Positions 1-64,000 of a stretch of DNA of 64,000 nucleotides are shown here, in pieces. How positions within the stretch are numbered: position 1 is the first letter of the stretch; the number at the start of each line of letters is the position of its first letter. Where the stretch lies: assembly GCF_001677475.2 (NCBI RefSeq), contig NZ_CP015229.1; one strand, written 5' to 3'. The notes below the pieces were generated by a model. The model worked only from the letters and a program-made list of their open reading frames with translations. It was not told the origin of the DNA and made no database searches. The position numbers and the translations under genes were made by a program. The stretch is from Escherichia coli. Its GTDB lineage: Bacteria; Pseudomonadota; Gammaproteobacteria; Enterobacterales; Enterobacteriaceae.

Positions 1-240
1 GGCAACGTGCTGCAGCTGTCATTGCCAGATATTGCTTTACCGGAGCCTGAAACGCCGCCTGCCGCAACGGTTGTCGCTCAGGAGGGCGAAGATGAATATC
101 AGTTGATTGTTCGCGTGCTGAAAGAAACAAACGGCGTGGTTGCCGGGCCTAAAGGCGCTGCGCAACGTCTGGGGCTGAAACGCACGACTCTGCTGTCACG
201 GATGAAGCGACTGGGAATTGATAAATCGGCATTGATTTAA
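1..240 (+). CDS. fhlA: Formate hydrogenlyase transcriptional activator FhlA, C-terminal fragment (gene continues upstream of window)
   Basis: Frame is open from the window start; C-terminal HTH-like tail (...LKRTTLLSRMKRLGIDKSALI) ends at a stop at 238-240; position matches fhlA upstream of ygbA/mutS. Confidence 0.7.
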   Translation, partial: GNVLQLSLPDIALPEPETPPAATVVAQEGEDEYQLIVRVLKETNGVVAGPKGAAQRLGLKRTTLLSRMKRLGIDKSALI

Positions 241-284
241 CAGATGTGGTTATACTCGATCAACATTCAATGAAAGGAGGCAGT

Positions 285-713
285 ATGGCAGTTTCAGCAA
301 GAAATCAATTAACCGGAACAGTTAGCGCAGTAGCAATGGGCGCGGTGAATGACGAAGTAGAACTGACGCTGGCAGGTGGTGCAAAGCTGGTGGCAATTGT
401 GACTCACAGCAGCCAGCAGGCTCTGGGTCTGGCGAAAGGGAAAGAAGCGATTGCCCTGATTAAAGCCCCGTGGGTAACGCTGGCAACGGAAGACTGTGGA
501 CTGAAATTCTCTGCTCGCAACCAGTTTGCTGGCAGCGTGTCGACAATCACCGAAGGCGCAGTGAACGCCACTGTCCATATCAAAACGGATGCGGGTTTTG
601 AAATTGTGGCAGTGGTAACAAATGAAAGTCAGGATGAAATGAAACTCACCACTGGCTCACGCGTTATTGCATTGATCAAAGCATCAGCCATCCTGATTGC
701 CACCAAAGCGTAA
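285..713 (+). CDS. Tandem TOBE (Mop-type) molybdate/oxyanion-binding protein, about 142 aa
   Basis: Two about 70-aa repeats (ARNQLTG.VS.V.....V...V.L.GG..L.A.VT / ARNQFAGSVSTITEGAVNATVHIKTDAGFEIVAVVT) typical of Mop/TOBE domains. Start taken at ATG 285, preceded by AAAGGAGG; the ORF-track start at 246 is GTG with no SD. Confidence 0.7.
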   Translation: MAVSARNQLTGTVSAVAMGAVNDEVELTLAGGAKLVAIVTHSSQQALGLAKGKEAIALIKAPWVTLATEDCGLKFSARNQFAGSVSTITEGAVNATVHIKTDAGFEIVAVVTNESQDEMKLTTGSRVIALIKASAILIATKA

Positions 714-751
714 GCGCCTTATTTGCCGGAGAGTATGGCTCTCCGGCAGAT

Positions 752-1096
752 TTATTTCTTTGGACGATATTTTTCTGGCAACTCCGGCACCGGACGCTTG
801 TCATCGATGAGATGACGCACAGTTAAGATCGGGTGACGCCACAGCATTCTCGGCCCGGCCCAACGCATAATCTGTTTCATCTCTTCACGCTTTGCAGGCT
901 GGTAACAGTGCACCGGACACTGCTTACAGGCTGGTTTCTCTTCGCCGAACACACATTTATCCAGCCGCTTTTGCGCGTAAGTAAACAACGCCTCATAATG
1001 CTCCGGCTCCGCTGACGCCTGCGGGCATTTCGCTTGATAAAGATCGATCATTTTTTTAATCGTCAGTTTTTCACGAGAGATACGCTTGCCGGACAT
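752..1096 (-). CDS. ygbA: Cys-rich small protein, NO-stimulated-promoter family (YgbA-like)
   Basis: 114-aa ORF with CxxC...C...CxxC pattern (CPQ...CVFGEEKPACKQCPVHC), divergent from mutS as in E. coli; the family assignment is from recall. Confidence 0.7.
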   Translation of the reverse strand: MSGKRISREKLTIKKMIDLYQAKCPQASAEPEHYEALFTYAQKRLDKCVFGEEKPACKQCPVHCYQPAKREEMKQIMRWAGPRMLWRHPILTVRHLIDDKRPVPELPEKYRPKK

Positions 1097-1113
1097 GCTG
1101 CCTCCATACTCTT

Positions 1114-1136
1114 AAGGTGTATTTATATTACAACTT
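1114..1136. promoter_or_regulatory. Putative NsrR-type operator upstream of ygbA
   Basis: AAGGTGTATTTATATTACAACTT matches about 16-18 of 23 positions of the recalled NsrR inverted-repeat consensus (AAGATGCATTT-N-AAATGCATCTT) and lies 18-40 nt upstream of the ygbA start. Manual match only. Confidence 0.35.
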
Positions 1137-1382
1137 AATTTGAAAGGGGACTATGGCTCTGAAGGAGGAGGTTTATTCAACCGACGCAATTTTGCGTACT
1201 TGCTTCATAATCATCACGCAAAAGCTGCAAAACAGCATCTTTCCCGGAATCACCATCAAGAACTCGCCGTTCGCTTCTTCCCCTGAAATGATTAACTCCG
1301 GTATCATGTGCGCCTTATGTGATTACAACGAAAATAAAAACCATCACACCCCATTTAATATCAGGGAACCGGACATAACCCC

Positions 1383-3944
1383 ATGAGTGCAATAGAAAAT
1401 TTCGACGCCCATACGCCCATGATGCAGCAGTATCTCAAGCTGAAAGCCCAGCATCCCGAGATCCTGCTGTTTTACCGGATGGGTGATTTTTATGAACTGT
1501 TTTATGACGACGCAAAACGTGCGTCGCAACTGCTGGATATTTCACTGACCAAACGCGGTGCTTCAGCGGGAGAGCCGATCCCGATGGCGGGGATTCCCTA
1601 CCATGCAGTGGAAAACTACCTCGCCAAACTGGTGAATCAGGGCGAGTCCGTTGCCATCTGCGAACAAATTGGCGATCCGGCGACCAGCAAAGGTCCGGTT
1701 GAGCGCAAAGTTGTGCGTATCGTTACGCCTGGCACCATCAGCGATGAAGCCCTGTTGCAGGAGCGTCAGGACAACCTGTTGGCGGCTATCTGGCAGGACA
1801 GTAAAGGTTTCGGCTACGCGACGCTGGATATTAGTTCCGGTCGTTTTCGCCTGAGCGAACCGGCTGACCGGGAAACGATGGCGGCAGAACTGCAACGCAC
1901 TAATCCTGCGGAACTGCTGTATGCAGAAGATTTTGCTGAAATGTCGTTAATTGAAGGTCGTCGCGGTCTGCGCCGTCGCCCGCTGTGGGAGTTTGAAATC
2001 GACACCGCGCGCCAGCAGTTAAACCTGCAATTTGGCACTCGTGATCTGGTCGGTTTTGGCGTCGAGAACGCGCCGCGCGGACTTTGTGCTGCCGGTTGTC
2101 TGTTGCAGTATGCGAAAGATACCCAACGCACGACCCTGCCGCATATTCGTTCTATCACCATGGAACGTGAGCAGGACAGCATCATTATGGATGCCGCGAC
2201 GCGTCGTAACCTGGAAATTACCCAGAACCTGGCGGGCGGTGCGGAAAACACGCTGGCTTCAGTGCTCGACTGCACTGTAACGCCGATGGGTAGTCGTATG
2301 CTGAAACGCTGGCTGCATATGCCAGTGCGCGATACCCGCGTGTTGCTTGAGCGCCAGCAAACTATTGGCGCATTGCAGGATTTCACCGCCGAGCTGCAGC
2401 CGGTACTGCGTCAGGTCGGCGACCTGGAACGTATTCTGGCACGTCTGGCTTTACGAACAGCTCGCCCACGCGATCTGGCCCGTATGCGTCACGCTTTCCA
2501 GCAACTGCCGGAGTTGCGTGCGCAGTTAGAAACTGTCGATAGCGCTCCGGTGCAGGCGCTACGTGAGAAGATGGGCGAGTTTGCCGAGCTGCGCGATCTG
2601 CTGGAGCGAGCAATCATCGACACACCGCCAGTGCTGGTACGCGACGGTGGTGTTATCGCATCAGGCTATAACGAAGAGCTGGATGAGTGGCGCGCGCTGG
2701 CTGACGGCGCGACCGATTATCTGGAGCGTCTGGAAGTCCGCGAGCGTGAACGTACCGGCCTGGACACGCTGAAAGTTGGCTTTAATGCGGTGCACGGCTA
2801 CTACATTCAGATCAGCCGTGGGCAAAGCCACCTGGCACCGATTAACTACATGCGCCGCCAGACGCTGAAAAACGCCGAACGCTACATTATTCCAGAGCTA
2901 AAAGAGTACGAAGATAAAGTTCTCACCTCAAAAGGCAAAGCACTGGCACTGGAAAAACAGCTTTATGAAGAGCTGTTCGACTTGCTGTTGCCGCATCTGG
3001 AAGCGTTGCAACAGAGCGCGAGCGCGCTGGCGGAACTCGACGTGCTGGTTAACCTGGCGGAACGGGCCTATACCCTGAACTACACCTGCCCGACCTTTAT
3101 TGATAAACCGGGTATTCGCATCACCGAAGGCCGCCATCCGGTGGTTGAACAGGTACTGAACGAGCCATTTATCGCCAACCCGCTGAACCTGTCGCCGCAG
3201 CGTCGCATGTTGATCATTACCGGTCCGAATATGGGCGGTAAAAGTACCTATATGCGCCAGACCGCACTGATTGCGCTGATGGCGTATATCGGCAGCTATG
3301 TACCGGCACAAAAAGTCGAGATTGGACCTATCGATCGCATCTTTACCCGCGTAGGGGCAGCGGATGATCTGGCATCCGGGCGTTCAACCTTTATGGTGGA
3401 GATGACCGAAACCGCTAATATTCTGCATAACGCCACCGAGTACAGCCTGGTGTTGATGGATGAGATTGGGCGCGGGACGTCCACTTACGATGGCCTGTCG
3501 CTGGCGTGGGCGTGCGCGGAAAATCTGGCGAATAAGATTAAAGCGTTGACGCTGTTTGCCACCCACTATTTCGAGCTGACCCAGTTACCGGAGAAAATGG
3601 AAGGCGTCGCCAACGTGCATCTCGATGCACTGGAGCACGGCGACACCATTGCCTTTATGCACAGCGTGCAGGATGGCGCGGCGAGCAAAAGCTACGGCCT
3701 GGCGGTTGCAGCTCTGGCAGGCGTGCCAAAAGAGGTTATTAAGCGCGCACGGCAAAAACTGCGTGAGCTGGAAAGCATTTCGCCGAACGCCGCCGCTACG
3801 CAAGTGGATGGTACGCAAATGTCTTTGCTGTCCGTACCAGAAGAAACTTCGCCTGCGGTCGAGGCACTGGAAAACCTCGACCCGGATTCACTGACTCCGC
3901 GTCAGGCGCTGGAATGGATTTATCGCTTGAAGAGTCTGGTGTAA
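1383..3944 (+). CDS. mutS: DNA mismatch repair protein MutS
   Basis: 853-aa ORF; Walker [10 protein letters not shown], MutS signature [14 protein letters not shown], start [18 protein letters not shown]. Confidence 0.97.
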
Positions 3945-3949
3945 TAACA

Positions 3950-3978
3950 ATTCCCGATAGTCTTTTGCTATCGGGAAT
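3950..3978 (+). terminator. Stem-loop after mutS (possible terminator, no strong U-tract)
   Basis: 10-11 bp inverted repeat TTCCCGATAG / CTATCGGGAA with a 7-nt loop, 6 nt after the mutS stop. Confidence 0.35.
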
Positions 3979-4049
3979 ATTAACGACAACTGACGAATCA
4001 AATAAAAATACCCTGTATAATAGGAAATCTTATTTTACAGGGTAAAACC

Positions 4050-4706
4050 ATGCCATCTACACGCTATCAAAAAATTAATGCCCATCACTATCGTTATATA
4101 TGGGCCGTTGGTGATATTCATGGTGACTATCAATTATTACAATCCCGCTTACATCAACTCTCTTTTTGCCCTGAAACCGACTTACTTATTTCTGTCGGCG
4201 ATAATATTGATCGTGGGCCGGAGAGTCTTAACGTACTACGCCTGTTAAACCAGCCCTGGTTTACATCGGTTAAAGGCAACCATGAAGCGATGGCGCTTGA
4301 TGCATTCGAAACTGGCGATGGAAATATGTGGCTTGCCAGCGGCGGCGACTGGTTCTTTGAATTAAATGAGACGGAACAACAAGAAGCAATAAATCTGTTG
4401 CTGAAATTTCATCGCCTTCCACATATTATTGAAATCACTAACGACATAATAAAATATGTCATCGCACATGCAGATTATCCGGGGAATGAATATCTCTTTG
4501 GCAAAGAAATAGCGGAGAGCGAATTACTCTGGCCTGTTGATCGTGTGCAGAAATCACTTAATGGCGAGTTACAACAAATAAACGGCGCTGATTATTTTAT
4601 ATTTGGACATATGATGTTTGATAACATTCAGACGTTCGCTAACCAGATTTATATTGATACCGGATCGCCGAAAAGCGGGCGGCTGTCATTTTATAAAATA
4701 AAGTAG
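4050..4706 (+). CDS. pphB: Serine/threonine protein phosphatase 2 (PrpB)
   Basis: 218 aa; calcineurin-like metallophosphatase motifs GDIHG, GDNIDRG, GNHE. Confidence 0.9.
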   Translation: MPSTRYQKINAHHYRYIWAVGDIHGDYQLLQSRLHQLSFCPETDLLISVGDNIDRGPESLNVLRLLNQPWFTSVKGNHEAMALDAFETGDGNMWLASGGDWFFELNETEQQEAINLLLKFHRLPHIIEITNDIIKYVIAHADYPGNEYLFGKEIAESELLWPVDRVQKSLNGELQQINGADYFIFGHMMFDNIQTFANQIYIDTGSPKSGRLSFYKIK

Positions 4707-4707
4707 T

Positions 4708-4733
4708 CTCATGCTTCTTCTGTGAAGCATGAG
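4708..4733. terminator. Hairpin between convergent pphB and ygbI
   Basis: 9-bp inverted repeat CTCATGCTT / AAGCATGAG with an 8-nt loop; AT-rich flank on the minus-strand side. Confidence 0.35.
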
Positions 4734-4756
4734 TAACCCGGTGTTATTGCAGGCCA

Positions 4757-5524
4757 TTATTCATTTTTCGCTACCAGCAAAGAGAGATCCTGCTTCGCCA
4801 GCGCGCGACTGGCACTCTCCGGCAAACCGTCGTCTGTAATGATCTGATCAAACTCGCTTAATGGTAACGCCAGCCATGTCGCCACCTGACCATATTTCGT
4901 CGCATCACAGACCAAAACTCGCTGGCGGCTGGCACTGGCAATCGCCCGTTTCACCGTGACTTTATCTTCCGCTGGCGTAGAAATCCCCCGCACACTCCAT
5001 GACGATGCAGAAATAAAAGCCTGATCAATCATCAGGCTGCGCAGCATAGTCGCAGCGGCTTCCCCGACACAGGAACGGTTTTCCCGACACACTGCACCGC
5101 CAGTGTGAATAATTGTGCAATTACTATTGTCGAGCAAGTAGTCTGCAATAACGAAATCGTTTGTGACCACAGTCAGTGACTCCATGTGAATCAGATGCTG
5201 TGCTATCGCTAACGTGGTCGTTCCCGCATCCAGATAGATACAACTTCCCGGCTGAACAAGACTTGCCGCCAGCTTGCCAATAGCCGCTTTTTGCGTCATT
5301 GCCAGCGCAGTTTTTACCTGATGAGAAGGTTCATGCGCCACGCGTCCCGGAGACTGGACGCCTCCGGACACCAGCACAACGGCTCCCTGCTGCTCCAGTT
5401 TTTGTAAATCCCGACGAATGGTCATATGTGACACATTCATTCTGTCCGTTAGTTCAGCAATACTGACAATGCCTTTTTCAGCTACCATCTCAAGGATGAT
5501 TTGGCGACGCTCTACGGGTATCAA
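4757..5524 (-). CDS. ygbI: DeoR-family transcriptional regulator
   Basis: N-terminal DeoR HTH (IAELTDRMNVSHMTIRRDL) plus sugar-binding domain. Start set at TTG 5524, preceded by AAGGAAGGAG at 6-nt spacing, giving 255 aa; the ORF-track ATG at 5554 has no SD. Confidence 0.85.
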   Translation of the reverse strand: MIPVERRQIILEMVAEKGIVSIAELTDRMNVSHMTIRRDLQKLEQQGAVVLVSGGVQSPGRVAHEPSHQVKTALAMTQKAAIGKLAASLVQPGSCIYLDAGTTTLAIAQHLIHMESLTVVTNDFVIADYLLDNSNCTIIHTGGAVCRENRSCVGEAAATMLRSLMIDQAFISASSWSVRGISTPAEDKVTVKRAIASASRQRVLVCDATKYGQVATWLALPLSEFDQIITDDGLPESASRALAKQDLSLLVAKNE

Positions 5525-5719
5525 CTTTTGCTCCTTCCTTTGTCCTGCTGACATTCTACGCTATTTGCCTGCGAAACGTGCGCGGCGCAACTAATGCTTA
5601 GTTCACATAAAATAACACACAATGTTAATTTTTGTGAATCAGCTCACCATATCGTTATCTTCCAGCGCTTATATTCACAATATCAAACAAAATATCACTT
5701 AAATTAACAAGGAGAGAAG

Positions 5720-6628
5720 ATGAAAACGGGATCTGAGTTTCATGTCGGTATCGTTGGCTTAGGGTCAATGGGAATGGGAGCAGCACTGTCATGTGTCCGC
5801 GCAGGTCTTTCTACCTGGGGCGCAGACCTGAACAGCAATGCCTGCGCTACGTTGAAAGAGGCAGGTGCTTGCGGGGTTTCTGATAACGCCGCGACGTTTG
5901 CCGAAAAACTGGACGCTCTGCTGGTGCTGGTGGTCAATGCGACCCAGGTTAAACAGGTGCTGTTTGGTGAAACAGGCGTTGCACAACATCTGAAACCCGG
6001 TACGGCAGTAATGGTTTCTTCCACTATCGCTAGTGCTGATGCGCAAGAAATTGCTACCGCTCTGGCTGGATTCGATCTGGAAATGCTGGATGCGCCAGTT
6101 TCTGGTGGTGCAGTAAAAGCCGCTAACGGTGAAATGACTGTCATGGCCTCCGGTAGCGATATTGCCTTTGAACGACTGGCACCCGTGCTGGAAGCCGTTG
6201 CCGGAAAAGTTTATCGCATCGGTGCAGAACCGGGACTAGGTTCGACCGTAAAAATTATTCACCAGTTGTTAGCGGGCGTACATATTGCTGCCGGAGCCGA
6301 AGCGATGGCACTTGCAGCCCGTGCGGGGATCCCGCTGGATGTGATGTATGACGTCGTGACCAATGCCGCCGGAAATTCCTGGATGTTCGAAAACCGGATG
6401 CGTCATGTGGTGGATGGCGATTACACCCCGCATTCAGCCGTCGATATTTTTGTTAAGGATCTTGGTCTGGTTGCCGATACAGCCAAAGCCCTGCACTTCC
6501 CGCTGCCATTGGCCTCAACAGCATTGAATATGTTCACCAGCGCCAGTAACGCGGGTTACGGGAAAGAAGACGATAGCGCAGTTATCAAGATTTTCTCTGG
6601 CATCACTCTACCGGGAGCGAAATCATGA
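5720..6628 (+). CDS. ygbJ: NAD-dependent 3-hydroxyisobutyrate-dehydrogenase-family enzyme (L-threonate dehydrogenase LtnD-like)
   Basis: 302 aa; N-terminal Rossmann GxGxxG (VGIVGLGSMGMG); first gene of the ygbJKLM cluster. Confidence 0.85.
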   Translation: MKTGSEFHVGIVGLGSMGMGAALSCVRAGLSTWGADLNSNACATLKEAGACGVSDNAATFAEKLDALLVLVVNATQVKQVLFGETGVAQHLKPGTAVMVSSTIASADAQEIATALAGFDLEMLDAPVSGGAVKAANGEMTVMASGSDIAFERLAPVLEAVAGKVYRIGAEPGLGSTVKIIHQLLAGVHIAAGAEAMALAARAGIPLDVMYDVVTNAAGNSWMFENRMRHVVDGDYTPHSAVDIFVKDLGLVADTAKALHFPLPLASTALNMFTSASNAGYGKEDDSAVIKIFSGITLPGAKS

Positions 6629-7887
6629 TCAAGATTGGCGTTATCGCCGATGATTTTACCGGCGCGACGGATATCGCCAGTTTTCTGGTGGAAAACGGTC
6701 TACCAACGGTACAAATTAACGGTGTTCCCACAGGTAAAATGCCGGAAGCAATCGACGCACTAGTGATCAGCCTGAAAACGCGCTCCTGTCCGGTGGTTGA
6801 AGCCACACAGCAATCGCTGGCGGCTCTGAGCTGGTTGCAACAGCAAGGTTGCAAACAGATCTATTTCAAATACTGCTCTACTTTCGACAGTACGGCGAAA
6901 GGTAATATCGGCCCGGTTACCGATGCGTTAATGGATGCTCTCGACACGCCGTTTACGGTCTTCTCTCCGGCCCTGCCGGTCAACGGACGTACGGTTTATC
7001 AGGGGTATTTGTTCGTAATGAATCAACTGCTGGCCGAATCTGGGATGCGCCATCACCCGGTAAATCCCATGACCGACAGCTATCTTCCCCGTCTGGTTGA
7101 AGCGCAATCCACAGGGCGCTGCGGCGTCGTTTCGGCACATGTTTTCGAACAAGGTGTAGATGCCGTTCGTCAGGAGCTGGCTCGCTTACAGCAAGAGGGC
7201 TATCGCTACGTGGTACTTGATGCGCTGACCGAACACCATCTGGAAATTCAGGGAGAAGCCTTGCGCGATGCTCCACTGGTAACGGGCGGTTCTGGTCTGG
7301 CGATTGGCCTGGCCCGGCAGTGGGCGCAAGAAAACGGTAACCAGGCTCGCGAAGCAGGGCGTCCGCTCGCTGGGCGCGGCGTAGTGCTCTCCGGTTCATG
7401 CTCTCAAATGACCAACCGCCAGGTGGCACATTACCGTCAAATTGCACCAGCCCGTGAAGTTGATGTGGCACGCTGCCTCTCAACCGAAACTCTGGCCGCT
7501 TATGCACACGAACTGGCAGAGTGGGTTCTGGGCCAGGAAAGTGTACTTGCTCCACTGGTTTTTGCCACCTCCAGCACTGACGCATTGGCAGCAATTCAAC
7601 AGCAATACGGTGCACAAAAAGCCAGTCAGGCAGTAGAAACGCTGTTTTCTCAACTAGCGGCGCGGTTAGCAGCGGAAGGCGTGACACGCTTTATTGTCGC
7701 AGGCGGTGAGACCTCCGGCGTAGTCACACAGAGCCTGGGCATAAAAGGGTTTCATATTGGCCCAACCATTTCCCCCGGCGTGCCGTGGGTAAACGCACTG
7801 GATAAGCCTGTCTCACTCGCCCTTAAATCTGGCAACTTCGGTGATGAAGCCTTTTTTTCACGAGCCCAAAGAGAGTTTTTATCATGA
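6625..7887 (+). CDS. ygbK: Four-carbon acid-sugar kinase, DUF1537 family (3-oxo-tetronate kinase OtnK-like)
   Basis: 420 aa; N-terminus MIKIGVIADDFTGATD typical of DUF1537 kinases; ATGA overlap with ygbJ stop. Confidence 0.85.
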   Translation: MIKIGVIADDFTGATDIASFLVENGLPTVQINGVPTGKMPEAIDALVISLKTRSCPVVEATQQSLAALSWLQQQGCKQIYFKYCSTFDSTAKGNIGPVTDALMDALDTPFTVFSPALPVNGRTVYQGYLFVMNQLLAESGMRHHPVNPMTDSYLPRLVEAQSTGRCGVVSAHVFEQGVDAVRQELARLQQEGYRYVVLDALTEHHLEIQGEALRDAPLVTGGSGLAIGLARQWAQENGNQAREAGRPLAGRGVVLSGSCSQMTNRQVAHYRQIAPAREVDVARCLSTETLAAYAHELAEWVLGQESVLAPLVFATSSTDALAAIQQQYGAQKASQAVETLFSQLAARLAAEGVTRFIVAGGETSGVVTQSLGIKGFHIGPTISPGVPWVNALDKPVSLALKSGNFGDEAFFSRAQREFLS

Positions 7888-8522
7888 GCGATTTCGCAAA
7901 AGTAGAGCAGTCTTTGCGAGAGGAGATGACGCGGATTGCCAGTTCATTCTTTCAGCGCGGCTATGCAACCGGTTCGGCTGGCAATCTGTCGCTGCTTTTA
8001 CCTGACGGGAATTTACTGGCGACACCGACAGGTTCATGCCTGGGTAATCTCGATCCGCAGCGGCTTTCCAAAGTCGCCGCGGATGGCGAATGGTTAAGTG
8101 GTGACAACCCCTCGAAAGAGGTGCTCTTTCATCTGGCGCTGTATCGCAACAATCCGCGCTGTAAAGCGGTGGTGCATTTGCACAGCACATGGTCGACGGC
8201 GCTTTCCTGCCTGCAAGGGCTGGACAGCAGCAACGTTATTCGTCCGTTCACACCATATGTGGTGATGCGGATGGGAAATGTCCCGCTGGTGCCCTATTAC
8301 CGACCGGGCGATAAACGCATCGCACAGGATCTGGCGGAACTGGCAGCAGACAATCAGGCTTTTTTACTGGCAAATCATGGCCCAGTGGTTTGCGGTGAAA
8401 GCCTGCAAGAAGCCGCCAACAATATGGAAGAGCTGGAGGAAACGGCAAAGCTGATTTTTATTCTCGGTGACCGCCCGATCCGTTATCTGACCGCAGGTGA
8501 AATTGCGGAATTAAGGAGTTAA
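7884..8522 (+). CDS. ygbL: Class II aldolase/adducin-family decarboxylase (OtnC-like)
   Basis: 212 aa; class II aldolase-like fold; ATGA overlap with ygbK stop. Confidence 0.85.
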
Positions 8523-8526
8523 TGCA

Positions 8527-9303
8527 ATGCCTCGTTTTGCAGCTAATTTATCCATGATGTTCACCGAAGTGCCTTTTATTGAACGCTTCGCCGCAGCGCG
8601 AAAAGCCGGGTTCGATGCTGTGGAATTTCTGTTTCCCTATGACTACTCCCCCCTGCAAATCCAAAAGCAACTGGTGCAAAACCATCTGACACTGGCGCTG
8701 TTCAATACCGCTCCCGGAGATATTAATGCGGGGGAATGGGGATTATCCGCCCTTCCCGGACGTGAGCAGGAAGCACGCGCAGACATCGACCTGGCACTGG
8801 AATATGCATTGGCGCTCAATTGTGAACAAGTCCATGTGATGGCAGGCGTCGTGCCCGCTGGCGAAGATGCTGAACGGTACCGGGCGGTATTTATCGATAA
8901 TCTCCGCTACGCTGCCGACCGCTTTGCGCCACACGGCAAGCGAATATTGGTTGAAGCACTCAGCCCCGGCGTTAAGCCTCATTATCTCTTCTCCAGCCAG
9001 TATCAGGCACTGGCTATTGTTGAAGAGGTTGCGCGAGATAACGTGTTTATTCAACTAGATACTTTCCATGCGCAAAAAGTAGATGGCAACCTGACGCATT
9101 TAATCCGCGACTACGCCGGGAAATATGCGCACGTACAAATTGCCGGACTACCTGATCGTCATGAACCGGACGATGGAGAAATCAACTATCCGTGGCTGTT
9201 CCGCCTGTTCGATGAAGTGGAATATCAGGGCTGGATCGGTTGTGAATACAAACCTCGTGGCCTCACCGAAGAAGGGCTTGGCTGGTTTGACGCCTGGCGC
9301 TAA
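8527..9303 (+). CDS. ygbM: Hydroxypyruvate-isomerase-family (TIM-barrel) isomerase (OtnI-like)
   Basis: 258 aa; xylose-isomerase-like TIM barrel; follows ygbL by 4 nt. Confidence 0.85.
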
Positions 9304-9391
9304 TTCGCTAAATCCCTAATTACAACGTACCCATACATCCCCCCATCTACGGATGGGGTAGGTTAACTATAACTTTCAGACAGGGTTTCCC

Positions 9392-10756
9392 ATGTCCACA
9401 ATTACATTGTTATGCATTGCGTTAGCTGGCGTAATCATGCTGTTGCTGCTGGTCATCAAGGCAAAGGTTCAACCATTCGTTGCTCTGCTCCTCGTCAGCC
9501 TGTTAGTCGCACTTGCGGCGGGTATACCGGCGGGCGAAGTGGGTAAAGTGATGGTCGCCGGGATGGGCGGTGTGCTTGGTTCCGTCACTATTATTATTGG
9601 TCTGGGCGCTATGCTGGGGCGTATGATCGAACACTCTGGTGGTGCAGAGTCACTGGCTAATTATTTCAGTCGCAAGTTAGGTGACAAACGAACTATCGCT
9701 GCGCTGACTCTGGCAGCGTTCTTCCTCGGTATTCCCGTCTTCTTTGATGTCGGCTTTATTATTCTTGCGCCAATCATTTACGGTTTTGCCAAGGTTGCCA
9801 AAATATCGCCACTCAAATTTGGCCTGCCTGTCGCTGGGATCATGCTCACTGTTCACGTGGCGGTACCGCCGCATCCAGGCCCTGTCGCCGCAGCGGGGTT
9901 ACTCCACGCAGACATCGGCTGGCTAACCATCATCGGTATTGCGATTTCTATTCCCGTAGGGATTGTTGGCTACTTTGCAGCGAAAATAATCAATAAGCGC
10001 CAATATGCGATGTCAGTAGAAGTACTGGAACAGATGCAACTGGCTCCGGCCAGTGAGGAAGGCGCGACAAAATTAAGCGATAAAATAAATCCACCGGGCG
10101 TCGCGCTGGTCACCTCGCTAATTGTTATTCCTATCGCGATTATCATGGCGGGTACGGTTTCTGCAACACTGATGCCGCCTTCGCATCCCCTGCTTGGTAC
10201 GCTACAGCTGATCGGCTCACCAATGGTAGCTCTAATGATTGCGCTGGTGCTGGCATTCTGGTTATTGGCTTTACGTCGCGGCTGGAGCTTACAACACACC
10301 AGCGACATTATGGGCTCAGCGCTTCCTACTGCGGCGGTAGTGATTTTGGTTACTGGTGCTGGAGGGGTATTTGGCAAAGTGCTGGTGGAATCGGGCGTCG
10401 GCAAAGCCCTTGCCAACATGTTACAAATGATTGACCTGCCTCTGTTACCAGCCGCATTTATTATTTCACTGGCGCTGCGTGCATCGCAGGGGTCAGCAAC
10501 CGTAGCAATACTGACAACCGGCGGGTTACTCTCAGAAGCGGTGATGAGATTGAATCCGATTCAGTGCGTATTGGTGACGCTGGCAGCCTGCTTTGGTGGG
10601 CTTGGTGCGTCACATATTAATGACTCAGGGTTCTGGATTGTGACCAAATATCTGGGATTGTCGGTAGCAGACGGTCTGAAAACCTGGACAGTGTTAACGA
10701 CCATTCTTGGTTTTACCGGATTCTTAATCACCTGGTGCGTATGGGCGGTGATTTAA
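9392..10756 (+). CDS. ygbN: GntP-family acid-sugar permease
   Basis: 454 aa, polytopic membrane protein; completes the ygbIJKLMN cluster. Confidence 0.85.
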   Translation: MSTITLLCIALAGVIMLLLLVIKAKVQPFVALLLVSLLVALAAGIPAGEVGKVMVAGMGGVLGSVTIIIGLGAMLGRMIEHSGGAESLANYFSRKLGDKRTIAALTLAAFFLGIPVFFDVGFIILAPIIYGFAKVAKISPLKFGLPVAGIMLTVHVAVPPHPGPVAAAGLLHADIGWLTIIGIAISIPVGIVGYFAAKIINKRQYAMSVEVLEQMQLAPASEEGATKLSDKINPPGVALVTSLIVIPIAIIMAGTVSATLMPPSHPLLGTLQLIGSPMVALMIALVLAFWLLALRRGWSLQHTSDIMGSALPTAAVVILVTGAGGVFGKVLVESGVGKALANMLQMIDLPLLPAAFIISLALRASQGSATVAILTTGGLLSEAVMRLNPIQCVLVTLAACFGGLGASHINDSGFWIVTKYLGLSVADGLKTWTVLTTILGFTGFLITWCVWAVI

Positions 10757-10763
10757 CCTTAAT

Positions 10764-10794
10764 AAAAAGGTCCGATGAGCATCGGACCTTTTAT
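10764..10794. terminator. Bidirectional rho-independent terminator between ygbN and the decarboxylase operon
   Basis: AAAGGTCCGAT-GAGC-ATCGGACCTTT hairpin flanked by an A-run upstream and TTTTATTT downstream; sits between convergent stops at 10756 and 10795. Confidence 0.75.
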
Positions 10795-11031
10795 TTAGCG
10801 CTTATCTGCCGCCAGCAGCGGCGGGATGCTCGGCACCATTGGCGCGTCATCAATATCTTTTTGTGTCATACGGAACGCTTGTGGGTAATGTTCACGGCTG
10901 GTGCGGCGTAGCGGTTCGGTATCGCGCCAGGTATAAAGGCAATGCTGGCACTGATATACCGTCCAGACATCTTTCACCGGCGATTTCGCCATCACTTCAA
11001 TCTGTTCATCGGCACAACGTGGACAAATCAT
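10795..11031 (-). CDS. Small subunit of UbiD-family (de)carboxylase (EcdD/KpdD/BsdD-like)
   Basis: 78 aa with Cys motifs (MICPRC...CQHC), directly downstream of the UbiD-like gene; arrangement typical of phenolic-acid decarboxylase BCD operons. Confidence 0.7.
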   Translation of the reverse strand: MICPRCADEQIEVMAKSPVKDVWTVYQCQHCLYTWRDTEPLRRTSREHYPQAFRMTQKDIDDAPMVPSIPPLLAADKR

Positions 11032-11041
11032 CTTCTTCTCC

Positions 11042-12469
11042 TTATTGACGCGCGGCCAGCATAGCGGTCAGTTTTTCAGCCCAGGCTTTGGTTTCCGGCA
11101 AATCCACCACCGGCTGGCTGTAGTGACCACGGTTGTCCGGGGCGACAGGCGTGGTGGCGTCGATAATCAGCTTGTCGGTGATGCCTGCCGGGCTTGAGCC
11201 AGGGTCGAGTTCCAGCACGGACATATTTGGTAGTTGCACCAAGTCGCCCGCCGGGTTCACTTTCGAGGAGAGCGCCCACATCACCTGCGGCAGGTTGAAC
11301 GGGTCAACGTCTTCATCGACCATAATCACCATCTTCACGTAGCCCAGACCGTGCGGCGTGGTCATCGCACGCAGGCCCACCGCGCGGGCAAAGCCGCCGT
11401 AGCGTTTTTTGGTGGAGATAATCGCCAGCAGGCCGTGGGTGTACATGGCGTTTACCGCCTGCACTTCCGGGAACTCGGCTTTCAGTTGTTGATACAGCGG
11501 TACGCAGGTGGCTGGCCCCATCAGGTAGTCGATTTCGGTCCACGGCATGCCGAGGTACAGCGATTCGAAAATCGGCCTGGTGCGGTAAGAGACTTTATCG
11601 ATGCGCACCACGGTCATGTTACGCCCGCCGGAGTAGTGTCCGGTAAACTCACCGAACGGCCCTTCGATTTCGCGTTTACGGCTTTCGATGACCCCTTCGA
11701 GGATCACTTCTGAACCCCACGGCACATCAAAACCGGTCAGCGGGGCGGTAGCGATCGGGTATGGGCTTTCACGCAGCGCGCCTGCCATTTCATACTCAGA
11801 CTGATCGTATTTCAGTGGCGTAGCCCCCATCAGCGTGATGATCGGATCGTTACCGAGCGTGATCGCAATCGGTAGATCTTCACCGCGCTCTTCTGCTTTA
11901 TGTAGATGCAGGGCGATATCGTGCATCGGCACCGGTTGTAGGCCGAGCTTTCGCTTGCCCTTCACTTCCATGCGGTAGATGCCGACGTTCTGCTTGCCGA
12001 AGTTATCCGGGTCGAGCGGATCGCGGGAAACCACGCAGGCTTTGTCGAGATAGAAACCGCCATCGCCATCGTTTAAACGAAACAGCGGCAGGATATCGAA
12101 CAGGTTAATCTCGTCGCTATCAACGGTGTTCTGCGCCCAGGCAGGATTGGCGCGGCGCTCCGGGGCAATCGGGAAGTTATCCCAGCGGCGAATAAACTCA
12201 TCAATCTGTTTTTTAACCGGAGTGTTTGCCGGCAGGCCGAGGGAAATCGCATGGTTCTGCCAGGAACCGATGGTATTCATCGCCACGCGGGCATCGGTAA
12301 AGCCGCGAATATTGTCAAACCACAGCGCCGGTGCGCCGTCGCCGATACGCCCGGTGGCGTTAGCTGCTGCTGCCAGATCCGGCTCAGCGTTCACCTCTTC
12401 GCTGATTTTCAGTAACTGGCCGTGGTCATCAAGCGCCTGTAAAAAGCTGCGTAAATCATCAAATGCCAT
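11042..12469 (-). CDS. UbiD-family prenylated-FMN-dependent aromatic-acid decarboxylase (EcdC/YclC-like)
   Basis: 475 aa; UbiD-like N-terminus MAFDDLRSFLQALDDHGQLLKISEEVNAEPDLAAAA. Confidence 0.85.
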   Translation of the reverse strand: MAFDDLRSFLQALDDHGQLLKISEEVNAEPDLAAAANATGRIGDGAPALWFDNIRGFTDARVAMNTIGSWQNHAISLGLPANTPVKKQIDEFIRRWDNFPIAPERRANPAWAQNTVDSDEINLFDILPLFRLNDGDGGFYLDKACVVSRDPLDPDNFGKQNVGIYRMEVKGKRKLGLQPVPMHDIALHLHKAEERGEDLPIAITLGNDPIITLMGATPLKYDQSEYEMAGALRESPYPIATAPLTGFDVPWGSEVILEGVIESRKREIEGPFGEFTGHYSGGRNMTVVRIDKVSYRTRPIFESLYLGMPWTEIDYLMGPATCVPLYQQLKAEFPEVQAVNAMYTHGLLAIISTKKRYGGFARAVGLRAMTTPHGLGYVKMVIMVDEDVDPFNLPQVMWALSSKVNPAGDLVQLPNMSVLELDPGSSPAGITDKLIIDATTPVAPDNRGHYSQPVVDLPETKAWAEKLTAMLAARQ

Positions 12470-13062
12470 TATTTATTCTCCTGAGAAAAATTCCGGGCCT
12501 GCGGCAATCCTTGCCAGCGCCTGGCGTGGGGATGTTCGAGGCCAAATTGATCCAGCACGCGGGCTACCACATGGTGGACAATGTCATCTACCGTTTCGGG
12601 ATGGTTATAAAAGGCAGGCATCGGCGGCACCATCGCCACGCCCATGCGTGAAAGTGCGAGCATATTTTCGAGATGGATGGTGCTAAGCGGCATTTCACGC
12701 GGCACCAGCACCAGTTTGCGGCCTTCTTTGAGCACGACGTCCGCCGCGCGCCCTACCAGGCCATCGGCGTAACCAGCGCGGATACCGGAGAGCGTTTTCA
12801 TACTGCACGGAATAACGATCATGCCGTCGGTACGAAAAGAACCGGATGAGATGATCGCCGCCTGATCCGCCGGGTTATGGCTGAAGTCTGCGAGGGCAGC
12901 AACATCGCGAGCGCTGTAAGGCGTTTCCAGTTCAATGGTGGTTTTCGCCCACTTCGACATCACCAGATGAGTCTCGACATTCGGCATCTCCCGCAGCGCT
13001 TGCAGTAATGCCACACCAAGAGGCGCACCGGTAGCCCCTGTCATCCCGACGATCAGTTTCAT
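12469..13062 (-). CDS. UbiX/Pad1-family flavin prenyltransferase (EcdB-like)
   Basis: 197 aa; N-terminal MKLIVGMTGATGAPLGVALLQAL is the UbiX/PAD1 flavoprotein signature; stop overlaps the UbiD-like start by 1 nt. Confidence 0.85.
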   Translation of the reverse strand: MKLIVGMTGATGAPLGVALLQALREMPNVETHLVMSKWAKTTIELETPYSARDVAALADFSHNPADQAAIISSGSFRTDGMIVIPCSMKTLSGIRAGYADGLVGRAADVVLKEGRKLVLVPREMPLSTIHLENMLALSRMGVAMVPPMPAFYNHPETVDDIVHHVVARVLDQFGLEHPHARRWQGLPQARNFSQENK

Positions 13063-13208
13063 TGCTTATTCTCTTAATTGTTCGTATACGAACGTTATTA
13101 TTAACATACTCCTTCATTTCCACAGCGGCAAGGATTGAAAAGTAACAACATCTTCTTCGTCACTAAAAAACCGCTATGATAGCGACAGAGAATTAGCCCG
13201 GAGTTTAC

Positions 13209-13616
13209 ATGGCGTTACGAAATAAAGCGTTCCATCAGTTACGACAGCTTTTTCAGCAGCACACGGCTCGCTGGCAGCACGAGTTACCTGACCTGACCAA
13301 ACCACAGTATGCGGTGATGCGCGCCATTGCTGATAAGCCTGGTATCGAACAGGTGGCACTGATAGAAGCAGCAGTCAGCACCAAAGCAACGTTGGCAGAA
13401 ATGTTGGCAAGAATGGAGAATCGTGGCTTAGTCAGACGTGAACATGATGCCGCTGACAAGCGGCGTCGCTTTGTCTGGCTGACTGCCGAAGGAGAAAAGG
13501 TACTTGCTGCGGCGATACCGATTGGTGACAGTGTGGATGAGGAATTTTTGGGGCGTTTGAGTGCAGAAGAGAAGGAGCTGTTTATGCAGCTGGTGCGCAA
13601 GATGATGAGCACATAG
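13209..13616 (+). CDS. MarR-family transcriptional regulator, divergent from the decarboxylase operon
   Basis: 135 aa; winged-helix MarR architecture (…QYAVMRAIADKPGIEQVALIEAAVSTKATLAEMLARMENRGLVRR…). Confidence 0.8.
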   Translation: MALRNKAFHQLRQLFQQHTARWQHELPDLTKPQYAVMRAIADKPGIEQVALIEAAVSTKATLAEMLARMENRGLVRREHDAADKRRRFVWLTAEGEKVLAAAIPIGDSVDEEFLGRLSAEEKELFMQLVRKMMST

Positions 13617-13624
13617 AATGCTGA

Positions 13625-13660
13625 TTGCCGGGTAGGACGCTGACGTGTCTTATCCAGGCG
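13625..13660. repeat. REP-like palindromic element
   Basis: GACGCTGACGTGTCTTATCCAGGC closely matches the E. coli REP core (GACGCTGACGCGTCTTATCAGGC). Confidence 0.4.
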
Positions 13661-13683
13661 ACAAAAACACATGCATCCCAAAC

Positions 13684-13720
13684 AAAAGAAAAAAGGCCAG
13701 CCTCGCTTGAGACTGGCCTT
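13684..13720 (-). terminator. rpoS rho-independent terminator
   Basis: GGCCAG / CTGGCC stem with 12-nt loop, followed on the minus strand by TTTTTTCTTTTGTTT; 17 nt after the rpoS stop. Confidence 0.7.
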
Positions 13721-13736
13721 TCTGACAGATGCTTAC

Positions 13737-14729
13737 TTACTCGCGGAACAGCGCTTCGATATTCAGCCCCTGCGTTTGCAGGATTTCGCGCAAACGGCGC
13801 AGGCCTTCAACCTGAATCTGGCGAACACGTTCACGGGTGAGGCCAATTTCACGACCTACATCTTCCAGTGTTGCCGCTTCGTACCCCAGCAAACCGAATC
13901 GACGTGCCAGTACTTCACGCTGTTTGGCGTTCAGCTCGAACAGCCATTTGACGATGCTCTGCTTCATATCGTCATCTTGCGTGGTATCTTCCGGACCGTT
14001 CTCTTTTTCATCGGCCAGGATGTCCAGCAACGCTTTTTCGGAATCACCACCCAGCGGGGTGTCTACCGAGGTAATGCGCTCGTTAAGACGAAGCATACGG
14101 CTGACGTCATCAACTGGCTTATCCAGTTGCTCTGCGATCTCTTCCGCACTTGGTTCATGGTCCAGCTTATGGGACAACTCACGTGCGGTTCGCAGGTAAA
14201 CGTTCAGCTCCTTTACGATGTGAATCGGCAAACGAATAGTACGGGTTTGGTTCATAATCGCCCGTTCAATCGTCTGGCGAATCCACCAGGTTGCGTATGT
14301 TGAGAAGCGGAAACCACGTTCCGGGTCAAACTTCTCTACCGCGCGGATCAGCCCCAGGTTGCCCTCTTCGATCAGGTCCAGCAACGCCAGACCACGATTG
14401 CCATAACGGCGGGCAATTTTTACCACCAGACGCAAGTTACTCTCGATCATCCGGCGGCGGGAGGCAACATCTCCACGCAGTGCGCGACGCGCAAAATAAA
14501 CTTCTTCTTCGGCCGTTAACAGTGGTGAATAACCAATCTCACCAAGGTAAAGCTGAGTCGCGTCCAACACACGCTGTGTGGCTCCCTGCGATAACAGTTC
14601 CTCTTCGGCCAAATCGTTATCACTGGGTTCCTCTTCTACTAAGGCCTTTTCGTCAAAAACCTCAACTCCGTTCTCATCAAATTCCGCATCTTCATTTAAA
14701 TCATGAACTTTCAGCGTATTCTGACTCAT
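13737..14729 (-). CDS. rpoS: RNA polymerase sigma factor RpoS (sigma-38)
   Basis: 330 aa from ATG 14729 ([14 protein letters not shown]…), GGAG SD upstream; sigma-70 regions 2-4 present. Full length, no premature stop. Confidence 0.95.
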
Positions 14730-14791
14730 AAGGTGGCTCCTACCCGTGATCCCTTGACGGAACATTTAAGCAAAAGCCTGGTTCCGCCGAT

Positions 14792-15931
14792 TTATCGCTG
14801 CGGCAAATAACGCAGCGGGTTTACGGATTTCCCCTTGTAACGAATTTCAAAATGCAAGCGTGTTGAACTGGTTCCGGTGCTACCCATGGTTGCTATTTTT
14901 TGCCCCGCCTTCACTTCTTGTTGTTCCCGGACCAGCATTGTGTCGTTATGGGCGTAGGCACTCAGGTAATCATCATTATGTTTGATGATAATCAGATTAC
15001 CGTAGCCGCGCAGCGCGTTACCGGCATAAACAACGCGGCCATCTGCGGTCGCGATAATTGCCTGTCCTTTGCTGCCTGCGATATCAATCCCCTTGTTGCC
15101 CCCCTCAGAAGCGCCAAAGGTTTCGATCACTTTACCCTCAGTCGGCCAGCGCCAGGTGGAGATAGGCGTACTGGTTGATGTACTGCTGACAGTCGGCTCG
15201 GTTGTGCTTGCTGTTGGTACCGTTACAGGCGCTGTGACCGTGGTCGCAGTTGGCTTGTTGTTCGGCAACATTTTGTTAGCACTCTGTTCACCCGAAGACT
15301 CAGAATACGTAATTGTCGGTTGCGAAGCAACAGCAACGGTGGAATTTTGTGCAGGCTTGATCACAACTCCTTGCTCTGCTGCGTCGGCCTGGGTAATGGC
15401 ATTTCCGCCAGTGATTGGAGTACCGGAAGCATTCCCCACCTGTAAGGTCTGACCGACGTTCAGCGCGTATGGTGCCTGAATATTGTTGCGCTGAGCAAGG
15501 TCACGGAAATCGTTGCCAGTAATCCAGGCGATATAGAAAAGTGTGTCGCCTTTTTTCACTGTATAGGTACTGCCGCTATAACTGCCTTTCGGAATGTTCC
15601 CATACTGACGGTTATAGACGATGCGTCCGTTTTCCATCTGTACCGGCTGCTGAGCTACTGGCTGCACCGGCTGGATTTGCGGTTGTTGAGTGGCCTGAAT
15701 TTGTGGCTGCTGTACCGGCTGAATTTGCGGTTGCTGAGTTGTAGACGTCGTCCCCATTTTCGGCGGCGGCGTAATCAACATACCAGAATTGGTATTTGCA
15801 GGCGCATTGCCATTAACGGAGCTGACCGGGGCCGGTGGATTTGAAGTGTCAGAACAGCCTGCCAGCCATAGCGAAACCAGTGACAAAGCCGCAATGCGGC
15901 GAACGGTGAATTTTGGGCTTCCCGCGCTCAT
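14792..15931 (-). CDS. nlpD: Murein hydrolase activator lipoprotein NlpD (LysM plus M23 peptidase domains)
   Basis: 379 aa; lipobox LAGCS, Gln/Pro-rich repeats, C-terminal M23 domain. Confidence 0.93.
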
Positions 15932-16070
15932 TTATCCCCCAGGAAAAATTGGTTAATAACCAGTGACATAATTACCGTGCAAGGCACCATACTGAACACT
16001 GGAAAAGATGTTCACGATACGCTGACCTGCGGCAAAATAACCAGGAAAAATCCAGGTATTTCCTCACGTT

Positions 16071-17432
<1,362 letters not shown>

Positions 17433-17452
<20 letters not shown>

Positions 17453-18482
17453 AATCACCTGTTGTGTTGATAAGTTCCCTGACAACGCTGGTTGCAAAAC
17501 TACCCGCCGGAAGCCAGAAACGGATTTCTACGGTGACGTCATCCCACCAGTTCCAGCTTAATTGTTGCGGATACAGCAGCATCGCTCTGCGCGCGGCTTC
17601 AACTTTTTCGCGCACCAGTAAGGCTTGTAATTCAGTTTCTGCGGCGACAGCTGCTTGTTCGAATGCCAGCGCTTCACGCTGAGTTCCCCATTCGCCACTG
17701 CCCGGCAATGTGGCGGTTATCATTAGCTCTTTATCGTTGACGCGACGCTGTAATTCCGCCAGTTCTTCGGTGGTTGCAACAAACCAGCTACCACGTCCGG
17801 CTAATTGTAGCGCATCGCCGTCAACAACTTGATTAACGTCTGCTTTTTTGAGGCGCTCAGCAACAATCTGATTAAACAACGCACTGCGGGCTGCCGACAA
17901 CCAAAAACTCCGTTTATTGCGATCGCGCACCGGAGTATTGGTTTGCGCCCAGCGCAGCGCGCCCTGCAAGTTGCTACCGCCAATCCCAAAACGTTGGGCA
18001 CCGAAGTAGTTCGGTACACCTTTTACGCAAATATCGATCAGACGTTGTTCAACGTCATCGCGATTGCTCACTTCGCGCAGAACCAGGGTAAAGGCGTTAC
18101 CTTTCAGCGCGCCTAAACGCAGCTTGCGCTTGTGCCGCGCATACTCCAGCACCTGGCAGCCTTCCAGTTGAAAGGCGCTCAGATCGGGCATTTCCTTGCC
18201 CGGCACGCGAGCGCATAACCACTGTTCCGTAACAGCATGTTTGTCTTTTTGCCCAGCGAAGCTGACTTCACGGGAATGAATTTTCAGGAATTTCGCCAGT
18301 GCATCCGCCACAAAACGGGTATTGCAGCCGTTTTTGAGGATTCTAACCAGAATATGCTCACCTTCACCATCAGGCTCAAAGCCCAAATCTTCCACCACCA
18401 CAAAGTCTTCCGGATTGGCTTTCAGCAGCCCGGTGCCTTGCGGTTTACCGTGGAGGTAAGTGAGATTATCAAACTCAATCAT
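17433..18482 (-). CDS. truD: tRNA pseudouridine(13) synthase TruD
   Basis: 349 aa; conserved position between ispF and surE. Confidence 0.93.
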
Positions 18483-18958
18483 TTTGTTGCCTTAATGAGT
18501 AGCGCCACCGCTTCACAGGCAATCCCTTCCCCACGTCCGGTAAATCCAAGTTTTTCCGTAGTAGTGGCTTTCACGTTAACATCATCCATATGGCAGCCGA
18601 GATCTTCGGCAATAAACACGCGCATTTGTGGAATGTGCGGCAACATCTTCGGTGCCTGAGCGATGATAGTGACATCGACGTTGCCCAGGGTATAACCCTT
18701 CGCCTGAATACGACGCCAGGCTTCGCGTAGCAGCTCGCGGCTGTCGGCACCTTTAAATGCCGGATCGGTATCCGGGAACAGTTTGCCGATATCCCCCAGC
18801 GCCGCCGCGCCAAGCAATGCATCGGTCAACGCATGGAGCGCCACGTCGCCATCAGAATGCGCCAGCAATCCTTTTTCGTAAGGAATGCGTACGCCACCAA
18901 TGATAATTGGGCCTTCACCGCCAAAGGCGTGTACGTCAAAACCGTGTCCAATTCGCAT
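18479..18958 (-). CDS. ispF: 2-C-methyl-D-erythritol 2,4-cyclodiphosphate synthase
   Basis: 159 aa; [14 protein letters not shown]…HSDGDV motif. Confidence 0.95.
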
Positions 18959-19668
18959 TATGTATTCTCCTGATGGATGGTTCGGGTGAGGTAAAACTCG
19001 GCCAGTGCCAAATCTTCCGGGCGCGTGACTTTAATGTTATCCGCGCGGCCTTCGACCAACTGCGGATGAAATCCGCAATATTCCAGCGCCGAGGCTTCGT
19101 CGGTAATGGTAGCGCCTTCATTTAGAGCGCGCGTCAGACAGTCATATAACAGCTCACGAGGGAAAAATTGCGGCGTCAGCGCGTGCCATAAGCCGTTGCG
19201 ATCAACGGTATGAGCAATGGCATTTTTGCCCGGTTCGGCACGTTTCATCGTATCGCGCACTGGTGCGGCGAGGATCCCCCCCGTGCGGCTGGTTTCGCTC
19301 AACGCCAACAATCGCGCGAGGTCATCCTGATGCAGACAAGGACGAGCGGCGTCATGCACCAATACCCACTGCGCGTCGCCAGCGGCTTTCAGACCTGCCA
19401 GCACGGAATCGGCACGCTCATCACCGCCATCTACAACGGTGATTTGCGGATGATTCGCCAGAGGAAGTTGTGCAAAACGGCTATCGCCAGGACTTATGGC
19501 AATGACGACATGTTTCACCCGGGGATGCGCCAGCAGCGCATGCACCGAGTGTTCAAGAATGGTTTGATTACCGATTGAGAGATATTGCTTAGGACATTCC
19601 GTTTGCATTCGACGGCCAAATCCGGCCGCCGGAACCACGGCGCAAACATCCAAATGAGTGGTTGCCAT
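18958..19668 (-). CDS. ispD: 2-C-methyl-D-erythritol 4-phosphate cytidylyltransferase
   Basis: 236 aa; N-terminal [11 protein letters not shown] motif; 1-nt overlap with ispF. Confidence 0.95.
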
Positions 19669-19686
19669 GTTAATTCCTGGGCTGAT

Positions 19687-19998
19687 TTATCGATTGTTTT
19701 GCCCCGCAGACTGTGCGCGCTTCGACGCGTCAGGCACCAGACGATAAAAAGTTTCGCCCGGCCTGGTCATGCTGAGTTCATTACGCGCACGCTCTTCGAG
19801 CGCCTCCTGGCCGCCATTGAGATCGTCAATTTCGGCAAAAAGTTGATCGTTTCGCGCTTTAAGTTTCGCGTTTGTAGCTTGCTGTGCCGCCACATCATCA
19901 TTGACGCGGGTATAGTCATGTATACCGTTCTTACCGAACCACAGCGAATACTGTAGCCAGACCAGAATAGCCAGCAACAGCAGCGTTAGTTTACCCAT
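19687..19998 (-). CDS. ftsB: Cell division protein FtsB
   Basis: 103 aa; N-terminal TM segment followed by a coiled coil. Confidence 0.93.
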
Positions 19999-20191
19999 CC
20001 TGCCCCCTGAAAAACGGCATCATCATCCCATGCATCCGAAGACGACTCTACATCCTCTGTTGGGGATACCGCGACAACGCGGGCAAATGTACCACATTTG
20101 TCCATTGTTACGTATACCCAGGGCGTGCAGAACATAATCTCATTATTAGTTACGGTTTGAATTATGAACAGAGGAGACAAGAAAGTACAAA

Positions 20192-20515
20192 TTAGCCCAG
20201 TAGCCACATAAACAGTGCGCCAAACATAATGCCTACTGTCACCAGGGTGAAAACAATACTGTAGCGTAGCTTTCCGTCCATCAATGAATGCAGCGCAATT
20301 CCCACCACTACCGCGACGGGCATCAGCGCCAGAAAGAAAGGCCAAGTGTAGATAAAAAAGAACAGCGTGTTAGAACCATAAATCAACATCGGCATCGCCA
20401 GCGCAAATAACCAGGAGATAAAACCGACCACGGCACCTGGCAGTGACCATGTGGTTTCTTCATCCTCAGTAAGGCTGTCGTTATTTGTTAGTGTAATGTT
20501 ATGGCTATTACGCAT
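20192..20515 (-). CDS. ygbE: Small inner-membrane protein YgbE (DUF3561)
   Basis: 107 aa, 3 predicted TM helices; conserved position upstream of cysC. Confidence 0.8.
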   Translation of the reverse strand: MRNSHNITLTNNDSLTEDEETTWSLPGAVVGFISWLFALAMPMLIYGSNTLFFFIYTWPFFLALMPVAVVVGIALHSLMDGKLRYSIVFTLVTVGIMFGALFMWLLG

Positions 20516-20564
20516 ATTTGATCCTGTTACTTTGACGAACCGGGCATGAAAACCCGGTGGTGTC

Positions 20565-21170
20565 TCAGGATCTGATAATATCGTTCTGTCTCAACAGATC
20601 TAATAATTGCTGTACCAAATTTGTTACTAATTGTTCACCATTGAGATGAATTTCTGCCGATTCAGGCGCTTCGTAAACGGAATCTATTCCCGTAAAGTTG
20701 CGCAGTTCACCGGCACGCGCTTTCTTATATAAGCCTTTTGGATCGCGGGCTTCGCAAATCGCCAGCGGCGTATCGACAAGCACTTCGATAAAGCGCCCTT
20801 CTCCTACGCGTTCGCGAACCATCTGGCGTTCGGCGCGGTGTGGGGAGATAAATGCGGTCAGCACCACCAGCCCGGCATCTACCATCAGGTTAGCCACTTC
20901 ACCGACCCGACGGATATTTTCTTTGCGATCGGCATCGCTAAAACCGAGATCACTGCATAAGCCGTGGCGAACGTTGTCGCCATCCAGCAGATACGTACTG
21001 ACGCCGAGTTTATGTAACGCCTCCTCCAGCGCCCCGGCGACCGTCGATTTACCGGACCCGGAGAGGCCGGTAAACCACAGCACTACACCGCGATGACCGT
21101 GGTGTAGTTCGCGTTGTTGTACAGTGACTGGATGGCTATGCCAGACGACGTTTTCGTCATGCAGCGCCAT
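20565..21170 (-). CDS. cysC: Adenylyl-sulfate (APS) kinase
   Basis: 201 aa; P-loop GLSGSGKST. Confidence 0.95.
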
Positions 21171-22597
21171 TATTTATCCCCCAGTAAATCGCGCGCGCCC
21201 CAGTGTGGAAAGTGGCGGCGAACCAGGGCATTCAATTCCAGTTCGAATGCACTGAATTCAGATGGCGCAGCAGTCGCCTGGCTAACTGGCTCGTGCACCA
21301 TACCGGCACCCACGGTCACATTGCTCAGGCGATCGATAAAAATCAGCCCACCGGTAACCGGGTTTTGCTGATAGCGATCTAACACCAGCGGCTCGTCAAA
21401 AGTGAGATCCACCAGGCCGATGCCATTCAGCGGCAGGTTTTCAACTTCGCGTTGGGTAAGATTATTAATATCAACCTGATAACGAATGCCATCAACACGA
21501 GCACGCGTCTTCTTACCGGCAATTTTGATGTCGTAACTCTGGCCTGGGGAAAGCGGCTGTTCCGCCATCCATACCACATCCACCGACGCGCTCTGCACAG
21601 CCGGTAACGCTTCGTCTGCCGCCAGCAGCAGATCGCCACGGCTGATGTCGATCTCATCCGTCAGCACCAGGGTGATCGCTTCTCCGGCAAAGGCTTCTTC
21701 GCGATCGCCATCAAAAGTCACGATCCGCGCGACGTTTGATTCCACACCAGAGGGCAGCACTTTTACACGTTGCCCGACTTCCACGCGACCGGATGCCAGC
21801 GTTCCGGCGTAGCCACGAAAATCGAGATTCGGGCGGTTAACGTACTGCACCGGGAAGCGCATTGGCTGAACATCCACCACTCGCTGGATCTCCACGGTTT
21901 CCAGCACTTCGAGCAGTGTCGGACCGCTGTACCACGGCATACTTTCACTTTGCGAAGCCACGTTGTCACCTTCCAGTGCGGAGAGCGGCACAAAGCGGAT
22001 ATCCAGATTACCCGGCAGCTGCCCGGCAAAGGTCAGATAATCTTCACGAATACGGGTGAACGTCTCTTCACTGTAATCCACCAGATCCATTTTGTTGATC
22101 GCCACGACCAGATGTTTGATCCCCAACAGTGTGGAGATAAAACTGTGACGACGGGTTTGATCGAGCACGCCTTTACGGGCGTCGATCAGTAAGATCGCCA
22201 GTTCGCATGTCGATGCGCCGGTCGCCATATTGCGGGTGTACTGCTCGTGCCCAGGGGTGTCGGCGATAATAAATTTGCGCTTCTCGGTAGAGAAATAACG
22301 GTAAGCCACGTCAATGGTGATGCCCTGTTCGCGCTCAGCTTGCAGGCCGTCCACCAGCAGTGCCAGATCCAGCTTTTCGCCCTGAGTGCCGTGACGCTTA
22401 CTGTCGTTATGCAGCGATGAGAGCTGATCTTCGTAGATTTGGCGGGTATCGTGCAGCAGGCGACCAATCAGGGTACTTTTGCCGTCATCGACGCTACCAC
22501 AGGTCAGAAAACGCAGCAGGCTTTTATGTTGTTGCGCAATCATCCAGGCTTCGACGCCGCCTTCATTGGCGATTTGTTGTGCAAGTGCGGTGTTCAT
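21170..22597 (-). CDS. cysN: Sulfate adenylyltransferase subunit 1 (GTPase)
   Basis: 475 aa; G-domain motifs [19 protein letters not shown]. Confidence 0.95.
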
Positions 22598-22598
22598 C

Positions 22599-23507
22599 TT
22601 AAAAATACCCCTGACGTTTTTTCAACTCCATGGATCCCGCCTGGTCGCGGTCAATCACGCGACCCTGACGTTCACTGGTGGTGGAAACCAGCATCTCTTC
22701 GATGATTTCCGGCAGTGTTTGTGCATTTGACTCCACCGCACCGGTCAGCGGCCAGCAGCCCAGCGTACGGAAACGCACCATCCGTTTTTTAATCACTTCT
22801 CCCGGTTGCAGGTCGATACGGTTGTCATCAATCATCATCAACATACCGTCGCGTTCCAGAACCGGTCGTTCCGCAGCGAGATACAGCGGAACAATGTCGA
22901 TATTTTCCAGCCAGATGTATTGCCAGATATCCTGCTCGGTCCAGTTAGAGAGCGGGAAGACGCGAATGCTTTCGCCTTTGTTAATTTGCCCGTTGTAGTT
23001 GTGCCACAGCTCCGGGCGCTGATTTTTCGGATCCCAGCGATGGAAGCGGTCACGGAAAGAGTAGATTCGCTCTTTAGCGCGGGATTTCTCTTCGTCACGG
23101 CGCGCACCACCGAAGGCGGCATCAAAACCGTATTTATTCAGCGCCTGTTTCAGGCCTTCAGTTTTCATAATATCGGTATGTTTCGCGCTGCCATGAACGA
23201 ATGGATTAATCCCCATCGCTACGCCTTCCGGGTTTTTATGCACCAGCAGCTCGCAGCCGTAGGCTTTAGCCGTACGATCGCGGAACTCATACATCTCGCG
23301 GAATTTCCAGCCGGTATCGACATGCAGCAACGGGAAAGGCAGCGTACCTGGATAAAACGCCTTGCGCGCCAGATGCAGCATGACGCTGGAATCTTTACCG
23401 ATAGAGTAGAGCATCACCGGATTTGAGAATTCTGCCGCCACCTCGCGAATAATGTGGATGCTTTCCGCCTCCAGTTGCCGCAGGTGAGTAAGTCGTTTTT
23501 GATCCAT
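22599..23507 (-). CDS. cysD: Sulfate adenylyltransferase subunit 2
   Basis: 302 aa; PAPS-reductase-like fold (SIGKDSSV). Confidence 0.95.
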
Positions 23508-23758
23508 AACCGTTCCTTTGCAATACCGCTATTTTCTTGCCATCAGATGTTTCGACTATAGGGAGCGTAAGAGAACGAATGAAATTACCAATTAGAATGA
23601 GTAGTTCCTTAACGGAATAACGATTTGGCAAAGCTAATATCAAAAAGTGCTTAAGGCACCGGATTTCGGGCGTTTAGGAAGATTTGAAATTGTTTTAGCG
23701 CATCGGCAGTTTCATACTATGACGGTAAAAAAATTTGCATGGTATTTAAGGACTCACT

Positions 23759-24796
23759 ATGTTTTCCGCATTGCGCCACCGTACCGCTGCCCTGGCGCTC
23801 GGCGTATGCTTTATCCTCCCCGTACACGCCTCGTCACCTAAACCTGGCGATTTTGCTAATACCCAGGCACGACATATTGCTACTTTCTTTCCGGGACGCA
23901 TGACCGGAACTCCTGCAGAAATGTTATCTGCCGATTATATTCGCCAACAGTTTCAGCAAATGGGTTATCGCAGTGATATTCGGACATTTAATAGTCGGTA
24001 TATCTTCACCGATAAAAACAAGCGTAAAAGCTGGCATAACGTGACAGGAAGTACGGTGATTGCCGCTCATGAAGGAAAAGTGCCCCAGCAAATCATCATC
24101 ATGGCGCATCTTGATACCTATGCTCCGCAAAGCGATGCAGATATTGATGCCAACCTTGGCGGGTTAACATTACAAGGTGTGGATGATAATGCCGCAGGCC
24201 TTGGTGTTATGCTTGAACTGGCAGAGCGCCTGAAAGATATTCCTACTGAGTATGGGATTCGTTTTATTGCCACCAGTGGTGAAGAGGAAGGGAAATTAGG
24301 TGCTGAGAATTTACTCAAGCGGATGAGCGATACTGAAAAGAAAAATACCTTACTGGTGATTAATCTCGATAATTTGATCGTGGGCGATAAGCTTTATTTT
24401 AATAGTGGCGTAAATACACCGGAAGCTGTCAGGAAATTAACCCGTGATCGAGCGCTGGCAATTGCGCGTAGTCATGGAATTGCCGCAACGACCAATCCGG
24501 GTTTGAATAAAAATTATCCGAAAGGCACTGGGTGTTGTAATGACGCAGAAATATTCGACAAAGCCGGTATTGCTGTACTTTCGGTGGAAGCGACTAACTG
24601 GAATCTTGGGAATAAGGATGGTTATCAGCAACGCGCAAAAACAGCCGCATTCCCTGCGGGAAATAGCTGGCATGATGTAAGGCTTGATAATCAACAACAT
24701 ATTGATAAGGCGCTTCCTGGAAGAATAGAACGTCGCTGCCGTGATGTTATGCGGATAATGCTACCTCTGGTGAAGGAGTTGGCGAAGGCGTCTTGA
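23759..24796 (+). CDS. iap: Alkaline phosphatase isozyme conversion aminopeptidase (M28 family)
   Basis: 345 aa with signal peptide; gene immediately precedes CRISPR array 1, as in E. coli. Confidence 0.9.
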   Translation: MFSALRHRTAALALGVCFILPVHASSPKPGDFANTQARHIATFFPGRMTGTPAEMLSADYIRQQFQQMGYRSDIRTFNSRYIFTDKNKRKSWHNVTGSTVIAAHEGKVPQQIIIMAHLDTYAPQSDADIDANLGGLTLQGVDDNAAGLGVMLELAERLKDIPTEYGIRFIATSGEEEGKLGAENLLKRMSDTEKKNTLLVINLDNLIVGDKLYFNSGVNTPEAVRKLTRDRALAIARSHGIAATTNPGLNKNYPKGTGCCNDAEIFDKAGIAVLSVEATNWNLGNKDGYQQRAKTAAFPAGNSWHDVRLDNQQHIDKALPGRIERRCRDVMRIMLPLVKELAKAS

Positions 24797-24816
24797 TGGG
24801 TTTGAAAATGGGAGTT

Positions 24817-25516
24817 GGGAGTTCTACCGCAGGGGCGGGGAACTCCAAGTGATATCCATCATCGCATCCAGTGCGCCCGGTTTATCCCCGCTGGCGCGGG
24901 GAACACCAAATCCAGCCAGCCGCCGACGGTAATCACCCCGGTTTATCCCCGCTGGCGCGGGGAACACTATGGGGTAGGGCGCTATCAGACATTTACGCAC
25001 GGTTTATCCCCGCTGGCGCGGGGAACACTGCAAGTAACGTTAAGGGAACCGTGGAGACAGCGGTTTATCCCCGCTGGCGCGGGGAACACTTAGAAAACGC
25101 AATGAGCCGCGCGCCCATACCCGGTTTATCCCCGCTGGCGCGGGGAACACGGCACGCTGGACTGAACAAATCCCTGGGCCATCGGTTTATCCCCGCTGGC
25201 GCGGGGAACACACTTACAACCACAATAATAAAAAAAGCCTCGTCGGTTTATCCCCGCTGGCGCGGGGAACACGCCGCTATCTCACCACCAGAACTGTTAC
25301 CCGTCGGTTTATCCCCGCTGGCGCGGGGAACACTTGCAGTGGATAGTCATGTAGCCCGCGCGGGCCGGTTTATCCCCGCTGGCGCGGGGAACACTTTAAA
25401 TACTGCCGTTCCAGCTTGTTGATCGCCGGTTTATCCCCGCTGGCGCGGGGAACACCGTAACTGCCTGTACACGCTGTAATGGCTCACCGGTTTATCCCCG
25501 CTGGCGCGGGGAACAC
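24817..25516 (-). CRISPR. CRISPR array 1 (type I-E): 11 identical 29-nt repeats plus 1 degenerate terminal repeat, 11 spacers of 32 nt
   Basis: Repeat CGGTTTATCCCCGCTGGCGCGGGGAACAC (plus strand) recurs at 24878 + 61k for k=0..10. Degenerate distal repeat at 24817-24845 (GGGAGTTCTACCGCAGGGGCGGGGAACTC). Leader is on the cas2 side, so transcription is on the minus strand. Confidence 0.97.
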
Positions 25517-25612
25517 ACTAAGCATACATAACTGTTTTTAAACAAATTTATTCCGCATCAACAATCTACCAACTAAATTAAAACATTTCCTTATTTTTAA
25601 AGAACGGATAAC
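25517..25612 (-). promoter_or_regulatory. CRISPR array 1 leader (AT-rich) between cas2 stop and first repeat
   Basis: AT-rich 96 nt; contains ACAATCTACCAAC about 42 nt from the first repeat, a motif also present in the array 2 leader. Confidence 0.7.
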
Positions 25613-26822
<1,210 letters not shown>

Positions 26823-26826
<4 letters not shown>

Positions 26827-27473
26827 GCCTCTGCTCCGGGTTTGATCAGCATCAGACCACAACCGAACGCCCGGCTTTTGCCATACCCCTGACTGAGACG
26901 TTGCAGAAATAACCCAGGATCGGTGACCGTAAGCATCCCCGTATAATCCACGCTACTGAACTGGATCAGTTGCCGGGAGTTTTCCCGCCGCAGTTGCTGT
27001 TGTCGGTAGGCATCAACCGAAGTATCCAGCAGTGTAAAACCGCTTCTCTCCCCCTGCGCTGCCAGCCAGTTCAGCGCAGCCTGTTGTTGATGCAACCAGA
27101 CATCACTTCCTTCCACCGGCCCCCTCACCTGCCGTTTCGCCTCCATCAGCAAGTCGTGGCGTTTGCCCGCTTTACAAATTGTTGGATTCGCCCGCAGGTT
27201 GAAACAAAGGGATTGTCCGGTACGCAACTCTGGCGCAAATGGTCGGCATTCGATGGTGAAAATATCACTTTCCGCCGGGCGTTCCTGCGACAGGACAAAA
27301 AAGCGAAACGCCCCCTGGAGTTCTTCCCGACGATAAAGAAATTGCCTTTCTTTGCCGCCAGGAAAAAGATCCCACAGCCACTGATGCATTACATATTCAC
27401 CGCGATCCACCAAATGCAGCAACTGCGCAGGCGAAAGCTGGCCGGTATGTAATGTTATTCTTGAGAGGTACAT
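26823..27473 (-). CDS. cas6e: crRNA endoribonuclease Cas6e (CasE)
   Basis: Start at ATG 27473 (MYLSRITLH…) preceded by AAGGAGGA; 216 aa; Gly-rich C-terminal segment (GYGKSRAFGCGLM). Strongly diverged from K-12 CasE as recalled. Confidence 0.9.
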
Positions 27474-28201
27474 GGTTCCTCCTTGCTGAGCCACGGCCCC
27501 TGATTGATGGTGCGTTCCCCAAACAGCCACTGCTGACGATTTAAAGGAACATCCCGGCGACGTAATATTTTGCTCGCGACCAGGCCGTCGTGTTCCCCTT
27601 CCCACCAGCATTCATCCTGAAGTTTCGGGAGTGAGACTTTCAGTTCGCGGAAACTATCCTGATACTGTTGGTATGCGTTACGTAAGACATCAGACGCGTT
27701 GCCTTCGAGCAGTAACGGCGCAAGTGGTAACGCCAGCGGATGACTTTTTCGCCCCAGATAAAGCGGAAAAACCGGATGACGTAAACCGTCCTGCAACTGT
27801 TCAAGGCTGTAAGGCGCATCGGGGGTTGTTGCCACCGCCACCATCCACCAGGCATCGGTGTAGTAGTCGCGCCGGGAGATAATCGCGCTCAGAAGATCAG
27901 GGGCGCTCAACTCTTCGCGACGGCTGAAATAACGCGCTTTACGCACCTCTTTTGGCATCTGGACCGTGTGATAATCCCGTGCCCAGCGCGGGTTACGGCT
28001 GGCGCAAACCACCAGTGAATAGTGGCGGTTAAACGCGTTTAATCGTTCGGTATCATCACGCCGAATCCCTACCCCGGCAGCCAGCAGCCCCAGCAATGCT
28101 GAGCGCGAAGGCAGTTCATGGGTATGACGCACTTCGCCGGGGGCATCGACGCCCCAGGATGCCATTGGCCCATGAAGCTGAAAAATCAAATATTGGCTCA
28201 T
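27455..28201 (-). CDS. cas5: Cascade subunit Cas5e (CasD)
   Basis: 248 aa; N-terminus MSQYLIFQLHGPMASWG parallels K-12 CasD (MRSYLILRLAGPMQAWG); 19-nt overlap with cas6e start. Confidence 0.9.
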   Translation of the reverse strand: MSQYLIFQLHGPMASWGVDAPGEVRHTHELPSRSALLGLLAAGVGIRRDDTERLNAFNRHYSLVVCASRNPRWARDYHTVQMPKEVRKARYFSRREELSAPDLLSAIISRRDYYTDAWWMVAVATTPDAPYSLEQLQDGLRHPVFPLYLGRKSHPLALPLAPLLLEGNASDVLRNAYQQYQDSFRELKVSLPKLQDECWWEGEHDGLVASKILRRRDVPLNRQQWLFGERTINQGPWLSKEEPCTSQE

Positions 28202-28211
28202 TAGCCGCCCC

Positions 28212-29267
28212 TTACGCGCAGATAAAGTCCAGCACGTCCTTCATGCTTCCCTGTTTGTTCATCACGTCAAAGCTTGCGCATTCGGTCTTCTGTTCATAGA
28301 CCGTATTCATATTTTCGCGAAGCGTTGTAATACGCTGCACCGCCACATCTAACTGCCGGGTGCCATTAATGGGTTCATAGAAAGCCGCCGCCAGAGAGCG
28401 TGGTTGTTCAGTGCCTTTTTCTGCCAGCGCCCAGGAGGCGTAGGCACGGCTGGCAAAGCTGTTCTGTTTGCCGGTTGGGGAGACTTTAAGTGCGGCTTCC
28501 GTAAAGGCGCGCAAGGTCTGATTAGCTAACGCTTCGTCACCGCCGAGGTTTTCGACCAGCAGATCTTTATCGATGCAGATATAGGTGTAGAACAGCGCAG
28601 AACCGAATCCGGTTTCACCAAGATGCCCGGCACCGGCATCTTCAGAAGCCTGGCGCAAATCATCAACGGCGGTGAAAAAATCATCTTCGACAATCGTTTC
28701 ACTGACACCAAATGCATGCGCGACCTGGCAGGCGGCTTCAACATTAAATTCGGGTTTATTCGCCAGCATACGACCAAACATAGCGATATCTACTGCCATG
28801 CGATCTTTACGTAACAAAGCGAGATCTTCCTCTTTTGGCGCGCGCTTTTCTTCGGCCAGTTGATGGGCCAGCGCTTTTACGGCGTCAAATTCTGCCGGGC
28901 TGATATGGACTAGCTGTTCAGTTTCGGCGTTAGTGAGCGGATCTTTTGGTTTTTTGTCGTTTTTAGCTTTCCCAAGATAATCCGCAATTTTCGCCGCCCA
29001 TTCGATGGCTTTTTTCTCTTCGATGCCTTTCTCAATCAGGATAGTTGCCGCCTCACGCGCAATACGCCCACTGCGAATACCAATATGGCCCGCCAGCGCC
29101 TGTTCAAAAAGTGCAGAAGTGCGCCACGCACGTTTCAGACTTTGTGAGGAAACGCGCAGACGCGTTGCTCCACCCAGTACCACAGTTTTTGGCGCACCGG
29201 TGTCATCACGGTTAAGGTTGGCAGCAGGGTAAGCGGTTAACAAATGAAGCTGAATAAATGTCGTCAT
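28212..29267 (-). CDS. cas7: Cascade backbone subunit Cas7e (CasC)
   Basis: 351 aa; N-terminal …LNRDDTGAPKTVVLGGATRLRVSSQSLKRAWR… typical of Cas7e. Confidence 0.9.
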   Translation of the reverse strand: MTTFIQLHLLTAYPAANLNRDDTGAPKTVVLGGATRLRVSSQSLKRAWRTSALFEQALAGHIGIRSGRIAREAATILIEKGIEEKKAIEWAAKIADYLGKAKNDKKPKDPLTNAETEQLVHISPAEFDAVKALAHQLAEEKRAPKEEDLALLRKDRMAVDIAMFGRMLANKPEFNVEAACQVAHAFGVSETIVEDDFFTAVDDLRQASEDAGAGHLGETGFGSALFYTYICIDKDLLVENLGGDEALANQTLRAFTEAALKVSPTGKQNSFASRAYASWALAEKGTEQPRSLAAAFYEPINGTRQLDVAVQRITTLRENMNTVYEQKTECASFDVMNKQGSMKDVLDFICA

Positions 29268-29281
29268 GAGATAGTCCTTTA

Positions 29282-29818
29282 TTAATTTTGTTCGTTATCG
29301 GCGTCGCCAGCCTGGTAATATTCCAGCGCCCAGCGGATACGGATAAATTCTGTTGGCCGCTGCTGGCGGCGGTGATGATTGAGCAGATCGTCGCTCTCCT
29401 GGCACCAGCGGAAAATATCGTCTGCCAAAGAGATAAGATTGACGGAACCATTTAATAATTTGACCGCGCGACGTAACTGGCGCAGTAATTCATCCGGCGT
29501 TTTGACTGCCGACAGGCGAGTAAAACGCCCCTCAGACATTACCGCCGCCAACTGCGCGGCAAAAGGCTGCCGTTCATCAATGGCTTTTACATTGGCGGCA
29601 ACGGCGGCAACCAGCGCCAGTGCGGTAAAACGCCACTCCTGTGATTCAATTTTCCACAACGTGTGGGTCTGCATCAGCAGTGAACGAAACCCTTCTGACA
29701 GACAAACATCATTAACCGTTGTGCTACGCCGCAGACTGGCACGATTGCCGCGTTTTTCCTGCAACTCTTCGTGCCATTTACGCAGCGTGGCTTTGTGCTC
29801 CTCTTTTACAATACTCAT
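29282..29818 (-). CDS. cse2: Cascade small subunit Cse2 (CasB)
   Basis: 178 aa, basic helical protein between cse1 and cas7; ATGA overlap with cse1 stop. Confidence 0.85.
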   Translation of the reverse strand: MSIVKEEHKATLRKWHEELQEKRGNRASLRRSTTVNDVCLSEGFRSLLMQTHTLWKIESQEWRFTALALVAAVAANVKAIDERQPFAAQLAAVMSEGRFTRLSAVKTPDELLRQLRRAVKLLNGSVNLISLADDIFRWCQESDDLLNHHRRQQRPTEFIRIRWALEYYQAGDADNEQN

Positions 29819-31377
29819 TCAGCAGCCTCCTGCTTTTTCTCCCTGGCGGCTTTAGCACTTTGCTTCTCCGCCGATGTTGTAAAATATTTCTTGCGCGCGG
29901 TCATGACGCGTTTCAAATCAACGGGCTCATAAGGATTAGTGAATACACGCTCGTCAAAATCCTGACGCGCGAATAACCAAATTTCCTTTTGCCATTTGCC
30001 GAGTAATTCATCCGCATCCTGACCTTCTTCAATTTGGCGCACTAACCTCAGGAAGCGATGCTGAGTTTTGTTCCAGAAGTCGATATCCACAAAACTGAAA
30101 TCACCCCTTGCACCTTTTGGATCGGAGAACCATGCTTCTTTCAATGCACTCCGTAACAGACTCAGAATCCGTGAAGCCGTTTGCGCAGCCAGCCGCAGCT
30201 TCGGTATCTGGCCTTCTTTTTTATTGAGCAGTAGCGGGAAATGGTGTTCGTACCAACAGCGCGCTTTCATGTTGTCAAAATCATAACCAAATCCCCACAG
30301 GCCCACTTTTGCCTGTTTCAGACTGCTGGCATTAAAGAGTTTCACCACCAGCGCGGGAAGTTCCGTATTGTTTTCTGATTTACCCGTTTCGATAAGGCCT
30401 AACCAGTCGCGCCAGATTAAACCGCCCGGTTGTGGTTTAACGGAGTAAAACTCGCCACCCTCTTTAAGTGGTACACGGTAAGGCGTTAAGGGATGCTGCC
30501 ACATGGCATAATTGGCACCATAATTTTTGGTCGTCATCAGGCTCAGGAGCGCGTCGTTCTGCTCGTCGCAAATATCGCAGTTGCCGACTGTCGTGGTATT
30601 AAAATCAATACGTATACGCCGCGGCATTCCCCAGTACGCCTGGAGTTTATTGACCTGATCATGGGTTACCACCGCACCGGCCAGTTCGCTGGTACGCGTC
30701 GGGCCTAGCCAGGGGAAAATCAGATCGTCAAATTTTTTGGGTAGCGGTAAGTCGGCTTCATCCTGCGGCATCACGTTGAGCCACAGTTTGCGCCACAAGG
30801 GTGTTTGTTGATTGCCCTGATATTCCTGTAATTCAATGAGAGTCGTCATCGGCCCACCGCCGCGTAAACCGGTGCGATAGCCTTTGCCGCCCGCGGGTGC
30901 ATTCAACTGTAAAGAGAACAAGGCCAATGCTAAGCAATGGGGGCACAGATATTCCGTTACACCCCGCTTGATAAAATGGTCTTTATTAAACTTCGTCGTT
31001 TGAGAACCGGGAATCTCAGGCAGTAGCGAAGCGACCGGAACTTTATCTCCCGTGAGCGCCTCAAAATCCTGCATAAATGAAGGGGAATCTGGCCCAAACT
31101 GGAAAGCATGTTCTAAGGACAGCAATGCTTCCCGTAGCTTTTCAGCTTCCAGTCCGTCTTCCCAGATATCATCCCAACGACGATGATCTTTTGGCGCGAA
31201 GCTGGTTTGTAGTAGCCCCAGCAAAAACTGCCAGGCCGCCCCCTGGAGATCTGCCCGCGGCGCAGCGATATCGACAACATTTTCATCCGCCAGATCGACT
31301 GGCGCCAGTTTGCCTGTCGTTCCGTCTTTATAACGAACGGGCAACCACGGGGTTGTTATAATTGAAAAAAATTCCAT
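29815..31377 (-). CDS. cse1: Cascade large subunit Cse1 (CasA)
   Basis: Start at ATG 31377 (MEFFSIITTPWLPVRYKDG…) with GAGG SD; ORF-track start 31392 is TTG. N-terminus parallels K-12 Cse1 (…NWIPVRPRNG…). Confidence 0.88.
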   Translation of the reverse strand: MEFFSIITTPWLPVRYKDGTTGKLAPVDLADENVVDIAAPRADLQGAAWQFLLGLLQTSFAPKDHRRWDDIWEDGLEAEKLREALLSLEHAFQFGPDSPSFMQDFEALTGDKVPVASLLPEIPGSQTTKFNKDHFIKRGVTEYLCPHCLALALFSLQLNAPAGGKGYRTGLRGGGPMTTLIELQEYQGNQQTPLWRKLWLNVMPQDEADLPLPKKFDDLIFPWLGPTRTSELAGAVVTHDQVNKLQAYWGMPRRIRIDFNTTTVGNCDICDEQNDALLSLMTTKNYGANYAMWQHPLTPYRVPLKEGGEFYSVKPQPGGLIWRDWLGLIETGKSENNTELPALVVKLFNASSLKQAKVGLWGFGYDFDNMKARCWYEHHFPLLLNKKEGQIPKLRLAAQTASRILSLLRSALKEAWFSDPKGARGDFSFVDIDFWNKTQHRFLRLVRQIEEGQDADELLGKWQKEIWLFARQDFDERVFTNPYEPVDLKRVMTARKKYFTTSAEKQSAKAAREKKQEAAE

Positions 31378-31752
31378 ACGCTTTCCTCGCAAATAAGACC
31401 ATCCATGGTAGGTTGTCCATCACCATATTCAAGAATCAATCGAAAAGAGAGATTACATCATATTAAATGAATATATTGAAAATTAGATTATTATTAAATA
31501 ATCAATAAATCACACGAATATATAAAGATAATTTTCTATAATGCTTTTCGCTCAGGCTCTATCACTTAATAAAAACCAAAGTATTCTTTATCAAAAGGTT
31601 TTTCAACTCTGCTTCCGGACATTGTTACATATATCAATAACTCTTAGAGATTTTCTTTATTTCGAATAACCCTTATTTTTGATATAAACGTCTTCAGTTC
31701 CCTGTCTAAGGGATTAACCAAGTTAGTGATACACGTATATCATTTTATGCTC
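31378..31752 (-). promoter_or_regulatory. AT-rich cas3-cse1 intergenic region, presumed Cascade operon promoter
   Basis: 375-nt strongly AT-rich spacer upstream of cse1. By analogy with K-12, where this region holds the H-NS-silenced, LeuO-activated Pcas promoter; not demonstrated here. Confidence 0.45.
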
Positions 31753-31781
31753 CTGTTCCCCGCGTCAGCGGGGATAAGCCC
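31753..31781 (+). repeat. Solo CRISPR-repeat-like sequence, inverted relative to both arrays, just downstream of cas3
   Basis: Plus strand CTGTTCCCCGCGTCAGCGGGGATAAGCCC; its reverse complement matches the array repeat at 25 of 29 positions; begins 26 nt from the cas3 stop. Confidence 0.6.
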
Positions 31782-31806
31782 TGGCGTCATCCGACTCCAG
31801 GGCATC

Positions 31807-34506
31807 TCAATCAACCTTACCAATCAATCCCTCCGTAGCCGAATACCCGCAACTTTCGTCATCGGTAACTAAAATCACATTTGCCATCTCCGGATCTTGC
31901 CGCTGTTCAACGCACCACTGCCTGAACGCATCCCCTTCCAGTAAAGAAAACTCATCGCGATGTTTTTTCCACCAGCTTCGACGCACTCTGACAACGCTCA
32001 TTTCCCATGCGTGAGCACCGGTGGCATAAGGCTTCACCACACCGTCAATACAGGTAGCCAGCCACAGGGAAACAGATTCCTCAGCCAGACGTGTCGACAG
32101 CTTTTCCGGAAGGTAATCGTTGATATTGGCGGCATAGCCAGGCTTGAAGTTCAGGACAAACTTTTTAGCCATTGCACGATCGCAGTAATATTTGCCCACT
32201 TGCTCCTGCTCGCTGCGGGCAAATCCTTCCGGCATTACCACGTCCTCACCGTAGACTGATTCAATAAGAAGGCGGGCTGCGTGTGGCATTTGAATAGCGC
32301 CTTGCTCACGCAGTACACGCTGCGTCAGCCAGATTCGTCCATGATCGGGATAGACATATGCACTGTTACGCATGGCACTGCCGAACCATTCGTCACCAGG
32401 AGCGTCGTCCCAGACGGGGGCCAGAATCAGCAATTCAGGAGGGGAACGCTCGTCTTTTCCGTCACGCTTTAACTGACCATTAATATCGCGGATATGCCGC
32501 TGTAATCGCCCCGCCCGTTGGATCAGCAAATCAACAGAGGCCAGGTCGGAGATCATTTCGTCCAGGTCAATATCCACACTTTGTTCAATTACTTGCGTAC
32601 AAACAATGACTTGCGATAATCTCTGTAAACTACAACTTTTACCAAAGCGTGCCAACGTTTCCGTTTCAATTCGCTGGCGATCGCTAAAAGCAAAGCGGCT
32701 ATGAAAAAGAGAAAGGCTGGAAGCAGGAATGACGCCGCGGGCAAGTAACTGACGATAAACTTTAATAGCATCATCGACAGAATTCCGGATCCAGGCGATG
32801 CATTTCCCCTGACTTACCGCCGATTCGATACGCGCAATACACTCTTGTTCGCTATGAAGCCAACCCACGCTCACGCTACGCTCAACGTCTTTGCGCGTCG
32901 CTACCCGGTGTGAATGCACATCGGATTTCGTAACGTGCGTCAGCCAGGGGTAATCATCCTTTTCCAGGAACGGAGCTTCTTGCTGGCCCTCTGTACCACG
33001 CGCAAAGGCAGCAACGAGTTTGTCGCGCTGCTGTTGAGATAACGTGGCAGAAAGCAAAATGACGCTGTTTCCGCCACGCGCCTGCAGCTCGATCAGCCCT
33101 TCAAGAATGCATGACATGTAAGCGTCACAGGCATGGATCTCATCAGCCAGCAGGATTTTGTTACTCAGTCCCAGAAGCCGCAGATTATTATGTTTGAACG
33201 GCATCACAGCCATCATCGCCTGATCCAGCGTGCCGACGCCAATTTCAGCCAGCAACGCCTTCTTGTTACTGTCAGCAAACCAGGCCGCACATCCCTGGCT
33301 GAAAGCTTGTTCATCCGGTTCTTCTGACCCGACTAAATCACCGGACCAGAGTGATTCATTAAAGCGGTCCATTAATGTGCGGGCACTGTGTGCCAGCACC
33401 AGGCTGGGGCGGGATTGTGGCGAATAGAAAGCAAGCCAGGTTTTGACCAGCCGATCGTACATGGCATTGGCCGTTGCCATTGTTGGCAGGCCAAAAAACA
33501 AACCCTGCGCTTTCCCCGCAGCCATCAACCTGTGCGCCAGGATAAGCGCCGCTTCTGTTTTACCTGCGCCGGTTACATCCTCCAGAATAAATAACTGTGG
33601 TCCCGGCTGGCTGATATCCAGATCCAGCACCTTTTGCTGTAGCGGTGTCGGATTCTCAATAAAAGGAAACAGCGTATTAATTCCGGTGAAAGGCGCGGTT
33701 TCTGCTTTTGGAGGAAAGACGGTTAAGGCGTTTTGAGCCTGAACTAAAGTTTTCTGCCAGTAATCTTCAATATCCATTGTCTGTGCGACGCGTGGAAAAA
33801 ATCGCGTTGACGATCCCGTCCAGTCTGCAAGTACGACGGTTGCAGAGATATACCAGGAAAGTTGTTTTATAAGTTCAACGCCCTCGTCATCATCCCAGAA
33901 TGTGGGGATCTCTATGAGCGGAAACAGTGCCTTGATTGCAAGGAGAAAATCTCGTGCGGCAGCTTTGTCTTCAGGCAGAAAGTTGTCCAGTTCATCCATA
34001 CGGTCAGGAGGCCGACCATGATGCCCGGTAGTTATGGGCATCCACATATCTATTACCCGTTTGAGCTTGCGCGGAGAGAGTGAAGATGCAGGAAGCAATT
34101 CTTCGCATTCACTTAAATAATGGTGCCACAACCAGTAACCCAGCGTTGAATGAGAGATTTTTTCGTAATTTTTTCTAGAGCTTTCCGGAACCTTGAGTTG
34201 CGGGTGCAGGTAAAGTTGCTGAAAAGAGCGGGCAAATTTTCCAGTATCGTGCCAGCACAATAGCCAGGCGAAAAATTGTGCTGCCTGCTCCGTATCAGCG
34301 AAACCTAGTTGACGAAAATAGTCAGCCAGCCCGAAGCAATTGCTTTTAACCATTAAATAGCCCATCGCGGCTACATCCAGCGAATGCCAGCAAAGAAGGT
34401 GATAGTCGTCGCCCCCGTCTTTCTCGCCGCGTCGGGTTTTTCCCCAGAAATCAAAAAAAGTCACAATATTTTTATCCTTCAGTAAACTTAAAGGATATTT
34501 ACGCAT
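31807..34506 (-). CDS. cas3: Cas3 HD-nuclease/helicase (type I-E)
   Basis: 899 aa; N-terminal HD domain (…LLCWHSLDVAA…), helicase motif I (TGAGKTEAA) and motif II (LLADEIHACD). Confidence 0.93.
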   Translation of the reverse strand: MRKYPLSLLKDKNIVTFFDFWGKTRRGEKDGGDDYHLLCWHSLDVAAMGYLMVKSNCFGLADYFRQLGFADTEQAAQFFAWLLCWHDTGKFARSFQQLYLHPQLKVPESSRKNYEKISHSTLGYWLWHHYLSECEELLPASSLSPRKLKRVIDMWMPITTGHHGRPPDRMDELDNFLPEDKAAARDFLLAIKALFPLIEIPTFWDDDEGVELIKQLSWYISATVVLADWTGSSTRFFPRVAQTMDIEDYWQKTLVQAQNALTVFPPKAETAPFTGINTLFPFIENPTPLQQKVLDLDISQPGPQLFILEDVTGAGKTEAALILAHRLMAAGKAQGLFFGLPTMATANAMYDRLVKTWLAFYSPQSRPSLVLAHSARTLMDRFNESLWSGDLVGSEEPDEQAFSQGCAAWFADSNKKALLAEIGVGTLDQAMMAVMPFKHNNLRLLGLSNKILLADEIHACDAYMSCILEGLIELQARGGNSVILLSATLSQQQRDKLVAAFARGTEGQQEAPFLEKDDYPWLTHVTKSDVHSHRVATRKDVERSVSVGWLHSEQECIARIESAVSQGKCIAWIRNSVDDAIKVYRQLLARGVIPASSLSLFHSRFAFSDRQRIETETLARFGKSCSLQRLSQVIVCTQVIEQSVDIDLDEMISDLASVDLLIQRAGRLQRHIRDINGQLKRDGKDERSPPELLILAPVWDDAPGDEWFGSAMRNSAYVYPDHGRIWLTQRVLREQGAIQMPHAARLLIESVYGEDVVMPEGFARSEQEQVGKYYCDRAMAKKFVLNFKPGYAANINDYLPEKLSTRLAEESVSLWLATCIDGVVKPYATGAHAWEMSVVRVRRSWWKKHRDEFSLLEGDAFRQWCVEQRQDPEMANVILVTDDESCGYSATEGLIGKVD

Positions 34507-34674
34507 ATATTAAAAATTATCTGTGATATATATCGTTCAATAAAATATTTACATTATGAATAATCAAATAATTTTCATCCGTAATATATATGAATAATAA
34601 ACATAGGCATAATATTCACATAAACAATATAAATTAAAAAAGGGTGCAGGAGACCAAACCATCACAATTCAGTA

Positions 34675-34697
34675 CGCGGGGTTTTATCCCCGCGTGG
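34675..34697 (+). repeat. Partial CRISPR-repeat-like hairpin upstream of cas3
   Basis: CGCGGGG-TTTTAT-CCCCGCG is a perfect 7-bp stem; GGTTTTATCCCCGCGTGG matches the first about 19 nt of the array repeat (GGTTTATCCCCGCTGG) with 2 indels. Confidence 0.4.
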
Positions 34698-34794
34698 TGG
34701 CTACTTCTTCGATTCGTAAGCGAAAACTGCCTTAAACTCCATACCACGTTCTCTGATACTCAACTCACACAACGAGTCGCCTACCATCAGCGTG

Positions 34795-34827
34795 AATCAT
34801 CGTACTGTACAACACAGTACGATGATT
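34795..34827. promoter_or_regulatory. Perfect 14-bp inverted repeat in the cas3-cysH intergenic region (candidate operator or terminator)
   Basis: AATCATCGTACTGT-acaac-ACAGTACGATGATT; no U-tract on either side. Confidence 0.4.
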
Positions 34828-35059
34828 GCCACAAGGGCATATTTTGTCAGCATGTCTTGCCTCCCTGCAAAGAAGAGACTAACATTCGAATTGTTTGGGT
34901 TCGAACGTAAGCCTCAGGTTGATAGAAATATCGCCTGGGGCTTTTGTCCATCTGGAACCTCGCGAATGCTTAACGCCAGACAGCCTCAAGCACCCGACGC
35001 CATTCTATACCTGATAATTCTTCCAGCGGCGTTCACGTTTAAAATCAGGAATGCTGCTC

Positions 35060-35100
35060 GCAAAATAAAAACGCCCCCATCATTTCTGACAGAGGCGTTT
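35060..35100 (-). terminator. Putative cysJIH operon terminator
   Basis: AAACGCC … GGCGTTT 7-bp stem with an 18-nt loop, followed on the minus strand by TTTATTTTG; 18 nt after the cysH stop. Confidence 0.45.
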
Positions 35101-35117
35101 AATTTATCCGGCAATAT

Positions 35118-35852
35118 CTACCCTTCGTGTAACCCACATTCCCTTTTTAAGCCAAAGAAACGAGTTTCTTCTTCCGCCATGCCGGGTTCCCATTTACGGG
35201 TTGTATGGGTATCGCCCACCGATAAATATCCTTCGTCCCATAATGGGTGATATTTCAGGCCATGTTTTTGCAGATACTGATATATCGTTCGGTTATCCCA
35301 GTCGATAATCGGCAGCACTTTAAATACGCCACGCTGAATTGCCAGCACCGGTAAATTGGCGCGACTGCCGGATTGTTCGCGGCGCAGGCCAGCAAACCAC
35401 GTTTGCGCATTCAGTTCTTTCAGCGCCCGGTTCATCGGTTCGACTTTGTTGATGTCATTGTACTTTTCAATGCCTTCAACGCCCTGCTCCCATAGTTTTC
35501 CGTAACGTGCTTCCTGCCAGGCGGCGCTTTCGGTAGCGCGGTACACTTTCAGGTTGAGCTTGAGTTTGTCCGTTAACTCGTCAATAAAGCGGTAGGTTTC
35601 CGGGAACAAGTAACCCGTATCGGTGAGGATCACTGGAATATCCGGGCGAATCTGATTCACCAGATGCAGGCTCACCGCCGCCTGAATGCCGAAACTGGAA
35701 GAAAGTACATATTCACCGGGCAGATTATCCAGCGCCCAGGCAACGCGGCCTTCAGCGTCCAGTTTTTCCAGTTCGGCGTTAGTTTCTGCCAGCGCCAGAA
35801 TGCGATCTACCTTCGGCAGTTCGTTCAGGGCGTTTAGATCGAGTTTGGACAT
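35118..35852 (-). CDS. cysH: Phosphoadenosine phosphosulfate (PAPS) reductase
   Basis: Start at ATG 35852 ([14 protein letters not shown]…), 244 aa; C-terminal ECGLH motif. ORF track extends 51 codons upstream. Confidence 0.95.
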
Positions 35853-35873
35853 AGATTCCTCACTGTTTGCCTT

Positions 35874-35909
35874 GCCTGATGCGACGCTCACGCGTCTTAT
35901 CAGGCCTAC
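35874..35909. repeat. REP element between cysI and cysH
   Basis: GCCTGATGCGACGCTCACGCGTCTTATCAGGCCTAC is a canonical E. coli REP palindrome. Confidence 0.7.
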
Positions 35910-35925
35910 AAGACCGGGCTGATGG

Positions 35926-37638
35926 TTAATCCCACAAATCGCGCGCCGGATCGAGCACCGGGCGAATGATGCCCGCACGCACCGTAAAGTCGCCGAAGCC
36001 TTCACCCGCTTCGCGCTCTTTCGCCCAGCGCCCTATCAGTTCATCAAGCGACGCCAGGATTTCCGGTTCGGTGATGTTTTCTTTATACATCCGTGGGATA
36101 CGTGTCCCAATGCGGTTGCCGCCAAGATGCAGGTTGTAGCGACCCGGCGCTTTACCCACCAGGCCCACTTCCGCCAGCATCGCGCGACCACAACCGTTCG
36201 GGCAGCCTGTTACACGCATCACGATATGCTCATCGCTGACACCATGTTTCGCCATTAAATTATCGATGTTGTCGATAAAAGACGGCAGGAAACGCTCCGC
36301 TTCCGCCATCGCCAGCGGGCAAGTCGGGAATGACACGCAGGCCATTGAGTTTTCACGCTGCGGCGTGACGGCATTCATTAACCCGCTCTCTTTAGCGATC
36401 TTCTCGATCTTTGCTTTCTCACTTTCCGGCACACCGGCGATGATCAGATTCTGGTTCGCCGTAATGCGGAAATCACCTTTGTGGATCTTCGCGATCTCCA
36501 GCAGGCCGGTTTTCAGCGGACGCCCAGGATAATCAAGGATGCGACCATTTTCGATAAACAGCGTCAGGTGCCAGTTATCATCAATGCCTTTAACCCAGCC
36601 AATACGATCGCCACGTCCGGTAAATTCATACGGGCGGATAGGTTCGAACTTGACCCCCGCACGACGTTCCACTTCCGCTTTAAACGTCTCAATACCCACG
36701 CGCTCCAGCGTGTATTTGGTTTTGGCATTTTTACGATCGGTTCGATTACCCCAGTCACGCTGAGTCGTCACGACGGCTTCCGCCACCGCCAGCGTATGCT
36801 CCAGCGGCAGATAGCCAAACTCGCTCGCGGTGCGGGCGTAGGTTTTTTTGTTACCGTGTTCGATGGAAAGCCCACCGCCCACCAGCAGGTTAAAGCCCAC
36901 CAGCTTGCCGTTTTCGGCGATCGCCACGAAGTTCATGTCGTTGGCGTGCAGATCGATATCGTTCTGCGGCGGGATCACTACCGTGGTTTTGAATTTACGC
37001 GGCAAATAAGTCTGACCGAGGATCGGTTCTTCATCGGTGGTGGCGACTTTTTCCTGATCGAGCCAGATCTCCGCATACGCGCGGGTACGCGGCAGCAGAT
37101 GTTCAGATATTTTCTTCGCCCATTCATAAGCTTCCGCGTGCAGCTGCGACTCGTAAGGGTTCGAGGTGCAGAGTACGTTACGGTTCATGTCGTTAGCAGT
37201 CGCCAGCGCATCAAGACCGACCGAGTGCAGCATCTGGTGCACCGGTTTGACGTTCTTTTTCAGAATGCCGTGGAACTGAAACGTCTGGCGGTTGGTCAGG
37301 CGAATGCTGCCATAGATGGTGTTTTCACCGGCAAATTTGTCTATCGCCTGCCACTGTTTGGTGGTGATCACGCCACCCGGCAGACGGCAGCGCAACAGCA
37401 TCGCGTGGCGCGGCGCCAGCTTCTGTTCAGCACGTTCGGCGCGGATGTCGCGGTCATCCTGCTGATACATGCCGTGGAAGCGGATCAGCAGGAAGTTGTC
37501 GCCCTTAAAGCCGCCGGTCAGACCGTCGTTTAAATCTTCCGCAATGGTGCCGCGCAGGTAGTTGCTTTCAAGCTTCATGCGCTCGGCGTCTGTCAGTTTT
37601 CCTTCGACCACTAAAGGCCCTGGATGTTTTTCGCTCAT
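35926..37638 (-). CDS. cysI: Sulfite reductase hemoprotein beta subunit
   Basis: 570 aa; siroheme/4Fe-4S Cys motif (…TGCPNGC…). Confidence 0.96.
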
Positions 37639-39437
37639 TAGTAGACATCTCGCTGATAACGGCGCTCTACGCGCAGCTCACTTAAAAATTCATCCGCCGC
37701 TTCGGTGTCCATGCCACCAAATTCGGCAATCACTTCCAGAAGTGCCTGCTCAACGTCTTTCGCCATGCGATTAGCGTCGCCGCAGACATAAATGTGGGCA
37801 CCGTCATTGATCCAGCGCCACAGCTCCGCGCCCTGTTCGCGCAGTTTGTCTTGTACGTAAACTTTTTCTTTTTGATCGCGCGACCAGGCGAGATCGATAC
37901 GTGTCAGCACGCCCTCTTTGACGTAGCGCTGCCACTCCACCTGGTAGAGGAAATCTTCCGTAAAGTGCGGGTTGCCAAAGAACAGCCAGTTTTTACCCGG
38001 CGCTTCATCGGCAGCACGTTGCTGCATAAAGGCGCGGAACGGCGCGATGCCGGTGCCTGGGCCAATCATAATCACCGGGGTTTCCGGGTTAGCGGGCAGG
38101 CGGAAGTTATCGTTATGTTCGATAAAGACGCGGACTTCGCCCTCTTCTTCCACGCGGTCAGCGAGGAAGCTGGAGGCACCACCGGCACGGGCGCGGCCTT
38201 CCACGTCGTAACGCACCACACCAACGGTAACGTGCACTTCGTTCTCGACTTCCGCCTGCGAGGAGGCGATGGAATACAGGCGCGGGGTCAGCGGGCGCAG
38301 CAGATTAATCAGCGCTTCGGCATCCAGTTGCGCCGGAGAGAAACGCACCATGTCGACAATCGGCGTCGTCGCGGCGTAATGCTGTAACTTCGCTTTATCG
38401 CCCACCAGCGGCAGCAGCGTTTCGCTGCGCGTTAAGGTAGCGTAGTTCTCAACGATATTGGCGGTGTTGACGGTTAGTTCGAAGTGCCACTGTAGCGCTT
38501 CGTTCAGAGGCAACGTTTTGCCCTCGACGGTGACAGGTTCATCGCCTTTCAGCCACAGCAGTTCGACAAGTTCTTTCACCAGTGCCGGATCGTTTTGATA
38601 CCAGACGCCCAGCGCATCGCCCGGCTGATAACGCAGACCAGAGTCACCTAAGTCAATTTCGATATGGCGAACGTCTTTTTCAGAGTTACGCCCGGTAATT
38701 TTCTGGTTAACCGAAAGGCTGGCCACCAGCGGCGCGTCTTTGCTATACGGGCTGGTGTGGATTTCATTTACCGCGCCAGTAGCGACGGATTGCGAAGGTG
38801 CCGCGACAGGCGCACGCGATTTAAGCGCATCAACCACGCGGGCGCGCCACTCGCTGGCAGCAGCCTGGTATTCAACATCGGCATCGACACGGTCGAGCAG
38901 GCGTTCACCACCCAGTTCCGCCAGCTTGCTGTCAAAATCTTTCCCGGACTGGCAGAAAAATTCATAAGAGCTATCGCCGAGGCTAAACACGGCAAACGCG
39001 GTGTTTTCCAGCTTTGGCGCTTTTTTGGAGAACAGGAACTTATGCAGCGCGACGGCTTCTTCCGGCGGTTCCCCTTCCCCTTGCGTTGACGTCACCACGA
39101 TAAGCAGTTTTTCGCTGGCGATTTGTTTGAATTTATAGTCGCCCGCGTTCACCAGCTTAACGTTCAGTTTTGCCGCTAATAAATCATCGCGTAATGCTTC
39201 AGCAACCCGGCGCGCATTGCCGGTTTGCGAAGCGGAGATAATAGTTATACCCGGCATTTCTGCGGCGGGCGCTGGCGTCGCTGCAAGCGCAGCAGGCTGC
39301 TGGTTGAGCACGCCCCAGAAATAGCCAGAAACCCAGGCAAGCTGGGTGGGAGTTAAATCGGTCGTGGCCGCCTGAAGGCGTGCCAGTTGCTCCGGGTTCA
39401 ACGGAAGCAACGCGGAAGGTGGGACCTGTGTCGTCAT
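37638..39437 (-). CDS. cysJ: Sulfite reductase flavoprotein alpha subunit
   Basis: 599 aa; flavodoxin-like N-terminal domain plus FAD/NADPH-binding ferredoxin-reductase-type domain. Confidence 0.96.
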
Positions 39438-39752
39438 GCGTCGTTATGTTCCAGTAAGCAAAGCTGTTTCTGCGCCCTGTCAGCGCCCATAAAACAGAAG
39501 AGAAGGTAAGGTTAACGGGGTGAACGGTGTGGATTAAAGACGGGATAGCGATAACTAATAACCAAATCGACTAACCTGTTTTAGCAATAGTCTTTAACAA
39601 CAAAACAGATTAACCAACCCAATGAAAAACAAATGAATTTAGCCAATCATTAAGATAAATTAGCGATTTTGCGCAACAAAGTCGTTTTAGATAATGCGAA
39701 AAAACAGCCTTTCCGGTACTCTACGGCGGTTTTATCGTCCTGTAGAGAAATT

Positions 39753-40118
39753 ATGATGTCCACCACGTTATTTAAAGATTTCACCTTCGAAGCCGCTCAC
39801 CGCTTACCACACGTCCCGGAAGGACATAAATGTGGTCGCCTGCACGGGCATTCCTTTATGGTGCGACTGGAAATTACCGGGGAAGTCGATCCGCATACGG
39901 GCTGGATTATCGATTTCGCTGAACTGAAAGCGGCGTTTAAGCCAACTTATGAGCGCCTCGATCACCATTATCTCAATGATATTCCAGGCCTGGAAAACCC
40001 GACCAGCGAGGTTTTAGCAAAATGGATTTGGGATCAGGTTAAACCCGTTGTGCCGCTGTTAAGTGCGGTGATGGTAAAAGAAACCTGCACCGCAGGTTGT
40101 ATCTATCGCGGCGAATGA
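39753..40118 (+). CDS. queD: 6-carboxy-5,6,7,8-tetrahydropterin synthase (PTPS family)
   Basis: Start at ATG 39753 ([18 protein letters not shown]…HGHSF…), 121 aa; ORF track extends 28 codons upstream. Confidence 0.93.
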
Positions 40119-40195
40119 TAAGAGTGTGTCGGCGGTCAATTTCCCTTAAGTAACGCTATGTTAGGGTATTGTGTTCTGGATATCTGGGGCATGAC

Positions 40196-41467
40196 ATGGA
40201 AGACGACTGCGACATTATTATTATTGGTGCCGGTATTGCAGGCACCGCTTGCGCGTTACGCTGCGCGCGAGCGGGTTTATCCGTTTTGTTACTGGAACGC
40301 GCTGAAATCCCCGGCAGCAAAAATCTTTCCGGCGGGCGTTTATATACCCAGGCGCTCGCGGAACTCCTCCCACAATTTCATCTGACCGCGCCTCTTGAAC
40401 GACGCATCACTCACGAAAGCCTTTCCCTGTTAACGCCGGATGGCGCAACGACGTTTTCCAGCTTACAGCCCGGCGGTGAATCCTGGAGTGTATTACGTGC
40501 ACGTTTCGATCCGTGGCTGGTTGCCGAAGCCGAAAAAGAAGGTGTCGAATGCATCCCTGGTGCGACGGTGGATGCGCTGTATGAAGAAAACGGCAGGGTG
40601 TGTGGTGTCATTTGTGGTGACGATATTCTCCGCGCCCGTTATGTGGTGCTGGCAGAAGGTGCCAACAGCGTCCTGGCTGAACGTCACGGGTTAGTGACTC
40701 GTCCTGCTGGCGAAGCGATGGCGTTGGGGATCAAAGAAGTGCTGTCGCTGGAAACATCCGCTATTGAAGAACGTTTTCATCTGGAGAATAACGAAGGCGC
40801 AGCGTTGCTGTTCAGCGGCGGGATCTGTGATGACTTACCCGGCGGCGCATTTCTTTATACTAATCAACAAACGCTCTCGTTAGGGATTGTTTGCCCGCTC
40901 TCTTCCCTTACGCAAAGTCGTGTTCCGGCAAGCGAGCTGCTGGCTCGCTTTAAAACGCATCCGGCAGTGCGCCCGCTTATCAAAAACACGGAATCACTGG
41001 AGTATGGTGCGCATCTGGTGCCAGAAGGTGGCTTGCACAGTATGCCGGTGCAATACGCCGGTAACGGCTGGCTGCTGCTGGGCGATGCGTTGCGCAGTTG
41101 CGTCAATACCGGAATTTCCGTGCGCGGCATGGATATGGCGCTAACTGGCGCGCAGGCGGCGGCACAAACGCTGATAAGCGCCTGCCAGCATCGCGAGCCG
41201 CAAAATCTGTTTGCGCTTTATCATTACAACGTAGAGCGCAGCCTGCTGTGGGATGTTCTACAGCGCTATCAGCATGTTCCGGCGCTTTTGCAACGCCCTG
41301 GCTGGTATCGGGCGTGGCCTGCGCTAATGCAGGATATTTCCCGTGATTTATGGGATCAGGGTGATAAACCTGTTCCGCCGCTGCGCCAGTTGCTCTGGCG
41401 TCATTTACGTCGTCATGGCCTGTGGCATCTGGCGGGCGATGTTGTCAGGAGTATTCGATGTCTGTAG
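40196..41467 (+). CDS. ygcN: FAD-dependent oxidoreductase, FixC / ETF-quinone-oxidoreductase-like
   Basis: Start at ATG 40196 (MEDDCDIIIIGAGIAGTACA…, FAD-binding GxGxxG), 423 aa; ORF-track start is TTG 40169. Confidence 0.88.
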   Translation: MEDDCDIIIIGAGIAGTACALRCARAGLSVLLLERAEIPGSKNLSGGRLYTQALAELLPQFHLTAPLERRITHESLSLLTPDGATTFSSLQPGGESWSVLRARFDPWLVAEAEKEGVECIPGATVDALYEENGRVCGVICGDDILRARYVVLAEGANSVLAERHGLVTRPAGEAMALGIKEVLSLETSAIEERFHLENNEGAALLFSGGICDDLPGGAFLYTNQQTLSLGIVCPLSSLTQSRVPASELLARFKTHPAVRPLIKNTESLEYGAHLVPEGGLHSMPVQYAGNGWLLLGDALRSCVNTGISVRGMDMALTGAQAAAQTLISACQHREPQNLFALYHYNVERSLLWDVLQRYQHVPALLQRPGWYRAWPALMQDISRDLWDQGDKPVPPLRQLLWRHLRRHGLWHLAGDVVRSIRCL

Positions 41468-41718
41468 CCCGTAATCTCTGGCGCGCTGCTGATGCGCCGC
41501 ACATTGTTCCGGCTGACTCCGTTGAGCGTCAGACGGTACAACGGTTGATTAACGCTTGTCCGGCTGGTCTTTTTTCGCTCACACCGGAAGGTGACTTACG
41601 CGTTGATTATCGCGGCTGCCTGGAGTGTGGCACCTGCCGTTTGCTGTGCGACGAATCAACACTACAACAGTGGCGCTATCCGCCTTCCGGATTCGGCATC
41701 ACCTACCGTTTTGGATAA
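41458..41718 (+). CDS. ygcO: Ferredoxin-like protein (FixX-like)
   Basis: Start at ATG 41458 (GGAG SD 8 nt upstream), 86 aa; overlaps ygcN stop. Confidence 0.85.
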   Translation: MSVARNLWRAADAPHIVPADSVERQTVQRLINACPAGLFSLTPEGDLRVDYRGCLECGTCRLLCDESTLQQWRYPPSGFGITYRFG

Positions 41719-41734
41719 ATAATAAGGATAATTT

Positions 41735-42310
41735 ATGCCCCTCTTACACCTGCTCCGCCAGAATCCGGTGATTGCTGCCGTTAAAGATAATGCCAGCCTG
41801 CAACTGGCAATCGACTCTGAATGCCAGTTTATTTCCGTGTTGTACGGCAATATCTGCACCATTAGTCAAATCGTTAAAAAGATTAAAAATGCCGGAAAAT
41901 ATGCTTTTATTCATGTTGATTTGCTGGAAGGCGCGTCAAATAAAGAAGTGGTGATTCAGTTTTTGAAACTGGTGACTGAGGCGGATGGAATTATCAGCAC
42001 CAAAGCATCGATGCTAAAAGCGGCAAAAGCGGAAGGTTTTTTCTGTATTCATCGTCTGTTTATTGTTGATTCAATTTCGTTTCACAACATTGATAAGCAA
42101 GTTGCGCAATCGAATCCGGATTGTATTGAGATCCTGCCAGGCTGTATGCCCAAAGTGCTGGGCTGGGTGACGGAGAAAATCCGCCAACCGCTGATTGCCG
42201 GCGGGCTGGTGTGCGATGAAGAAGATGCGCGTAATGCGATTAACGCGGGTGTTGTGGCGCTTTCCACCACGAATACCGGGGTCTGGACGTTAGCGAAAAA
42301 ATTGCTTTGA
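41735..42310 (+). CDS. ygcP: GlpP-family (glycerol-3-phosphate-responsive-antiterminator-like) protein
   Basis: 191 aa; G3P_antiterm-type protein by recall of E. coli ygcP annotation. RNA-binding antiterminator function is inferred from the family only. Confidence 0.85.
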   Translation: MPLLHLLRQNPVIAAVKDNASLQLAIDSECQFISVLYGNICTISQIVKKIKNAGKYAFIHVDLLEGASNKEVVIQFLKLVTEADGIISTKASMLKAAKAEGFFCIHRLFIVDSISFHNIDKQVAQSNPDCIEILPGCMPKVLGWVTEKIRQPLIAGGLVCDEEDARNAINAGVVALSTTNTGVWTLAKKLL

Positions 42311-42339
42311 CGGGATACTCGTAACGAGTTGAATTTGTG

Positions 42340-42420
42340 TGATTTGTAGGCTGCACGCCACATCCGACATTCAGCGCCTGATACGACGCTTGACGCTTGA
42401 CGCGTCTTATCAGGCTTGCA
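42340..42420. repeat. REP/BIME-type palindromic elements between convergent ygcP and ygcQ
   Basis: GCCTGATACGACGCTTGACGCTTGACGCGTCTTATCAGGC at 42376-42415, plus an adjacent partial REP arm. Confidence 0.6.
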
Positions 42421-42463
42421 AGTCCCCAGCCCAGAACCGTAGGCAGGATCATCCGGCAGCACG

Positions 42464-43324
42464 TTATTGGCAATCTGCGTGAATGGTTGTCACCAGTGCC
42501 TCCAGTACCGCTTTCCAGTCATCTACCACGCCAACATCTGCCTGTGAAAATACCGCTGCGCTGGCGTCATGATTAATCGCCACCACAAACTTGCTATTGC
42601 GTACGCCCGCCATTAACGCTGCTGCGCCGGAAGCGCCAACAACAATGCACACCTCAGGCGCCAGCAGATGTCCGGAAATACCAATCACTTTTTCAGCATC
42701 AACGCCACCGTTCATCACTCGCGCCCGACTGTAGCCCACTTCGGCTCCCAGCTTTTCTGCCAGCATAGCAATTTCCTGGTTATCTGCCTCTCCGCCCTGC
42801 CCCACCACCAGCACCTGTCTGGCCTCAGCTAATGGGTCGCGGGTAACATTTTTCAGGTTTTCTATGCTAACCAGCCAGTCGGGAAGCGCACCTGGGACAA
42901 TGTTCAGTTGCTGCATACCAGAGGGCAACGTGGCGTTTTTATCTGCTCCCGCCTGACGTGCCAGCGAAAGGCATAGCGGGCGTTTTTCTGTTTGCAGCGT
43001 CGCCGTTAGCGCATTTCCCCAGTGGGATTTGCGCACGCTTACGGTTGGAATATCTAACGAAGTCACCTGGCAGATGCTTGCACCATGTAAACGCCAGGCC
43101 AGCCGGGTCGACAGTTCATCGCCAAATGTTCCCGGCGGAAAGAGAACAACGTCCGCAGGCGTTCGCTGCCACTGTTCCACCAGCGCATCCAGCACCTGTT
43201 CCGCCACTACGGGCTGTGGTTCAATCTGCCAGTGCGCCAGCGTACAACCGCTGAAATCCTGCGCCGCCAGCCAGCTCGCTATTGCGGCATTCTCCTGATT
43301 TATTGTCACAATTGCGATATTCAT
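42464..43324 (-). CDS. ygcQ: Electron transfer flavoprotein alpha-subunit-like (FixB-like)
   Basis: Start at ATG 43324 (MNIAIVTINQ…), 286 aa, ATGA overlap with ygcR stop. Confidence 0.88.
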   Translation of the reverse strand: MNIAIVTINQENAAIASWLAAQDFSGCTLAHWQIEPQPVVAEQVLDALVEQWQRTPADVVLFPPGTFGDELSTRLAWRLHGASICQVTSLDIPTVSVRKSHWGNALTATLQTEKRPLCLSLARQAGADKNATLPSGMQQLNIVPGALPDWLVSIENLKNVTRDPLAEARQVLVVGQGGEADNQEIAMLAEKLGAEVGYSRARVMNGGVDAEKVIGISGHLLAPEVCIVVGASGAAALMAGVRNSKFVVAINHDASAAVFSQADVGVVDDWKAVLEALVTTIHADCQ

Positions 43325-44100
43325 GGCTGCATCCTTTGGCGTAAATAGTCCTGCCATAGCTTTTGCGCTTTTTCTGCTACCGTTTGCCCATCAATCAGCG
43401 TCGCTCCGCGTCGTTGCTCTGCTCTTGCCAGTTGCAGACACTGCATCGCTGGCATTTCGGCAGCAACAGTTTTACGGATAATTTCTGCTTTCCCCGCCGC
43501 CATTCGCTGACGCATTCCCGGTACTGGCAAGGCCACTTCACCGCACTGACGCACGGCAATCACCGCAGGCAAGCGAACCCGGCAACAGCGCAGCCCGTTT
43601 TCAGTACGCTGTTCGAGGGTGATAAACGGCGCGTCGAGAGTAAAACGCTCCACCTGGGTGAAGCAGGGCCAGCCCAGCATTTCCGCCAGCAAAAATGGCG
43701 TTTGCCCATTCTGCCCTTCGCTGCTTTGGCAGCCGGTAATTATCAGATCCAGCGGATTCTGACGCTGCCATTCGGCAATATGGCGAGCGACAAATTCCGG
43801 CGCAAAGCGCAGATCTGCCGCCGTCTCCAGCAATACAGCTTCCTCAAACCCAAGCGCCATGAGATAGCGCAGCCAGTGCAACGCCCGTTCATTCCCCATG
43901 CTCAACGCGGTTAAAGACATCGACGTACCGTTTTTTCTCTGCGCCAACAGCAGCGCGGCGGCAGCCTGTTCATCAGCACCGAGTAAACTTCGCAGAAACG
44001 AAACATCCGGTCCGCTATTACCCTGAGCCGCCGCCTGCCACTCTTTTTCCGCCAGCATTCCGGCATCCGGTTCGGCTTTAAACGCTAACAGAATGTTCAT
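43321..44100 (-). CDS. ygcR: Electron transfer flavoprotein beta-subunit-like (FixA-like)
   Basis: 259 aa; ETF beta fold; overlaps ygcS stop. Confidence 0.88.
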   Translation of the reverse strand: MNILLAFKAEPDAGMLAEKEWQAAAQGNSGPDVSFLRSLLGADEQAAAALLLAQRKNGTSMSLTALSMGNERALHWLRYLMALGFEEAVLLETAADLRFAPEFVARHIAEWQRQNPLDLIITGCQSSEGQNGQTPFLLAEMLGWPCFTQVERFTLDAPFITLEQRTENGLRCCRVRLPAVIAVRQCGEVALPVPGMRQRMAAGKAEIIRKTVAAEMPAMQCLQLARAEQRRGATLIDGQTVAEKAQKLWQDYLRQRMQP

Positions 44101-45415
44101 TCGTACCTCCTACATTTCCCGCCGCCACCAGCGGGAGTGCTTTGGTTTCTGGTGCCCATAGCCAGGTCACGACAAAACCAACCAACAACACTGCCGCCAG
44201 GAGCAATAAGGTGACTTGCATTCCCCACTGCGCCAGCACCCACGGCAGCAGGCCAGTACTTACCGCCGCGCCCAACCGACTCATGGCGGTGGCAAAACCG
44301 ACGCCCAGCGAGCGAATGTCAGTAGGAAAACTTTCCGCAGGCAAAATGCCCACCAGATTACTGACTGCCGAAATGGTGGTGCTGAAGAGAACAAAAAGCA
44401 GCAGCGTTAATGAACTGCCGGAAGGCAAACAGGCCATCACGACCAGCGTTGCCGCCAGCAGCAAAAAACTTCCCAGCAAAAATTTGCGATGTGCCAGCAG
44501 GTGCGTCAGAACTAATCCCAGCAGCGCACCCACAATTAACAACGCATTAAGCATCAGGCTAGCGGTCAACGCATCTTCCAGACCAATAGTCTGGGCGATA
44601 GTTGGCAGCCAGGTATAAATCACAAACCATGGGATTACGAGGCAGACAAAGAAGACACTGTTAAACGCCGTGCGCCGCCAGTAGCGCGAAGAGAACAAGG
44701 TTTTGATGTGTTTATGGGTCGCCGTTGCCACTTCATCGCCCAGTAAAACATGGGGACCAAAATAGCGATGCACGATAGCGTGAGCTTCAGCAAAACGCCC
44801 CTGTCGCAGTAGCCAGCGTGGCGATTCTGGCGTTCCCCAGCGTAATAACGTAATCAATAACGCGGGCAGAGCTGCCGATGCCAGCAGCCAGCGCCAGGCC
44901 TCCGGGCTTTCGCTAATAAAGTGATGTCCGGCAATACTTGCCAGCACATAGCCTACGGTCCACACCACGCTGAACGCGCCCAGCAAAATACCGCGGTGGC
45001 GGCGCGGGGAAAATTCAGCCAGCAAGGTGTGACCGACTGAGTAATCGCCTCCCAGACCAATGCCAATCAAAATGCGCAGTCCAATAAGATGCTCTGGCGT
45101 GGTGGCAAAAAATTGTAAAAACGAAGCAAGCGTAATCAGCAAAAAGCTGAAGGTGAAGATTTTTTGTCGCCCAATATGGTCGGAGATCCAGCCCAGAACC
45201 AGGCTGCCAAGAAACAAACCAAGGAGTGCTGAGCCGCCAATCATTCCCGCCATAAACGGCGTCAGTTGCATGGCGGGCGTAAGCTGAATAATGGCGTAAC
45301 CAATGACGCCGAGGACATAACCGTCGGTCAGGTGTGCGCCGAAAGTGAGCGCAGCAATGCGGCAGTGAAAACGGTTAAGTGGTAAATCATCCATTCGCAC
45401 CGGTGAAGTGTTCAT
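44078..45415 (-). CDS. ygcS: MFS transporter (sugar-porter-like)
   Basis: Start at ATG 45415 (MNTSPVRMDDLPLNRFH…), 445 aa; 12-TM MFS. Confidence 0.85.
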   Translation of the reverse strand: MNTSPVRMDDLPLNRFHCRIAALTFGAHLTDGYVLGVIGYAIIQLTPAMQLTPFMAGMIGGSALLGLFLGSLVLGWISDHIGRQKIFTFSFLLITLASFLQFFATTPEHLIGLRILIGIGLGGDYSVGHTLLAEFSPRRHRGILLGAFSVVWTVGYVLASIAGHHFISESPEAWRWLLASAALPALLITLLRWGTPESPRWLLRQGRFAEAHAIVHRYFGPHVLLGDEVATATHKHIKTLFSSRYWRRTAFNSVFFVCLVIPWFVIYTWLPTIAQTIGLEDALTASLMLNALLIVGALLGLVLTHLLAHRKFLLGSFLLLAATLVVMACLPSGSSLTLLLFVLFSTTISAVSNLVGILPAESFPTDIRSLGVGFATAMSRLGAAVSTGLLPWVLAQWGMQVTLLLLAAVLLVGFVVTWLWAPETKALPLVAAGNVGGTNEHSVSV

Positions 45416-45435
45416 CTTTACCCCTTCATTGTCCG

Positions 45436-45467
45436 GTAATAAGAACGGCTTCTCGCCTGAGAAGCCG
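45436..45467 (-). terminator. Intercistronic hairpin between ygcU and ygcS (possible attenuator or partial terminator)
   Basis: CGGCTTCTC-gcct-GAGAAGCCG 9-bp stem, followed on the minus strand by TTCTTATTACC. Confidence 0.35.
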
Positions 45468-45508
45468 AAAAGGCAACGCTCCGTCATCGCGGAACGCTGC
45501 CTGACACA

Positions 45509-46963
45509 TTATTTTTCAATCGGATAGATAGTACCCGTATTCATAATGCCGTTAGGATCGAACTGCTTTTTCAGCCCTTCCAGCAACGCCCACGCGCTGC
45601 CGTGTTCCAGTTTGCTCCAGTGAACGCGATGTTTACCGATACCGTGGTGGTGCACCATCGAACCACCGAGGCGAATGGTTTCTTCGCAGATGATTTTGTT
45701 GAGCGGATTGTGGTACTTGTCGATTTCCTCTTCCGGCTTACAGTCAACGACGTTGTAGTCGTAGACGAAGTACATGTTGGTGCCGTTCTGGTAGCTATGA
45801 GAGGAGTGACCGCCCAGCATGGTGATGTCGTCGGCGTGCGGGAACTCGGTACGAATACGGTTAATAACGCTTTCGTAGATTTCGTGAATGCAGCTCCAGC
45901 AGCCGGACACTTCGGTGGTAAAGCCCATGTTGCCGGTTTTGAGGATCTGCACACGTTCAGCGGCCACTTTATCCGGCCCCCAGTTCAGGTGATTAAACCA
46001 GGTTTCGATCAGCTTGCTGTCCACTCGCTGGCATTGCGGGTAACGTGCCACGATTTCCGCAATCCCTTCGCCTGTCGCCTTCGCAATGCGAGGGTTACCT
46101 TCAGCCATAAAGATCAGCACACATTTACCATCGGCAAAATGGGTGAAGTGTTGGGTGCCATCTTCAGCGTCATACAAACGAGCGATCGACGGACGATACC
46201 CTTCCACCATGATTTCACGCAGGATGTTGAAGCCGGTTTTCATGTCTTCCAGGATATAGCCGTAGAAGAGGTTGTTTTCCGGGGTGAACTTAAAGATTTT
46301 CACAGTTACTTCAGTGATATAGCACAATGCACCTTCGTTGCCGATGATGATGTGACGAATGTCCGGGCCTGCCGCGCGGCGTGGTACGTTTTTAATGCGT
46401 GTTACGGTGCCATCAGCCAATACTGCTTCCAGACCAACGACCATATCTTCGATTGCGCCGTAGAGTGTGGAGAACTGCCCGATACTGCGGGTTGCTACCA
46501 GGCCGCCCATCTGCGCCAGCGGCTTTGACTGCGGAGAATGCCCCGTGGTGTAACCTTTTTCACGCAACGCGTTTTCCAGCACTTCCAGCGGAACACCGCA
46601 TTGCGCCGTGGCCTGCATATTCTCAATATCAATATTAATGATTTGATTCATGGCAGAGCCGTCGAGCACCACCGAGTTTTCCACAACGGTTTCCAGCCCA
46701 CCTTCGGTGGCGGAAGCACCGGTACGTGGCACACCGTTAATTTTGTGCGCATTCATAAAATTCAGCACACGGGATACTTGTTCTGTGGAACCGAGTTTTA
46801 CGACCGCTGCCGGAATCGGCAAAGTATAAATGCCATGAATATCCGGAAATTTACGAAAACGGTCAATACTGTTCTTCTTTAATACTGTTTCATCGGTAAT
46901 TATGCGATCTGCACCAACAATTTCCTTTAGCTGGTCGACAATCGCTGCGCGAGATAAAGACAT
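45509..46963 (-). CDS. ygcU: FAD-linked oxidase, alkyl-DHAP-synthase/glycolate-oxidase-like
   Basis: 484 aa; PCMH-type FAD-binding domain followed by FAD-oxidase C-terminal domain. Confidence 0.88.
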   Translation of the reverse strand: MSLSRAAIVDQLKEIVGADRIITDETVLKKNSIDRFRKFPDIHGIYTLPIPAAVVKLGSTEQVSRVLNFMNAHKINGVPRTGASATEGGLETVVENSVVLDGSAMNQIINIDIENMQATAQCGVPLEVLENALREKGYTTGHSPQSKPLAQMGGLVATRSIGQFSTLYGAIEDMVVGLEAVLADGTVTRIKNVPRRAAGPDIRHIIIGNEGALCYITEVTVKIFKFTPENNLFYGYILEDMKTGFNILREIMVEGYRPSIARLYDAEDGTQHFTHFADGKCVLIFMAEGNPRIAKATGEGIAEIVARYPQCQRVDSKLIETWFNHLNWGPDKVAAERVQILKTGNMGFTTEVSGCWSCIHEIYESVINRIRTEFPHADDITMLGGHSSHSYQNGTNMYFVYDYNVVDCKPEEEIDKYHNPLNKIICEETIRLGGSMVHHHGIGKHRVHWSKLEHGSAWALLEGLKKQFDPNGIMNTGTIYPIEK

Positions 46964-47032
46964 AGTAATTCCTTCCTGATAATAAAAATGGAATAATCAT
47001 TAATAAGAGAAAACAGAAACCACCGTTATGGA

Positions 47033-47818
47033 TTAGCGCACTAAATAACCACCATCGACCACTAATAAATGCCCGTTAACATAATTTGAAGCCGGACTTG
47101 CGAGGAATACGGCTGCGCCCATTAAATCCTGAGTATCGCCCCAACGGTTTGCTGGAATATGATCAAGAACGCGCTGATTGGTTTCTGGATTACTGCGTGT
47201 CGCCAGCGTAATATCTGTTGCATAATAGCCAGGGGCAATACCATTTACCTGAATATTATATTGACCTAGTTCATCACAATAAGCTTTGGTGAATCCGGCA
47301 AGAGCATGTTTAGTGGCAGAATATGCAGGTGACCATTGTCCACCTAAGTAAGAGAATAATGAACAGATATTAATGATTTTACCGCTTTTCTGCGGGATCA
47401 TAATTTTTGCAGCTTCATAGCTTAACTCGAATGCGGCGGTCAGGTTCACATCAATCATCGGGTCCCAGTCGGCACGACCGAAGTCCAGCACCTTATTCAG
47501 CTTACAAATACCGGCATTGTTAATCAGAATATCGACGGTACCGAAACGTTCGCAACAGGCGGCGATTATCTTCTGCGGCGCGCCTTCTGCGGTGATATCC
47601 ACCTGCATGAAGTCCACCTCAACACCCTGTTTTTCAATCATTTCCTTTGTTTCGCCGTTATCTTTAACGAAGCTTGGAATAAAGATATTTGCGCCTGCTT
47701 TGGCCAGCGCCATGGCAAATGCCTGGCCTAAACCGCTATTCCCGCCGGTAACAATTGCGGTTTTACCTTTCAGGGAGAAAAAATCCATTGAGAACGCATT
47801 GAGAGATTCGATTGACAT
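47033..47818 (-). CDS. ygcW: Short-chain dehydrogenase/reductase (SDR)
   Basis: Start at ATG 47818 (MSIESLNAFS…), GGAG SD, 261 aa; TGGNSGLG cofactor motif, YxxxK active site. Confidence 0.88.
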   Translation of the reverse strand: MSIESLNAFSMDFFSLKGKTAIVTGGNSGLGQAFAMALAKAGANIFIPSFVKDNGETKEMIEKQGVEVDFMQVDITAEGAPQKIIAACCERFGTVDILINNAGICKLNKVLDFGRADWDPMIDVNLTAAFELSYEAAKIMIPQKSGKIINICSLFSYLGGQWSPAYSATKHALAGFTKAYCDELGQYNIQVNGIAPGYYATDITLATRSNPETNQRVLDHIPANRWGDTQDLMGAAVFLASPASNYVNGHLLVVDGGYLVR

Positions 47819-47840
47819 AGTTAGCTCCAATTTCCGTAAG

Positions 47841-47888
47841 GCAAAAAAAAAGAAAGGTAACTTCCCCCGCGAGAGGGAAGTTACCTTT
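47841..47888 (-). terminator. Intrinsic-terminator-like hairpin plus U9 tract in the ygcW 5' leader (candidate attenuator)
   Basis: Minus-strand transcript: AAAGGUAACUUCCC-UCUCGCGG-GGGAAGUUACCUUU (14-bp stem) then CUUUUUUUUU, ending about 24 nt upstream of the ygcW ATG. No gene ends upstream on this strand. Confidence 0.6.
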
Positions 47889-48064
47889 CTCATTATCTCT
47901 GGTAACTGGAGATAATTTTTATCATAAGGGCATAATCGCTAATGTGATCGTAATCACAGTGTGATATTCGAATTGTCAAATAATTTTAAAAAGCAGAAGC
48001 GTGATTACTCTCACACAACACCACTGCTTTCCATGTTATTTCTTATTGCAATTACTAGAGACCT

Positions 48065-48112
48065 GAGAAAAGTAATCCACCTGAAAGGGCGGCTTACTTT
48101 TCTCTTTTTTTT
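48065..48112 (+). terminator. Intrinsic-terminator-like hairpin plus U8 tract in the yqcE 5' leader (candidate attenuator)
   Basis: GAGAAAAGTAA-(18-nt loop)-TTACTTTTCTC (11-bp perfect stem) then TTTTTTTT, ending 25 nt upstream of the yqcE ATG. Confidence 0.6.
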
Positions 48113-48136
48113 GTCTATTACAAATGGGAATACGAT

Positions 48137-49414
48137 ATGCAACACAACTCATATCGCCGTTGGATAACCCTCGCGATAATTAGTTTTAGCGGCGGCGTTA
48201 GTTTCGACCTGGCTTATTTACGTTATATTTATCAAATTCCCATGGCGAAATTTATGGGATTCAGCAATACCGAGATAGGTTTAATAATGAGTACCTTTGG
48301 TATTGCGGCTATTATTCTTTATGCCCCCAGCGGCGTTATTGCCGATAAATTTTCACACCGCAAAATGATTACTTCCGCGATGATCATTACCGGATTACTG
48401 GGTCTGTTAATGGCAACATATCCACCGCTGTGGGTAATGCTCTGTATTCAGGTCGCCTTTGCGATAACGACGATTTTAATGCTGTGGTCGGTGTCGATTA
48501 AAGCCGCATCGTTGCTGGGCGATCATAGCGAGCAAGGGAAAATTATGGGCTGGATGGAAGGGCTGCGCGGCGTCGGTGTAATGTCGCTGGCGGTGTTTAC
48601 CATGTGGGTCTTTTCTCGCTTTGCACCGGATGACAGCGCCAGCCTGAAAACGGTCATTATTATCTATAGTGTGGTTTACATTCTGCTGGGCATTTTGTGT
48701 TGGTTTTTTGTTAGCGATAACAACAACCTGCGCAATACCAATAACGAAGAAAAACAGTCATTCCAGCTTAGCGACATCCTGGCCGTTTTGCGCATCAGCA
48801 CCACCTGGTATTGCAGCATGGTGATTTTTGGTGTCTTCACCATCTACGCCATTCTGAGTTACTCCACCAACTATCTGACCGAAATGTACGGCATGTCGCT
48901 GGTGGCGGCGAGCTACATGGGGATTGTGATCAACAAAATATTCCGCGCACTGTGCGGCCCACTTGGTGGCATTATCACCACCTACAGCAAAGTGAAATCC
49001 CCTACCCGCGTGATCCAAATCCTTTCCGTACTCGGCTTGCTGGCGTTAACTGCCCTGCTCGTCACGAACTCTAACCCGCAATCGGTCGCGATGGGGATTG
49101 GCCTGATTTTACTGCTGGGATTCACCTGTTACGCCTCACGCGGGCTGTACTGGGCCTGCCCTGGCGAAGCGAGAACACCGTCTTACATTATGGGCACCAC
49201 GGTAGGTATTTGTTCGGTGATTGGATTCCTGCCGGATGTCTTCGTTTACCCGATTATCGGCTACTGGCAAGACACCCTGCCCGCTGCAGAAGCCTACCGC
49301 AATATGTGGCTGATGGGCATGGCGGCGCTTGCCATGGTGATCGTCTTTACCTTTTTGCTGTTCCAAAAAATTCGTACTGCTGATAGCACCCCTGCTATGG
49401 CTAGCAGCAAGTAA
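48137..49414 (+). CDS. yqcE: MFS transporter
   Basis: 425 aa; 12-TM MFS profile. Confidence 0.88.
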   Translation: MQHNSYRRWITLAIISFSGGVSFDLAYLRYIYQIPMAKFMGFSNTEIGLIMSTFGIAAIILYAPSGVIADKFSHRKMITSAMIITGLLGLLMATYPPLWVMLCIQVAFAITTILMLWSVSIKAASLLGDHSEQGKIMGWMEGLRGVGVMSLAVFTMWVFSRFAPDDSASLKTVIIIYSVVYILLGILCWFFVSDNNNLRNTNNEEKQSFQLSDILAVLRISTTWYCSMVIFGVFTIYAILSYSTNYLTEMYGMSLVAASYMGIVINKIFRALCGPLGGIITTYSKVKSPTRVIQILSVLGLLALTALLVTNSNPQSVAMGIGLILLLGFTCYASRGLYWACPGEARTPSYIMGTTVGICSVIGFLPDVFVYPIIGYWQDTLPAAEAYRNMWLMGMAALAMVIVFTFLLFQKIRTADSTPAMASSK

Positions 49415-49440
49415 GTCCAGAAAATTACAGGAGAAAAATC

Positions 49441-50919
49441 ATGTCGAAAAAATACATCATAGGGATTGATGGCGGAAGTCAGAGCACAAAAGTGGTGATG
49501 TATGATCTGGAAGGTAATGTGGTTTGCGAAGGCAAAGGCTTATTGCAGCCGATGCACACGCCAGATGCCGATACCGCAGAACATCCTGACGACGATTTAT
49601 GGGCATCATTATGTTTTGCCGGTCACGATTTGATGAGTCAGTTTGCCGGGAATAAAGAAGATATTGTCGGTATTGGTCTGGGATCCATCCGTTGCTGCCG
49701 TGCGTTATTGAAAGCCGATGGCACGCCAGCTGCGCCGTTGATTAGCTGGCAGGATGCACGCGTTACACGCCCTTACGAACATACGAATCCTGACGTGGCA
49801 TATGTCACCTCTTTTTCAGGTTATCTGACGCATCGCTTAACCGGCGAGTTTAAAGACAATATCGCCAACTATTTTGGTCAGTGGCCGGTGGATTATAAGA
49901 CCTGGGCATGGAGCGAAGATGCCGCGGTAATGGAAAAGTTTAATATCCCCCGCCAGATGCTTTTTGACGTGCAAATGCCGGGCACCGTTCTTGGGCATAT
50001 CACACCTCAAGCCGCGCTGGCGACGCATTTCCCGGCAGGACTGCCGGTTGTTTGTACCACCAGTGATAAACCGGTAGAAGCTCTGGGAGCTGGGTTACTG
50101 GATGATGAAACGGCGGTGATTTCTCTTGGCACCTACATCGCGCTGATGATGAACGGTAAAGCACTGCCGAAAGATCCAGTAGCGTACTGGCCGATTATGT
50201 CTTCTATTCCGCAAACATTGCTGTATGAAGGTTACGGTATCCGCAAAGGCATGTGGACAGTAAGCTGGCTGCGCGACATGTTAGGCGAGTCGTTAATTCA
50301 GGATGCCAAAGCACAGGATCTTTCACCGGAAGATTTGCTCAACAAAAAAGCTTCTTATGTGCCGCCTGGCTGTAATGGTCTGATGACGGTGCTGGACTGG
50401 CTGACCAATCCGTGGGAACCGTACAAACGCGGGATTATGATCGGCTTTGATTCCAGCATGGATTACGCATGGATATATCGTTCGATACTGGAAAGCGTGG
50501 CGCTGACGCTGAAGAACAATTACGACAATATGTGTAATGAAATGAATCACTTTGCAAAGCATGTGATCATTACTGGCGGCGGTTCGAACAGCGATCTGTT
50601 TATGCAGATTTTTGCCGACGTGTTCAACCTTCCGGCACGCCGTAACGCCATTAATGGTTGTGCAAGCCTGGGGGCAGCGATTAATACGGCGGTAGGTCTG
50701 GGGCTATACCCGGATTACGCAACGGCTGTCGACAAAATGGTTCGCGTGAAAGATATCTTTATGCCTGTTGAGAGCAACGCCAAACGCTACGACGCGATGA
50801 ATAAAGGCATTTTCAAAGACCTAACCAAACACACTGATGTGATCCTGAAAAAATCGTATGAAGTGATGCATGGTGAGCTGGGAAATGCGGATTCTATCCA
50901 GAGCTGGTCGAATGCGTGA
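49441..50919 (+). CDS. ygcE: FGGY-family carbohydrate kinase
   Basis: 492 aa; N-terminal IGIDGGSQSTKVVMYD (actin-like ATPase phosphate-1 motif), C-terminal GGGSNSDLFMQIFADV. Confidence 0.9.
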   Translation: MSKKYIIGIDGGSQSTKVVMYDLEGNVVCEGKGLLQPMHTPDADTAEHPDDDLWASLCFAGHDLMSQFAGNKEDIVGIGLGSIRCCRALLKADGTPAAPLISWQDARVTRPYEHTNPDVAYVTSFSGYLTHRLTGEFKDNIANYFGQWPVDYKTWAWSEDAAVMEKFNIPRQMLFDVQMPGTVLGHITPQAALATHFPAGLPVVCTTSDKPVEALGAGLLDDETAVISLGTYIALMMNGKALPKDPVAYWPIMSSIPQTLLYEGYGIRKGMWTVSWLRDMLGESLIQDAKAQDLSPEDLLNKKASYVPPGCNGLMTVLDWLTNPWEPYKRGIMIGFDSSMDYAWIYRSILESVALTLKNNYDNMCNEMNHFAKHVIITGGGSNSDLFMQIFADVFNLPARRNAINGCASLGAAINTAVGLGLYPDYATAVDKMVRVKDIFMPVESNAKRYDAMNKGIFKDLTKHTDVILKKSYEVMHGELGNADSIQSWSNA

Positions 50920-50926
50920 ATGAGGT

Positions 50927-50952
50927 AGGCCGGGCGGAAAACTGCCCGGCCT
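50927..50952 (+). terminator. GC-rich hairpin after ygcE (no U-tract)
   Basis: AGGCCGGGC-ggaaaact-GCCCGGCCT, 9-bp stem, 8 nt after the ygcE stop. Confidence 0.4.
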
Positions 50953-50964
50953 GAACATACCTAA

Positions 50965-51786
50965 ATGGTTATCCCCGCTAACGCGGGGAACTCACTGAAA
51001 ACACCGGCGAGATCGTATTTTTTGCCGGTTTATCCCCGCTCGCGCGGGGAACTCTACCGGAAGGCAGGCACATTAGATCAGGTGATCGGTTTATCCCCGC
51101 TCGCGCGGGGAACTCCAGTGAGCGGAAGAAGAATGACTAACAGAGAGCGGTTTATCCCCGCTCGCGCGGGGAACTCCCCAGCCACAACAGCCACGCGTCG
51201 CGCTGTTCCGGTTTATCCCCGCTCGCGCGGGGAACTCGGAAACCGCCCCGGCGGTGGTTGGCTGTTTGCCGGTTTATCCCCGCTCGCGCGGGGAACTCTT
51301 TGCGCCGGAAATAGGAATCGTATTCGGTCTCGGTTTATCCCCGCTCGCGCGGGGAACTCTTATGCATCTCATCAAGCTTGTCGCCAAACGACGGTTTATC
51401 CCCGCTCGCGCGGGGAACTCTTAAATCGCGCTGGAAAAAAATGGTTTTTGCGCGGTTTATCCCCGCTCGCGCGGGGAACTCACACCCCGTTGCAATAAAT
51501 GGTCTGGGGGCTGCGGTTTATCCCCGCTCGCGCGGGGAACTCCAAACGCTTCTTCGTAGGCAGCACTGTAGGCCCGGTTTATCCCCGCTCGCGCGGGGAA
51601 CTCGGTGAAAAGATGAGTGCATACTGGTTTGTTTTCGGTTTATCCCCGCTCGCGCGGGGAACTCTCTTTTCCCGCTAATCACGACCAGATCCTGTCCGGT
51701 TTATCCCCGCTCGCGCGGGGAACTCGTAAAACCTCCTCGCGCCCACAATCGCAGCGGCGGTTTATCCCCGCTCGCGCGGGGAACTC
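50965..51786 (-). CRISPR. CRISPR array 2 (type I-E): 13 identical 29-nt repeats plus 1 degenerate terminal repeat, 13 spacers of 32 nt
   Basis: Repeat CGGTTTATCCCCGCTCGCGCGGGGAACTC recurs at 51026 + 61k for k=0..12. Degenerate distal repeat (GGTTATCCCCGCTAACGCGGGGAACTC) at 50966-50993. Leader on the queE side. Confidence 0.97.
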
Positions 51787-51960
51787 TCTAAACATAACCT
51801 ATTATTAATTAATGATTTTTTAAGCCAGTCACAATCTACCAACTTTACAGGATCACACAAACAACACATCTATTATGTTAAAGAGCACTTAATCCATTGA
51901 TTGAAAAGGTAAATATTTAAAATAACTCTATACAAACTAAAATCTACCAAACTCCGACGT
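51787..51960 (-). promoter_or_regulatory. CRISPR array 2 leader (AT-rich)
   Basis: AT-rich; contains CACAATCTACCAAC about 44 nt from the first repeat, shared with the array 1 leader. The outer boundary is approximate. Confidence 0.6.
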
Positions 51961-52125
51961 AATAATTTTCACCCCAGAGAAAAATTAACGCCACAGAATT
52001 TGTAGAGAATGACAATGATTAGTCCGGAATGGGCAAAATGGATGAGTTTTCAGAGGCGACAAAAAATATAAATGAGTGGAAGTCTTTACAGGTTCCACCC
52101 ATTTATAACGTATATAAATGTGTAA

Positions 52126-52797
52126 TCAGGCAATATTTAAATATTTATGTGTTTGCATCGACAAACGCCAGTTACGCGCAATGCAAGTTTCAATGCACAA
52201 ACGTGTGGCATCATCCTTTTGGCTAATCGGCTGCAGTGCAATGACTCGCGGTTTATCATCGGTCAGCGTCGCAAGCAATTCATCCAGTGCTTCGATATCA
52301 CGTACGCGTCCAACTGGGTGTTTGATTTCGTTAGCTCGCTCCAGGGCTTGCGACAATACTTCATAACCACCACGCATATTTAGCTTTGGCGACACGGTGA
52401 CCCAGGTATTCGGCGTACAACGCACTTCATGAGTACCGCTGGTTTCTATCTGGCAACTGAAACCGTTCTTTTCGAGCAGGTCAGTTAGTGGCATCAAGTC
52501 ATGAATACAAGGTTCACCACCCGTAATCACCACGTGACGCGCGGTGTATCCCTGACGACCGATGACTGCGAGTAAGTCTTCACTGCTTGCTGCTCCCCAC
52601 TTATCACTCTCTTTCGTTTTACCTAGAATGCTGAAAAGGGAAACTTCCCGATCCTCAAGCTTTTCCCATGTGTGTTTGGTGTCGCACCAGGCACAGCCGA
52701 CCGGGCATCCCTGTAAACGAATAAAAATAGCGGGGACGCCGGTAAAGTAACCCTCACCTTGCAGGGTCTGGAACATCTCGTTAATCGGGTACTGCAT
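52126..52797 (-). CDS. queE: 7-carboxy-7-deazaguanine synthase (radical SAM)
   Basis: 223 aa; radical-SAM Cys cluster (…RLQGCPVGCAWCDT…). Confidence 0.95.
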   Translation of the reverse strand: MQYPINEMFQTLQGEGYFTGVPAIFIRLQGCPVGCAWCDTKHTWEKLEDREVSLFSILGKTKESDKWGAASSEDLLAVIGRQGYTARHVVITGGEPCIHDLMPLTDLLEKNGFSCQIETSGTHEVRCTPNTWVTVSPKLNMRGGYEVLSQALERANEIKHPVGRVRDIEALDELLATLTDDKPRVIALQPISQKDDATRLCIETCIARNWRLSMQTHKYLNIA

Positions 52798-52969
52798 AGC
52801 ATTCTCTGTGAAGTGGATAATTGTTAATTATTGCAGATCCTGCCACAACAATCATGTCTTATTAACATTCTGTTACAGGCAGGTTTAAAGAAAAATGAGA
52901 AACAGATCGTTAATAATAAAAGGGAGTAACGTATTATGTCAGAAATAAATAAAGTAAAGGGATTTAATC

Positions 52970-53077
52970 ATGTCAAAAACATTCACCAAAATTATACTTA
53001 TTTTTTCTGTGTTCGTTTTTAATTATAACGAATCTCAAATTACCGATGCCGCCGTCAATTTATTTATCCAGCTTTAA
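52970..53077 (+). CDS. Candidate small hydrophobic protein (35 aa), hypothetical
   Basis: ATG 52970 preceded by AAGGGA at 7-nt spacing; [35 protein letters not shown] has a TM-like N-terminal segment and ends 14 nt before the ygcG ATG. No homology evidence. Confidence 0.25.
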
Positions 53078-53090
53078 TGGGAAATTTATA

Positions 53091-53945
53091 ATGCGCTATT
53101 TCATACTAATATTCACATTCGTGTGTTCCTTTGTTGCAGCCCAACCAACTATTGTCCCACAATTACAGCAACAAGTTACGGATCTTACGAGTAGCTTAAA
53201 CTCACAAGAAAAGAAAGAACTGACGCGGAAGTTAGAATCTATTTTCAATAATACCCAAGTGCAAATTGCTGTATTAATTGTTCCCACAACCAAAGACGAG
53301 ACAATTGAACAATATGCTACACGGGTTTTTGACAATTGGCGTTTAGGAGATGCCAAACGTAATGATGGGATACTGGTCATTGTTGCCTGGTCGGATCGTA
53401 CTGTCCGCATCCAGGTAGGTTATGGGCTGGAAGAAAAGGTAACCGATGCTCTGGCTGGAGATATCATCCGTAGCAACATGATACCCGCATTTAAACAACA
53501 AAAATTAGCTCAGGGATTAGAGCTAGCTATAAACGCTTTGAATAACCAACTCACTTCACAACACCAATATCCGGCTAATCCTTCAGAAAGTGAATCAGCG
53601 TCTTCCAGTGATCATTATTACTTTGCTATTTTTTGGGTATTTGCAGTGATGTTCTTCCCTTTCTGGTTTTTTCATCAAGGCAGTAGTTTTTGTCGCGCAT
53701 GTAAAAGTGGAGTCTGTATTTCAGCAATCTATCTTTTAGATTTATTCCTGTTCTCCGATAAAACTTTTTCCATTGCTGTATTTTCCTTCTTTTTTACTTT
53801 CACCATATTTATGGTCTTTACCTGTTTATGTGTACTTCAGAAAAAAGCATCTGGTAGAATTTATCATTCAGACAACAGCGGTTCCGGTGGCGGCTCAGAT
53901 AGCGGCGGATTTAGCGGCGGGGGCGGCGCATCTGGCCGCTGGTAA
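53091..53945 (+). CDS. ygcG: TPM-domain (TLP18.3/Psb32/MOLO-1-like) membrane-associated protein with Gly-rich C-terminal tail
   Basis: Start at ATG 53091 ([18 protein letters not shown]…, signal-peptide-like); ORF-track ATG at 53046 lacks an SD. TPM domain, TM segment, Gly/Ser-rich tail. Confidence 0.8.
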
Positions 53946-53954
53946 CTCAACCAT

Positions 53955-53985
53955 AAAAAATGCCAGCCCGGAGGCTGGCATTTTT
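53955..53985. terminator. Bidirectional rho-independent terminator between ygcG and eno
   Basis: AAAAAATGCCAGCC-cgga-GGCTGGCATTTTT with A/T runs on both sides, between convergent stops at 53945 and 54005. Confidence 0.8.
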
Positions 53986-54004
53986 AAATCAGATAAAGTC
54001 AGTC

Positions 54005-55318
<1,314 letters not shown>

Positions 55319-55348
55319 TCACTAGTTAAACTGAAACTCCAGACAAAC

Positions 55349-55371
55349 AACGCGTACCCAGGGTACGCGTT
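55349..55371 (-). terminator. Palindromic stem-loop between pyrG and eno (possible partial terminator or processing site)
   Basis: AACGCGTACCC-a-GGGTACGCGTT palindrome; a U-rich stretch follows on the minus strand. Confidence 0.4.
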
Positions 55372-55390
55372 GCCGTTCTAACTTTTTTAC

Positions 55391-57043
<1,653 letters not shown>

Positions 57044-57255
57044 TTAGGTTGAAAAGACGATGGAATAACCAGGACGGGAAAGCAGTATACCCGAACATGA
57101 CCTGTGCCACAAACTTTCATTATCCCTCCTCTTCGCCAGCGCACTATTGAAATCAGGAGTGAGAAAATAGCCCCTTTGGGGTAAATGTTTTTGACGCAAA
57201 TCAAGCGCTTGTCATTTAAAAAATGACACAAATCGCGCTTGACCACGTAATTCCC

Positions 57256-58047
57256 TTAGAGATCAATTTCCTGCCGTTTTACCTGTTGCCAGACTTCTTC
57301 CATTGTTTCGAGGTCAACACCTGTCATTTCCAGTCCACGCGCGGCAACAATACGCTCCACTTCGCGAAAACGACGCTCGAATTTTTCGTTCGCTTTTTGC
57401 AATGCGATTTCCGCTTTTGTCCCTAAATGACGAGCCAGATTGACCGTGGCAAACAGCAGGTCGCCCATTTCCTCCTCCAGTTTAGCCTGGTCGATAACAG
57501 CCTGCCGTGCCTCGTACATCACCTCGTCGATCTCTTCGTAGACTTTATCGACTACCGGACCAAGCGTCGTCCAGTCAAAACCAACGTTGGCGCAACGTTT
57601 CTGGATTTTTTGCGCACGCATTAAAGCCGGTAAACTACGAGGAATATCGTCCAGCGCCGAATGCTGCGCTTTCTGCGCGCGCTCTTCGGTTTTGATTTGC
57701 TCCCAACGGGCAAGCACTTCACTACTGTTTTCGGCAGAACTGTAAGCAAAAACATGCGGATGGCGACGTTCTAACTTATCGCTGATCGCGGCGCAAATAT
57801 CATTAAAGTCAAAGCGCCCTTCTTCCTGGGCCATTTGTGCGTAAAACACCACCTGGAACAGCAGATCGCCCAGTTCACCGCGAAGATCGTCAAAATCTTC
57901 ACGGGCGATGGCGTCCAGCACCTCGTAGGTTTCTTCAAGGGTGTAAGGCGCAATGGTGGCAAATGTCTGCTCTTTATCCCACGGGCAGCCGTTTTCCGGA
58001 TCGCGCAGGCGCTGCATAATAGTGAGCAAACGGTCGATTTGATTCAT
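57256..58047 (-). CDS. mazG: Nucleoside triphosphate pyrophosphohydrolase MazG
   Basis: 263 aa; tandem MazG domains with EExxE motifs. Confidence 0.95.
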   Translation of the reverse strand: MNQIDRLLTIMQRLRDPENGCPWDKEQTFATIAPYTLEETYEVLDAIAREDFDDLRGELGDLLFQVVFYAQMAQEEGRFDFNDICAAISDKLERRHPHVFAYSSAENSSEVLARWEQIKTEERAQKAQHSALDDIPRSLPALMRAQKIQKRCANVGFDWTTLGPVVDKVYEEIDEVMYEARQAVIDQAKLEEEMGDLLFATVNLARHLGTKAEIALQKANEKFERRFREVERIVAARGLEMTGVDLETMEEVWQQVKRQEIDL

Positions 58048-58117
58048 TGAATTGTCCTGAAAATTGCGGGTCTGTCAGGTGGAAACCTGTGACCAGAATA
58101 GAAGTGAGTAAGTAACA

Positions 58118-58453
58118 CTACCCAATCAGCACGTTAATTTTGGCTTTAATGAGCTGTAATTCCTCTGGGGCAACCGTTCCTTTTTTCGTTGCTCCTCTTG
58201 CCCGCCAGGCGATACTTTTTACCTGATCAGCTAACGCTACGCCATCACGTTTCTGACCGGATAAAACAACTTCGAACGGATATCCTTTTGATTGCGTTGT
58301 ACAAGGAACACACAAACACATACCTGTTTTGTTGTTGTACATGAACGGACTCAGGACAACAGCCGGACGATGTCCGGCTTGCTCGCTACCTTTTGTCGGG
58401 TCAAAATCAACCCAAATCAGATCGCCCGTATCGGGTACGTATCGGCTTACCAT
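58118..58453 (-). CDS. mazF: mRNA interferase toxin MazF
   Basis: 111 aa; [35 protein letters not shown]… (PemK/MazF fold). Confidence 0.95.
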   Translation of the reverse strand: MVSRYVPDTGDLIWVDFDPTKGSEQAGHRPAVVLSPFMYNNKTGMCLCVPCTTQSKGYPFEVVLSGQKRDGVALADQVKSIAWRARGATKKGTVAPEELQLIKAKINVLIG

Positions 58454-58701
58454 TACCAGACTTCCTTATCTTTCGGCTCCCCCCAGTCGATATTCTCGTG
58501 GAGGTTTTCCGGCGTGATGTCGTTGACCAGTTCAGCAAGCGTAAATACGGGCTCTTTACGCACTGGCTCAATAATTAATTTGCCATCCACCAGGTCAATC
58601 TTCACTTCATCATCAATATTCAGATTGAGCGCCTGCATTAACGTAGCCGGGATCCGCACTGCAGGAGAATTTCCCCAACGCTTTACGCTACTGTGGATCA
58701 T
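58453..58701 (-). CDS. mazE: Antitoxin MazE
   Basis: 82 aa; AbrB-type swapped-hairpin N-terminus ([19 protein letters not shown]…); 1-nt overlap with mazF. Confidence 0.95.
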
Positions 58702-58724
58702 AACCCTTTCCTCAAACCGCTATC

Positions 58725-58775
58725 ATATGTAGATACAGTATATATCAATCTACATTGTAGATACGAGCTAATTTC
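58725..58775 (-). promoter_or_regulatory. mazEF promoter/operator region with alternating palindrome
   Basis: TGTAGATAC direct repeats and GTAGAT/ATCTAC inverted repeats (ATGTAGATACAGTATATATCAATCTACATTGTAGATAC) 25-75 nt upstream of mazE; matches the recalled MazE-MazF autoregulatory site. Confidence 0.45.
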
Positions 58776-58778
58776 GGT

Positions 58779-61013
58779 CTAACTCCCGTGCAACCGACGC
58801 GCGTCGATAACATCCGGCACCTGGTTGAGTTTACCCAGCACGCGGCCCAGCACTTGCAGGTTGTAAATCTCAATGGTCATGTCGATGGTCGCCAGTTGCT
58901 GTTTGGTGTCGCTACGGCTGGCAACGCCAAGTACGTTCACCTTCTCGTTGGCGAGAATGGTCGTGATATCACGTAACAACCCACTACGATCATTAGCCAC
59001 CACGCGGACCACCAGCGAATACCCGGCGGAGTAGCTCTCGCCCCATACCGCATCAACAATGCGTTCCGGCGCATGGGAGCGCAGTTCCGCCAGTTGTTCG
59101 CAATCGGCGCGGTGTACTGAAATACCGCGTCCCTGGGTAATGAAGCCGACAATCTCATCTCCAGGAATCGGCTGGCAGCAGCGCGCGATGTGGTGCATCA
59201 GGTTACCGACACCTTCAACCACCACACGACCGTTATCTTTACTGCGGTTTTGCGGTGTGTAGCTTTTTTGCTGAAGCTGTTTCAGCGCGGCGGCGTCCTG
59301 CTCTTCGGCACTCGGCTTATTAAATTGCGATTGCAGGAAGTTCACCATCTGATTGAGACGGATATCCCCGCCACCAATCGCCGCCAGCAACTCGTCGACA
59401 TCATTGAAGTTGTAACGCGGCAGCAGATGTTTTTCTGCTTCTTTCAGGCTGATCCCCAGATGTTCCAGCTCGTCGTCAAGGATTTGCCGCCCAGCCAGAA
59501 TGTTTTTGTCACGGTCCTGTTTACGGAACCAGGCGTGAATTTTCGAACGCCCACGGCTGGTTGTGACGTAACCGAGGTTTGGGTTTAACCAGTCACGGCT
59601 GGGGTTCGGCTGTTTCTGGGTGATAATTTCAATCTGGTCGCCCATCTGCAGCTGGTAGGTGAACGGCACAATGCGCCCGCCAATTTTTGCCCCAATGCAG
59701 CGGTGTCCGACATCACTGTGGATGTGGTAAGCGAAGTCCAGCGGCGTTGATCCCGCAGGCAAATCAACGACGTCACCTTTCGGCGTAAAGACGTACACCC
59801 GGTCGTCAAAGACCTGGCTGCGTACTTCGTCGAGCATTTCGCCGGAATCAGCCATCTCTTCCTGCCACGCAATCAGTTTACGCAGCCAGGCAATTCGGTC
59901 TTCATGTCCCGAACGTGCGCCGCCAGCTGCCGCGCCTTCTTTATATTTCCAGTGCGCAGCAACACCCAACTCTGCATCTTCATGCATCTGTTTGGTGCGG
60001 ATTTGGATCTCTACGGTTTTGCCACCCGGCCCCAGAACCACGGTATGAATAGACTGATAACCGTTTGGTTTCGGGTTAGCGACGTAATCGTCAAACTCAT
60101 CCGGCAGGTGGCGATAGTGAGTGTGCACTATCCCCAGTGCGGCATAACAATCCTGTAAACGCTCGGCGACAATACGTACCGCACGCACATCAAACAGCTC
60201 ATCGAAGGCGAGGTTCTTTTTCTGCATTTTGCGCCAGATGCTGTAGATGTGTTTCGGTCGACCATACACTTCAGCTTTAACGCCTTCAGCTTTCATCTCA
60301 GCGCGCAGATGGCCGACAAACTCTTCGATATAGTGTTCGCGGTCGAGACGGCGTTCATGCAACAGTTTTGCGATGCGTTTGTATTCGGTCGGGTGGAGAT
60401 AACGGAAGCAGTAATCTTCCAGCTCCCATTTCAGTTGCCCAATCCCAAGACGGTTTGCCAACGGCGCGTAGATATTGGTGCACTCTTTTGCCGCCAGTAC
60501 GCGTTCATCTTCCGGCGCATCTTTTACTTCACGCAGATGAGCAATACGCTCCGCCAGTTTGATGACCACGCAGCGAAAATCATCGACCATCGCCAATAAC
60601 ATCCGGCGAACGTTATCGACCTGTTCGGAGGAAACAGAATCAGTGTGCGTCGCTTTCAGCTGGCGGATCGCCGCCATATCACGCACGCCGTGAATAAGGT
60701 TAACGACAGACTTACCGACGCTCTCACGCAGCACATCTTCGCTGACTACGTTGGCATCGGCCAGAGGGAACAGCAGCGCCGCCCGCAGCGTGTCAATGTC
60801 CATACTTAATGTCGAGAGGATCTCCACCATCTCAACACCACGCCACAATAACAGACTGGCATCCGGATGCCCCTGCGTCTGTTGCAGACAATACGCCCAG
60901 GTTTCGGCTAAGCACTCACACGACTTCTGGCTGGTAATACCCAGACTTGCGATCCATTTTTCCGGATCAAATTCACCAGCCTTATTGATATGTGCACTTC
61001 TTACCGCAACCAT
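58779..61013 (-). CDS. relA: GTP pyrophosphokinase, (p)ppGpp synthetase I
   Basis: 744 aa; RelA/SpoT synthetase domain, TGS and ACT domains. Confidence 0.98.
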   Translation of the reverse strand: MVAVRSAHINKAGEFDPEKWIASLGITSQKSCECLAETWAYCLQQTQGHPDASLLLWRGVEMVEILSTLSMDIDTLRAALLFPLADANVVSEDVLRESVGKSVVNLIHGVRDMAAIRQLKATHTDSVSSEQVDNVRRMLLAMVDDFRCVVIKLAERIAHLREVKDAPEDERVLAAKECTNIYAPLANRLGIGQLKWELEDYCFRYLHPTEYKRIAKLLHERRLDREHYIEEFVGHLRAEMKAEGVKAEVYGRPKHIYSIWRKMQKKNLAFDELFDVRAVRIVAERLQDCYAALGIVHTHYRHLPDEFDDYVANPKPNGYQSIHTVVLGPGGKTVEIQIRTKQMHEDAELGVAAHWKYKEGAAAGGARSGHEDRIAWLRKLIAWQEEMADSGEMLDEVRSQVFDDRVYVFTPKGDVVDLPAGSTPLDFAYHIHSDVGHRCIGAKIGGRIVPFTYQLQMGDQIEIITQKQPNPSRDWLNPNLGYVTTSRGRSKIHAWFRKQDRDKNILAGRQILDDELEHLGISLKEAEKHLLPRYNFNDVDELLAAIGGGDIRLNQMVNFLQSQFNKPSAEEQDAAALKQLQQKSYTPQNRSKDNGRVVVEGVGNLMHHIARCCQPIPGDEIVGFITQGRGISVHRADCEQLAELRSHAPERIVDAVWGESYSAGYSLVVRVVANDRSGLLRDITTILANEKVNVLGVASRSDTKQQLATIDMTIEIYNLQVLGRVLGKLNQVPDVIDARRLHGS

Positions 61014-61060
61014 CGTCCTCTCCTTTAGGGACCAGACCTGCCGAAATCGGCAAATCGCAA

Positions 61061-62362
61061 CTATTTAACGCGCGAGAAAAGTACCATCGATTCCAGATGT
61101 CCCGTGTGTGGGAACATATCCAGCATCGCCAGTCGCGCAATGGTAAATCCTGCTTTTAATAACGCTTCGCTATCCCGAGCCAGCGTTGCAGGGTTACAGG
61201 ATACATAAACTATACGAATAGGTTCCAGTTTTATAATTTGCTGCATAACACCTGCGGCACCTGCTCGCGCCGGGTCCAGCAACACTTTATCGAAGCCGTT
61301 TTTCGCCCACGGCTGCTTTGTGACATCTTCTTCAAGATTTTCGTGATAAAACGTCACATTCTGTAAGCCATTAAGACGCGCATTCTGCTGGCCTTTTTCC
61401 ACCAGCGCCGGAACACCTTCTACACCGACCACACTGGCAGCTTGTGTCGCCAATGGCAGTGTAAAGTTGCCCATTCCGCAGAACAGATCCAGTACGCGAT
61501 CTTCAGGTTGCACATCCAGCCATTCCAACGCACGCGCTACCATTTTTTGGTTCACACCCGCATTGACCTGAATAAAATCGCGCGGGCTAAAAGTTAAGCG
61601 CAACCCATTTGAGTCATACCAAGGCATCTCACCAGAGACGGTTTCGAGTATCTCACTATCGGGGGCGAGATACAGATCCAGGCCTTCAGAATGCGAAAAG
61701 CGTTCCAGTTTTTCGCGATCTGCCGAACTTAGCGGTGCGGTATGGCGCAAAATCATCAGCGTGCCGCTGGTTGCCTGTACCAGTTCAACATGACCAAGAT
61801 GGCGCATAGCTTGTAAGCTGCCCAGGCATGCCCTGACTTTGGGCAGCAATGCTTCAAGTTGGGGCACTAAAATGGGGCATTGTTTAACGTCGACAATGTC
61901 ACTGGAGCCCGCTTTGCGAAACCCCATCTGAAGTTGCTGTGTTTTCGGTAAGTAGTTCAGACTTAAACGCGCGCGACGGCGATAGCCCCAGGGAACATCG
62001 GCGATCACTTCAGAGACTTCGTGTTTCATTAATCGGGCGAGTGCCGCACTTTTGCTTCGCTGCTGTAAATCCACACTGGCGTGTTGTTGCTGACAGCCGC
62101 CGCATACGCCAAAATGAGGACAGCGTGGCGTTTCGCGTTCCGGGCTATCGCTTAACCGGCGTACGACTTTAGCGCGGGCATACTGTTTTTTATCTTCAGT
62201 AACAGTAACTTCCGCGTTTTCCTGCGGCAATAATCCGGGGATAAATAGCGTTTTGCCGTTATGTCGCGCCACGCCCTGACCAAAAGAGTCGAGGTCGTTG
62301 ACTGAAACGGTTATGATCTGACGCGTCGTCGTGCGTCGTTTTGCAGAGTAGAATTGCGCCAT
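61061..62362 (-). CDS. rlmD: 23S rRNA (uracil1939-C5)-methyltransferase RlmD (RumA)
   Basis: 433 aa; TRAM domain, 4Fe-4S Cys motif ([11 protein letters not shown]), SAM-dependent MTase fold. Confidence 0.95.
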
Positions 62363-62418
62363 TGGCGAGACTTTCTCAATTTAACAGTGTGACCTTAATT
62401 GTCCCATAACGGAACTCC

Positions 62419-64000
62419 ATGACCAACTACAGCCTGCGCGCACGCATGATGATTCTGATCCTGGCACCGACCGTCCTTATTGGTTTATTGCTGAGTATCT
62501 TTTTCGTCGTGCATCGCTATAACGACTTGCAGCGTCAACTGGAAGATGCCGGTGCCAGCATTATTGAGCCGCTTGCAGTTTCTACTGAATATGGCATGAG
62601 CCTGCAAAATCGCGAATCTATCGGTCAGTTAATAAGCGTACTGCATCGTCGCCATTCCGATATTGTTCGCGCGATTTCGGTTTATGATGAAAATAACCGA
62701 CTCTTTGTCACCTCCAATTTTCATCTTGATCCTTCATCAATGCAGCTCGGCAGCAACGTGCCGTTTCCACGCCAGCTCACTGTCACTCGTGACGGCGATA
62801 TTATGATCCTCCGCACGCCGATTATTTCTGAGAGTTACTCCCCCGACGAATCGCCCAGTAGCGATGCCAAAAATAGTCAAAATATGTTGGGATATATTGC
62901 GCTTGAGCTGGATCTTAAATCGGTTCGCTTGCAGCAATATAAAGAGATCTTTATTTCCAGCGTGATGATGCTGTTTTGTATCGGTATTGCGCTTATTTTT
63001 GGCTGGCGCTTAATGCGCGATGTAACCGGTCCGATTCGCAACATGGTGAATACCGTCGACCGCATCCGTCGCGGGCAACTCGACAGCCGGGTGGAAGGAT
63101 TTATGCTCGGCGAGCTGGATATGCTGAAAAACGGTATCAACTCGATGGCAATGTCGCTGGCTGCTTATCACGAAGAGATGCAGCACAATATCGACCAGGC
63201 GACGTCCGATCTGCGTGAAACGCTGGAGCAGATGGAAATTCAGAACGTTGAGTTGGATCTGGCGAAAAAGCGCGCCCAGGAAGCGGCGCGTATTAAATCC
63301 GAGTTTTTGGCAAATATGTCACACGAGCTGCGTACACCACTGAATGGTGTTATTGGCTTTACCCGCCTGACGCTGAAAACAGAATTAACACCAACGCAGC
63401 GCGATCACCTGAATACGATTGAACGTTCGGCAAATAATTTGCTGGCAATTATTAATGATGTTCTCGACTTCTCGAAACTGGAAGCAGGTAAGCTGATTCT
63501 GGAAAGTATTCCATTCCCACTACGCAGCACGCTGGATGAAGTCGTTACCCTGCTGGCACATTCTTCTCACGATAAAGGGCTGGAACTGACGCTCAATATT
63601 AAGAGCGACGTGCCCGATAACGTAATTGGCGACCCACTGCGATTACAGCAAATCATCACTAACCTGGTAGGGAATGCAATTAAATTCACCGAGAATGGCA
63701 ACATTGATATTCTGGTAGAAAAACGTGCGCTGAGTAATACCAAAGTTCAGATTGAAGTGCAGATTCGGGATACCGGCATTGGTATTCCTGAACGCGATCA
63801 ATCGCGCTTATTCCAGGCCTTCCGACAGGCTGATGCCAGTATTTCCCGCCGTCATGGTGGCACCGGGCTGGGGCTGGTGATTACACAAAAACTGGTTAAT
63901 GAAATGGGCGGCGATATTTCGTTCCATAGCCAGCCGAATCGCGGTTCAACTTTCTGGTTCCACATTAATCTCGATCTGAATCCGAACATTATTATCGAAG
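62419..64000 (+). CDS. barA: Two-component sensor histidine kinase BarA, N-terminal part (continues beyond window)
   Basis: ATG 62419 ([22 protein letters not shown]…), TM segments, HAMP, H-box ([17 protein letters not shown]) and ATPase motifs (GTGLGL); no stop before the window end. Confidence 0.93.

Follow-up and report, generated by a model that had tools for sequence, protein, structure and literature searches.

A predicted ModG-type molbindin encoded behind fhlA in Enterobacteriaceae and apparently lost from K-12 and other Escherichia coli lineages

Introduction

Studies of molybdenum handling and of formate hydrogenlyase in E. coli have relied nearly entirely on K-12, a strain that does not carry the gene described here. 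In the window (the whole 64,000-nucleotide stretch of E. coli DNA that was analyzed), a small gene for a protein with Mop/TOBE repeats lies behind fhlA, and its place raises the questions of what such a protein does, whether it serves formate hydrogenlyase in particular, and how it came to be missing from K-12. The domain architecture of the TudG/ModG proteins has already been surveyed in gut genomes, and the best-known protein of this build, ModG of A. vinelandii, is trimeric, binds eight molybdates, and has a role in molybdenum homeostasis (PMC11980592). An earlier note on this DNA, made from the letters alone, had considered that the gene might turn out to be already characterized; no such characterization came up in the searchable literature, and our search of it found no paper on the enterobacterial gene, on its link with fhlA, or on its loss from K-12.

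Results

The gene and its domain content

The 142-amino-acid protein (here called the molbindin) gave two matches to TOBE PF03459 in Pfam (E = 8.8e-35) and two matches to "Mop" TIGR00638 in NCBIfam (E = 4e-42), which together span amino acids 2 to 140, and no further domain above cut-off was found in Pfam or NCBIfam. The protein thus is the stand-alone tandem TOBE/Mop protein that the earlier note had described, and the claim that the gene follows fhlA directly was equally accurate, with 44 nt between the fhlA stop codon and the ATG. The two halves of the protein are identical to each other at 30 of 70 positions. A strong ribosome-binding site, AAAGGAGG, ends 4 nt upstream of the ATG at 285. 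An alternative in-frame GTG at 246, used by a few database entries, would give 155 amino acids; we chose the ATG as the start because the N terminus M-x-[VI]-SARN is common to all orthologues and ModG. The length of 142 amino acids is constant across genera, and the dN/dS values of the gene against orthologues from E. albertii to Edwardsiella range from 0.03 to 0.11, which argues that the gene is functional and strongly constrained. RefSeq names the product "TOBE domain-containing protein" (WP_000301062.1), while elsewhere it goes by "transporter," "molybdopterin-binding protein," or "molybdate transport system regulatory protein." The features of the locus are collected in Table 1.

Table 1. 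Coordinates in the window of the molbindin gene, its predicted domains, and the flanking features
Feature	Coordinates	Strand	Basis and details
fhlA 3' end (last 79 codons, stop 238-240), formate hydrogenlyase transcriptional activator	1..240	+	HTH_8 match; RefSeq annotation of the same locus in A16 and CFT073; tblastn with full-length FhlA
fhlA-to-gene spacer, 44 nt	241..284	+	-10-like TATACT at 251-256; ribosome-binding site AAAGGAGG at 273-280
Predicted ModG-type di-Mop molbindin gene	285..713	+	ORF call; ATG start, 142 aa, stop codon 711-713
Mop/TOBE domain 1 (aa 1-68)	285..488	+	Pfam and NCBIfam; putative ligand residues S4, R6, A20-V21-N22, T40, S43, K60, A61
Mop/TOBE domain 2 (aa 73-142)	501..710	+	Pfam and NCBIfam; putative ligand residues S76, R78, A92-V93-N94, T112, S115, K132, A133
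Intrinsic terminator, 14-bp hairpin 721-751 followed by T-rich tail	721..761	+	Terminator scan and fold; overlaps the 3' end of ygbA
ygbA, 114 aa, convergent neighbor, right border of the indel	752..1096	-	Pfam YgbA_NO, NCBIfam; K-12 allele 117 aa

Homology, fold, and ligand residues

Among solved structures, the closest sequence match of the molbindin was A. vinelandii ModG (PDB 1H9J, 1H9K, and 1H9M), which aligned over the full length (E = 5e-33 for 1H9J) with 68 of 140 residues identical (49%). The E. coli ModE di-Mop domain was the runner-up (E = 1e-15, 34 to 37% identity), and the single-domain molbindins Tub, MopII, and S. ovata Mop each matched one half of the 142-amino-acid protein. 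An AlphaFold2 model of the monomer, built on a 24-sequence alignment, had a mean pLDDT of 95.6. A Foldseek search of the PDB with this model gave the same ranking, with ModG at the top (TM 0.95, rmsd 1.3 Å over 142 columns), the ModE di-Mop domain next (TM about 0.89), and the TOBE domains of ABC transporters far behind.

In Tub, the type 1 oxyanion sites lie on the three-fold axis and use the backbone amides of Ala20-Val21-Asn22, and the type 2 sites at the interfaces use Ser4, Arg6, Lys60, and Ala61 together with Ser40 from the neighboring subunit; these sites are said to resemble those of ModG, Mop, and ModE (PMC11980592). We transferred the ligand roles from this structure description to the molbindin, with an offset of +72 for domain 2. 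The type 1 (A-V-N) and type 2 (S, R, T/S, K-A) ligand residues are present in both domains, and 15 of the 18 ligand positions checked do not vary among 33 enterobacterial orthologues and have the same residue in ModG. S115 is serine in 31 of the 33 orthologues and alanine in ModG, A133 is alanine in 32 of the 33, and S43 is serine also in ModG. Judged by its sequence and the monomer model, the 142-amino-acid protein is very probably a ModG-type oxyanion binder, and every feature that can be tested from a sequence agrees with the architecture of ModG.

The likeness to ModG extends from the overall build (two Mop domains in about 140 amino acids and nothing else) to the ligands of both site types, which are identical except at S115. 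The two genes differ in their setting. A. vinelandii modG lies in the mod locus, which is typical of modG although not defining, whereas the enterobacterial gene follows hyp-fhlA; its neighbors are hypE, fhlA, ygbA, and mutS, and its E. coli host is not a nitrogen fixer. Additionally, ModG is known as a trimer with eight sites and ModE-controlled expression, whereas the E. coli molbindin is known here from its sequence and a monomer model.

The other relatives are less close. E. coli ModE (PDB 1H9R, 1H9S, 1O7L, and 1B9M) shares the two-domain fold, and its first Mop domain has the same S, R, T, S, and K-A ligands. However, ModE has an N-terminal DNA-binding domain that the molbindin does not, and the second Mop domain of ModE has lost SARN and K-A (NADN and N-A-D in the alignment), while both domains of the molbindin are intact. 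We rejected an identity as a ModE regulator, as the protein has no winged-helix domain, aligned only to positions 124 to 261 of the 263-position ModE model, and scored 88 bits against a cut-off of 369 bits (NCBIfam). The single-domain molbindins (Mop of Clostridium pasteurianum, Sporomusa ovata, and Haemophilus influenzae and Tub of Eubacterium limosum; PDB 1GUG, 1FR3, and 9BEB) matched each half of the protein with E values of 2e-9 to 3e-5 and a TM to target of about 0.9, and they share a common ligand numbering (S4, R6, A20-V21-N22, T/S40, K60, A61). They are hexamers of about 70 amino acids per chain, whereas the E. coli protein fuses two domains, so that three chains would give the same assembly. 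The TOBE domains of the ABC ATPases ModC, WtpC, MalK, and CysA have the TOBE fold in common with the molbindin, but their sequence similarity is weak and the molbindin has no ATPase domain. An assignment as an ABC ATPase of the ModC/WtpC type was rejected, since only the C-terminal TOBE part of the models was matched, far below cut-off (NCBIfam).

Distribution in E. coli

The molbindin gene was found in 1,892 of 5,426 complete E. coli genomes (35%), always as a single chromosomal copy and, in all but one, with 95 to 100% identity. Carriers include CFT073, NU14, E2348/69, ATCC 25922, and a strain named ST648; going by strain names, we take the first four to be phylogroup B2 and the last phylogroup F. 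In CFT073 the protein is identical (locus C_RS15650), and the gene order is hypE-fhlA-gene-ygbA-mutS. The gene was absent from the K-12 derivative XL1-Blue and from O157:H7 and O111:H11. Among the sampled genomes without the gene, 25 of 26 gave a matching span of 931 to 934 nt instead of 1,400 nt, and H60 matched only at the mutS end. The earlier note had suspected that the gene might be missing from K-12 and vary between strains. Its absence from XL1-Blue and its presence in 1,892 of the 5,426 genomes bear out both points, and the comparison with K-12 and other E. coli excludes universal presence. Two genomes deviated in other ways: one had a copy that was only 80 to 90% identical, and FDAARGOS_1285 (H20/H120) contained only the first 126 to 170 nt of the locus, apparently a disrupted copy.

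Ancestry and the allele without the gene

We scanned one genome per species (49 loci, searched with HypD, HypE, FhlA, YgbA, and MutS) and found the order hypD-hypE-fhlA-gene in 35 of the 49 species loci. These belong to E. albertii, further Escherichia, nine species of Citrobacter, Pseudocitrobacter, Klebsiella, Raoultella, Kluyvera, Pluralibacter, Enterobacter, Yokenella, Lelliottia, and Kosakonia, and ygbA is often the next gene after the molbindin gene. Most of these loci have a spacer of 38 to 60 nt between fhlA and the gene; C. amalonaticus, Enterobacter soli, and Lelliottia have one of about 78 to 107 nt. Two loci of Phytobacter and one of Kosakonia (L036, L041, and L048) have the gene directly behind hypE. 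E. fergusonii also has the gene, and this, together with the order kept across genera, argues that the site originally held the gene and that part of E. coli has since lost it. As far as the sequences tell, the gene is ancestral in Enterobacteriaceae, and a stop-to-stop deletion removed it in lineages that include K-12 and O157:H7.

Some orthologues are found in other surroundings. In Raoultella sp. BIGb0138 (L015 3930-4447), the hyc-hyp-fhlA block is missing from the site except for the last 16 fhlA codons, and the gene is intact (91% identity) and lies between ascFB and sitABCD/ygbA. Enterobacter sp. BIGb0383 (L031) likewise has no hyc-hyp-fhlA at the site and an intact gene. Serratia, Cedecea, and Edwardsiella carry 68 to 73% identical orthologues amid unrelated genes. 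Salmonella enterica copies (L053 1174-5429 and L054) are 89% identical, occur in scattered serovars, and lie in an accessory island rather than beside fhlA; their neighbors are a sulfite-oxidase-family molybdoenzyme (Oxidored_molyb) and cytochrome b pair, a TetR regulator, an IS21 remnant, and fimbrial usher genes. Orthologues outside the hyc-hyp-fhlA setting in these genera argue for a general molybdenum-related role and the possibility of independent expression.

K-12 and O157 have the same junction at the locus without the gene. Read from the sequences, this allele lacks 473 nt, from just after the fhlA stop codon to the molbindin stop codon, and its ygbA is 9 nt longer, encoding 117 instead of 114 amino acids. 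YgbA has 114 amino acids in 17 of 19 gene-carrying loci compared (119 in L020 and 112 in L032), and the 117-amino-acid form was found only in the allele without the gene among the genera compared. Right of the deletion, a stretch of 87 nt (714-800, covering the terminator and the 3' end of ygbA) is about 71% identical between the window and K-12/O157 (L002 441-530 and L003), and it is flanked by an fhlA tail that is 96 to 99% identical and a ygbA body that is 98% identical. In the same 87 nt, identity to the window is 98.9% for the gene-carrying strains A16 and CFT073 and 93% for E. albertii. A simple clean deletion is therefore a poor fit as the complete account, since the adjoining 87 nt are about 29% diverged in the haplotype without the gene. 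The K-12 hairpin in this region is nearer to that of Citrobacter amalonaticus (L011, gene present) than to those of other Escherichia. A16, with the gene, and O157, without it, share an identical FhlA protein accession, and the neighborhood of mutS is a recognized hotspot of recombination and island insertion. An old or imported deletion allele that was spread by recombination would fit these observations.

Flanking DNA and expression signals

The terminator scan predicted no terminator in the spacer between fhlA and the gene (241-284), and the fold of this spacer (-4.3 kcal/mol, z +0.5) has no stable structure. The hairpin after the molbindin gene is strong (-23.1 kcal/mol, z -5.7), and the homologous hairpin of K-12 is kept, with a compensatory G-C to C-G change. 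In K-12, fhlA is transcribed from its own promoter and from the promoters of the hyp operon. Since no terminator precedes the molbindin gene and the spacer is only 44 nt long, the gene is most likely the last one of hypABCDE-fhlA transcripts, and the simplest reading is that transcription through fhlA continues into it as the final cistron. An extra weak promoter of its own is possible: the TATACT at 251-256 corresponds to a TATA[AC]N element about 30 to 38 nt before the ATG in most genera, where the remaining spacer has diverged.

A promoter scan of positions 1 to 1400 found no sigma-70 consensus promoter and no -35 element. Two regulated alternatives were rejected. A sigma-54 promoter of the type that FhlA uses would need a GG-N10-GC arrangement, which is absent from the spacer. 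As an upstream ModE operator we considered GTTATAC at 249-255, which by eye looks like a left half-site of the modA operator. The matching right half and its spacing, however, do not fit and are not kept in other genera. Rfam gave no match at E ≤ 1 for positions 1 to 1500, hence no riboswitch or sRNA. In Klebsiella and Raoultella, the TATA[AC]N element overlaps the fhlA stop codon.

Discussion

By analogy with ModG and from its place in the genome, the 142-amino-acid protein is probably (with a probability of roughly 0.6) a ModG-type binder that is made alongside hyp-fhlA and has FdhH as its main client. Three chains would form a trimer, which amounts to a pseudo-hexamer of Mop domains as in ModG. 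This trimer would have room for as many as eight ions of molybdate or tungstate, two of them on the three-fold axis through the backbone amides of A-V-N and the remaining six between subunits, where S, R, K-A, and T/S would hold them. A protein with neither a DNA-binding nor an ATPase domain would act by holding oxyanion and not by signaling. The earlier note had offered sensing as one option, and we see no support for this option, since the protein contains no DNA-binding or other output domain. If the gene is co-transcribed with hypABCDE-fhlA, the level of the molbindin would rise when formate hydrogenlyase is induced, and cytoplasmic molybdate would be buffered or stored for molybdenum-cofactor synthesis, with FdhH of formate hydrogenlyase as the likeliest main client. 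As a sink, the molbindin may also lower free molybdate and so postpone the ModE-mediated repression of import. We infer the trimer, the oxyanion binding, the co-transcription, and the physiological role; the tie to formate hydrogenlyase is circumstantial and a matter of position, because some species keep the gene without that neighborhood.

There is a precedent in R. capsulatus, where the gene for the molbindin Mop lies in nif cluster A and thus next to its client enzyme system. The listed function of this Mop is "molybdate storage," and the protein is abundant only when molybdenum is low, with 161 fmol without molybdenum versus 3 fmol with it (PMC6925177 Table 1). The tight junction with fhlA, kept over a long time, argues that most Enterobacteriaceae make the molbindin together with the maturation and regulator proteins of the hydrogenlyase. 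A stronger version of this reading would make the molbindin a dedicated, co-transcribed partner of the formate-hydrogenlyase regulon, which captures molybdate when FhlA is active, delays the ModE shut-off of import, and channels molybdenum to FdhH; lineages with and without the gene would then differ in H2 and formate metabolism at low molybdenum and in tungstate sensitivity. We regard this version as rather unlikely.

The main competitor of the ModG-type binder with FdhH as its client is a general cytoplasmic store of molybdate with no special tie to formate hydrogenlyase, for which the gene order would simply be inherited and expression would come from the gene's own promoter. The intact genes in the Raoultella and Enterobacter genomes where hyc-hyp-fhlA is deleted around them (L015 and L031) speak for it, as do the unrelated neighbors in Serratia, Cedecea, and Edwardsiella, the different island in Salmonella, and the -10-like TATA[AC]N upstream that is kept in many genera. 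Moreover, two thirds of E. coli do without the gene, K-12 among them, and the formate hydrogenlyase of K-12 is established to be fully working. However, the tight, terminator-free spacing between fhlA and the gene in 35 species loci speaks against a general store, and no consensus sigma-70 promoter was found in 1-1400. We consider a general store possible but somewhat unlikely.

A modulator of ModE or FhlA that depends on molybdate is a second alternative. Such a protein would compete with ModE for molybdate or co-assemble with the di-Mop domain of ModE and so tune modABC repression and the hyc expression that ModE assists. ModE-molybdate is a secondary activator of hyc, the molbindin is homologous to the ModE di-Mop domain (E = 1e-15, TM 0.89), and a position beside the hydrogenlyase regulator gene fits. 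Yet the molbindin has no output domain and is nearer to ModG than to ModE (49% versus 37% identity), and its ligands are kept in both domains as in storage proteins, whereas the second domain of ModE has lost them; these features make a modulator improbable.

It is very improbable that the molbindin serves mainly as a sink for tungstate, or for another tetrahedral oxyanion, that shields cofactor synthesis from mis-metallation. Sites of the Mop family accept either molybdate or tungstate; Tub binds the two oxyanions, and the ModE di-Mop domain and MopII have been solved with tungstate bound. Enterobacteriaceae, however, use ModABC and molybdoenzymes, and among the annotated neighbors in A16 and CFT073 no gene for a tungstate transporter or tungstoenzyme lies near the locus. 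A tungstate sink would be compatible with the preferred reading. A decaying remnant or a miscalled ORF, which the absence of the gene from 65% of E. coli genomes might suggest, is effectively refuted by conservation (dN/dS of 0.03 to 0.11, a constant 142 amino acids, conserved ligand residues, a strong ribosome-binding site, and a confident fold).

With a ModG-type binder as the preferred reading, an extra predicted cytoplasmic binder of molybdate or tungstate would be encoded in about one in three complete E. coli genomes, standard pathogenic and reference strains among them, and the sampled species of Citrobacter, Klebsiella/Raoultella, Kluyvera, and Enterobacter carry it as well. If the molbindin buffers molybdenum as ModG does, the behavior of carrier strains under molybdenum limitation and their response to tungstate could change. 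Tungstate poisons molybdoenzymes and has been used to suppress Enterobacteriaceae in the inflamed gut. Strains with and without the gene offer a simple natural test of the function of a molbindin in a bacterium that does not fix nitrogen, and the outcome would refine rather than overturn present understanding. The gene is of use to those who study molybdenum or tungstate physiology in strains other than K-12; a specialist would not find its existence surprising.

Other observations in the window

To the right of the locus, at about 1128-1307 on the minus strand, RefSeq places a small hypothetical protein (44 to 59 amino acids) between ygbA and mutS in E. coli genomes, and the ygbA-mutS spacer is unusually diverged between strains (91 to 93% identity). 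The mutS-rpoS interval (4706-13700) is composite. Up to 10,744 it is collinear with CFT073 (pphB, ygbI-ygbN), and from 10,783 it is collinear with the hydroxyarylic acid decarboxylase BCD-MarR-rpoS segment of A16; A16 has no ygbI-N, and CFT073 has no decarboxylase genes. Farther on, at about 24900-31400, the segment matching the type I-E CRISPR array and cas genes of A16 is 92.4% identical, compared with about 96% around it, and the blast matches overlap at the array.

Follow-up and report, generated by a model that had tools for sequence, protein, structure and literature searches.

The 23-bp element at positions 1114–1136 of the Escherichia coli DNA analyzed here (hereafter the window, meaning the whole stretch of 64,000 nucleotides) is an NsrR-type inverted repeat. 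We consider it very probable that it serves as the NsrR operator of the ygbA promoter, at which NsrR would act by occlusion, be released by NO, and control ygbA only. The sequence identity of the site, its statistical significance, its orthology to published sites, its deep conservation, and the −10-like signature within it were all observed directly in this analysis. The preliminary description of this region had noted a resemblance to the NsrR inverted-repeat consensus directly upstream of ygbA, which it took to be an NO-responsive member of the NsrR regulon; both points hold, and the identification as the ygbA NsrR operator is correct and already in the literature, where the orthologous site of strain CFT073 and its regulation have been published.

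Organization of the ygbA–mutS intergenic region

This part of the window runs from the 3′ end of fhlA through a gene coding for a TOBE-domain protein, ygbA, and a 286-bp spacer to mutS; the segment from 700 to 1500 is matched in 5,419 of the 5,426 complete E. coli genomes. The operator, AAGGTGTATTTATATTACAACTT, was read at exactly 1114–1136 within this spacer, upstream of the minus-strand ygbA and separated by 17 nt from its ATG (Table 1). The inverted repeat is imperfect, with 8 of the 11 positions being symmetric, and because of these imperfect arms it was not reported by a generic inverted-repeat finder using a 6-nt seed, the only output of which was a set of repeats at 1183–1239 that are unrelated to the operator. 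An Rfam scan of 700–1500 detected no RNA element.

Table 1. Coordinates of the operator, the flanking genes, and the associated expression signals in the window
Feature	Position	Strand	Description
NsrR operator	1114..1136	.	11-1-11 inverted repeat; AAGGTGTATTT-A-TATTACAACTT
Operator arms	1114–1124 and 1126–1136		Spacer at 1125
ygbA CDS	752..1096	minus	114 aa; Pfam PF11756 (YgbA_NO), E = 5e-41; gene controlled by the operator
ygbA Shine-Dalgarno, GGAGG	1101..1105	minus	From sequence; GGAG-like block conserved in the ortholog alignment
Predicted ygbA −10, TAATAT	1125..1130	minus	Embedded in the operator, site positions 7–12 in the ygbA sense
Candidate weak ygbA −35, TAGTCC	1148..1153	minus	3/6 match; 17 nt upstream of the embedded −10; relaxed scan
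Predicted ygbA transcription start	1117..1120	minus	About 7 nt past the −10, in the promoter-proximal arm
mutS 5′ leader from the published start	1309..1382	plus	Start at −74 (Chen and Gottesman, 2017), mapped onto the window; not under the operator
mutS CDS	1383–3944	plus

Statistical support for the NsrR motif

The source list for the motif comprised the 27 published NsrR sites of the 11-1-11 type from E. coli CFT073 (Mehta et al., 2015, their Table 4), and a symmetrized weight matrix was constructed from the 16 distinct ChIP-seq-positive CFT073 sites, with ygbA left out. The operator reaches 21.0 bits on this matrix when the background is taken from the window itself and 20.5 bits when it is uniform. 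It ranks first among the 63,978 positions of the window, with the runner-up at 13.3 bits, and falls mid-range among the training sites themselves (13.5–31.0 bits). First-order Markov simulations give an expectation of 0.005 such hits per 64 kb. The exact P value is 5 × 10–8 (ln P −16.8), and ln P becomes −15.6 with the AT-rich composition of the intergenic spacer itself; both values lie beyond the published cutoff of −14.28. When compared with the degenerate consensus AAGATGYATTT-N-AAATRCATCTT, the operator agrees at 18 of the 22 specified positions, a level equaled by 0 of 2000 local shuffles. The preliminary description had named a matrix score below background as the outcome that would count against its claim. 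This check was run on 406,099 positions of unrelated enterobacterial flanking DNA, in which the background maximum was 14.5 bits, with no position reaching 15, and the operator stands far above it. The NsrR-type site at 1114–1136 is real.

The next-best full-site matches in the window (e.g., 9353–9375, at 13.3 bits) were rejected as chance occurrences because they fall below every training site and also below the maximum reached on average in the simulations.

We also considered whether the palindrome might be the operator of another regulator, viz., Fur, IscR, FNR, CRP, or NarL/NarP. The response of ygbA to nitrate and nitrite, two signals that also act via NarL/NarP and FNR, and the AT-richness of the operator, a property shared with Fur boxes, could be read in this sense; however, with an agreement to the NsrR consensus that no local shuffle attains, such an assignment is exceedingly improbable. 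The consensuses for Fur, IscR types 1 and 2, FNR, CRP, and NarL were themselves tried and set aside, with 0.30–0.98 of the shuffles reaching the observed match.

Conservation of the operator across enterobacteria

We compared 80 ygbA loci that represent about 25 genera of enterobacteria, including Escherichia, Citrobacter, Salmonella, Enterobacter, Klebsiella, Raoultella, Kluyvera, Leclercia, Lelliottia, Pluralibacter, Phytobacter, Trabulsiella, and Rahnella, among others. The best matrix match within the 320 bp upstream of ygbA is found 12–22 nt from the ATG in all 80 loci, and in 79 of them it is also the top match of the entire locus of approximately 5.3 kb. A multi-genus alignment shows it to be the only conserved upstream block, i.e., the operator constitutes a phylogenetic footprint. 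Across the 66 distinct orthologous sites, the positions of high information for NsrR (A1, A2, G6, C18, A19, T22, and T23) are 94–100% conserved. The two arms do not match the motif equally well: the mean half-site score of the promoter-distal arm is 6.75 bits versus 11.27 bits for the other arm.

A probable −10 hexamer embedded in the operator

When read in the ygbA sense, positions 7–12 of the site take the form T-A-n-n-A-T in 65 of the 66 distinct orthologous sites. Two of these positions are unexplained by NsrR preference: A occupies position 11 in 98% of the sites, where NsrR prefers T, and position 12, the central spacer at which NsrR is neutral, is T in 100% of them. From this recurrent signature, we infer that the operator contains an embedded −10 hexamer, which would in turn account for the lower score and the consensus deviations of the degenerate arm. 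A relaxed promoter scan pairs this hexamer with a weak candidate −35 element at a spacing of 17 nt, and the start predicted from it implies a ygbA leader of about 22 nt. An ATAGT block at the −35 position is conserved in Escherichia, Citrobacter, and Salmonella, and an approximate reading of the alignment by eye points to a cTGAAA-like block with roughly the same spacing in the Enterobacter group. A stringent sigma-70 scan of both strands of 700–1500 recovered no canonical promoter, and a literature search found no ygbA start site.

NsrR is known to repress the ytfE and hmp promoters by binding over core promoter elements, with de-repression by NO. The E. coli hmp operator has the same 23-bp inverted-repeat motif as the ygbA site and reaches 21.4 bits on the matrix used here. 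The ytfE operator of E. coli also shares this motif, but is a perfect palindrome (11/11 positions symmetric, 30.5 bits), unlike the ygbA site with its one near-consensus and one degenerate arm. The overlap of the ygbA operator with core promoter elements, as judged from the TAnnAT signature, and the placement of the predicted start inside the repeat together suggest that NsrR most likely represses ygbA by occluding its promoter. Given the weak −35 element and the negative outcome of the stringent scan, this occlusion step, like the exact −10 and start site, is one that we infer.

We accordingly envisage a simple circuit. NsrR, an Rrf2-family iron-sulfur repressor that senses NO, would bind the 11-1-11 repeat as a dimer, cover the −10 and the predicted start of ygbA, and block RNA polymerase, thereby keeping ygbA off. 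Nitrosylation of the NsrR cluster by NO would then cause the protein to leave the DNA and allow ygbA to be transcribed, with the operator acting on this gene alone. The nsrR gene is located outside the 64-kb window; to our knowledge, NsrR is universal in Escherichia.

Relationship to the published NsrR–ygbA system and allelic variation

ygbA was recorded as NsrR-regulated by Rodionov et al., 2005 and by Gilberthorpe et al., 2007, the latter reporting a 31.8-fold increase of its mRNA in a Salmonella nsrR mutant, and Mehta et al., 2015 refer to it as a gene known to be regulated by NsrR. As cited by the last authors, the NsrR site and regulation of ygbA in E. coli are also credited to Bodenmiller and Spiro, 2006, and NsrR was found to be bound at the ygbA promoter of K-12 by ChIP-chip (Partridge et al., 2009). 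In CFT073, the gene is responsive to nitrate and nitrite and is among those most strongly induced by nitrate (Mehta et al., 2015). Binding and de-repression in vivo are thus facts established in the literature for orthologous sites, which by analogy would extend to the site in the window.

The CFT073 ygbA site, AAGGTGCATTTATATTACAACTT (ln P −16.65; Mehta et al., 2015), is identical to the window operator at 22 of 23 positions, the single difference being a T in place of C at site position 7 in the window. The K-12 allele, AAGATGTATTTATATTACATCTT, is identical at 21 of 23 positions, with the window carrying G4 and A20 where K-12 has A4 and T20. Both sites occupy the same orthologous position, 17 nt from the ATG, with the same 11-1-11 architecture, and the differences are allelic only. 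With uniform background the window, CFT073, and K-12 alleles score 20.5, 21.4, and 21.3 bits, respectively, level with the hmp operator. Salmonella enterica likewise has the orthologous gene and operator, the latter at a distance of 19 nt from the start codon (in subsp. diarizonae, AAGGTGTAAAATAAATGCATCTT, with a score of 19.9 bits), but, unlike the window, without mutS within 2.5 kb upstream of ygbA. Comparison of the ygbA-adjacent 64 bp returned exact matches of the window's haplotype in 1,294 complete E. coli records and of the K-12 haplotype in 2,106 records. This frequency indicates that the window operator is a common natural allele and no mutant operator. More broadly, the ygbA-proximal ~100 bp of the spacer (1097–1200) are dimorphic in E. 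coli, with two haplotypes that are 80–90% identical.

These data bear on whether NsrR binds functionally in this strain, or whether the element is an AT-rich, palindrome-like −10 region of ygbA, or an operator weakened by its three polymorphisms. NsrR ChIP-seq in CFT073 showed no peak at ygbA, which its authors call a false negative (Mehta et al., 2015), the promoter-distal arm departs from the consensus, and the operator is polymorphic at three positions within E. coli. Against this, the conserved positions include ones that lie outside any −10 (the terminal AA and TT, G6, and C18-A19), every allele retains about 21 bits, equal to the hmp operator, the window's haplotype is widespread, and both regulation and K-12 ChIP-chip binding have been reported for the orthologous site. 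We therefore regard a lack of functional binding as highly improbable and retain the interpretation of the element as a working NsrR operator of ygbA.

The operator and the divergent mutS gene

The preliminary description had further raised the possibility that NO stress could affect mutS transcription via the same site. In Escherichia, the two genes are indeed back to back across the 286-bp spacer, only ~190 bp separate the published mutS start from the ygbA start predicted here, and a weak half-site-like sequence, AAGATGCTGTT, occurs at 1231–1241. An action of NsrR at 1114–1136 on mutS, whether direct or via supercoiling or interference from de-repressed ygbA transcription, is nevertheless very unlikely on several grounds. 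The mutS start has been placed at −74 and an (AAN)3 Hfq motif at −50 to −42 (Chen and Gottesman, 2017); this motif falls on AATAAAAAC at 1333–1341, which confirms the mapped mutS numbering. The center of the operator, at 1125, is then ~184 bp upstream of the mutS start (~1309) and well outside the core promoter. A scan of the spacer for 11-bp half-sites yielded only chance-level matches near mutS, with none significant at its −35, −10, or start: the sequence at 1231–1241 scores 8.3 bits, a level met about once per kb, and is clear of these elements, and that at 1306–1316 scores 5.3 bits.

The comparative data point in the same direction. Only in Escherichia are ygbA and mutS as close as about 285 bp, whereas the operator is conserved in all the genera. 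In Enterobacter, Leclercia, and Lelliottia, the ygbA–mutS spacer is about 510–534 bp and holds another small ORF, and the loci from Citrobacter, Salmonella, Klebsiella, Raoultella, and Kluyvera lack mutS within 2.5 kb but keep the operator. The variation in adjacency across genera is due to island insertion at the fhlA/mutS locus, a hotspot for such events with an ancestral state in which sitABCD is beside ygbA, as described in the paper on the evolution of SPI-1; the same work places sitABCD and SPI-1 between ygbA and mutS in Salmonella, where ygbA is still NsrR-regulated. The known control of mutS is post-transcriptional, involving Hfq, ArcZ, and SdsR (Chen and Gottesman, 2017), mutS is nowhere mentioned in the text of the CFT073 NsrR ChIP-seq/RNA-seq study (Mehta et al., 2015), and no link between transcription of E. 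coli mutS and either NsrR or NO was found in the literature searched. Hence, the operator is neither close to the mutS core promoter nor conserved jointly with the gene pair; as far as these loci indicate, it follows ygbA and not mutS across genera, and co-regulation of mutS by the operator is not supported.

A version of the mutS connection limited to Escherichia can be formulated, in which loss of the sitABCD segment placed ygbA and mutS back to back, and an NO-fired ygbA promoter ~190 bp away would perturb mutS transcription through supercoiling or polymerase traffic. If true, nitrosative stress would be coupled to mismatch-repair capacity and mutation rate; we give this scenario, which would amount to a minor indirect effect, little credence as well, and favor an operator devoted to ygbA.

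Several other features of the spacer were recorded. The best −10-like hexamer for mutS is TATCAT at 1302–1307 on the plus strand, which ends 2 nt before the published start at 1309; a promoter scan found no canonical mutS promoter, and either the true start is a few nucleotides further downstream or the mutS promoter is non-canonical. Between the two promoters, the region 1183–1239 contains the inverted repeats TTTTGCGT/ACGCAAAA at 1190–1197 and 1216–1223 and a terminator-like hairpin on the minus strand at 1236–1224 (GCTGTTTTGCAGC followed by a T-run). These elements might shield ygbA against divergent or antisense transcription that starts near the mutS promoter. Many genomes carry a PGAP call of a hypothetical protein for a 44-aa ORF at 1173–1307 on the minus strand, which lacks both a Pfam match and an annotation in K-12; its start codon overlaps the −10-like TATCAT of mutS, and it is probably a spurious call. 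The mutS-proximal ~200 bp of the spacer (1200–1382) are nearly invariant, differing only at 1211, 1250, and 1253 among the E. coli compared, and are well conserved across Escherichia species.

Further observations concern other genera. The small ORF in the ~520-bp spacer is conserved in eight loci from Enterobacter, Leclercia, Lelliottia, Silvania, and Huaxiibacter; in this group it is oriented toward mutS and ends ~115 nt before the mutS ATG. In five loci from Salmonella, Citrobacter, and Pseudocitrobacter, a block of the form AAATGAAAATAATTCTTATTT is conserved ~75–100 nt upstream of ygbA; this block looks like a Fur/MntR-type box, presumably one of the divergent sitABCD operon located there.

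Wider genomic context of the window

Positions 1–49754 of the window are colinear with ordinary E. coli, with the order fhlA-ygbA-mutS-pphB-ygbI..N-rpoS-nlpD-...-cysDNC-iap-CRISPR/cas-cysHIJ-ygc genes. Over 25–50 kb, the window is ~97.2–97.7% identical to the best of the 5,426 complete E. coli genomes, a value pointing to an Escherichia lineage that is divergent and may be a cryptic clade. The gene between fhlA and ygbA, at 285–713 on the plus strand, codes for a protein with two TOBE domains (Mop-like, of the molybdate-binding type); K-12 lacks this gene, which occurs in 1,892 of the 5,426 complete genomes and probably corresponds to the gene termed 'modE' in the SPI-1 locus paper in E. albertii, E. 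fergusonii, and IAI39. In the variable region between mutS and rpoS, the segment ~10795–13616 codes for the B, C, and D subunits of a non-oxidative hydroxyarylic acid decarboxylase along with a MarR-family regulator (annotation transferred from a colinear genome), an island known to be polymorphic and absent from K-12-like strains. Further downstream, ~24877–34700 contains a type I-E CRISPR array with the repeat CGGTTTATCCCCGCTGGCGCGGGGAACAC (seen at 25000–25516), followed by a cas block with the order cas2-cas1-cas6e-cas5-cas7-casB-casA-cas3 that is ~94% identical to the reference genome used. At ~35000, a gene for a Hok/Gef-family toxin adjoins cysH.

Biological implications

The comparative data argue against a co-regulation of mutS with ygbA; a link between NO and mismatch repair would bear on stress-induced mutagenesis. 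The value of the present result is mainly that of a correct annotation, namely of a textbook member of the NsrR regulon carrying a common natural allele of its operator. A further small point is that a −10 hexamer lying within the ygbA operator, and shared by the enterobacterial genera compared, would account for its degenerate arm.

Follow-up and report, generated by a model that had tools for sequence, protein, structure and literature searches.

The pathway for the catabolism of the four-carbon acid sugars L-threonate, a degradation product of vitamin C, and D-erythronate was reportedly characterised by Zhang et al. in 2016 (PNAS 113:E4161) in Cupriavidus necator, Pectobacterium atrosepticum, Salmonella Typhimurium and Haemophilus influenzae. 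According to two later papers that summarise this work (PMC12540250, PMC12994016), orthologues in other species carry out the enzymatic steps from L-threonate to dihydroxyacetone phosphate, and deletion mutants, including one in otnK of P. atrosepticum, lose growth on L-threonate. Homologues of LtnD and OtnK can show promiscuity, L-idonate being one example, and crosstalk with gluconate use is documented in one Pectobacterium strain (PMC12994016). The published growth phenotypes of the corresponding locus in Escherichia coli concern tartrate only, not threonate (PMC8464067, PMC6452873). Pathway and locus are both already known, the former published in 2016 and the latter annotated in E. coli by RefSeq; added here are the contrast between a frameshifted K-12 allele and an intact one, and a candidate operator and promoter model for the regulator YgbI. 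We propose that the locus is a repressor-controlled operon for four-step L-threonate catabolism, and assign this reading, with the regulatory model included, a probability of about 80%.

Gene content and family membership

The DNA analysed (the window) is a stretch of 64 000 nucleotides of E. coli (RefSeq assembly GCF_001677475.2, contig NZ_CP015229.1). According to the list of open reading frames, six genes span positions 4757-10756 (Table 1), with mutS (1383-3944) and pphB (4050-4706) as upstream neighbours; the coordinates are exactly those of an earlier note on this DNA. That note had described a DeoR-type gene facing genes for a dehydrogenase, a kinase, an aldolase-like protein, an isomerase and a permease, an arrangement with which both coordinates and Pfam architectures agree. 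The ATGA coupling it had claimed corresponds to start/stop overlaps at 6625-6628 (ltnD/otnK) and 7884-7887 (otnK/otnC), seen in the coordinates and in the alignments; otnC and otnI are separated by 4 nt, with an AAGGAG within the 3' end of otnC. All six reading frames are full length, without stops or frameshifts, and the gene arrangement is far beyond what chance would give. The hairpin in the otnI-ygbN spacer has no T-tract, is identical in K-12 and strain elppa4 and was not called by the terminator scan. The terminator-like hairpin between ygbN and the convergent gene for decarboxylase subunit D is also kept in both strains; the scan missed it, a possible reason being that A-T pairs prolong the stem into the T-run.

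Table 1. Features of the ygbI-ygbN locus, in window coordinates.
Feature	Position	Strand	Description and basis
ygbI	4757-5524	-	DeoR-family repressor, 255 aa, TTG start at 5524
SD of ygbI, AAGGAAGGAG	5531-5540	-	6-nt spacer to the TTG; read from sequence
Candidate YgbI operator half-site A, TCACATAAAATAACA	5603-5617	+	Repeat search; enriched motif
Candidate YgbI operator site B, TCACAAAAATTAACA	5623-5637	-	About -97 from the ltnD ATG
CRP-like site, TGTGAATCAGCTCACC	5633-5648	+	TGTGA-N6-TCACC; overlaps operator site B; putative function
-10-like TATATT, predicted ltnD promoter	5670-5675	+	Conserved block TATATT/TACATT/TATACT across genera
Candidate YgbI operator site C, TCACTTAAATTAACA	5695-5709	+	-25 from the ltnD ATG
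ltnD (ygbJ)	5720-6628	+	L-threonate 2-dehydrogenase, 302 aa; SD AAGGAG 5709-5714
otnK (ygbK)	6625-7887	+	3-oxo-tetronate kinase (former DUF1537), intact, 420 aa
C5 run in otnK	7772-7776	+	C4 in K-12; alignment of window, K-12 and strain elppa4
otnC (ygbL)	7884-8522	+	Class II aldolase-fold decarboxylase
otnI (ygbM)	8527-9303	+	2-oxo-tetronate isomerase, TIM barrel, 258 aa
Hairpin CCCCATC-TACG-GATGGGG	9341-9358	+	In the 88-nt otnI-ygbN spacer; read from sequence
ygbN	9392-10756	+	GntP-family permease, presumed L-threonate importer, 454 aa
Bidirectional terminator-like hairpin, GGTCCGAT-GAGC-ATCGGACC	10769-10796		A-run upstream, TTTTATTT downstream; read from sequence

A TTG start with a strong SD had been claimed for ygbI and is borne out by the SD itself (AAGGAAGGAG), by RefSeq, which uses the TTG (5524-5522, minus strand) for a gene of 768 bp, and by an alignment across genera, where 15 loci of other species have TTG, GTG or ATG as the corresponding codon. 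A longer frame of 265 aa, from an ATG at 5554, was rejected: it has no SD, its ATG is not conserved outside Escherichia, and the family model begins at the TTG.

All six products exceeded curated equivalog cut-offs of NCBIfam. YgbI, with an N-terminal HTH_DeoR domain (PF08220) and a C-terminal DeoRC sensor domain (PF00455), scored 482.5 with NF040890 (cut-off 400), the match beginning at residue 11 of the long frame. LtnD (NAD_binding_2 together with NAD_binding_11) scored 473.3 with NF043037 (cut-off 350), the next model, 2-hydroxy-3-oxopropionate reductase, giving 198 against 397; identity to PDB 3g0o was 82.2%. OtnK, in which both SBD_N and NBD_C are present, scored 598.6 with NF043035 (cut-off 350) but 135 against 450 bits with the D-threonate kinase model and 113 against 700 with that of oxo-isoapionate kinase. 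It aligned end to end with the kinases of Salmonella (3dqq, 79.7% identity), H. influenzae (HI1011, 1yzy, 55.4%) and C. necator (5dmh, 46.9%), and its 420 residues retain the positions, PGVP and LALKSGNFG among them, that do not vary between the four aligned sequences. OtnC (Aldolase_II) scored 333 with NF043034 (cut-off 250), all fuculose-phosphate aldolase models falling under their cut-offs; it is nearly identical to PDB 6vop and shares 74.1% identity with 6voq. OtnI (AP_endonuc_2) scored 394.7 with NF043033 (cut-off 325) and 578.5 bits against PDB 1k77, an entry named 'Hypothetical protein ygbM'. YgbN scored 825.3 with NF007332 (cut-off 524) and matched GntP_permease (PF02447) over residues 5-453 with 516 bits.

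RefSeq names the homologous E. coli genes ygbI, ltnD, otnK, ygbL/otnC, ygbM and ygbN, and these names, together with the four equivalog models of the four-step tetronate pathway, agree with the L-threonate-type assignment proposed earlier; the comparison with characterised enzymes suggested at the time gave the good identities listed above for OtnK and LtnD. The earlier assignment had also included D-erythronate. Its dehydrogenase, DenD, is not among the six genes in 4757-10756, all of which are otherwise assigned, while LtnD is present; only the L-threonate entry is therefore encoded at the locus, and that half of the claim is supported.

The natural substrate might instead be another sugar acid, such as L-idonate, a gluconate-derived acid, or D-erythronate by way of a dehydrogenase encoded elsewhere. 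In Agrobacterium, a homologue of LtnD accepts L-idonate as well, and OtnI and OtnK then act on what it forms; otnK is needed for gluconate use in one Pectobacterium strain (PMC12994016); YgbN, moreover, belongs to the gluconate permease family. We regard this as highly improbable, since the E. coli proteins fit the L-threonate/tetronate models rather than those of D-threonate or oxo-isoapionate kinases, the cluster has no second dehydrogenase, and an otnK mutant of P. atrosepticum SCRI1043 lost growth on L-threonate but kept growth on gluconate (PMC12994016).

Distribution and comparison with strain K-12

The operon is carried by 4577 of 5426 complete E. coli genomes and is missing from 824 (about 15%). 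The locus lies in the mutS-rpoS region, whose polymorphism is documented (PMC4209514), and with these absences the word 'retained' in the earlier note is apt; in the source genome this variable metabolic island is present in its full-length form. The six-gene order, ygbI on the minus strand and ltnD-otnK-otnC-otnI-ygbN on the plus strand, was also found in E. albertii, Pectobacterium, Serratia, Dickeya, Erwinia, Pantoea and Pluralibacter, and the enzyme core in Aeromonas, Vibrio, Marinomonas, Succinivibrionaceae and Pasteurellaceae. Among the matches listed, ten Enterobacterales loci have the full order, including an Enterobacteriaceae metagenome-assembled genome (L016), and in each of them ygbN is the final gene of the operon. 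At least 80 loci were covered, and the matches listed did not include Salmonella, H. influenzae, C. necator or P. atrosepticum.

In K-12 the genes ygbI-ygbJKLMN (b2735-b2740) have the same order, orientation and spacing as in the window, with nucleotide identities of 98.3-99.6% per gene (ltnD 99.56%), five differences in the 195 nt of the intergenic region, one amino-acid difference in YgbI and 13 nucleotide differences in otnI, seven of them nonsynonymous. No complete E. coli genome came closer than 98.4-99.2% identity, and an origin in another species was therefore considered; E. albertii, however, was clearly more distant (OtnK 92%), and the DNA is attributed to a lineage of E. coli or Shigella without a representative among the complete genomes. 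K-12 ygbK differs by a 1-bp deletion that shortens a C5 run to C4; the resulting frameshift gives a product of 388 aa without the invariant C-terminal motifs, whereas the window encodes the intact 420 aa. K-12 has a 91-nt gap between ygbK and ygbL, where the window has the otnK/otnC ATGA overlap. In K-12 rpoS follows ygbN directly, whereas in the window genes for a hydroxyarylic acid decarboxylase and a MarR gene lie between them.

The sequence could have been kept in the source lineage while function was lost through lineage-specific substitutions, leaving a cryptic or decaying operon. Three substitutions of the window are absent from orthologues at conserved positions, namely G232E in OtnI (G in 50 of 57 orthologues), K75N in OtnC (K or R in 49 of 59) and G386R in YgbN (G in 13 of 19); the proportion of nonsynonymous changes in otnI and the dispensability of the locus, absent from many genomes and frameshifted in K-12, point the same way. 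Most private substitutions, however, lie at variable positions, the six frames are full length with scores far over the equivalog cut-offs, and start codons, SDs and couplings are preserved, as are the regulatory motifs. The OtnI allele of the window has exact copies on at least 25 public contigs, with full-length neighbours at the three places shown. Decay is, on this evidence, very unlikely.

Another reading, put forward on the basis of studies in K-12, takes L- or meso-tartrate catabolism as the physiological role of the locus in E. coli, with YgbI as repressor of a tartrate pathway. A K-12 ygbI deletion grows on 20 mM L-tartrate and the wild type does not (PMC8464067), and both independent lines evolved on m-tartrate carried ygbI mutations and overexpressed ygbJKLMN (PMC6452873); LtnD is related, besides, to tartronate-semialdehyde and hydroxyacid reductases. 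We consider this role unlikely. Cells grow on tartrate only once the repressor is lost, which means that tartrate is not an inducer of the operon, and with otnK frameshifted in K-12 a complete and intact pathway cannot be what the phenotype requires; the activity was termed 'likely promiscuous' by the authors of PMC6452873. All four enzymes score as tetronate-enzyme equivalogs, and the operon is conserved with Pectobacterium, a genus in which loss of otnK abolishes growth on L-threonate.

The L-threonate reading allows a further and more tentative suggestion, which we think possible though somewhat less probable than its opposite. The L-threonate operon would be functional in wild E. coli, the source genome included, with induction by way of a phosphorylated intermediate that OtnK produces, and K-12 would have lost this ability by the C5-to-C4 frameshift in ygbK. 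This lesion could explain the cryptic look of the locus, its division into 'ygbJK' and 'ygbLM' units in databases, and its expression only after ygbI mutations, as in the tartrate phenotypes. If so, descriptions of the locus based on K-12 mischaracterise the wild-type state of the species. K-12 is the reference strain for all functional work on the locus, and its frameshifted kinase is a caveat for the published tartrate and regulon data.

The ygbI-ltnD intergenic region

In K-12, YgbI binds a single ygbI-ygbJ intergenic ChIP-exo site and represses ygbJKLMN, as judged by ChIP-exo and RNA-seq (PMC8464067). The 195-bp intergenic region of the window contains three candidate operator sites. A 15-nt motif defined on the E. 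coli sequence, TCAC-N6-TAACA, was present in 25 of 27 intergenic regions from outside Escherichia, with 37 sites in all against 0.29 expected from shuffles; in most Enterobacterales loci the sites lay near -98 and -25. Sites A and B form an imperfect palindrome (5602-5638, 16-nt arms; repeat search). Site A, seen in Escherichia only among the orthologous regions, overlaps a promoter-like site of ygbI (-35 TTCACA 5638-5633, -10 TATTTT 5614-5609). The position (-97 to -105) and orientation of site B are kept in Pectobacterium, Serratia, Dickeya, a Klebsiella sp., Erwinia and Pluralibacter, and most of these genera have site C between -25 and -27, with -32 in Dickeya and -19 in Pantoea. The spacing from B to C was 72 bp in the window and 73 bp wherever both sites occurred.

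The CRP-like site was recognised by the established CRP consensus, and most Enterobacterales loci keep TGTGA-N6-TCAC when their upstream regions are aligned. The predicted start of the ltnD transcript near 5682 would place it at about -41.5. A simple promoter scan gave no more hits than shuffled sequence and missed the ltnD promoter, whose -10 went uncalled because there is no good -35; the scan was dropped as evidence, and the cross-genus footprint was used for this promoter instead. Operators, CRP site and inducer are computational predictions.

Proposed pathway and comparison with known systems

Orthology and conserved synteny support the pathway reading. YgbN would import L-threonate, which LtnD is predicted to oxidise with NAD+ to 2-oxo-tetronate; OtnI would convert this to 3-oxo-tetronate, OtnK would phosphorylate the latter at the expense of ATP, and decarboxylation of the product by OtnC would yield dihydroxyacetone phosphate (DHAP) for glycolysis. 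The two ATGA overlaps and the 4-nt gap would couple the first four genes translationally. From the intergenic region, YgbI probably represses both the operon and its own gene, by binding sites that would bracket a CRP-dependent ltnD promoter, and may be released by a phosphorylated pathway intermediate, as other DeoR-type repressors are. Gene content, family membership, intactness, synteny and motif conservation were observed; from them we infer the substrate, the specificity of the transporter, the operator, CRP dependence and the inducer.

The DeoR-family sugar-phosphate repressors GlpR, AgaR, SrlR, UlaR and FucR share with YgbI the HTH_DeoR and DeoRC domains and the divergent position relative to a catabolic operon; YgbI matched their equivalog models weakly, under the cut-offs, and passed only its own. 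Two other routes, the three-step bypass (LtnD, 2-OtnK, 2-OtnC; Guo et al., 2024) and the Ltn3D route (PMC12994016), have the same substrate, the DHAP end product and a DUF1537-type kinase in common with the proposed pathway. Both omit OtnI, and the decarboxylase of the bypass is of the F_bP_aldolase type (PMC12540250). The window encodes OtnI and a class II aldolase-type OtnC, and its system is therefore of the four-step type. The four-step LtnD/DenD-OtnI-OtnK-OtnC pathway includes the DenD entry for D-erythronate, which the cluster in the window lacks, but consists of the same four enzyme families, clustered with a transporter and a regulator, and the full six-gene order of the window equals that of a Pectobacterium genome.

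Gene content and family assignment of the ygbI-ygbN cluster

An earlier note, made from the sequence alone, had read positions 4757-10756 as a cluster for L-threonate/D-erythronate catabolism in which a regulator faces five genes, with ATGA coupling among them. The six-gene layout agrees exactly with the ORF list and the proposed domain families agree with the Pfam architectures, and the gene cluster is confirmed not to be a chance pattern. The coupling is seen as ATGA overlaps at the ltnD/otnK and otnK/otnC junctions; otnC and otnI are separated by a 4-nt gap, with AAGGAG within the end of otnC, and ygbN is preceded by an 88-nt spacer. Curated equivalog cut-offs of NCBIfam served as the family criterion and were passed by all products of the locus.

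Features of the locus and its upstream flank, with Pfam architectures and NCBIfam model scores; ORFs are from the ORF list
Feature	Position	Strand	Architecture or description	NCBIfam model	Score	Cut-off
mutS	1383-3944		upstream of locus
pphB	4050-4706		upstream of locus
ygbI (255/265 aa)	4757-5524/5554	-	HTH_DeoR + DeoRC	YgbI repressor	482.5	400
Imperfect palindrome	5602-5638		ygbI-ltnD intergenic region
CRP-like block	5633-5648		TGTGA-N6-TCACC; 9/10 specified positions agree with CRP consensus
-10-like block	5670-5675		TATATT/TACATT; conserved across genera
Third copy of 15-mer	5695-5709		copy of the palindrome's 15-mer
ltnD (ygbJ)	5720-6628	+	NAD_binding_2 + NAD_binding_11	L-threonate dehydrogenase	473.3	350
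otnK (ygbK)	6625-7887	+	SBD_N + NBD_C (former DUF1537)	3-oxo-tetronate kinase	598.6	350
otnC (ygbL)	7884-8522	+	Aldolase_II
otnI (ygbM)	8527-9303	+	xylose-isomerase-like TIM barrel (AP_endonuc_2)	2-oxo-tetronate isomerase	394.7	325
Hairpin	9341-9358		otnI-ygbN spacer
ygbN	9392-10756	+	GntP_permease	GntP transporter PRK09821	825.3	524

Identity to characterised enzymes, the check that had been suggested, proved good: OtnK, aligned end to end, was 79.7% identical to the Salmonella chain 3dqq, 55.4% to H. influenzae HI1011 (1yzy) and 46.9% to the C. necator chain 5dmh, and LtnD was 82.2% identical to 3g0o. OtnC was near-identical to 6vop (74.1% identity to 6voq), and OtnI matched PDB 1k77, which is E. 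coli YgbM. RefSeq names OtnI 'HPr family phosphocarrier protein' via model NF007441 (579.5 bits); since the protein is a TIM-barrel isomerase that passes the 2-oxo-tetronate isomerase model, this name looks like a propagated misnomer.

A four-step route, assigned by Zhang et al. 2016 and summarised in PMC12540250 and PMC12994016, leads from L-threonate to 2-oxo-tetronate (LtnD), 3-oxo-tetronate (OtnI), 3-oxo-tetronate 4-phosphate (OtnK) and finally DHAP and CO2 (OtnC). These two papers also report loss of growth on L-threonate in deletion mutants, P. atrosepticum otnK among them. For the E. coli enzymes these activities are assigned by orthology. A synteny scan with one genome per species (at least 80 loci) recovered the order ygbI(-)/ltnD-otnK-otnC-otnI-ygbN(+) also in E. 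albertii, Pectobacterium, Serratia, Dickeya, Erwinia, Pantoea and Pluralibacter, and the enzyme core in Aeromonas, Vibrio, Marinomonas, Succinivibrionaceae, Pasteurellaceae and many Burkholderiales. The gene-cluster finding is real and its interpretation correct, and the locus is already known. Equivalog scores, identity and synteny support the L-threonate branch; no D-erythronate dehydrogenase is encoded within the cluster, so that only L-threonate entry is provided for at this locus.

A second, paralogous DUF1537 cluster was encountered in E. coli SCPM-O-B-8794 (locus L054, 8001-11456) and Enterobacter sp. Bisph1 (locus L055), comprising otnK-, otnC-, deoR- and otnI-like genes of 42-51% identity, and ltnD was absent from its flanks. 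Its presence in an E. coli genome suggests that some strains may have another acid-sugar pathway.

Translation start of ygbI and the ygbI-ltnD regulatory region

The predicted TTG start of ygbI with a strong Shine-Dalgarno (SD) sequence was supported. The TTG at 5524 (-) has AAGGAAGGAG upstream with a 6-nt spacer, and inspection of the sequence before the in-frame upstream ATG at 5554 revealed no SD. YgbI has 255 aa in the RefSeq annotation and the alignment to the NCBIfam YgbI model begins at the TTG-start residue. At the aligned position all 15 other-species loci (E. albertii included) have a start codon preceded by purine-rich sequence: TTG in Escherichia, GTG in Pectobacterium, Serratia, Dickeya and Yersinia, and ATG in Erwinia, Pantoea and Pluralibacter. 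Conservation across these 15 loci does not extend to the upstream ATG.

The 195 bp between ygbI and ltnD include an imperfect palindrome together with a third copy of the palindrome's 15-mer. The candidate operator motif TCACWTAAAWTAACA, defined on E. coli and then tested in other genera, matched at 37 sites (at least 13/15 positions) outside Escherichia, where 25 of the 27 ygbI-ltnD intergenic regions had at least one; composition-preserving shuffles gave a mean of 0.29 matches. In most Enterobacterales loci a minus-oriented site lies ~98 nt and a plus-oriented site ~25 nt 5' of the ltnD start codon, 73 bp apart. Between them, cross-genus comparison identified two further conserved blocks, CRP-like and -10-like, whose geometry fits a putative class II CRP-dependent promoter with a start near 5682. 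One candidate repressor site overlaps the CRP-like site and the other lies within the leader, a placement that agrees with the single YgbI ChIP-exo peak overlapping the ygbJ promoter (PMC8464067). We infer this regulatory model from sequence conservation. DeoR-type repressors have phosphorylated intermediates as inducers, and by analogy such an intermediate is the likely inducer of YgbI.

In the otnI-ygbN spacer, a G+C-rich hairpin of 7 bp with a UACG tetraloop and no downstream T-tract has the same sequence in K-12 and in the comparison strain elppa4. A possible role for it lies in mRNA stability or processing, by which permease expression would be separated from that of the enzymes.

The ygbK frameshift of K-12 and allele-specific substitutions

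The K-12 MG1655 annotation gives ygbK a length of 388 aa and leaves 91 nt between it and ygbL, the result of a 1-bp deletion from C5 to C4 (window 7772-7776; ~7483-7486 in the MG1655 locus L002). The window, with otnK intact, and elppa4 carry the C5 form. K-12 OtnK has lost the end of the NBD_C domain, including PGVP and LALKSGNFG, which do not vary between the window protein and those of Salmonella, Haemophilus and Cupriavidus. The exact C4 allele was found in 371 of 4580 genomes and the exact C5 allele in 3377; nearly all of the 40 C4 genomes listed are identifiable as K-12 or laboratory-derived strains, and BLR(DE3), which carries K-12 DNA around recA, is also among them. Published functional work on the E. 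coli locus has used K-12, with its frameshifted ygbK, throughout. The RegulonDB division into 'ygbJK' and 'ygbLM' operons, contradicted by RNA-seq (PMC4168707), is probably a by-product of the frameshift.

Phenotypes published for E. coli involve tartrate: K-12 with a ygbI deletion grows on L-tartrate (PMC8464067), and evolution on meso-tartrate yields ygbI mutations, an effect that the authors ascribe to promiscuity (PMC6452873). If OtnK makes the inducer, the frameshifted operon would be uninducible and only ygbI mutations would turn it on; we hypothesise that this is the reason for the dependence on ygbI mutations.

Substitutions specific to the window fall mostly at variable positions. Three affect conserved positions and introduce residues found in no orthologue: OtnI G232E (G in 50/57), OtnC K75N (K or R in 49/59) and YgbN G386R (G in 13/19). 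At least 25 draft contigs in public collections carry the exact OtnI allele, so the G232E-bearing allele is not a sequencing error.

Genomic setting and distribution

By megablast, almost every complete E. coli genome contains the region, its genes being annotated as ygbI, ltnD, otnK, ygbL/otnC, ygbM and ygbN. Per-gene nucleotide identities between the window and K-12 MG1655 are 98.3-99.6%. The closest of 5426 complete genomes was 98.4-99.0% identical at 4000-11500 and 99.2% at 54000-62000 (relA-eno-pyrG); with no closer genome, the window belongs to an E. coli or Shigella lineage that is missing from the complete genomes.

Matches to the region also included a few plasmids, and in the literature ygbI/ygbJ-named fragments recur beside blaSHV-12 on IncX3 blaNDM plasmids. 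Elsewhere in the window, a minus-strand ORF run at ~25900-34500 encodes products of 899, 525, 178, 351, 248 and 262 aa and others. We take this run to lie where E. coli has type I-E CRISPR-Cas genes, and the plasmid fragments presumably derive from a Klebsiella chromosomal homologue mobilised with blaSHV.

The operon was present at no less than 80% coverage in 4577 of the 5426 complete genomes and absent from 824, so that 'retained' next to pphB, as the earlier note put it, is a fair word. The locus belongs to the mutS-rpoS region, which is documented as mosaic and has four main configurations (PMC4209514). Downstream of ygbN, 10795-13616 carries genes for hydroxyarylic-acid decarboxylase subunits D, C and B (-) and a MarR/SlyA-type gene, followed by rpoS. 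K-12 lacks this decarboxylase and MarR/SlyA block. Under the o454-nlpD typing scheme, the arrangement in the window corresponds to 'pattern IV' (PMC4209514).

Follow-up and report, generated by a model that had tools for sequence, protein, structure and literature searches.

The four genes that separate ygbN from rpoS in the window (the whole 64,000-nt stretch of Escherichia coli DNA analysed here) can be identified with high confidence as the known hosA-ecdBCD locus, also designated slyA-pad1-yclC, kpdRBCD or the 'HAD operon', which encodes the E. coli system for reversible, non-oxidative decarboxylation of hydroxyarylic acids. Judging from gene order across genera, the segment is ancestral beside rpoS in Enterobacteriaceae, and the arrangement in K-12 represents a 2.9-kb deletion. 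The enzymes, regulator, operator, ligand and strain distribution of this locus have all been published already, and we found nothing in the window that contradicts this reading. The open reading frame layout proposed in a preliminary description of this DNA proved exact to the base, with four intact genes between ygbN and rpoS (Table 1). An Rfam scan of positions 9000-16500 returned zero matches. The analysis itself established which genes these are, that their frames are intact, the presence of the operator, purifying selection, and how the locus is distributed and arranged across genomes.

Table 1. Coordinates of the genes, regulatory elements and K-12-variable segment in the ygbN-rpoS interval (window positions)
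Feature	Position	Strand	Description
ygbN (o454)	9392..10756	+	GntP-family transporter; left flank, outside the segment; NCBIfam NF007332, 825 bits against a cut-off of 524; RefSeq orthologue is ygbN
Bidirectional intrinsic terminator, ygbN/ecdD	10765..10792		Between convergent genes; T-run overlaps the ecdD stop codon
ecdD/vdcD/kpdD, subunit D	10795..11031	-	78 aa; zinc-ribbon activator of subunit C
Segment absent from K-12	10796..13690		2,895 bp; blastn breakpoints against the K-12 ygbN-rpoS spacer, with K-12 annotation
ecdC/vdcC/kpdC/yclC, subunit C	11042..12469	-	475 aa; UbiD-family prFMN-dependent hydroxyarylic acid decarboxylase
ecdB/pad1/kpdB, subunit B	12469..13062	-	197 aa; UbiX-family flavin prenyltransferase
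HosA operator	13080..13093		14-bp perfect palindrome GTTCGTATACGAAC, 17 nt upstream of the ecdB start codon
Putative ecdBCD promoter	13103..13131	-	-35 TTGCCG (13131-13126), 17-nt spacer, -10 TATGTT (13108-13103)
Putative hosA -10 element	13175..13180	+	TATGAT, inside the palindrome CGCTATGATAGCG
hosA (earlier 'slyA'/kpdR)	13209..13616	+	135 aa; MarR-family repressor sensing 4-hydroxybenzoate; NCBIfam MarR-family matches
REP-like imperfect palindrome	13622..13663	+	Downstream of hosA; -23.5 kcal/mol, z -4.8, plus strand only; ends in CTTATCCAGGC
rpoS intrinsic terminator	13690..13723	-	-24.5 kcal/mol; terminator scan and folding; identical in K-12
rpoS	13737..14729	-	330 aa; right flank; translation start read; RefSeq annotation of the orthologue

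The three decarboxylase genes are co-oriented on the minus strand, with B and C overlapping by 1 nt and C and D separated by 10 nt, and the terminator scan detected no terminator-like sites between them on that strand. Their assignment in the preliminary description to a UbiX-type flavin prenyltransferase, a UbiD-type decarboxylase and a Cys-rich small subunit is borne out in each case. Subunit B is identical at 193 of 197 residues to the crystal structure of Pad1 from E. coli O157:H7 (PDB 1SBZ), and its NCBIfam scores exceed the cut-offs of both VdcB (310.5 versus 290) and TIGR00421 (245.5 versus 108.9). Subunit C passes the VdcC cut-off (789.6 bits versus 650) and stays below those of its paralogues, namely the UbiD equivalog (171.6 versus 788) and menaquinone decarboxylase (202.5 versus 495.9). 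It aligns over its full length with the ShVdcC chain 7AE4_A (E = 1.1e-160, residues 3-471), and the motifs NVGIYR (N161, R166), MHD (182; H183), EYEMAG (225-230) and EGPFGE (E269, E274) are identical in the two proteins. From what is known of Fdc1 and UbiD, we take these motifs to provide the Glu-Arg-Glu triad along with the metal and prFMN-phosphate ligands (Asn, His, Glu). The ERE motif described for VdcCD (PMC8379154) offers a second basis for the triad assignment. Subunit D scores 120.5 bits against a cut-off of 30 for the VdcD equivalog and aligns full-length with the ShdD/ShVdcD chain 7AE4_a (E = 7.5e-11). Its cysteines at positions 3, 6, 28 and 31 form two CXXC knuckles and coincide with the Zn ligands of ShVdcD; VdcD binds zinc and is necessary for the activity of the enzyme, which is oxygen-sensitive (PMC8379154).

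For the substrates and for the role of subunit D we rely on the literature. The earlier suggestion of 4-hydroxybenzoate and vanillate as likely substrates agrees with the near-identical structures, the model cut-offs and the published biochemistry of the orthologue. In the substrate table of PMC6644310, the substrates of E. coli O157:H7 EcdCD are listed under '4-hydroxybenzoate decarboxylases', citing Lupa 2005, and the O157:H7 enzyme is reported there to decarboxylate both compounds reversibly. In the window, EcdB would prenylate reduced FMN to yield the prFMN cofactor, with which EcdC, probably a hexamer, would remove CO2 from 4-hydroxybenzoate to give phenol and from vanillate to give guaiacol, in a reversible and oxygen-sensitive reaction. 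The four-Cys zinc ribbon of EcdD is predicted to bind EcdC and fix the loops bearing the catalytic Glu-Arg-Glu, and would be required for activity.

The divergent MarR-family gene was rightly put forward as the regulator of this operon, being identical to HosA (PDB 8AGA) at 133 of 135 residues and separated from ecdB by a 146-bp intergenic region (13063-13208) that carries the operator. The oligonucleotide published as the HosA-binding site (PMC6261655 supplement) includes TTAATTGTTCGTATACGAACGTTATTA, which matches window positions 13075-13101 exactly, and the operator recurs with at most three mismatches in all 77 intergenic regions compared (the window and 76 species loci). As relayed in bioRxiv 10.1101/2024.04.24.590444 and PMC6261655, Roy & Ranjan 2016 found that the HAD operon is repressed by HosA and that 4-hydroxybenzoate frees HosA from it. 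These accounts state that 4-hydroxybenzoate relieves DNA binding by HosA of E. coli UMN026 (EMSA, ITC; KD 4.74 uM), place the HosA site downstream of the transcription start, and also mention an effect of HosA on motility, which suggests that its regulon may be wider than the ecdBCD operon. With the ligand taken from these reports, divergently transcribed HosA would bind GTTCGTATACGAAC just downstream of the ecdB promoter and block transcription of both the ecdBCD operon and hosA itself, until binding of 4-hydroxybenzoate releases it from DNA and the operon is induced.

A consensus promoter scan called no sigma-70 promoter in the divergent intergenic region, and we infer the promoter positions in Table 1 from a phylogenetic footprint. 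That of ecdBCD is based on CTTG(C/T)C and GTAt-nTTaAt blocks conserved across nine genera, and would put the transcription start immediately ahead of the operator, in agreement with the published placement of the HosA site. On the hosA side, CTATCATA(G/A)CGG is conserved across genera, whereas the surrounding palindrome CGCTATGATAGCG (13173-13185) is not. We considered this palindrome as a second operator or a minus-strand terminator, but since TATGAT is kept in other genera without the palindrome, a hosA -10 element is preferred to both. The decarboxylation assays and the HosA EMSA with a phenolic ligand that the preliminary description proposed are already published for this locus, the EMSA for this very intergenic region, and the novelty it implied is therefore absent. 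HosA is already in use as a 4-hydroxybenzoate biosensor.

The elements predicted to flank the segment are present, with one reservation. On the ygbN side, the strong bidirectional terminator folds equally well on the two strands (-17.3 kcal/mol on plus, -17.7 kcal/mol on minus; z -6.0 and -5.6), and its upstream A-run and downstream T-run support bidirectional function. The terminator scan missed this hairpin, probably because the stem reaches into the A and T runs, and folding was used in its place. As the same hairpin is retained in the K-12 ygbN-rpoS spacer, it belongs to ygbN rather than to the extra segment. On the opposite side, the rpoS terminator is present as a stable hairpin, and the supposed REP element stands only in part. 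There is a strong hairpin downstream of hosA, probably serving as a hosA 3' stabiliser or terminator, with related copies in 4,342 genomes, at one to five places in each, and these genomes outnumber the 2,380 with the segment; however, the classical REP consensus, allowing up to three mismatches, has no match in the window, and the short REP tail motif barely exceeds chance.

In K-12 MG1655, rpoS directly follows ygbN, as the preliminary description had it, after a spacer of 93 bp, and in the alignment the 2,895-bp segment is replaced by 8 bp, GTGCACAG. Placement of the locus in the mutS-rpoS polymorphic region likewise agrees with published work, since the gene order in the window is identical to o454-nlpD pattern IV, o454-kpdD-kpdC-kpdB-slyA-rpoS (PMC4209514). 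Of the 5,426 complete E. coli genomes in RefSeq, 2,380 (~44%) have these four genes annotated. What does not hold is the polarity implied by the word 'inserted', because the rpoS-hosA-B-C-D arrangement is common to many Enterobacteriaceae genera. The order nlpD-rpoS-hosA-B-C-D occurs in Citrobacter, Pseudocitrobacter, Enterobacter, Klebsiella, Kluyvera, Kosakonia, Atlantibacter, Franconibacter, Mangrovibacter and others, with the cluster inverted in Salmonella arizonae, diarizonae and Phytobacter. Overall, more than a dozen genera have the cluster next to rpoS. In 51 of 80 species loci the two are no more than 7 kb apart, and in 34 of these rpoS directly adjoins hosA, as here. This synteny argues for a deletion in K-12 rather than an insertion here, and loss in K-12 and other lineages accounts for the known mutS-rpoS polymorphism. 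The K-12 arrangement is a derived, deleted state, unfit as a baseline for the region.

The allele in the window shares 94.3-97.6% of its nucleotides with the RefSeq copies, and among the 5,426 complete genomes no copy differs from it by less than 2.4%. Compared with six other E. coli alleles, it carries private substitutions in C (P81A), B (T70I, A92S, E197K), D (E51Q) and HosA (Q122K). We suspected a Shigella or other non-coli origin, given that no complete RefSeq genome matches the segment above 97.6%, but abandoned this idea because proteins identical to these are recorded in GenBank as E. coli (ANO90542-ANO90544) and the flanks are 99.0-99.4% E. coli. The dN/dS ratios (0.012-0.033 for C, 0.03-0.11 for D and 0.09-0.25 for B) indicate that the decarboxylase genes are under purifying selection.

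Against this background, it is very unlikely that the segment entered between ygbN and rpoS as a recent horizontal island, as the preliminary wording implied. Such an origin would be in line with a 2024 preprint proposing that hosA was acquired from Shigella, with the absence of the segment from K-12 and 56% of complete E. coli genomes, and with its GC content of 0.55-0.60 as opposed to 0.49-0.53 in the immediate flanks; moreover, dS for C reaches 0.11-0.31 among E. coli alleles despite the near-identical flanks, which points to recombination. However, the gene order is kept across Enterobacteriaceae genera, and nucleotide identity is lower between genera (81-90%) than among E. coli alleles (94-97.6%), as expected for vertical descent. 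The segment also lacks integrase, IS and tRNA features, and its breakpoints, where K-12 carries eight unrelated bases, show no direct repeats. It is less likely still that the cluster is a decaying, non-functional remnant heading for K-12-like loss in this strain. Gene loss is known to concentrate in this region (the K-12 deletion; patterns I-IV), the allele does have its few private substitutions, and dN/dS for hosA against the closest alleles is ~0.7-1.1, a value derived from only 4-5 changes. Yet all four frames are intact and equal in length to their RefSeq orthologues, the decarboxylase genes retain the low ratios given above, the operator, the start-stop overlap of B and C, the zinc-binding cysteines and the catalytic motifs are preserved, and the exact protein sequences recur on ~50 independent contigs.

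The identity of the enzyme could be right and its physiological role nonetheless other than catabolic removal of dietary 4-hydroxybenzoate or vanillate, which we consider unlikely, if less so than the two readings above. We hold the same view of the alternative roles taken jointly, namely phenol carboxylation in the anaerobic, high-CO2 gut, control of the endogenous pool of 4-hydroxybenzoate (a ubiquinone precursor) in stationary phase, and provision by EcdB of a second prFMN supply for UbiD. The reaction is reversible and the enzyme class oxygen-sensitive, and homologues of B can support UbiD-family enzymes that are not their cognate partners, for instance AroY; clusters in 12 species lack B, which suggests that prFMN supply is exchangeable with the housekeeping UbiX. 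In addition, the linkage to rpoS is kept in 51 species loci, and conservation of subunit C is housekeeping-like: across the 80 most similar species loci, its median amino acid identity is 96%, almost as high as that of RpoS, compared with ~75% for NlpD in the same loci and 73% for HosA. We would thus give a slight chance, smaller than that of the alternative roles as a whole, to the idea that the rpoS linkage exceeds accidental synteny and that the cluster manages the endogenous 4-hydroxybenzoate pool or a phenolic signal at entry into stationary phase; if so, its repeated loss, for example in K-12, would be part of the known trade-off selection on the rpoS region. On the other hand, HosA responds to 4-hydroxybenzoate, which is the substrate of decarboxylation, and decarboxylation is what has been measured for the enzymes of E. 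coli, Klebsiella and Salmonella. For gut bacteria that carry Had, formation of phenol from 4-hydroxybenzoate is predicted, within-family synteny is expected from vertical descent and by itself is no evidence of functional coupling, and K-12 lives without the cluster. The window can be annotated as pattern IV E. coli with an intact predicted phenol-forming hydroxybenzoate decarboxylase, of relevance to gut phenol production and to tolerance of parabens and phenolic acids.

The primary papers on this system are Herbelin 2000, Lupa 2005 and Roy & Ranjan 2016, cited here through later work. The closest known counterpart is EcdBCD (Pad1-YclC-YclD) with HosA of E. coli O157:H7 and EPEC, which shares the locus, gene order, lengths and operator and displays only allelic differences, within the range of nucleotide identity to RefSeq copies given above. 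The left neighbour is pphB in O157:H7 and O55:H7 (pattern I), where the ygbI-N block is missing, and ygbN in the window (pattern IV, like EPEC E2348/69). The published length of the rpoS-adjacent segment is 2.9 kb, in agreement with the 2,895 bp found here. The orthologous KpdBCD of Klebsiella, EcdBCD of Enterobacter and StdBCD of Salmonella are 95-97% (C), ~90% (D) and 84-91% (B) identical at the amino acid level, likewise have a divergent hosA and adjacent rpoS, and are reported to act as 4-hydroxybenzoate decarboxylases. They differ in that Klebsiella and Enterobacter, as well as Leclercia, carry an additional 2.6 kb (a LysR regulator and an MFS transporter) between rpoS and hosA, and many relatives possess a second operator-like site, absent from E. 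coli, ~73 nt upstream of B. VdcCD of Sedimentibacter hydroxybenzoicus and Bacillus subtilis (ShdCD, BsdBCD; 7AE4) is the same three-subunit system with a zinc-ribbon D, accepting 4-hydroxybenzoate and vanillate in a D-dependent, oxygen-sensitive manner; however, it resides in Gram-positive hosts without a HosA-type divergent regulator or linkage to rpoS, and its D subunit is only weakly similar to that of the window outside the zinc knuckles. Finally, UbiX and UbiD of K-12, which act in ubiquinone biosynthesis, belong to the two families of B and C and share their prFMN chemistry, but they are paralogues, and UbiD, unlike subunit C, needs no D subunit, acts on a polyprenylated substrate and is encoded elsewhere in the genome.

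The four genes of the cluster lie exactly where the preliminary description had placed them, its coordinates being reproduced by the ORF list (see table), and 146 bp (window 13063-13208) separate the UbiX-family gene ecdB (B) from the divergent MarR-family gene hosA. In K-12, as it had also stated, ygbN is followed by rpoS, the MG1655 spacer measuring only 93 bp. Alignment of this spacer to the window sets the breakpoints at 10795/10796 and 13690/13691, so that K-12 has GTGCACAG where the window has 2,895 bp, and no mobile-element features were found at these segment breakpoints. Folding bears out the strong hairpin at the ygbN side; because an A-run on one side and a T-run on the other flank it, it qualifies as a genuine bidirectional terminator, and because K-12 keeps it, it belongs to ygbN and lies outside the extra segment. 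The rpoS terminator next to the segment was confirmed. What had been called a REP element is a real hairpin, and 4,342 genomes have related copies of it, at 1-5 sites each; the name itself is supported only in part, the hairpin giving no match to the classical REP consensus.

Features between ygbN and rpoS (window positions)
Feature	Position	Strand	Details
ygbN	9392-10756	+	left neighbour of segment
Bidirectional terminator	10765-10792	both	~-17.5 kcal/mol for each of the two strands, z ~-6
Subunit D (ecdD)	10795-11031	-	78 aa; ORF list
Subunit C (ecdC)	11042-12469	-	475 aa; ORF list
Subunit B (ecdB)	12469-13062	-	197 aa; B stop and C start overlap by 1 base; ORF list
HosA operator GTTCGTATACGAAC	13080-13093		17 nt upstream of ecdB ATG; read from sequence
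Putative ecdB promoter	13131-13126 and 13108-13103		-35-like TTGCCG and -10-like TATGTT; 17-nt spacer
TATGAT block	13175-13180		third conserved block; putative hosA -10
hosA (MarR gene)	13209-13616	+	135 aa; divergent from B; ORF list
REP-like hairpin	13622-13663		-23.5 kcal/mol
rpoS terminator	13723-13690	-	confirmed
rpoS	13737-14729	-	right neighbour of segment

The initial calls of a UbiX-like protein, a UbiD-like protein, a Cys-rich small subunit and a MarR regulator agree with the NCBIfam cut-offs and with the matches to known structures. B scores 310.5 against a VdcB cut-off of 290, the UbiD-family C 789.6 against 650 for VdcC, and D 120.5 against 30 for VdcD, with C staying far under the cut-offs of the housekeeping UbiD and other paralogue models. 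At the residue level, B is identical to 'Pad1' of E. coli O157:H7 (PDB 1SBZ) at 193 of 197 positions, and the MarR protein to HosA (PDB 8AGA) at 133 of 135. Residues 3-471 of C align to ShVdcC (PDB 7AE4; E 1.1e-160) and keep the NVGIYR, MHD, EYEMAG and EGPFGE motifs, while D aligns to ShdD of the same entry, its Cys residues 3, 6, 28 and 31 being equal in position to those described as coordinating zinc in ShVdcD (PMC8379154). RefSeq names the orthologues 'non-oxidative hydroxyarylic acid decarboxylases subunit B/C/D' and MarR regulator, and the exact proteins of the window are already present in GenBank (E. coli ANO90542-ANO90544, ~50 contigs).

That this copy is a decaying remnant is unlikely, given that all four frames are intact and equal in length to those of six other E. 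coli alleles, that pairwise Nei-Gojobori dN/dS is low for C (0.012-0.033), D (0.03-0.11) and B (0.09-0.25), and that the few substitutions which set the window apart from all these alleles (C P81A; B T70I, A92S and E197K; D E51Q; HosA Q122K) spare all zinc ligands and catalytic motifs. For hosA, dN/dS is near 1 against the closest alleles, a value that derives from only 4-5 changes, and 0.07-0.18 against more distant ones.

Among 5,426 complete E. coli genomes, 2,380 (44%) carry the segment at a coverage of at least 80%, always on the chromosome and almost always in single copy. Its identity to the window is 94.3-97.6% in complete RefSeq E. coli genomes, whereas identity in the flanks goes up to 99.0% towards ygb (6000-10756) and to 99.4% towards rpoS (13737-17500); allelic diversity is thus much deeper within 10795-13616 than around it. 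The E. coli alleles of C are strongly diverged at synonymous sites (dS 0.11-0.31), which fits the recombination-prone mutS-rpoS region. The placement in this polymorphic region, proposed at the outset, finds a published counterpart, the layout of the window being the o454-nlpD 'pattern IV' described for EPEC E2348/69; in pattern I, of O157:H7-/O55:H7-type genomes, pphB replaces ygbN as the left neighbour (PMC4209514). The same segment is reported for EPEC as a '2.9 Kb sequence harboring hosA, pad1 and yclC' downstream of rpoS (PMC5491219).

The term 'inserted' is valid only in the sense of 'present relative to K-12'. In a scan of one genome per species, 353 relatives of C were found, and the best 80 loci were then searched by tblastn with the proteins of the window; in 51 of them rpoS lies at most 7 kb from the cluster. 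It directly adjoins hosA in 34 of these 80 (gap 67-235 bp; 120 bp in the window), including Citrobacter, Pseudocitrobacter, Kluyvera, Atlantibacter, Kosakonia, Franconibacter, Mangrovibacter, Cedecea and some Klebsiella and Enterobacter; 12 have 0.4-2.7 kb between rpoS and the cluster, and in 5 (Salmonella arizonae and diarizonae, Phytobacter) the cluster has the opposite orientation, with D adjoining rpoS. In the more distant Enterobacterales Rahnella, Pantoea and Erwinia, and in a Vibrio, it is located elsewhere in the genome. Nucleotide identity of the segment is 81-90% to other genera versus 94-97.6% within E. coli, as expected for vertical descent. Because of this synteny across genera, the identity pattern and breakpoints free of mobile-element features, the segment is regarded as ancestral beside rpoS in Enterobacteriaceae, its absence from K-12 being a deletion. 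The somewhat higher GC content of the segment (0.55-0.60 vs ~0.50-0.53 in the flanks) could stem from acquisition long ago, at the root of the family, or simply from gene-specific composition.

Several of the species loci show variations of their own. In nine (L013, L018, L031, L032, L035, L038, L045, L051 and L064), which belong to several species of Enterobacter, Lelliottia, Leclercia and Klebsiella, an additional ~2.6 kb separates rpoS from hosA, another indel at this hotspot; in K. oxytoca (L038), the sole locus with ORFs listed, this stretch contains genes for a LysR-type regulator and an MFS transporter as well as a small ORF. A UbiX-like B is missing from 12 of the 80 loci, which are hosA-C-D (L049, L056, L057, L067, L069, L070, L073, L076, L079, L081, L086 and L087), and these organisms must depend on another prenyltransferase for prenylated FMN. 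EcdC is 88-91% identical in Vibrio salinus (L082) and in a record titled Martelella alba, an alphaproteobacterium (L077), suggesting either transfer between orders or an assembly that is mislabelled or contaminated. The 'Citrobacter sp.' MAG HRGM_Genome_0066 carries two clusters on separate contigs (L008 and L014), one resembling E. coli (95.5% nucleotide identity to the window) and the other Citrobacter (82%), and probably mixes two organisms.

Cross-genus alignment of the hosA-B intergenic region revealed three conserved blocks, which we take as the basis for the putative promoters of ecdB and hosA; neither was called by a consensus promoter scan. In one block, CTTG(C/T)C resembles a -35 element and TAtgTT a -10 element, a position from which the HosA operator, itself the second block, would fall just after the expected start site. 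Window 13075-13101 exactly matches the published HosA-site oligo. A second operator-like site (e.g. GATCGTATACGAAC) occurs in 32 of 77 intergenic regions (the window and 76 species loci, among them L009, L013 and L038), typically ~73 nt upstream of B; only the proximal operator is present in the window, in the two closest Escherichia-like loci and in several other genera. The hosA-B spacer is 145-147 bp in the window and these two loci vs ~170 bp.

Median amino acid identity is 96% for C, ~75% for NlpD and ~73% for HosA in the same loci, figures that can be compared only within loci, the 80 loci having been picked for C similarity. This conservation of C, combined with lasting adjacency to rpoS, might hint at a stationary-phase role, such as control of the pool of 4-hydroxybenzoate, a ubiquinone precursor; we consider this quite improbable, because synteny within the family is expected from descent and K-12 lives without the cluster. 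Residual novelty lies solely in the tight conservation of C and the persistent adjacency to rpoS.

Elsewhere in the window, ygbK/otnK (6625-7887) encodes an OtnK of 420 aa and overlaps the otnC start. K-12 YgbK (388 aa; locus L002, 336-1502) aligns to it up to residue 384 and, judged by this comparison, looks C-terminally truncated. Two CRISPR arrays (25000-25516 and 51147-51605) contain CGGTTTATCCCCGCTGGCGCGGGGAAC, the type I-E repeat of E. coli, and a minus-strand ORF block adjoining the former (25903-34506) presumably comprises cas genes.

For the cluster, the checks proposed in the preliminary description have already been reported in the literature. EcdCD of E. coli O157:H7 is tabulated among 4-hydroxybenzoate decarboxylases, with two accepted substrates and the reverse carboxylation reaction (PMC6644310, citing Lupa et al. 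2005); from the table headings, the second substrate would be vanillate. B homologues are summarized as producing the prenylated flavin cofactor (PMC5779730). VdcC activity is described as strictly requiring VdcD, a zinc ribbon that binds C tightly and steadies the loops bearing the catalytic Glu-Arg-Glu, and oxygen as inactivating this type of enzyme at the cofactor (PMC8379154). HosA of E. coli UMN026 is reported to repress the operon and its own gene from a palindrome downstream of the transcription start, from which 4-hydroxybenzoate releases it (Roy & Ranjan 2016 via bioRxiv 10.1101/2024.04.24.590444, PMC6261655), as followed by EMSA and ITC, with a KD of 4.74 uM (via PMC6261655). Enzyme activity and ligand response have thus been published for near-identical proteins. 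Every testable defining feature of hosA-ecdBCD was found here; the locus is hosA-ecdBCD itself, not merely a relative, and, being already known, is of low interest.

Follow-up and report, generated by a model that had tools for sequence, protein, structure and literature searches.

The DNA analysed here, called the window below, is a 64,000-nucleotide stretch from Escherichia coli. A complete type I-E operon lies on its minus strand, in the order cas3-cse1-cse2-cas7-cas5-cas6e-cas1-cas2-CRISPR-iap, and every cas ORF in the window is full length. Of 5426 complete E. coli genomes, 2659, O157 among them, match the cas6e-cas1 region with 90-99.4% identity, and the operon is of the cas-EO type. This non-K-12 (O157:H7-type) variant was presented by Diez-Villasenor et al. 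2013 and linked to CRISPR-A repeats (PMC3737337); the repeat of the window ends GGGGAACAC on the opposite strand, which corresponds to the CRISPR-A type of cas-EO. The features relevant to the junction are the following:

25903..26826, minus strand: cas1 (type I-E Cas1e), 307 aa, with GTG 26826-26824 as the probable start and the stop at 25905-25903; supported by TIGR03638, the match to K-12 PDB entries, RefSeq and public proteins
26823..27473, minus strand: cas6e (casE), 216 aa, from ATG at 27473 after AAGGAGG to the stop TGA 26825-26823; supported by TIGR01907 and RefSeq cas6e (651 nt)
26823..26826, minus strand: GTGA, the 4-nt overlap of the probable cas1 start and the cas6e stop, read directly; [A/G]TGA in 17 of 17 clade sequences
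26834..26837, minus strand: GGAG, a Shine-Dalgarno-like core 7 nt upstream of GTG, within the cas6e codons GGA-GCA
26860..26862, minus strand: TTG chosen by the ORF rule and, judging by the comparisons below, not a start codon; it straddles the cas6e codons GGT-TGT (Gly-Cys)
25613..25906, minus strand: cas2, 97 aa, whose ATG overlaps the cas1 stop as ATGA (25906-25903); the RefSeq cas2e/cas1e overlap is 4 nt
24817..25516, minus strand: CRISPR array of 12 repeats with 61-nt spacing (GTGTTCCCCGCGCCAGCGGGGATAAACCG), the last one degenerate, read directly; RefSeq has a CRISPR direct_repeat at the equivalent place in strains GF43 and 104

The operon and its proteins

Both proteins that meet at the junction are readily identified. 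Cas1 matches the NCBIfam profile TIGR03638 (cas1_ECOLI) with 379.3 bits against a cutoff of 215.6, covering profile positions 3-268 of 269, and Cas6e matches TIGR01907 with 286 bits against a cutoff of 45.2, its residues 1-212 spanning profile positions 1-207 of 208. The position of cas1, 3′ of cas6e and 5′ of cas2 and the CRISPR array, fits the Cas1e context. The metal-binding and catalytic residues of K-12 Cas1, E141, H208, D218 and D221, are identical in the window Cas1 according to the alignment to 3nkd and 5ds4, which includes RGIEGSRVR. The protein is a standard type I-E Cas1e at a standard junction, already annotated as such in public databases.

The ORF list that accompanied the sequence was made mechanically, by taking the first ATG, GTG or TTG following a stop codon, and it gives cas1 as 25903..26862 (319 aa, from TTG) and cas6e as 26823..27611. 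The same rule over-extends cas6e, which is listed with 262 aa from ATG 27611, while the real start is ATG 27473 (216 aa), with AAGGAGG upstream and a profile match that is complete from residue 1. Gene cse1 is listed with 525 aa from a TTG (31378-31392 region); RefSeq casA has 520 aa. The operon contains two further 4-nt ATGA overlaps, cas1/cas2 (25903-25906) and cse1/cse2 (29815-29818), and an overlap of 19 nt between cas5 and cas6e. The CRISPR array holds 11 spacers between repeats of the 'CRISPR-A' type, and its degenerate last repeat is GAGTTCCCCGCCCCTGCGGTAGAACTC.

Genes of this cas variant are inactivated in several E. coli genomes. An internal stop interrupts cas7e in GF43, which at 99.4% is the complete genome closest to the window; E. 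coli 13E0725 has a frameshift in cas6e, and E. coli HH97 has frameshifts in cas6e as well as cas1e. A 4.5-kb contig of a metagenome-assembled genome labelled 'Bacillota bacterium' (JAEWTL010000035.1) encodes a Cas1 that is 99% identical to that of the window and an identical cas6e tail; the contig most likely belongs to Escherichia and was mis-binned into a Bacillota genome.

The start codon of cas1

Direct reading of the minus strand places TTG at 26862-26860 and GTG at 26826-26824, in the same frame and twelve codons 3′ of TTG. The codons in the cas6e frame are GGT TGT GGT CTG ATG CTG ATC AAA CCC GGA GCA GAG GCG TGA and those in the cas1 frame are TTG TGG TCT GAT GCT GAT CAA ACC CGG AGC AGA GGC GTG AGG TTT GTA CCG; there is no stop between TTG and GTG in the cas1 frame of the window. 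A Cas1 begun at TTG would have the N-terminus MWSDADQTRSRG, the translation of this form being LWSDADQTRSRG followed by 14 further residues, and would overlap cas6e by 40 nt (twelve sense codons and GTGA). GTG shares bases with the cas6e stop TGA (26825-26823), forming GTGA at 26826-26823. An earlier sequence-only reading had placed the ORF-track start of Cas1 at TTG 26862, inside the last 12 codons of cas6e, and had proposed instead GTG 26826, overlapping the cas6e stop as GTGA; the sequence and the ORF list confirm these positions, and the GTG, the stop and their overlap all lie where that reading had them. Both candidates exist, but its description of the start as ambiguous is too strong, because the TTG candidate arises only through the longest-ORF rule.

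The comparison with K-12 favours GTG, as the sequence-only reading had argued from the similarity of the N-termini. The window Cas1 has 83% amino-acid identity to K-12 Cas1 (YgbT; PDB 3nkd, 4p6i, 5ds4), and the PDB match (E=5e-174) is aligned from residue 14-15 of the 319-aa form (3nkd, 5ds4), equivalent to residue 2-3 when counting from GTG; similarity to K-12 Cas1 accordingly sets in at residue 2 of the 307-aa form. The K-12 N-terminus is MTWLPLNPIPLKDR, encoded in MG1655 DNA by ATG ACC TGG CTT CCC CTT. Numbering is identical in the two proteins from residue 1, with both N-termini at one position (M-T-W-L-P-L in K-12 versus V/M-R-F-V-P-L in the window). The match to the NCBIfam Cas1e profile sets in at residue 20 of the 319-aa form, and nothing from the K-12 Cas1 structures or the Cas1e profile aligned to the 12-residue TTG extension.

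Alignment with Cas1 orthologues, the check proposed in that reading, gives the same result. The GTG-aligned codon and the upstream frame were inspected at 80 loci, one each from distinct species, and the aligned codon is ATG or GTG in 62 of them; in nearly all the remaining genomes the start lies one to four codons away. When the window and two E. coli loci are counted along with the 80 relatives, the nearest start is ATG in 66 cases, GTG in 16 and TTG in one. In E. albertii the cas1 start codon is ATG and the overlap is kept as ATGA. The last two Cas6e residues of E. albertii NBRC 107761 are altered to fit the ATG (AEA to AAT).

Public gene calls place the start at the same codon. RefSeq has cas1e at the 4-nt overlap in nine of nine E. 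coli genomes inspected (924 nt; 921 nt in two strains). The exact 307-aa Cas1 of the window (MRFVPL..., with Arg2) occurs in 44 public contigs, with the overlap called in the contigs that were read, and its Thr2 variant occurs in 281. Exact look-ups among about 15 billion proteins found neither the 319-aa form, in its Arg2 or Thr2 variant, nor the L-start and V-start Cas1 sequences; these public calls are interdependent, sharing similar start-finding heuristics and homology. The support for the start site is comparative or annotation-based throughout, and it indicates with high confidence that Cas1 starts at GTG 26826 and has 307 aa. The start preferred in the sequence-only reading is thereby supported as correct.

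The cas6e-cas1 overlap and translation of cas1

The GGAG core occupies positions -11 to -8 (26837-26834), 7 nt before GTG, and a scan for core motifs detected no Shine-Dalgarno core upstream of TTG. The predicted energy of the duplex with the anti-Shine-Dalgarno sequence is -6.7 kcal/mol for GTG versus -5.5 kcal/mol for TTG, and Shine-Dalgarno-like cores of at least 4 nt precede 21% of the start-like triplets in the operon; with energies so close and cores so frequent, the Shine-Dalgarno evidence is only supportive. Further information comes from the close relatives of the locus, a clade defined as 17 sequences with the Cas6e tail GCGLMLIKPG and three variable residues. The glycine codon that supplies GGAG is GGA in all 17, while the other degenerate codons of the Cas6e tail all vary. 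The invariant GGA fits selection on an RNA signal and may partly reflect shared ancestry. Every one of the 17 clade sequences likewise keeps the 4-nt cas6e/cas1 overlap, despite free variation in the last three residues of Cas6e. Among the wider relatives having a long upstream ORF, 30 of 72 have overlaps of -4, -1 or -8.

The gene pairs with -4 overlaps that were tested in E. coli proved to be generally coupled by termination-reinitiation (Huber et al. 2019, PMC6728339). The junction of the window resembles the ATGA/TGATG coupled pairs of that study in being co-directional, within one operon, overlapping by 4 nt and carrying a Shine-Dalgarno motif in the upstream gene; it differs in starting with GTG rather than ATG. 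A literature search for translational coupling of Cas1 in type I-E systems found nothing. A consensus pattern scan of the stretch from cas6e to the start of cas1 detected nothing resembling a promoter or terminator. On a polycistronic cas mRNA, ribosomes ending at the cas6e TGA would restart at GTG one base upstream, with GGAG aiding the restart. The combination of GTG as the start codon, a ribosome-binding site of modest strength and reliance on cas6e being translated would hold production of Cas1 to no more than that of Cas6e. Translation of cas6e and cas1 is probably coupled through the 4-nt overlap in this manner, and it is reasonable to suppose that the choice of start sets Cas1 dosage relative to Cascade.

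The main competing view of the mechanism accepts the same start codon and holds that GTG is reached by de novo initiation directed by GGAG, the overlap being compact packing with no coupling to cas6e. The correctly spaced GGAG with its invariant supplying codon agrees with such initiation, as does the free-standing Shine-Dalgarno sequence with a 15-nt spacer in K-12. Folding of the mRNA at the junction is no more stable than that of shuffled sequence (z = +0.8), and a start-masking hairpin is not indicated, so there is no inhibitory structure for upstream ribosomes to open. Consequently, coupling, if present, would be independent of hairpin opening, and Shine-Dalgarno-driven initiation stays live as regards the mechanism, not the start site. 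However, the overlap is strict within the clade in spite of the free variation of the last Cas6e residues, the tested -4 overlaps of E. coli are generally coupled (PMC6728339), and the combination of a short Shine-Dalgarno core and GTG speaks for reliance on a ribosome that has already loaded onto the mRNA. De novo initiation is for these reasons rather unlikely, and coupling across the overlap is the preferred reading.

The arrangement in K-12 differs from that of the window. The K-12 casE-cas1 junction has ATG, a 15-nt intergenic spacer and the Shine-Dalgarno sequence GAGGTG, whereas the window has GTG and the 4-nt overlap with the cas6e stop; Cas6e is highly diverged between the two variants. 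Since K-12 manages without the overlap, the latter is not needed for Cas1 expression. A recombination breakpoint between K-12 and O157 types at the junction was also considered; it was dropped because cas1 has about 70% DNA identity over its full length with no step.

Other possible starts of Cas1

The variable base of the TTG triplet is also the last base of a glycine codon in cas6e (GGT or GGC), and the TTG/CTG polymorphism is therefore silent in Cas6e. The two alleles were counted with two 33-mers differing at one base, an exact 28-base word across the site being needed. Among complete genomes of E. coli, 559 have TTG and 2051 have CTG, and between them the two alleles account for about 2610 out of roughly 2615 genomes with the cas6e-cas1 junction; TTG is missing from 78% of E. 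coli with this operon and occurs in roughly 21%. CTG is also present at the four fetched loci that are closest outside E. coli (E. albertii, Escherichia sp. MOD1-EC7003, Pseudocitrobacter vendiensis and one E. coli-like contig). O157 has CTG at position -12, in contrast to the minority TTG of the window. The cas1-cas2 genes of O157:H7, cloned and introduced into O157:H7, gave spacer acquisition (PMC3737337). In each of the six more distantly related members of the clade (Klebsiella spallanzanii, K. indica, K. grimontii, Intestinirhabdus alba, Citrobacter sedlakii and C. youngae), one or two stops interrupt the cas1 frame between -12 and -1, and synonymous changes leave the Cas6e peptide GCGLMLIKPG intact. 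Given these stops and the preserved peptide, the extension can be regarded as cas6e read out of frame. On this comparative evidence, TTG is no start codon but an in-frame triplet created by the less common of two synonymous alleles at a cas6e glycine codon.

Use of both codons, with GTG as the main start and a minor extended Cas1 isoform in the roughly 21% of strains that have the TTG allele, would be compatible with TTG being in frame and with the lack of a stop before GTG in the window; weak internal initiation at near-cognate sites or sites without a Shine-Dalgarno sequence does occur in E. coli. The triplet, however, lacks a Shine-Dalgarno sequence and is embedded in an ORF that is itself actively translated, its allele shows the behaviour of a neutral silent change in cas6e, and the extension bears no sign of selection, all of which makes a second start very improbable.

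A start at TTG 26862 alone would give 319 aa, with the 3′ end of cas6e, read in its other frame, supplying the first 12 codons. TTG is a legal start in bacteria, it opens the longest ORF, and in Escherichia no stop interrupts the cas1 frame over the 42 codons before GTG. But the extension has no homology and is interrupted by stops in the six distant clade members, no Shine-Dalgarno core precedes the triplet, TTG is missing in most E. coli with the operon and in the four closest loci outside the species, and no public gene call uses it; TTG as the sole start is highly improbable. Initiation at the earliest ATG of the cas1 frame, which encodes Met17 of the 307-aa form (TSMIFLQ), has a negligible probability, as residues 2-16 are conserved as protein over the 80 genomes with varying codons and align to K-12 Cas1 residues of the crystallised protein.

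With GTG as the start, codon 2 of the window cas1 is AGG (Arg; 26821-26823, minus strand), whereas all other sequences inspected have ACN (Thr). The 61-mer around the AGG codon has an exact match in no complete RefSeq E. coli genome. AGG is rare in E. coli, and its occurrence early in a gene reportedly reduces expression. In strains with the TTG allele a minor share of ribosomes might start at 26862, and, separately, AGG at codon 2 might lower Cas1 output; either would make spacer-acquisition capacity strain-dependent. Such a consequence is very doubtful, and the TTG isoform and the effect of the AGG codon are both minor matters and unlikely ones.

The relevance of the start assignment is confined to correct annotation: Cas1 here would be the standard 307-aa protein, and the GTGA junction is the one that RefSeq gives for this cas variant. 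An ORF track built on the first start after a stop over-extends genes, in this case cas1, cas6e and cse1 within one operon. Coupling of cas1 to cas6e, if true, would add a small detail, namely that the Cas1-Cas2 adaptation module is held at or below the level of Cascade in the O157-type operon, in contrast to K-12 with its free-standing ribosome-binding site.

Follow-up and report, generated by a model that had tools for sequence, protein, structure and literature searches.

The type I-E locus and the repeat beside cas3

The window, by which we mean the whole 64-kb stretch of Escherichia coli DNA analyzed here, carries a complete type I-E CRISPR-Cas locus on its minus strand. Eight Cas proteins passed curated NCBIfam cutoffs, seven with I-E-specific models and Cas3 with the Cas3 core and HD models. 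The main features of the locus are as follows.

24817-25516: array 1, with the crRNA-sense repeat GTGTTCCCCGCGCCAGCGGGGATAAACCG
26823-31377, minus strand: casA-casB-cas7-cas5-cas6e, encoding the Cascade effector and the Cas6e RNase, all above the NCBIfam type I-E equivalog cutoffs
29815-31377, minus strand: casA open reading frame (ORF)
31753-31781, plus strand: PsiR2, the flagged repeat, CTGTTCCCCGCGTCAGCGGGGATAAGCCC, with the same fold as the array repeat
31807-34506, minus strand: cas3 ORF, with NCBIfam Cas3 core and HD domains above cutoff, convergent with the mini-array described below
50965-51786: array 2, with the repeat GAGTTCCCCGCGCGAGCGGGGATAAACCG

The genes casB, cas7, cas5, cas6e, cas1, and cas2 follow casA down to position 25613. 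Both arrays have a 29-nt repeat and a 61-bp periodicity. The array 2 repeats all have a GCGA loop and start with GAG (GCCA and GTG in array 1), and in both arrays the terminal repeat has degenerated (24817-24845 and 50965-50993). The neighboring genes cysJ, queD, and ygcN are 95-99% identical to those of 5423 of the 5425 matching complete E. coli genomes, with about 98.2% identity in the best matches listed. Just upstream of cas3, positions 34838-34995 on the minus strand match the Rfam sok antitoxin RNA (RF01794; 113 bits, E = 6.5e-25), which points to a type I toxin-antitoxin locus of the hok/sok kind in the stretch from cas3 to the cysH side. This sok RNA was the only Rfam match at the gathering threshold, which returned nothing at the repeat.

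An earlier note on this DNA had flagged 31753-31781 as a solitary CRISPR repeat. The reverse complement of the segment is GGGCTTATCCCCGCTGACGCGGGGAACAG, as that note stated, and the plus strand of PsiR2 is identical to the array 1 repeat at 25 of 29 positions, the same count that had been claimed, and to the array 2 repeat, also compared on the plus strand, at 23 of 29. The palindromic core it described is present as an intact 7-bp stem. A loop change from GCCA to GUCA is one of the four differences from the array 1 repeat, and the fold has a predicted energy of -16.7 kcal/mol (z = -4.6). Scanning the window with the 27-nt repeat core and allowing up to 3 mismatches found PsiR2 as the sole match beyond the 24 array repeats, with 0 expected by chance, and confirmed that it is inverted relative to both arrays. 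PsiR2 does adjoin the 3' end of cas3, but the gap to the stop codon (31807-31809) is 25 nt, not 26. The claim that no spacer or repeat lies next to it is contradicted by a degenerate repeat at 31692-31720, which ends exactly 32 nt before PsiR2. At the sequence level the earlier description holds. PsiR2 is a real repeat, but not a solitary one, as it belongs to a two-repeat mini-CRISPR and is the half that is better preserved.

The mini-array and its predicted target

The segment 31692-31781 on the plus strand is a degenerate mini-CRISPR, PsiR1-PsiS-PsiR2, encoded on the strand opposite to cas3 and convergent with it. Its other parts, and the features predicted around it, are given here.

31578-31606, minus strand: candidate casA-operon promoter, TTGAAA-17-TACTTT, read from the sequence
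31611-31645, minus strand: predicted CreR target, with the PAM AAG at 31645-31643 and the protospacer AGTTATTGATATATGTAACAATG... at 31642-31611
31680-31688, plus strand: putative creR promoter, an extended -10 element (TGaTATAAA) read from the sequence, with its predicted start at about the 5' edge of PsiR1
31692-31720, plus strand: PsiR1, degenerate repeat, CTTCAGTTCCCTGTCTAAGGGATTAACCA, a 5-bp hairpin and then the 8-nt 5' handle ATTAACCA
31721-31752, plus strand: PsiS, 32-nt spacer-like segment between the PsiR1 handle and PsiR2, AGTTAGTGATACACGTATATCATTTTATGCTC
31778-31803, unstranded: conserved hairpin between PsiR2 and the cas3 stop codon, GCCCTGGCGTC-ATCC-GACTCCAGGGC

PsiR1 is identical to the array repeat at merely 12 of 29 positions without gaps and is for that reason easily missed by eye. 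Its stem, UCCCU/AGGGA, precedes the handle AUUAACCA, which resembles the 8-nt crRNA 5' handle AUAAACCG. Because this stem is short (5 bp, z = -1.3), Cas6e cleavage at PsiR1 is uncertain. The degenerate motif DGGGWYNRACCR occurs in three copies outside the arrays in the window (1.04 expected), and the PsiR1 copy alone is in exact register with PsiR2; the length of PsiS, 32 nt, is that of a type I-E spacer. The handle also recurs in relatives. An [AGT]GGG-plus-handle motif stands at the equivalent position in all eight listed variants, E. coli K-12 included, and a ninth sequence, from strain BEC1, has AGGGATTAACCA there, so that the handle pattern [AT][TC]N[AG]ACC[AG] follows GGG in 9 of the 9 sequences examined. 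The parts that a crRNA retains are the conserved ones, namely the 5' handle in PsiR1 and the hairpin of PsiR2, which is invariant or compensated. Since a hairpin, a handle, and a 32-nt register adjoin PsiR2, the feature is a mini-array unit and not a solitary repeat.

The best match to PsiS in the 64-kb window lies 79 bp upstream, within the cas3-casA intergenic region (IGR), and reads AAG followed by AGTTATTGATATATGTAAC.... Cascade flips out every sixth base of the guide/target pairing, and our whole-window scan with PsiS tolerated mismatches at every sixth position. PsiS and this target pair at positions 1-5, 7-11, 13, and 15-17 (14 of 17), with no pairing beyond 17; the mismatches fall at 6, 12, and 14, and the first two of these are flip-out positions. 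Shuffled PsiS sequences equaled the real match next to a functional PAM in 0 of 20,000 trials. When 794 native 32-mers of the IGR were used as mock spacers, the true PsiS register alone reached this match, the next best scoring 8. The partial pairing suggests that the site would be bound and not cleaved. Contiguous pairing also ends by position 19 in six of the seven variants with a detectable target; beyond that position, pairing resumes at 20-22 in the metagenome contig L022 and extends up to position 21 in BEC1. The window has a private T on the minus strand at 31629, protospacer position 14, where strains GF43 and N3 and the metagenome contig L023 have C. Because this change breaks a pairing of 15/15, autorepression in the window strain may be weaker.

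The cas3-casA IGR is 429 bp long, and its core (31400-31699) has 26-28% GC. The casA ATG is 234-268 bp downstream of the target, and the candidate casA promoter, on the cas strand, begins 4 nt downstream of the PAM-distal end of the protospacer. This promoter is a prediction, and the sole call of a consensus promoter scan on the cas strand is elsewhere (TTAATA-16-TATATT at 31497-31470, about 115 bp further downstream); a GAGTTGA at the candidate is invariant in a four-strain alignment. The same scan did not call the putative creR -10 element, and its promoter and terminator counts were at shuffle level. In the window, ECNB21, TUM14771, Klebsiella spallanzanii, and L022, PsiR1 opens with a repeat-like GTTC/TTCC that is preceded, at a distance of 6-8 nt, by a TGnTAnnnn motif. 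This extended -10-like motif would be a creR promoter that starts transcription at the PsiR1 edge.

Between PsiR2 and cas3, the hairpin at 31778-31803 is kept by compensatory changes in the E. coli and Klebsiella variants: across six distinct sequences, 4 of 11 pairs have changed on both sides, and 92% of the cells are paired. Its role may be to terminate or insulate the creR and cas3 transcripts, which converge here. The window's copy has a private C-U mismatch (31785/31796).

Covariation and distribution among relatives

We compared six PsiS/target designs (four E. coli types, one from Klebsiella, and one from a metagenome contig) together with that of K-12, and each has its own PsiS and a matching PAM-flanked site. 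The PsiS segments are 26, 27, 32, or 33 nt long. Those of the ECNB21 and BEC1 types are 26 nt (L001 1525-1550 and L145 777-802), 6 nt shorter than the window's 32, a difference that equals one Cas7 step in the Cascade backbone; PsiS is 27 nt in L022 and 33 nt in TUM14771. In seven of the eight listed variants, including K-12, an AAG or ATG adjoins the best match that PsiS has in its own IGR. The first 18 positions include 15 that are competent to pair, and 13-15 of these do so in the seven variants, with 15/15 in GF43, N3, and L023. The exception, the metagenome contig L024, is without a detectable target. The target is on the strand opposite to PsiS in the window, ECNB21, and L022 and on the same strand in TUM14771, K. 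spallanzanii, and K-12. In L022, two tandem ATG-flanked partial targets, 28 bp apart, take the place of one (7070-7127).

Mismatches in these designs recur every six nucleotides. Across the six designs used for this test (GF43 type, ECNB21, TUM14771, K. spallanzanii, L022, and K-12), 84 of 90 pairing positions matched versus 3 of 18 at positions 6, 12, and 18 (Fisher p = 4e-11). The score by which targets were chosen ignored positions 6, 12, and 18, which inflates the matches at pairing positions but cannot create a deficit at the ignored ones. This 6-nt periodicity points to pairing within Cascade and not to duplication, which would give equal identity at all positions.

Two closely related carriers supply paired substitutions. 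Between ECNB21 and BEC1, PsiS position 15 changes from A to T, and the target 75 bp away also changes from A to T; in the PsiR2 stem, a C:G pair has become U:A. The hairpin that the earlier note took to be recognizable by Cas6e is therefore intact in the window and kept in BEC1 by a compensatory change, but its assignment to the cas3 3' region needs revision, because it would be the 3' repeat of a crRNA-like gene opposite cas3 and would be antisense in the cas3 mRNA. The 27-nt core of PsiR2 is identical across the E. coli variants compared and Klebsiella.

PsiR2 and the adjacent hairpin occur as a module in 16 of 5426 complete E. coli genomes, and in 16 of 16 carriers the module is chromosomal and lies between cas3 and casA. 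These carriers are of four types, window-like (GF43 and N3), ECNB21-like, BEC1-like, and TUM14771-like. The 5' flank in casA and the 3' flank in cas3 are 91-98% identical across all types and the strains with a short IGR, while the IGR bodies of the window-like, ECNB21-like, and TUM14771-like types are mutually unalignable, and homology between the E. coli variants stops at or beside the repeats. The same cas3 3' end is shared by 2445 genomes that have a 97-bp IGR and no mini-array. Absence from strains with the same cas variant had been named in the earlier note as grounds for refuting the element, and formally such absence is what we found, with 16 carriers against these 2445 genomes. We attribute this sparse occurrence not to chance but to a functional cassette that is polymorphic for presence or absence.

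Three of the genomes with a 97-bp IGR (L004, L005, and L006) have casA and cas3 flanks 91-94% identical to window positions 31378-31806, and their homology to the window starts again at CAGG-ATCTCAATC, a point within the 3' arm of the 31778-31803 hairpin. The cas3 gene is annotated as frameshifted in one mini-array carrier (TUM14771, L002) and in one of the short-IGR genomes (2014C-3338, L006), and as a consequence some carriers may have an interference-dead system.

A Cas3 search with one genome per species gave 13 loci, with a mini-array in K. spallanzanii alone. The IGR is short in Escherichia albertii, Citrobacter, Salmonella enterica diarizonae, Klebsiella grimontii, and others, and in most species cas3 and casA range from overlapping or about 10 nt apart up to about 180 nt. 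In Klebsiella indica (L011), part of the L024-like PsiS sequence (GATCACGAAAGCC) is present without any repeat. A metagenome search with a PsiR2 pattern returned three contigs only, L022 with a further design, L023 with a window-type copy, and L024 with a Klebsiella-like copy. The Klebsiella-like mini-array of L024 (2686-2775) has a good PsiR2 and handle (AGGGACGAACCG), and no PAM-flanked seed match was found in this 3.9-kb contig. A contig binned as a Collinsella sp. metagenome-assembled genome (L016) encodes a Cas3 97% identical to the window's, followed by a 522-amino-acid ORF at the casA position, and probably comes from Escherichia, having been mis-binned into an actinobacterial genome.

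A proposed creR-type gene, its rivals, and known systems

We consider it likely that PsiR1-PsiS-PsiR2 is a creR-type gene for a crRNA-like RNA that guides Cascade to repress its own casA operon. The anatomy, the PAM, the partial match, and the covariation in relatives are observed, and from these we infer transcription, processing, binding, and repression. A promoter of its own would drive the proposed creR in the direction of the cas3 3' end, and Cas6e would cut both hairpins to give a product of about 61 nt, in which the handle AUUAACCA is followed by the 32-nt PsiS and then by the hairpin of PsiR2; PsiR2 would supply both the Cas6e hairpin and the 3' handle of this RNA. Cascade loaded with it would bind the AAG-flanked site at 31611-31645 in the AT-rich IGR, and with about 17 nt paired the R-loop would remain incomplete and Cas3 would not be licensed. 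Bound there, Cascade would be a roadblock to the casA operon or repress it, and might do the same to creR, since the target lies between the two candidate promoters and both could be affected. The outcome would be negative feedback on Cascade levels, relieved when abundant crRNAs titrate Cascade or an anti-CRISPR inhibits it. The assignment of repression to the casA operon is weakened by the distance of the target from casA, 234-268 bp versus about 140 bp in Salmonella.

The alternative that survives best, although we consider it unlikely, is that the mini-array supplies the antitoxin of a CreTA-type addiction module, in which Cascade represses a small toxin gene in the AT-rich IGR and loss of Cascade kills. 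The architecture is indistinguishable from that of creA, and about 230 bp of AT-rich sequence (26% GC) between the target and casA could harbor a toxin, and a small RNA toxin could go unrecognized in the sequence. However, none of the IGR ORFs of at least 20 amino acids has an obvious ribosome-binding site, and there is no conserved small ORF as a toxin candidate. Nothing toxin-like is conserved between variants, as their IGR bodies are unalignable, and the cassette is missing from most E. coli strains with the same cas genes. The type I-E element of Salmonella was judged to be standalone (Liu et al., bioRxiv 10.1101/2023.03.10.532045).

That the repeat is a decaying, nonfunctional remnant of an old array or of recombination in the cas module, as the earlier note proposed among other readings, now seems very improbable. 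The degradation of PsiR1 would fit decay, as would the absence of the element from >99% of genomes with this cas3, the breaks in homology at or beside the repeats, and the lack of a target in L024. Decay does not account for a PsiR2 core that is identical in E. coli and Klebsiella amid an unalignable IGR, for compensatory changes in the PsiR2 stem and in PsiS and its target, or for PAM-flanked seed matches in seven of eight variants with a 6-nt periodicity of mismatches. The remnant reading is strongly disfavored and is contradicted by the covariation.

We give equally little weight to the idea that the palindrome and the adjacent hairpin are mainly a cas3 3'-end structure, a terminator or mRNA stabilizer, whose likeness to the repeat is incidental. 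Two successive stable hairpins do stand close to the cas3 stop codon, at a distance of no more than about 55 nt, the second has compensatory changes, and the anti-Pcas RNA of K-12 has been suggested to interfere with cas3 termination or translation. On the other side, the scanner called 0 terminators and neither hairpin is followed by a T-run on either strand, and such a structure leaves PsiR1, the 32-nt spacing, the handle, and the PAM-flanked, covarying target unexplained. It could be a second role, compatible with that of a creR-type gene. The earlier suggestion of a decoy or ectopic integration site for Cas1-Cas2, which has the near-canonical repeat in its favor, is hardly credible, since local alignment to both array leaders stays at shuffle level, the IHF consensus WATCAANNNNTTR is absent from the IGR and present in both true leaders (Shmakov et al., PMC10120712, likewise noted the lack of an IHF site), and every variant has exactly two repeats with no sign of expansion. 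We also rejected a canonical array or acquisition-competent remnant, as no leader with an IHF site abuts the first repeat.

Between flanks that are 91-98% identical, the cassette is either absent (97-bp IGR) or present in at least four PsiS/target designs (window, ECNB21, BEC1, and TUM14771), which differ in PsiS sequence, PsiS length (32, 26, and 33 nt), and target strand, with PsiR2 and the adjacent hairpin fixed. We tentatively suggest, as a possibility that we regard as fairly unlikely, that the cas3-casA IGR is a swappable, fast-diversifying regulatory cassette, in which guide and operator may be under diversifying selection to escape phage-encoded CreR mimics (Cracr RNAs) and PsiR2 with its hairpin may serve as a recombination anchor. 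This cassette-like presence or absence, with guide/operator diversification between nearly identical flanks, is the most interesting residue of the analysis. No new mechanism is revealed. The element is a further member of a kind described in 2023, found here in a rare E. coli cas3-casA cassette. What appeared to be an orphan repeat can be annotated as a putative regulatory gene, creR, with a defined candidate operator, in a cas variant where most strains are without it. Nearly isogenic cas modules with and without the proposed RNA-guided autorepression offer a natural comparison for Cas levels, the cost of autoimmunity, and anti-CRISPR sensing. The 6-nt mismatch periodicity and the paired substitutions are a sequence-only sign of selected Cascade pairing that helps to find such elements elsewhere.

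Among known systems, phage solitary repeat units and the Racr and Cracr RNAs resemble the window element in being repeat-like sequences outside arrays that engage Cas proteins, but they are on mobile elements and act against the host, whereas the window element is chromosomal and inside the cas locus. We rejected a phage-borne solitary repeat, Racr, or Cracr because all 16 carriers have the module on the chromosome and no phage match was found in the 50,697 phage records or among the IMG/VR matches listed. Blastn of the mini-array against the phage records gave nothing, and these records held no full-length PsiS protospacer. A 14-base handle-plus-seed pattern had at least 120 chance matches in IMG/VR, none in a repeat context among the matches listed, a search that weaker mimics could escape.

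The CreTA system of Haloarcula hispanica is type I-B; as cited by Liu et al. and Shmakov et al., its CreA represses a toxin RNA gene and thereby makes the cas genes addictive. It shares with what we propose for the window element a crRNA-like RNA from a degenerate mini-CRISPR and binding, not cutting, by Cascade of a promoter between divergent genes, and it differs in its toxin RNA gene, the window being without a toxin candidate among the IGR ORFs examined.

Shmakov et al. (PMC10120712) found repeat-like sequences in 25-29% of cas3-flanking untranslated regions of I-E, I-D, and I-F1 loci and long cas3-cas8 IGRs in 20% of I-E loci. A regulatory mini-array of Pseudomonas aeruginosa I-F1 targets the cas8 promoter, and repression is Cascade dependent and Cas3 independent (Shmakov et al., PMC10120712). 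Like the window element, it lies between cas3 and cas8, with mismatches at 6 and 12 tolerated; it differs in subtype, PAM (CC), and repeat. The same study reported I-E mini-arrays between cas3 and cas8e that are transcribed opposite to cas3 and have partial targets, flanked by AAG, at the promoter of cas8e (PMC10120712). One of its examples is an E. coli locus, which is probably the K-12 cas3-casA mini-array, listed as "K12 creA" in the plasmid table of Liu et al. (bioRxiv 10.1101/2023.03.10.532045).

The K-12 mini-array has the handle AGGG-ATAAACCG, a 32-nt PsiS, and a target, AAG followed by TTATTCGTTTTATTAT, on the casA side. In K-12 (L021 6485-6556), PsiR1 is near perfect, with the palindrome TCCCTACTT/AAGTAGGGA and then ATAAACCG, and a degraded PsiR2 overlaps the cas3 stop codon. 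Position and orientation are those of the window element, as it adjoins the cas3 stop codon and converges with cas3. The state of the repeats is reversed, however, with PsiR1 well kept and PsiR2 degraded in K-12 and the opposite in the window, the cas genes are of another variant, and the target is on the same strand as PsiS and not on the opposite one. The K-12-type IGR is common (about 1130 of 5426 genomes), whereas the window module is rare (16 of 5426). The anti-Pcas promoter of K-12, whose role reviews call unknown, yields a 150-200 nt RNA in the orientation of the mini-array, and this RNA shows that the mini-array strand is transcribed in K-12.

The closest comparison is with the type I-E creR of Salmonella, which lies upstream of casA and, when combined with E. 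coli Cascade, gives about 8.6-fold repression of PcasA (Liu et al., bioRxiv 10.1101/2023.03.10.532045). That repression needs seed complementarity to an AAG-flanked site and is relieved by excess crRNA or AcrIE8 (bioRxiv 10.1101/2023.03.10.532045). Both elements are degenerate two-repeat mini-CRISPRs upstream of casA (293 bp in the reporter construct of Liu et al.), both have a PsiR1 that retains the 5' handle and a PsiR2 that retains the 3' hairpin, and in both PsiS has partial complementarity to a site upstream of casA that AAG flanks, with no obvious toxin gene. The PsiS sequences are unrelated over the first 15 nt of the Salmonella PsiS (TAGATACAGTCTTAA...), the stretch compared. The Salmonella match is 15 consecutive nucleotides about 140 bp from casA, and that of the window is 14 of 17, with gaps at 6, 12, and 14, at 234-268 bp. 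The Salmonella element was functionally tested, whereas the function of the window element is predicted from sequence. As judged on these features, the anatomy of the mini-array matches the class of CreR and regulatory mini-arrays; a handle kept in PsiR1 and a hairpin kept in PsiR2 are the conservation split of Salmonella CreR (Liu et al.).
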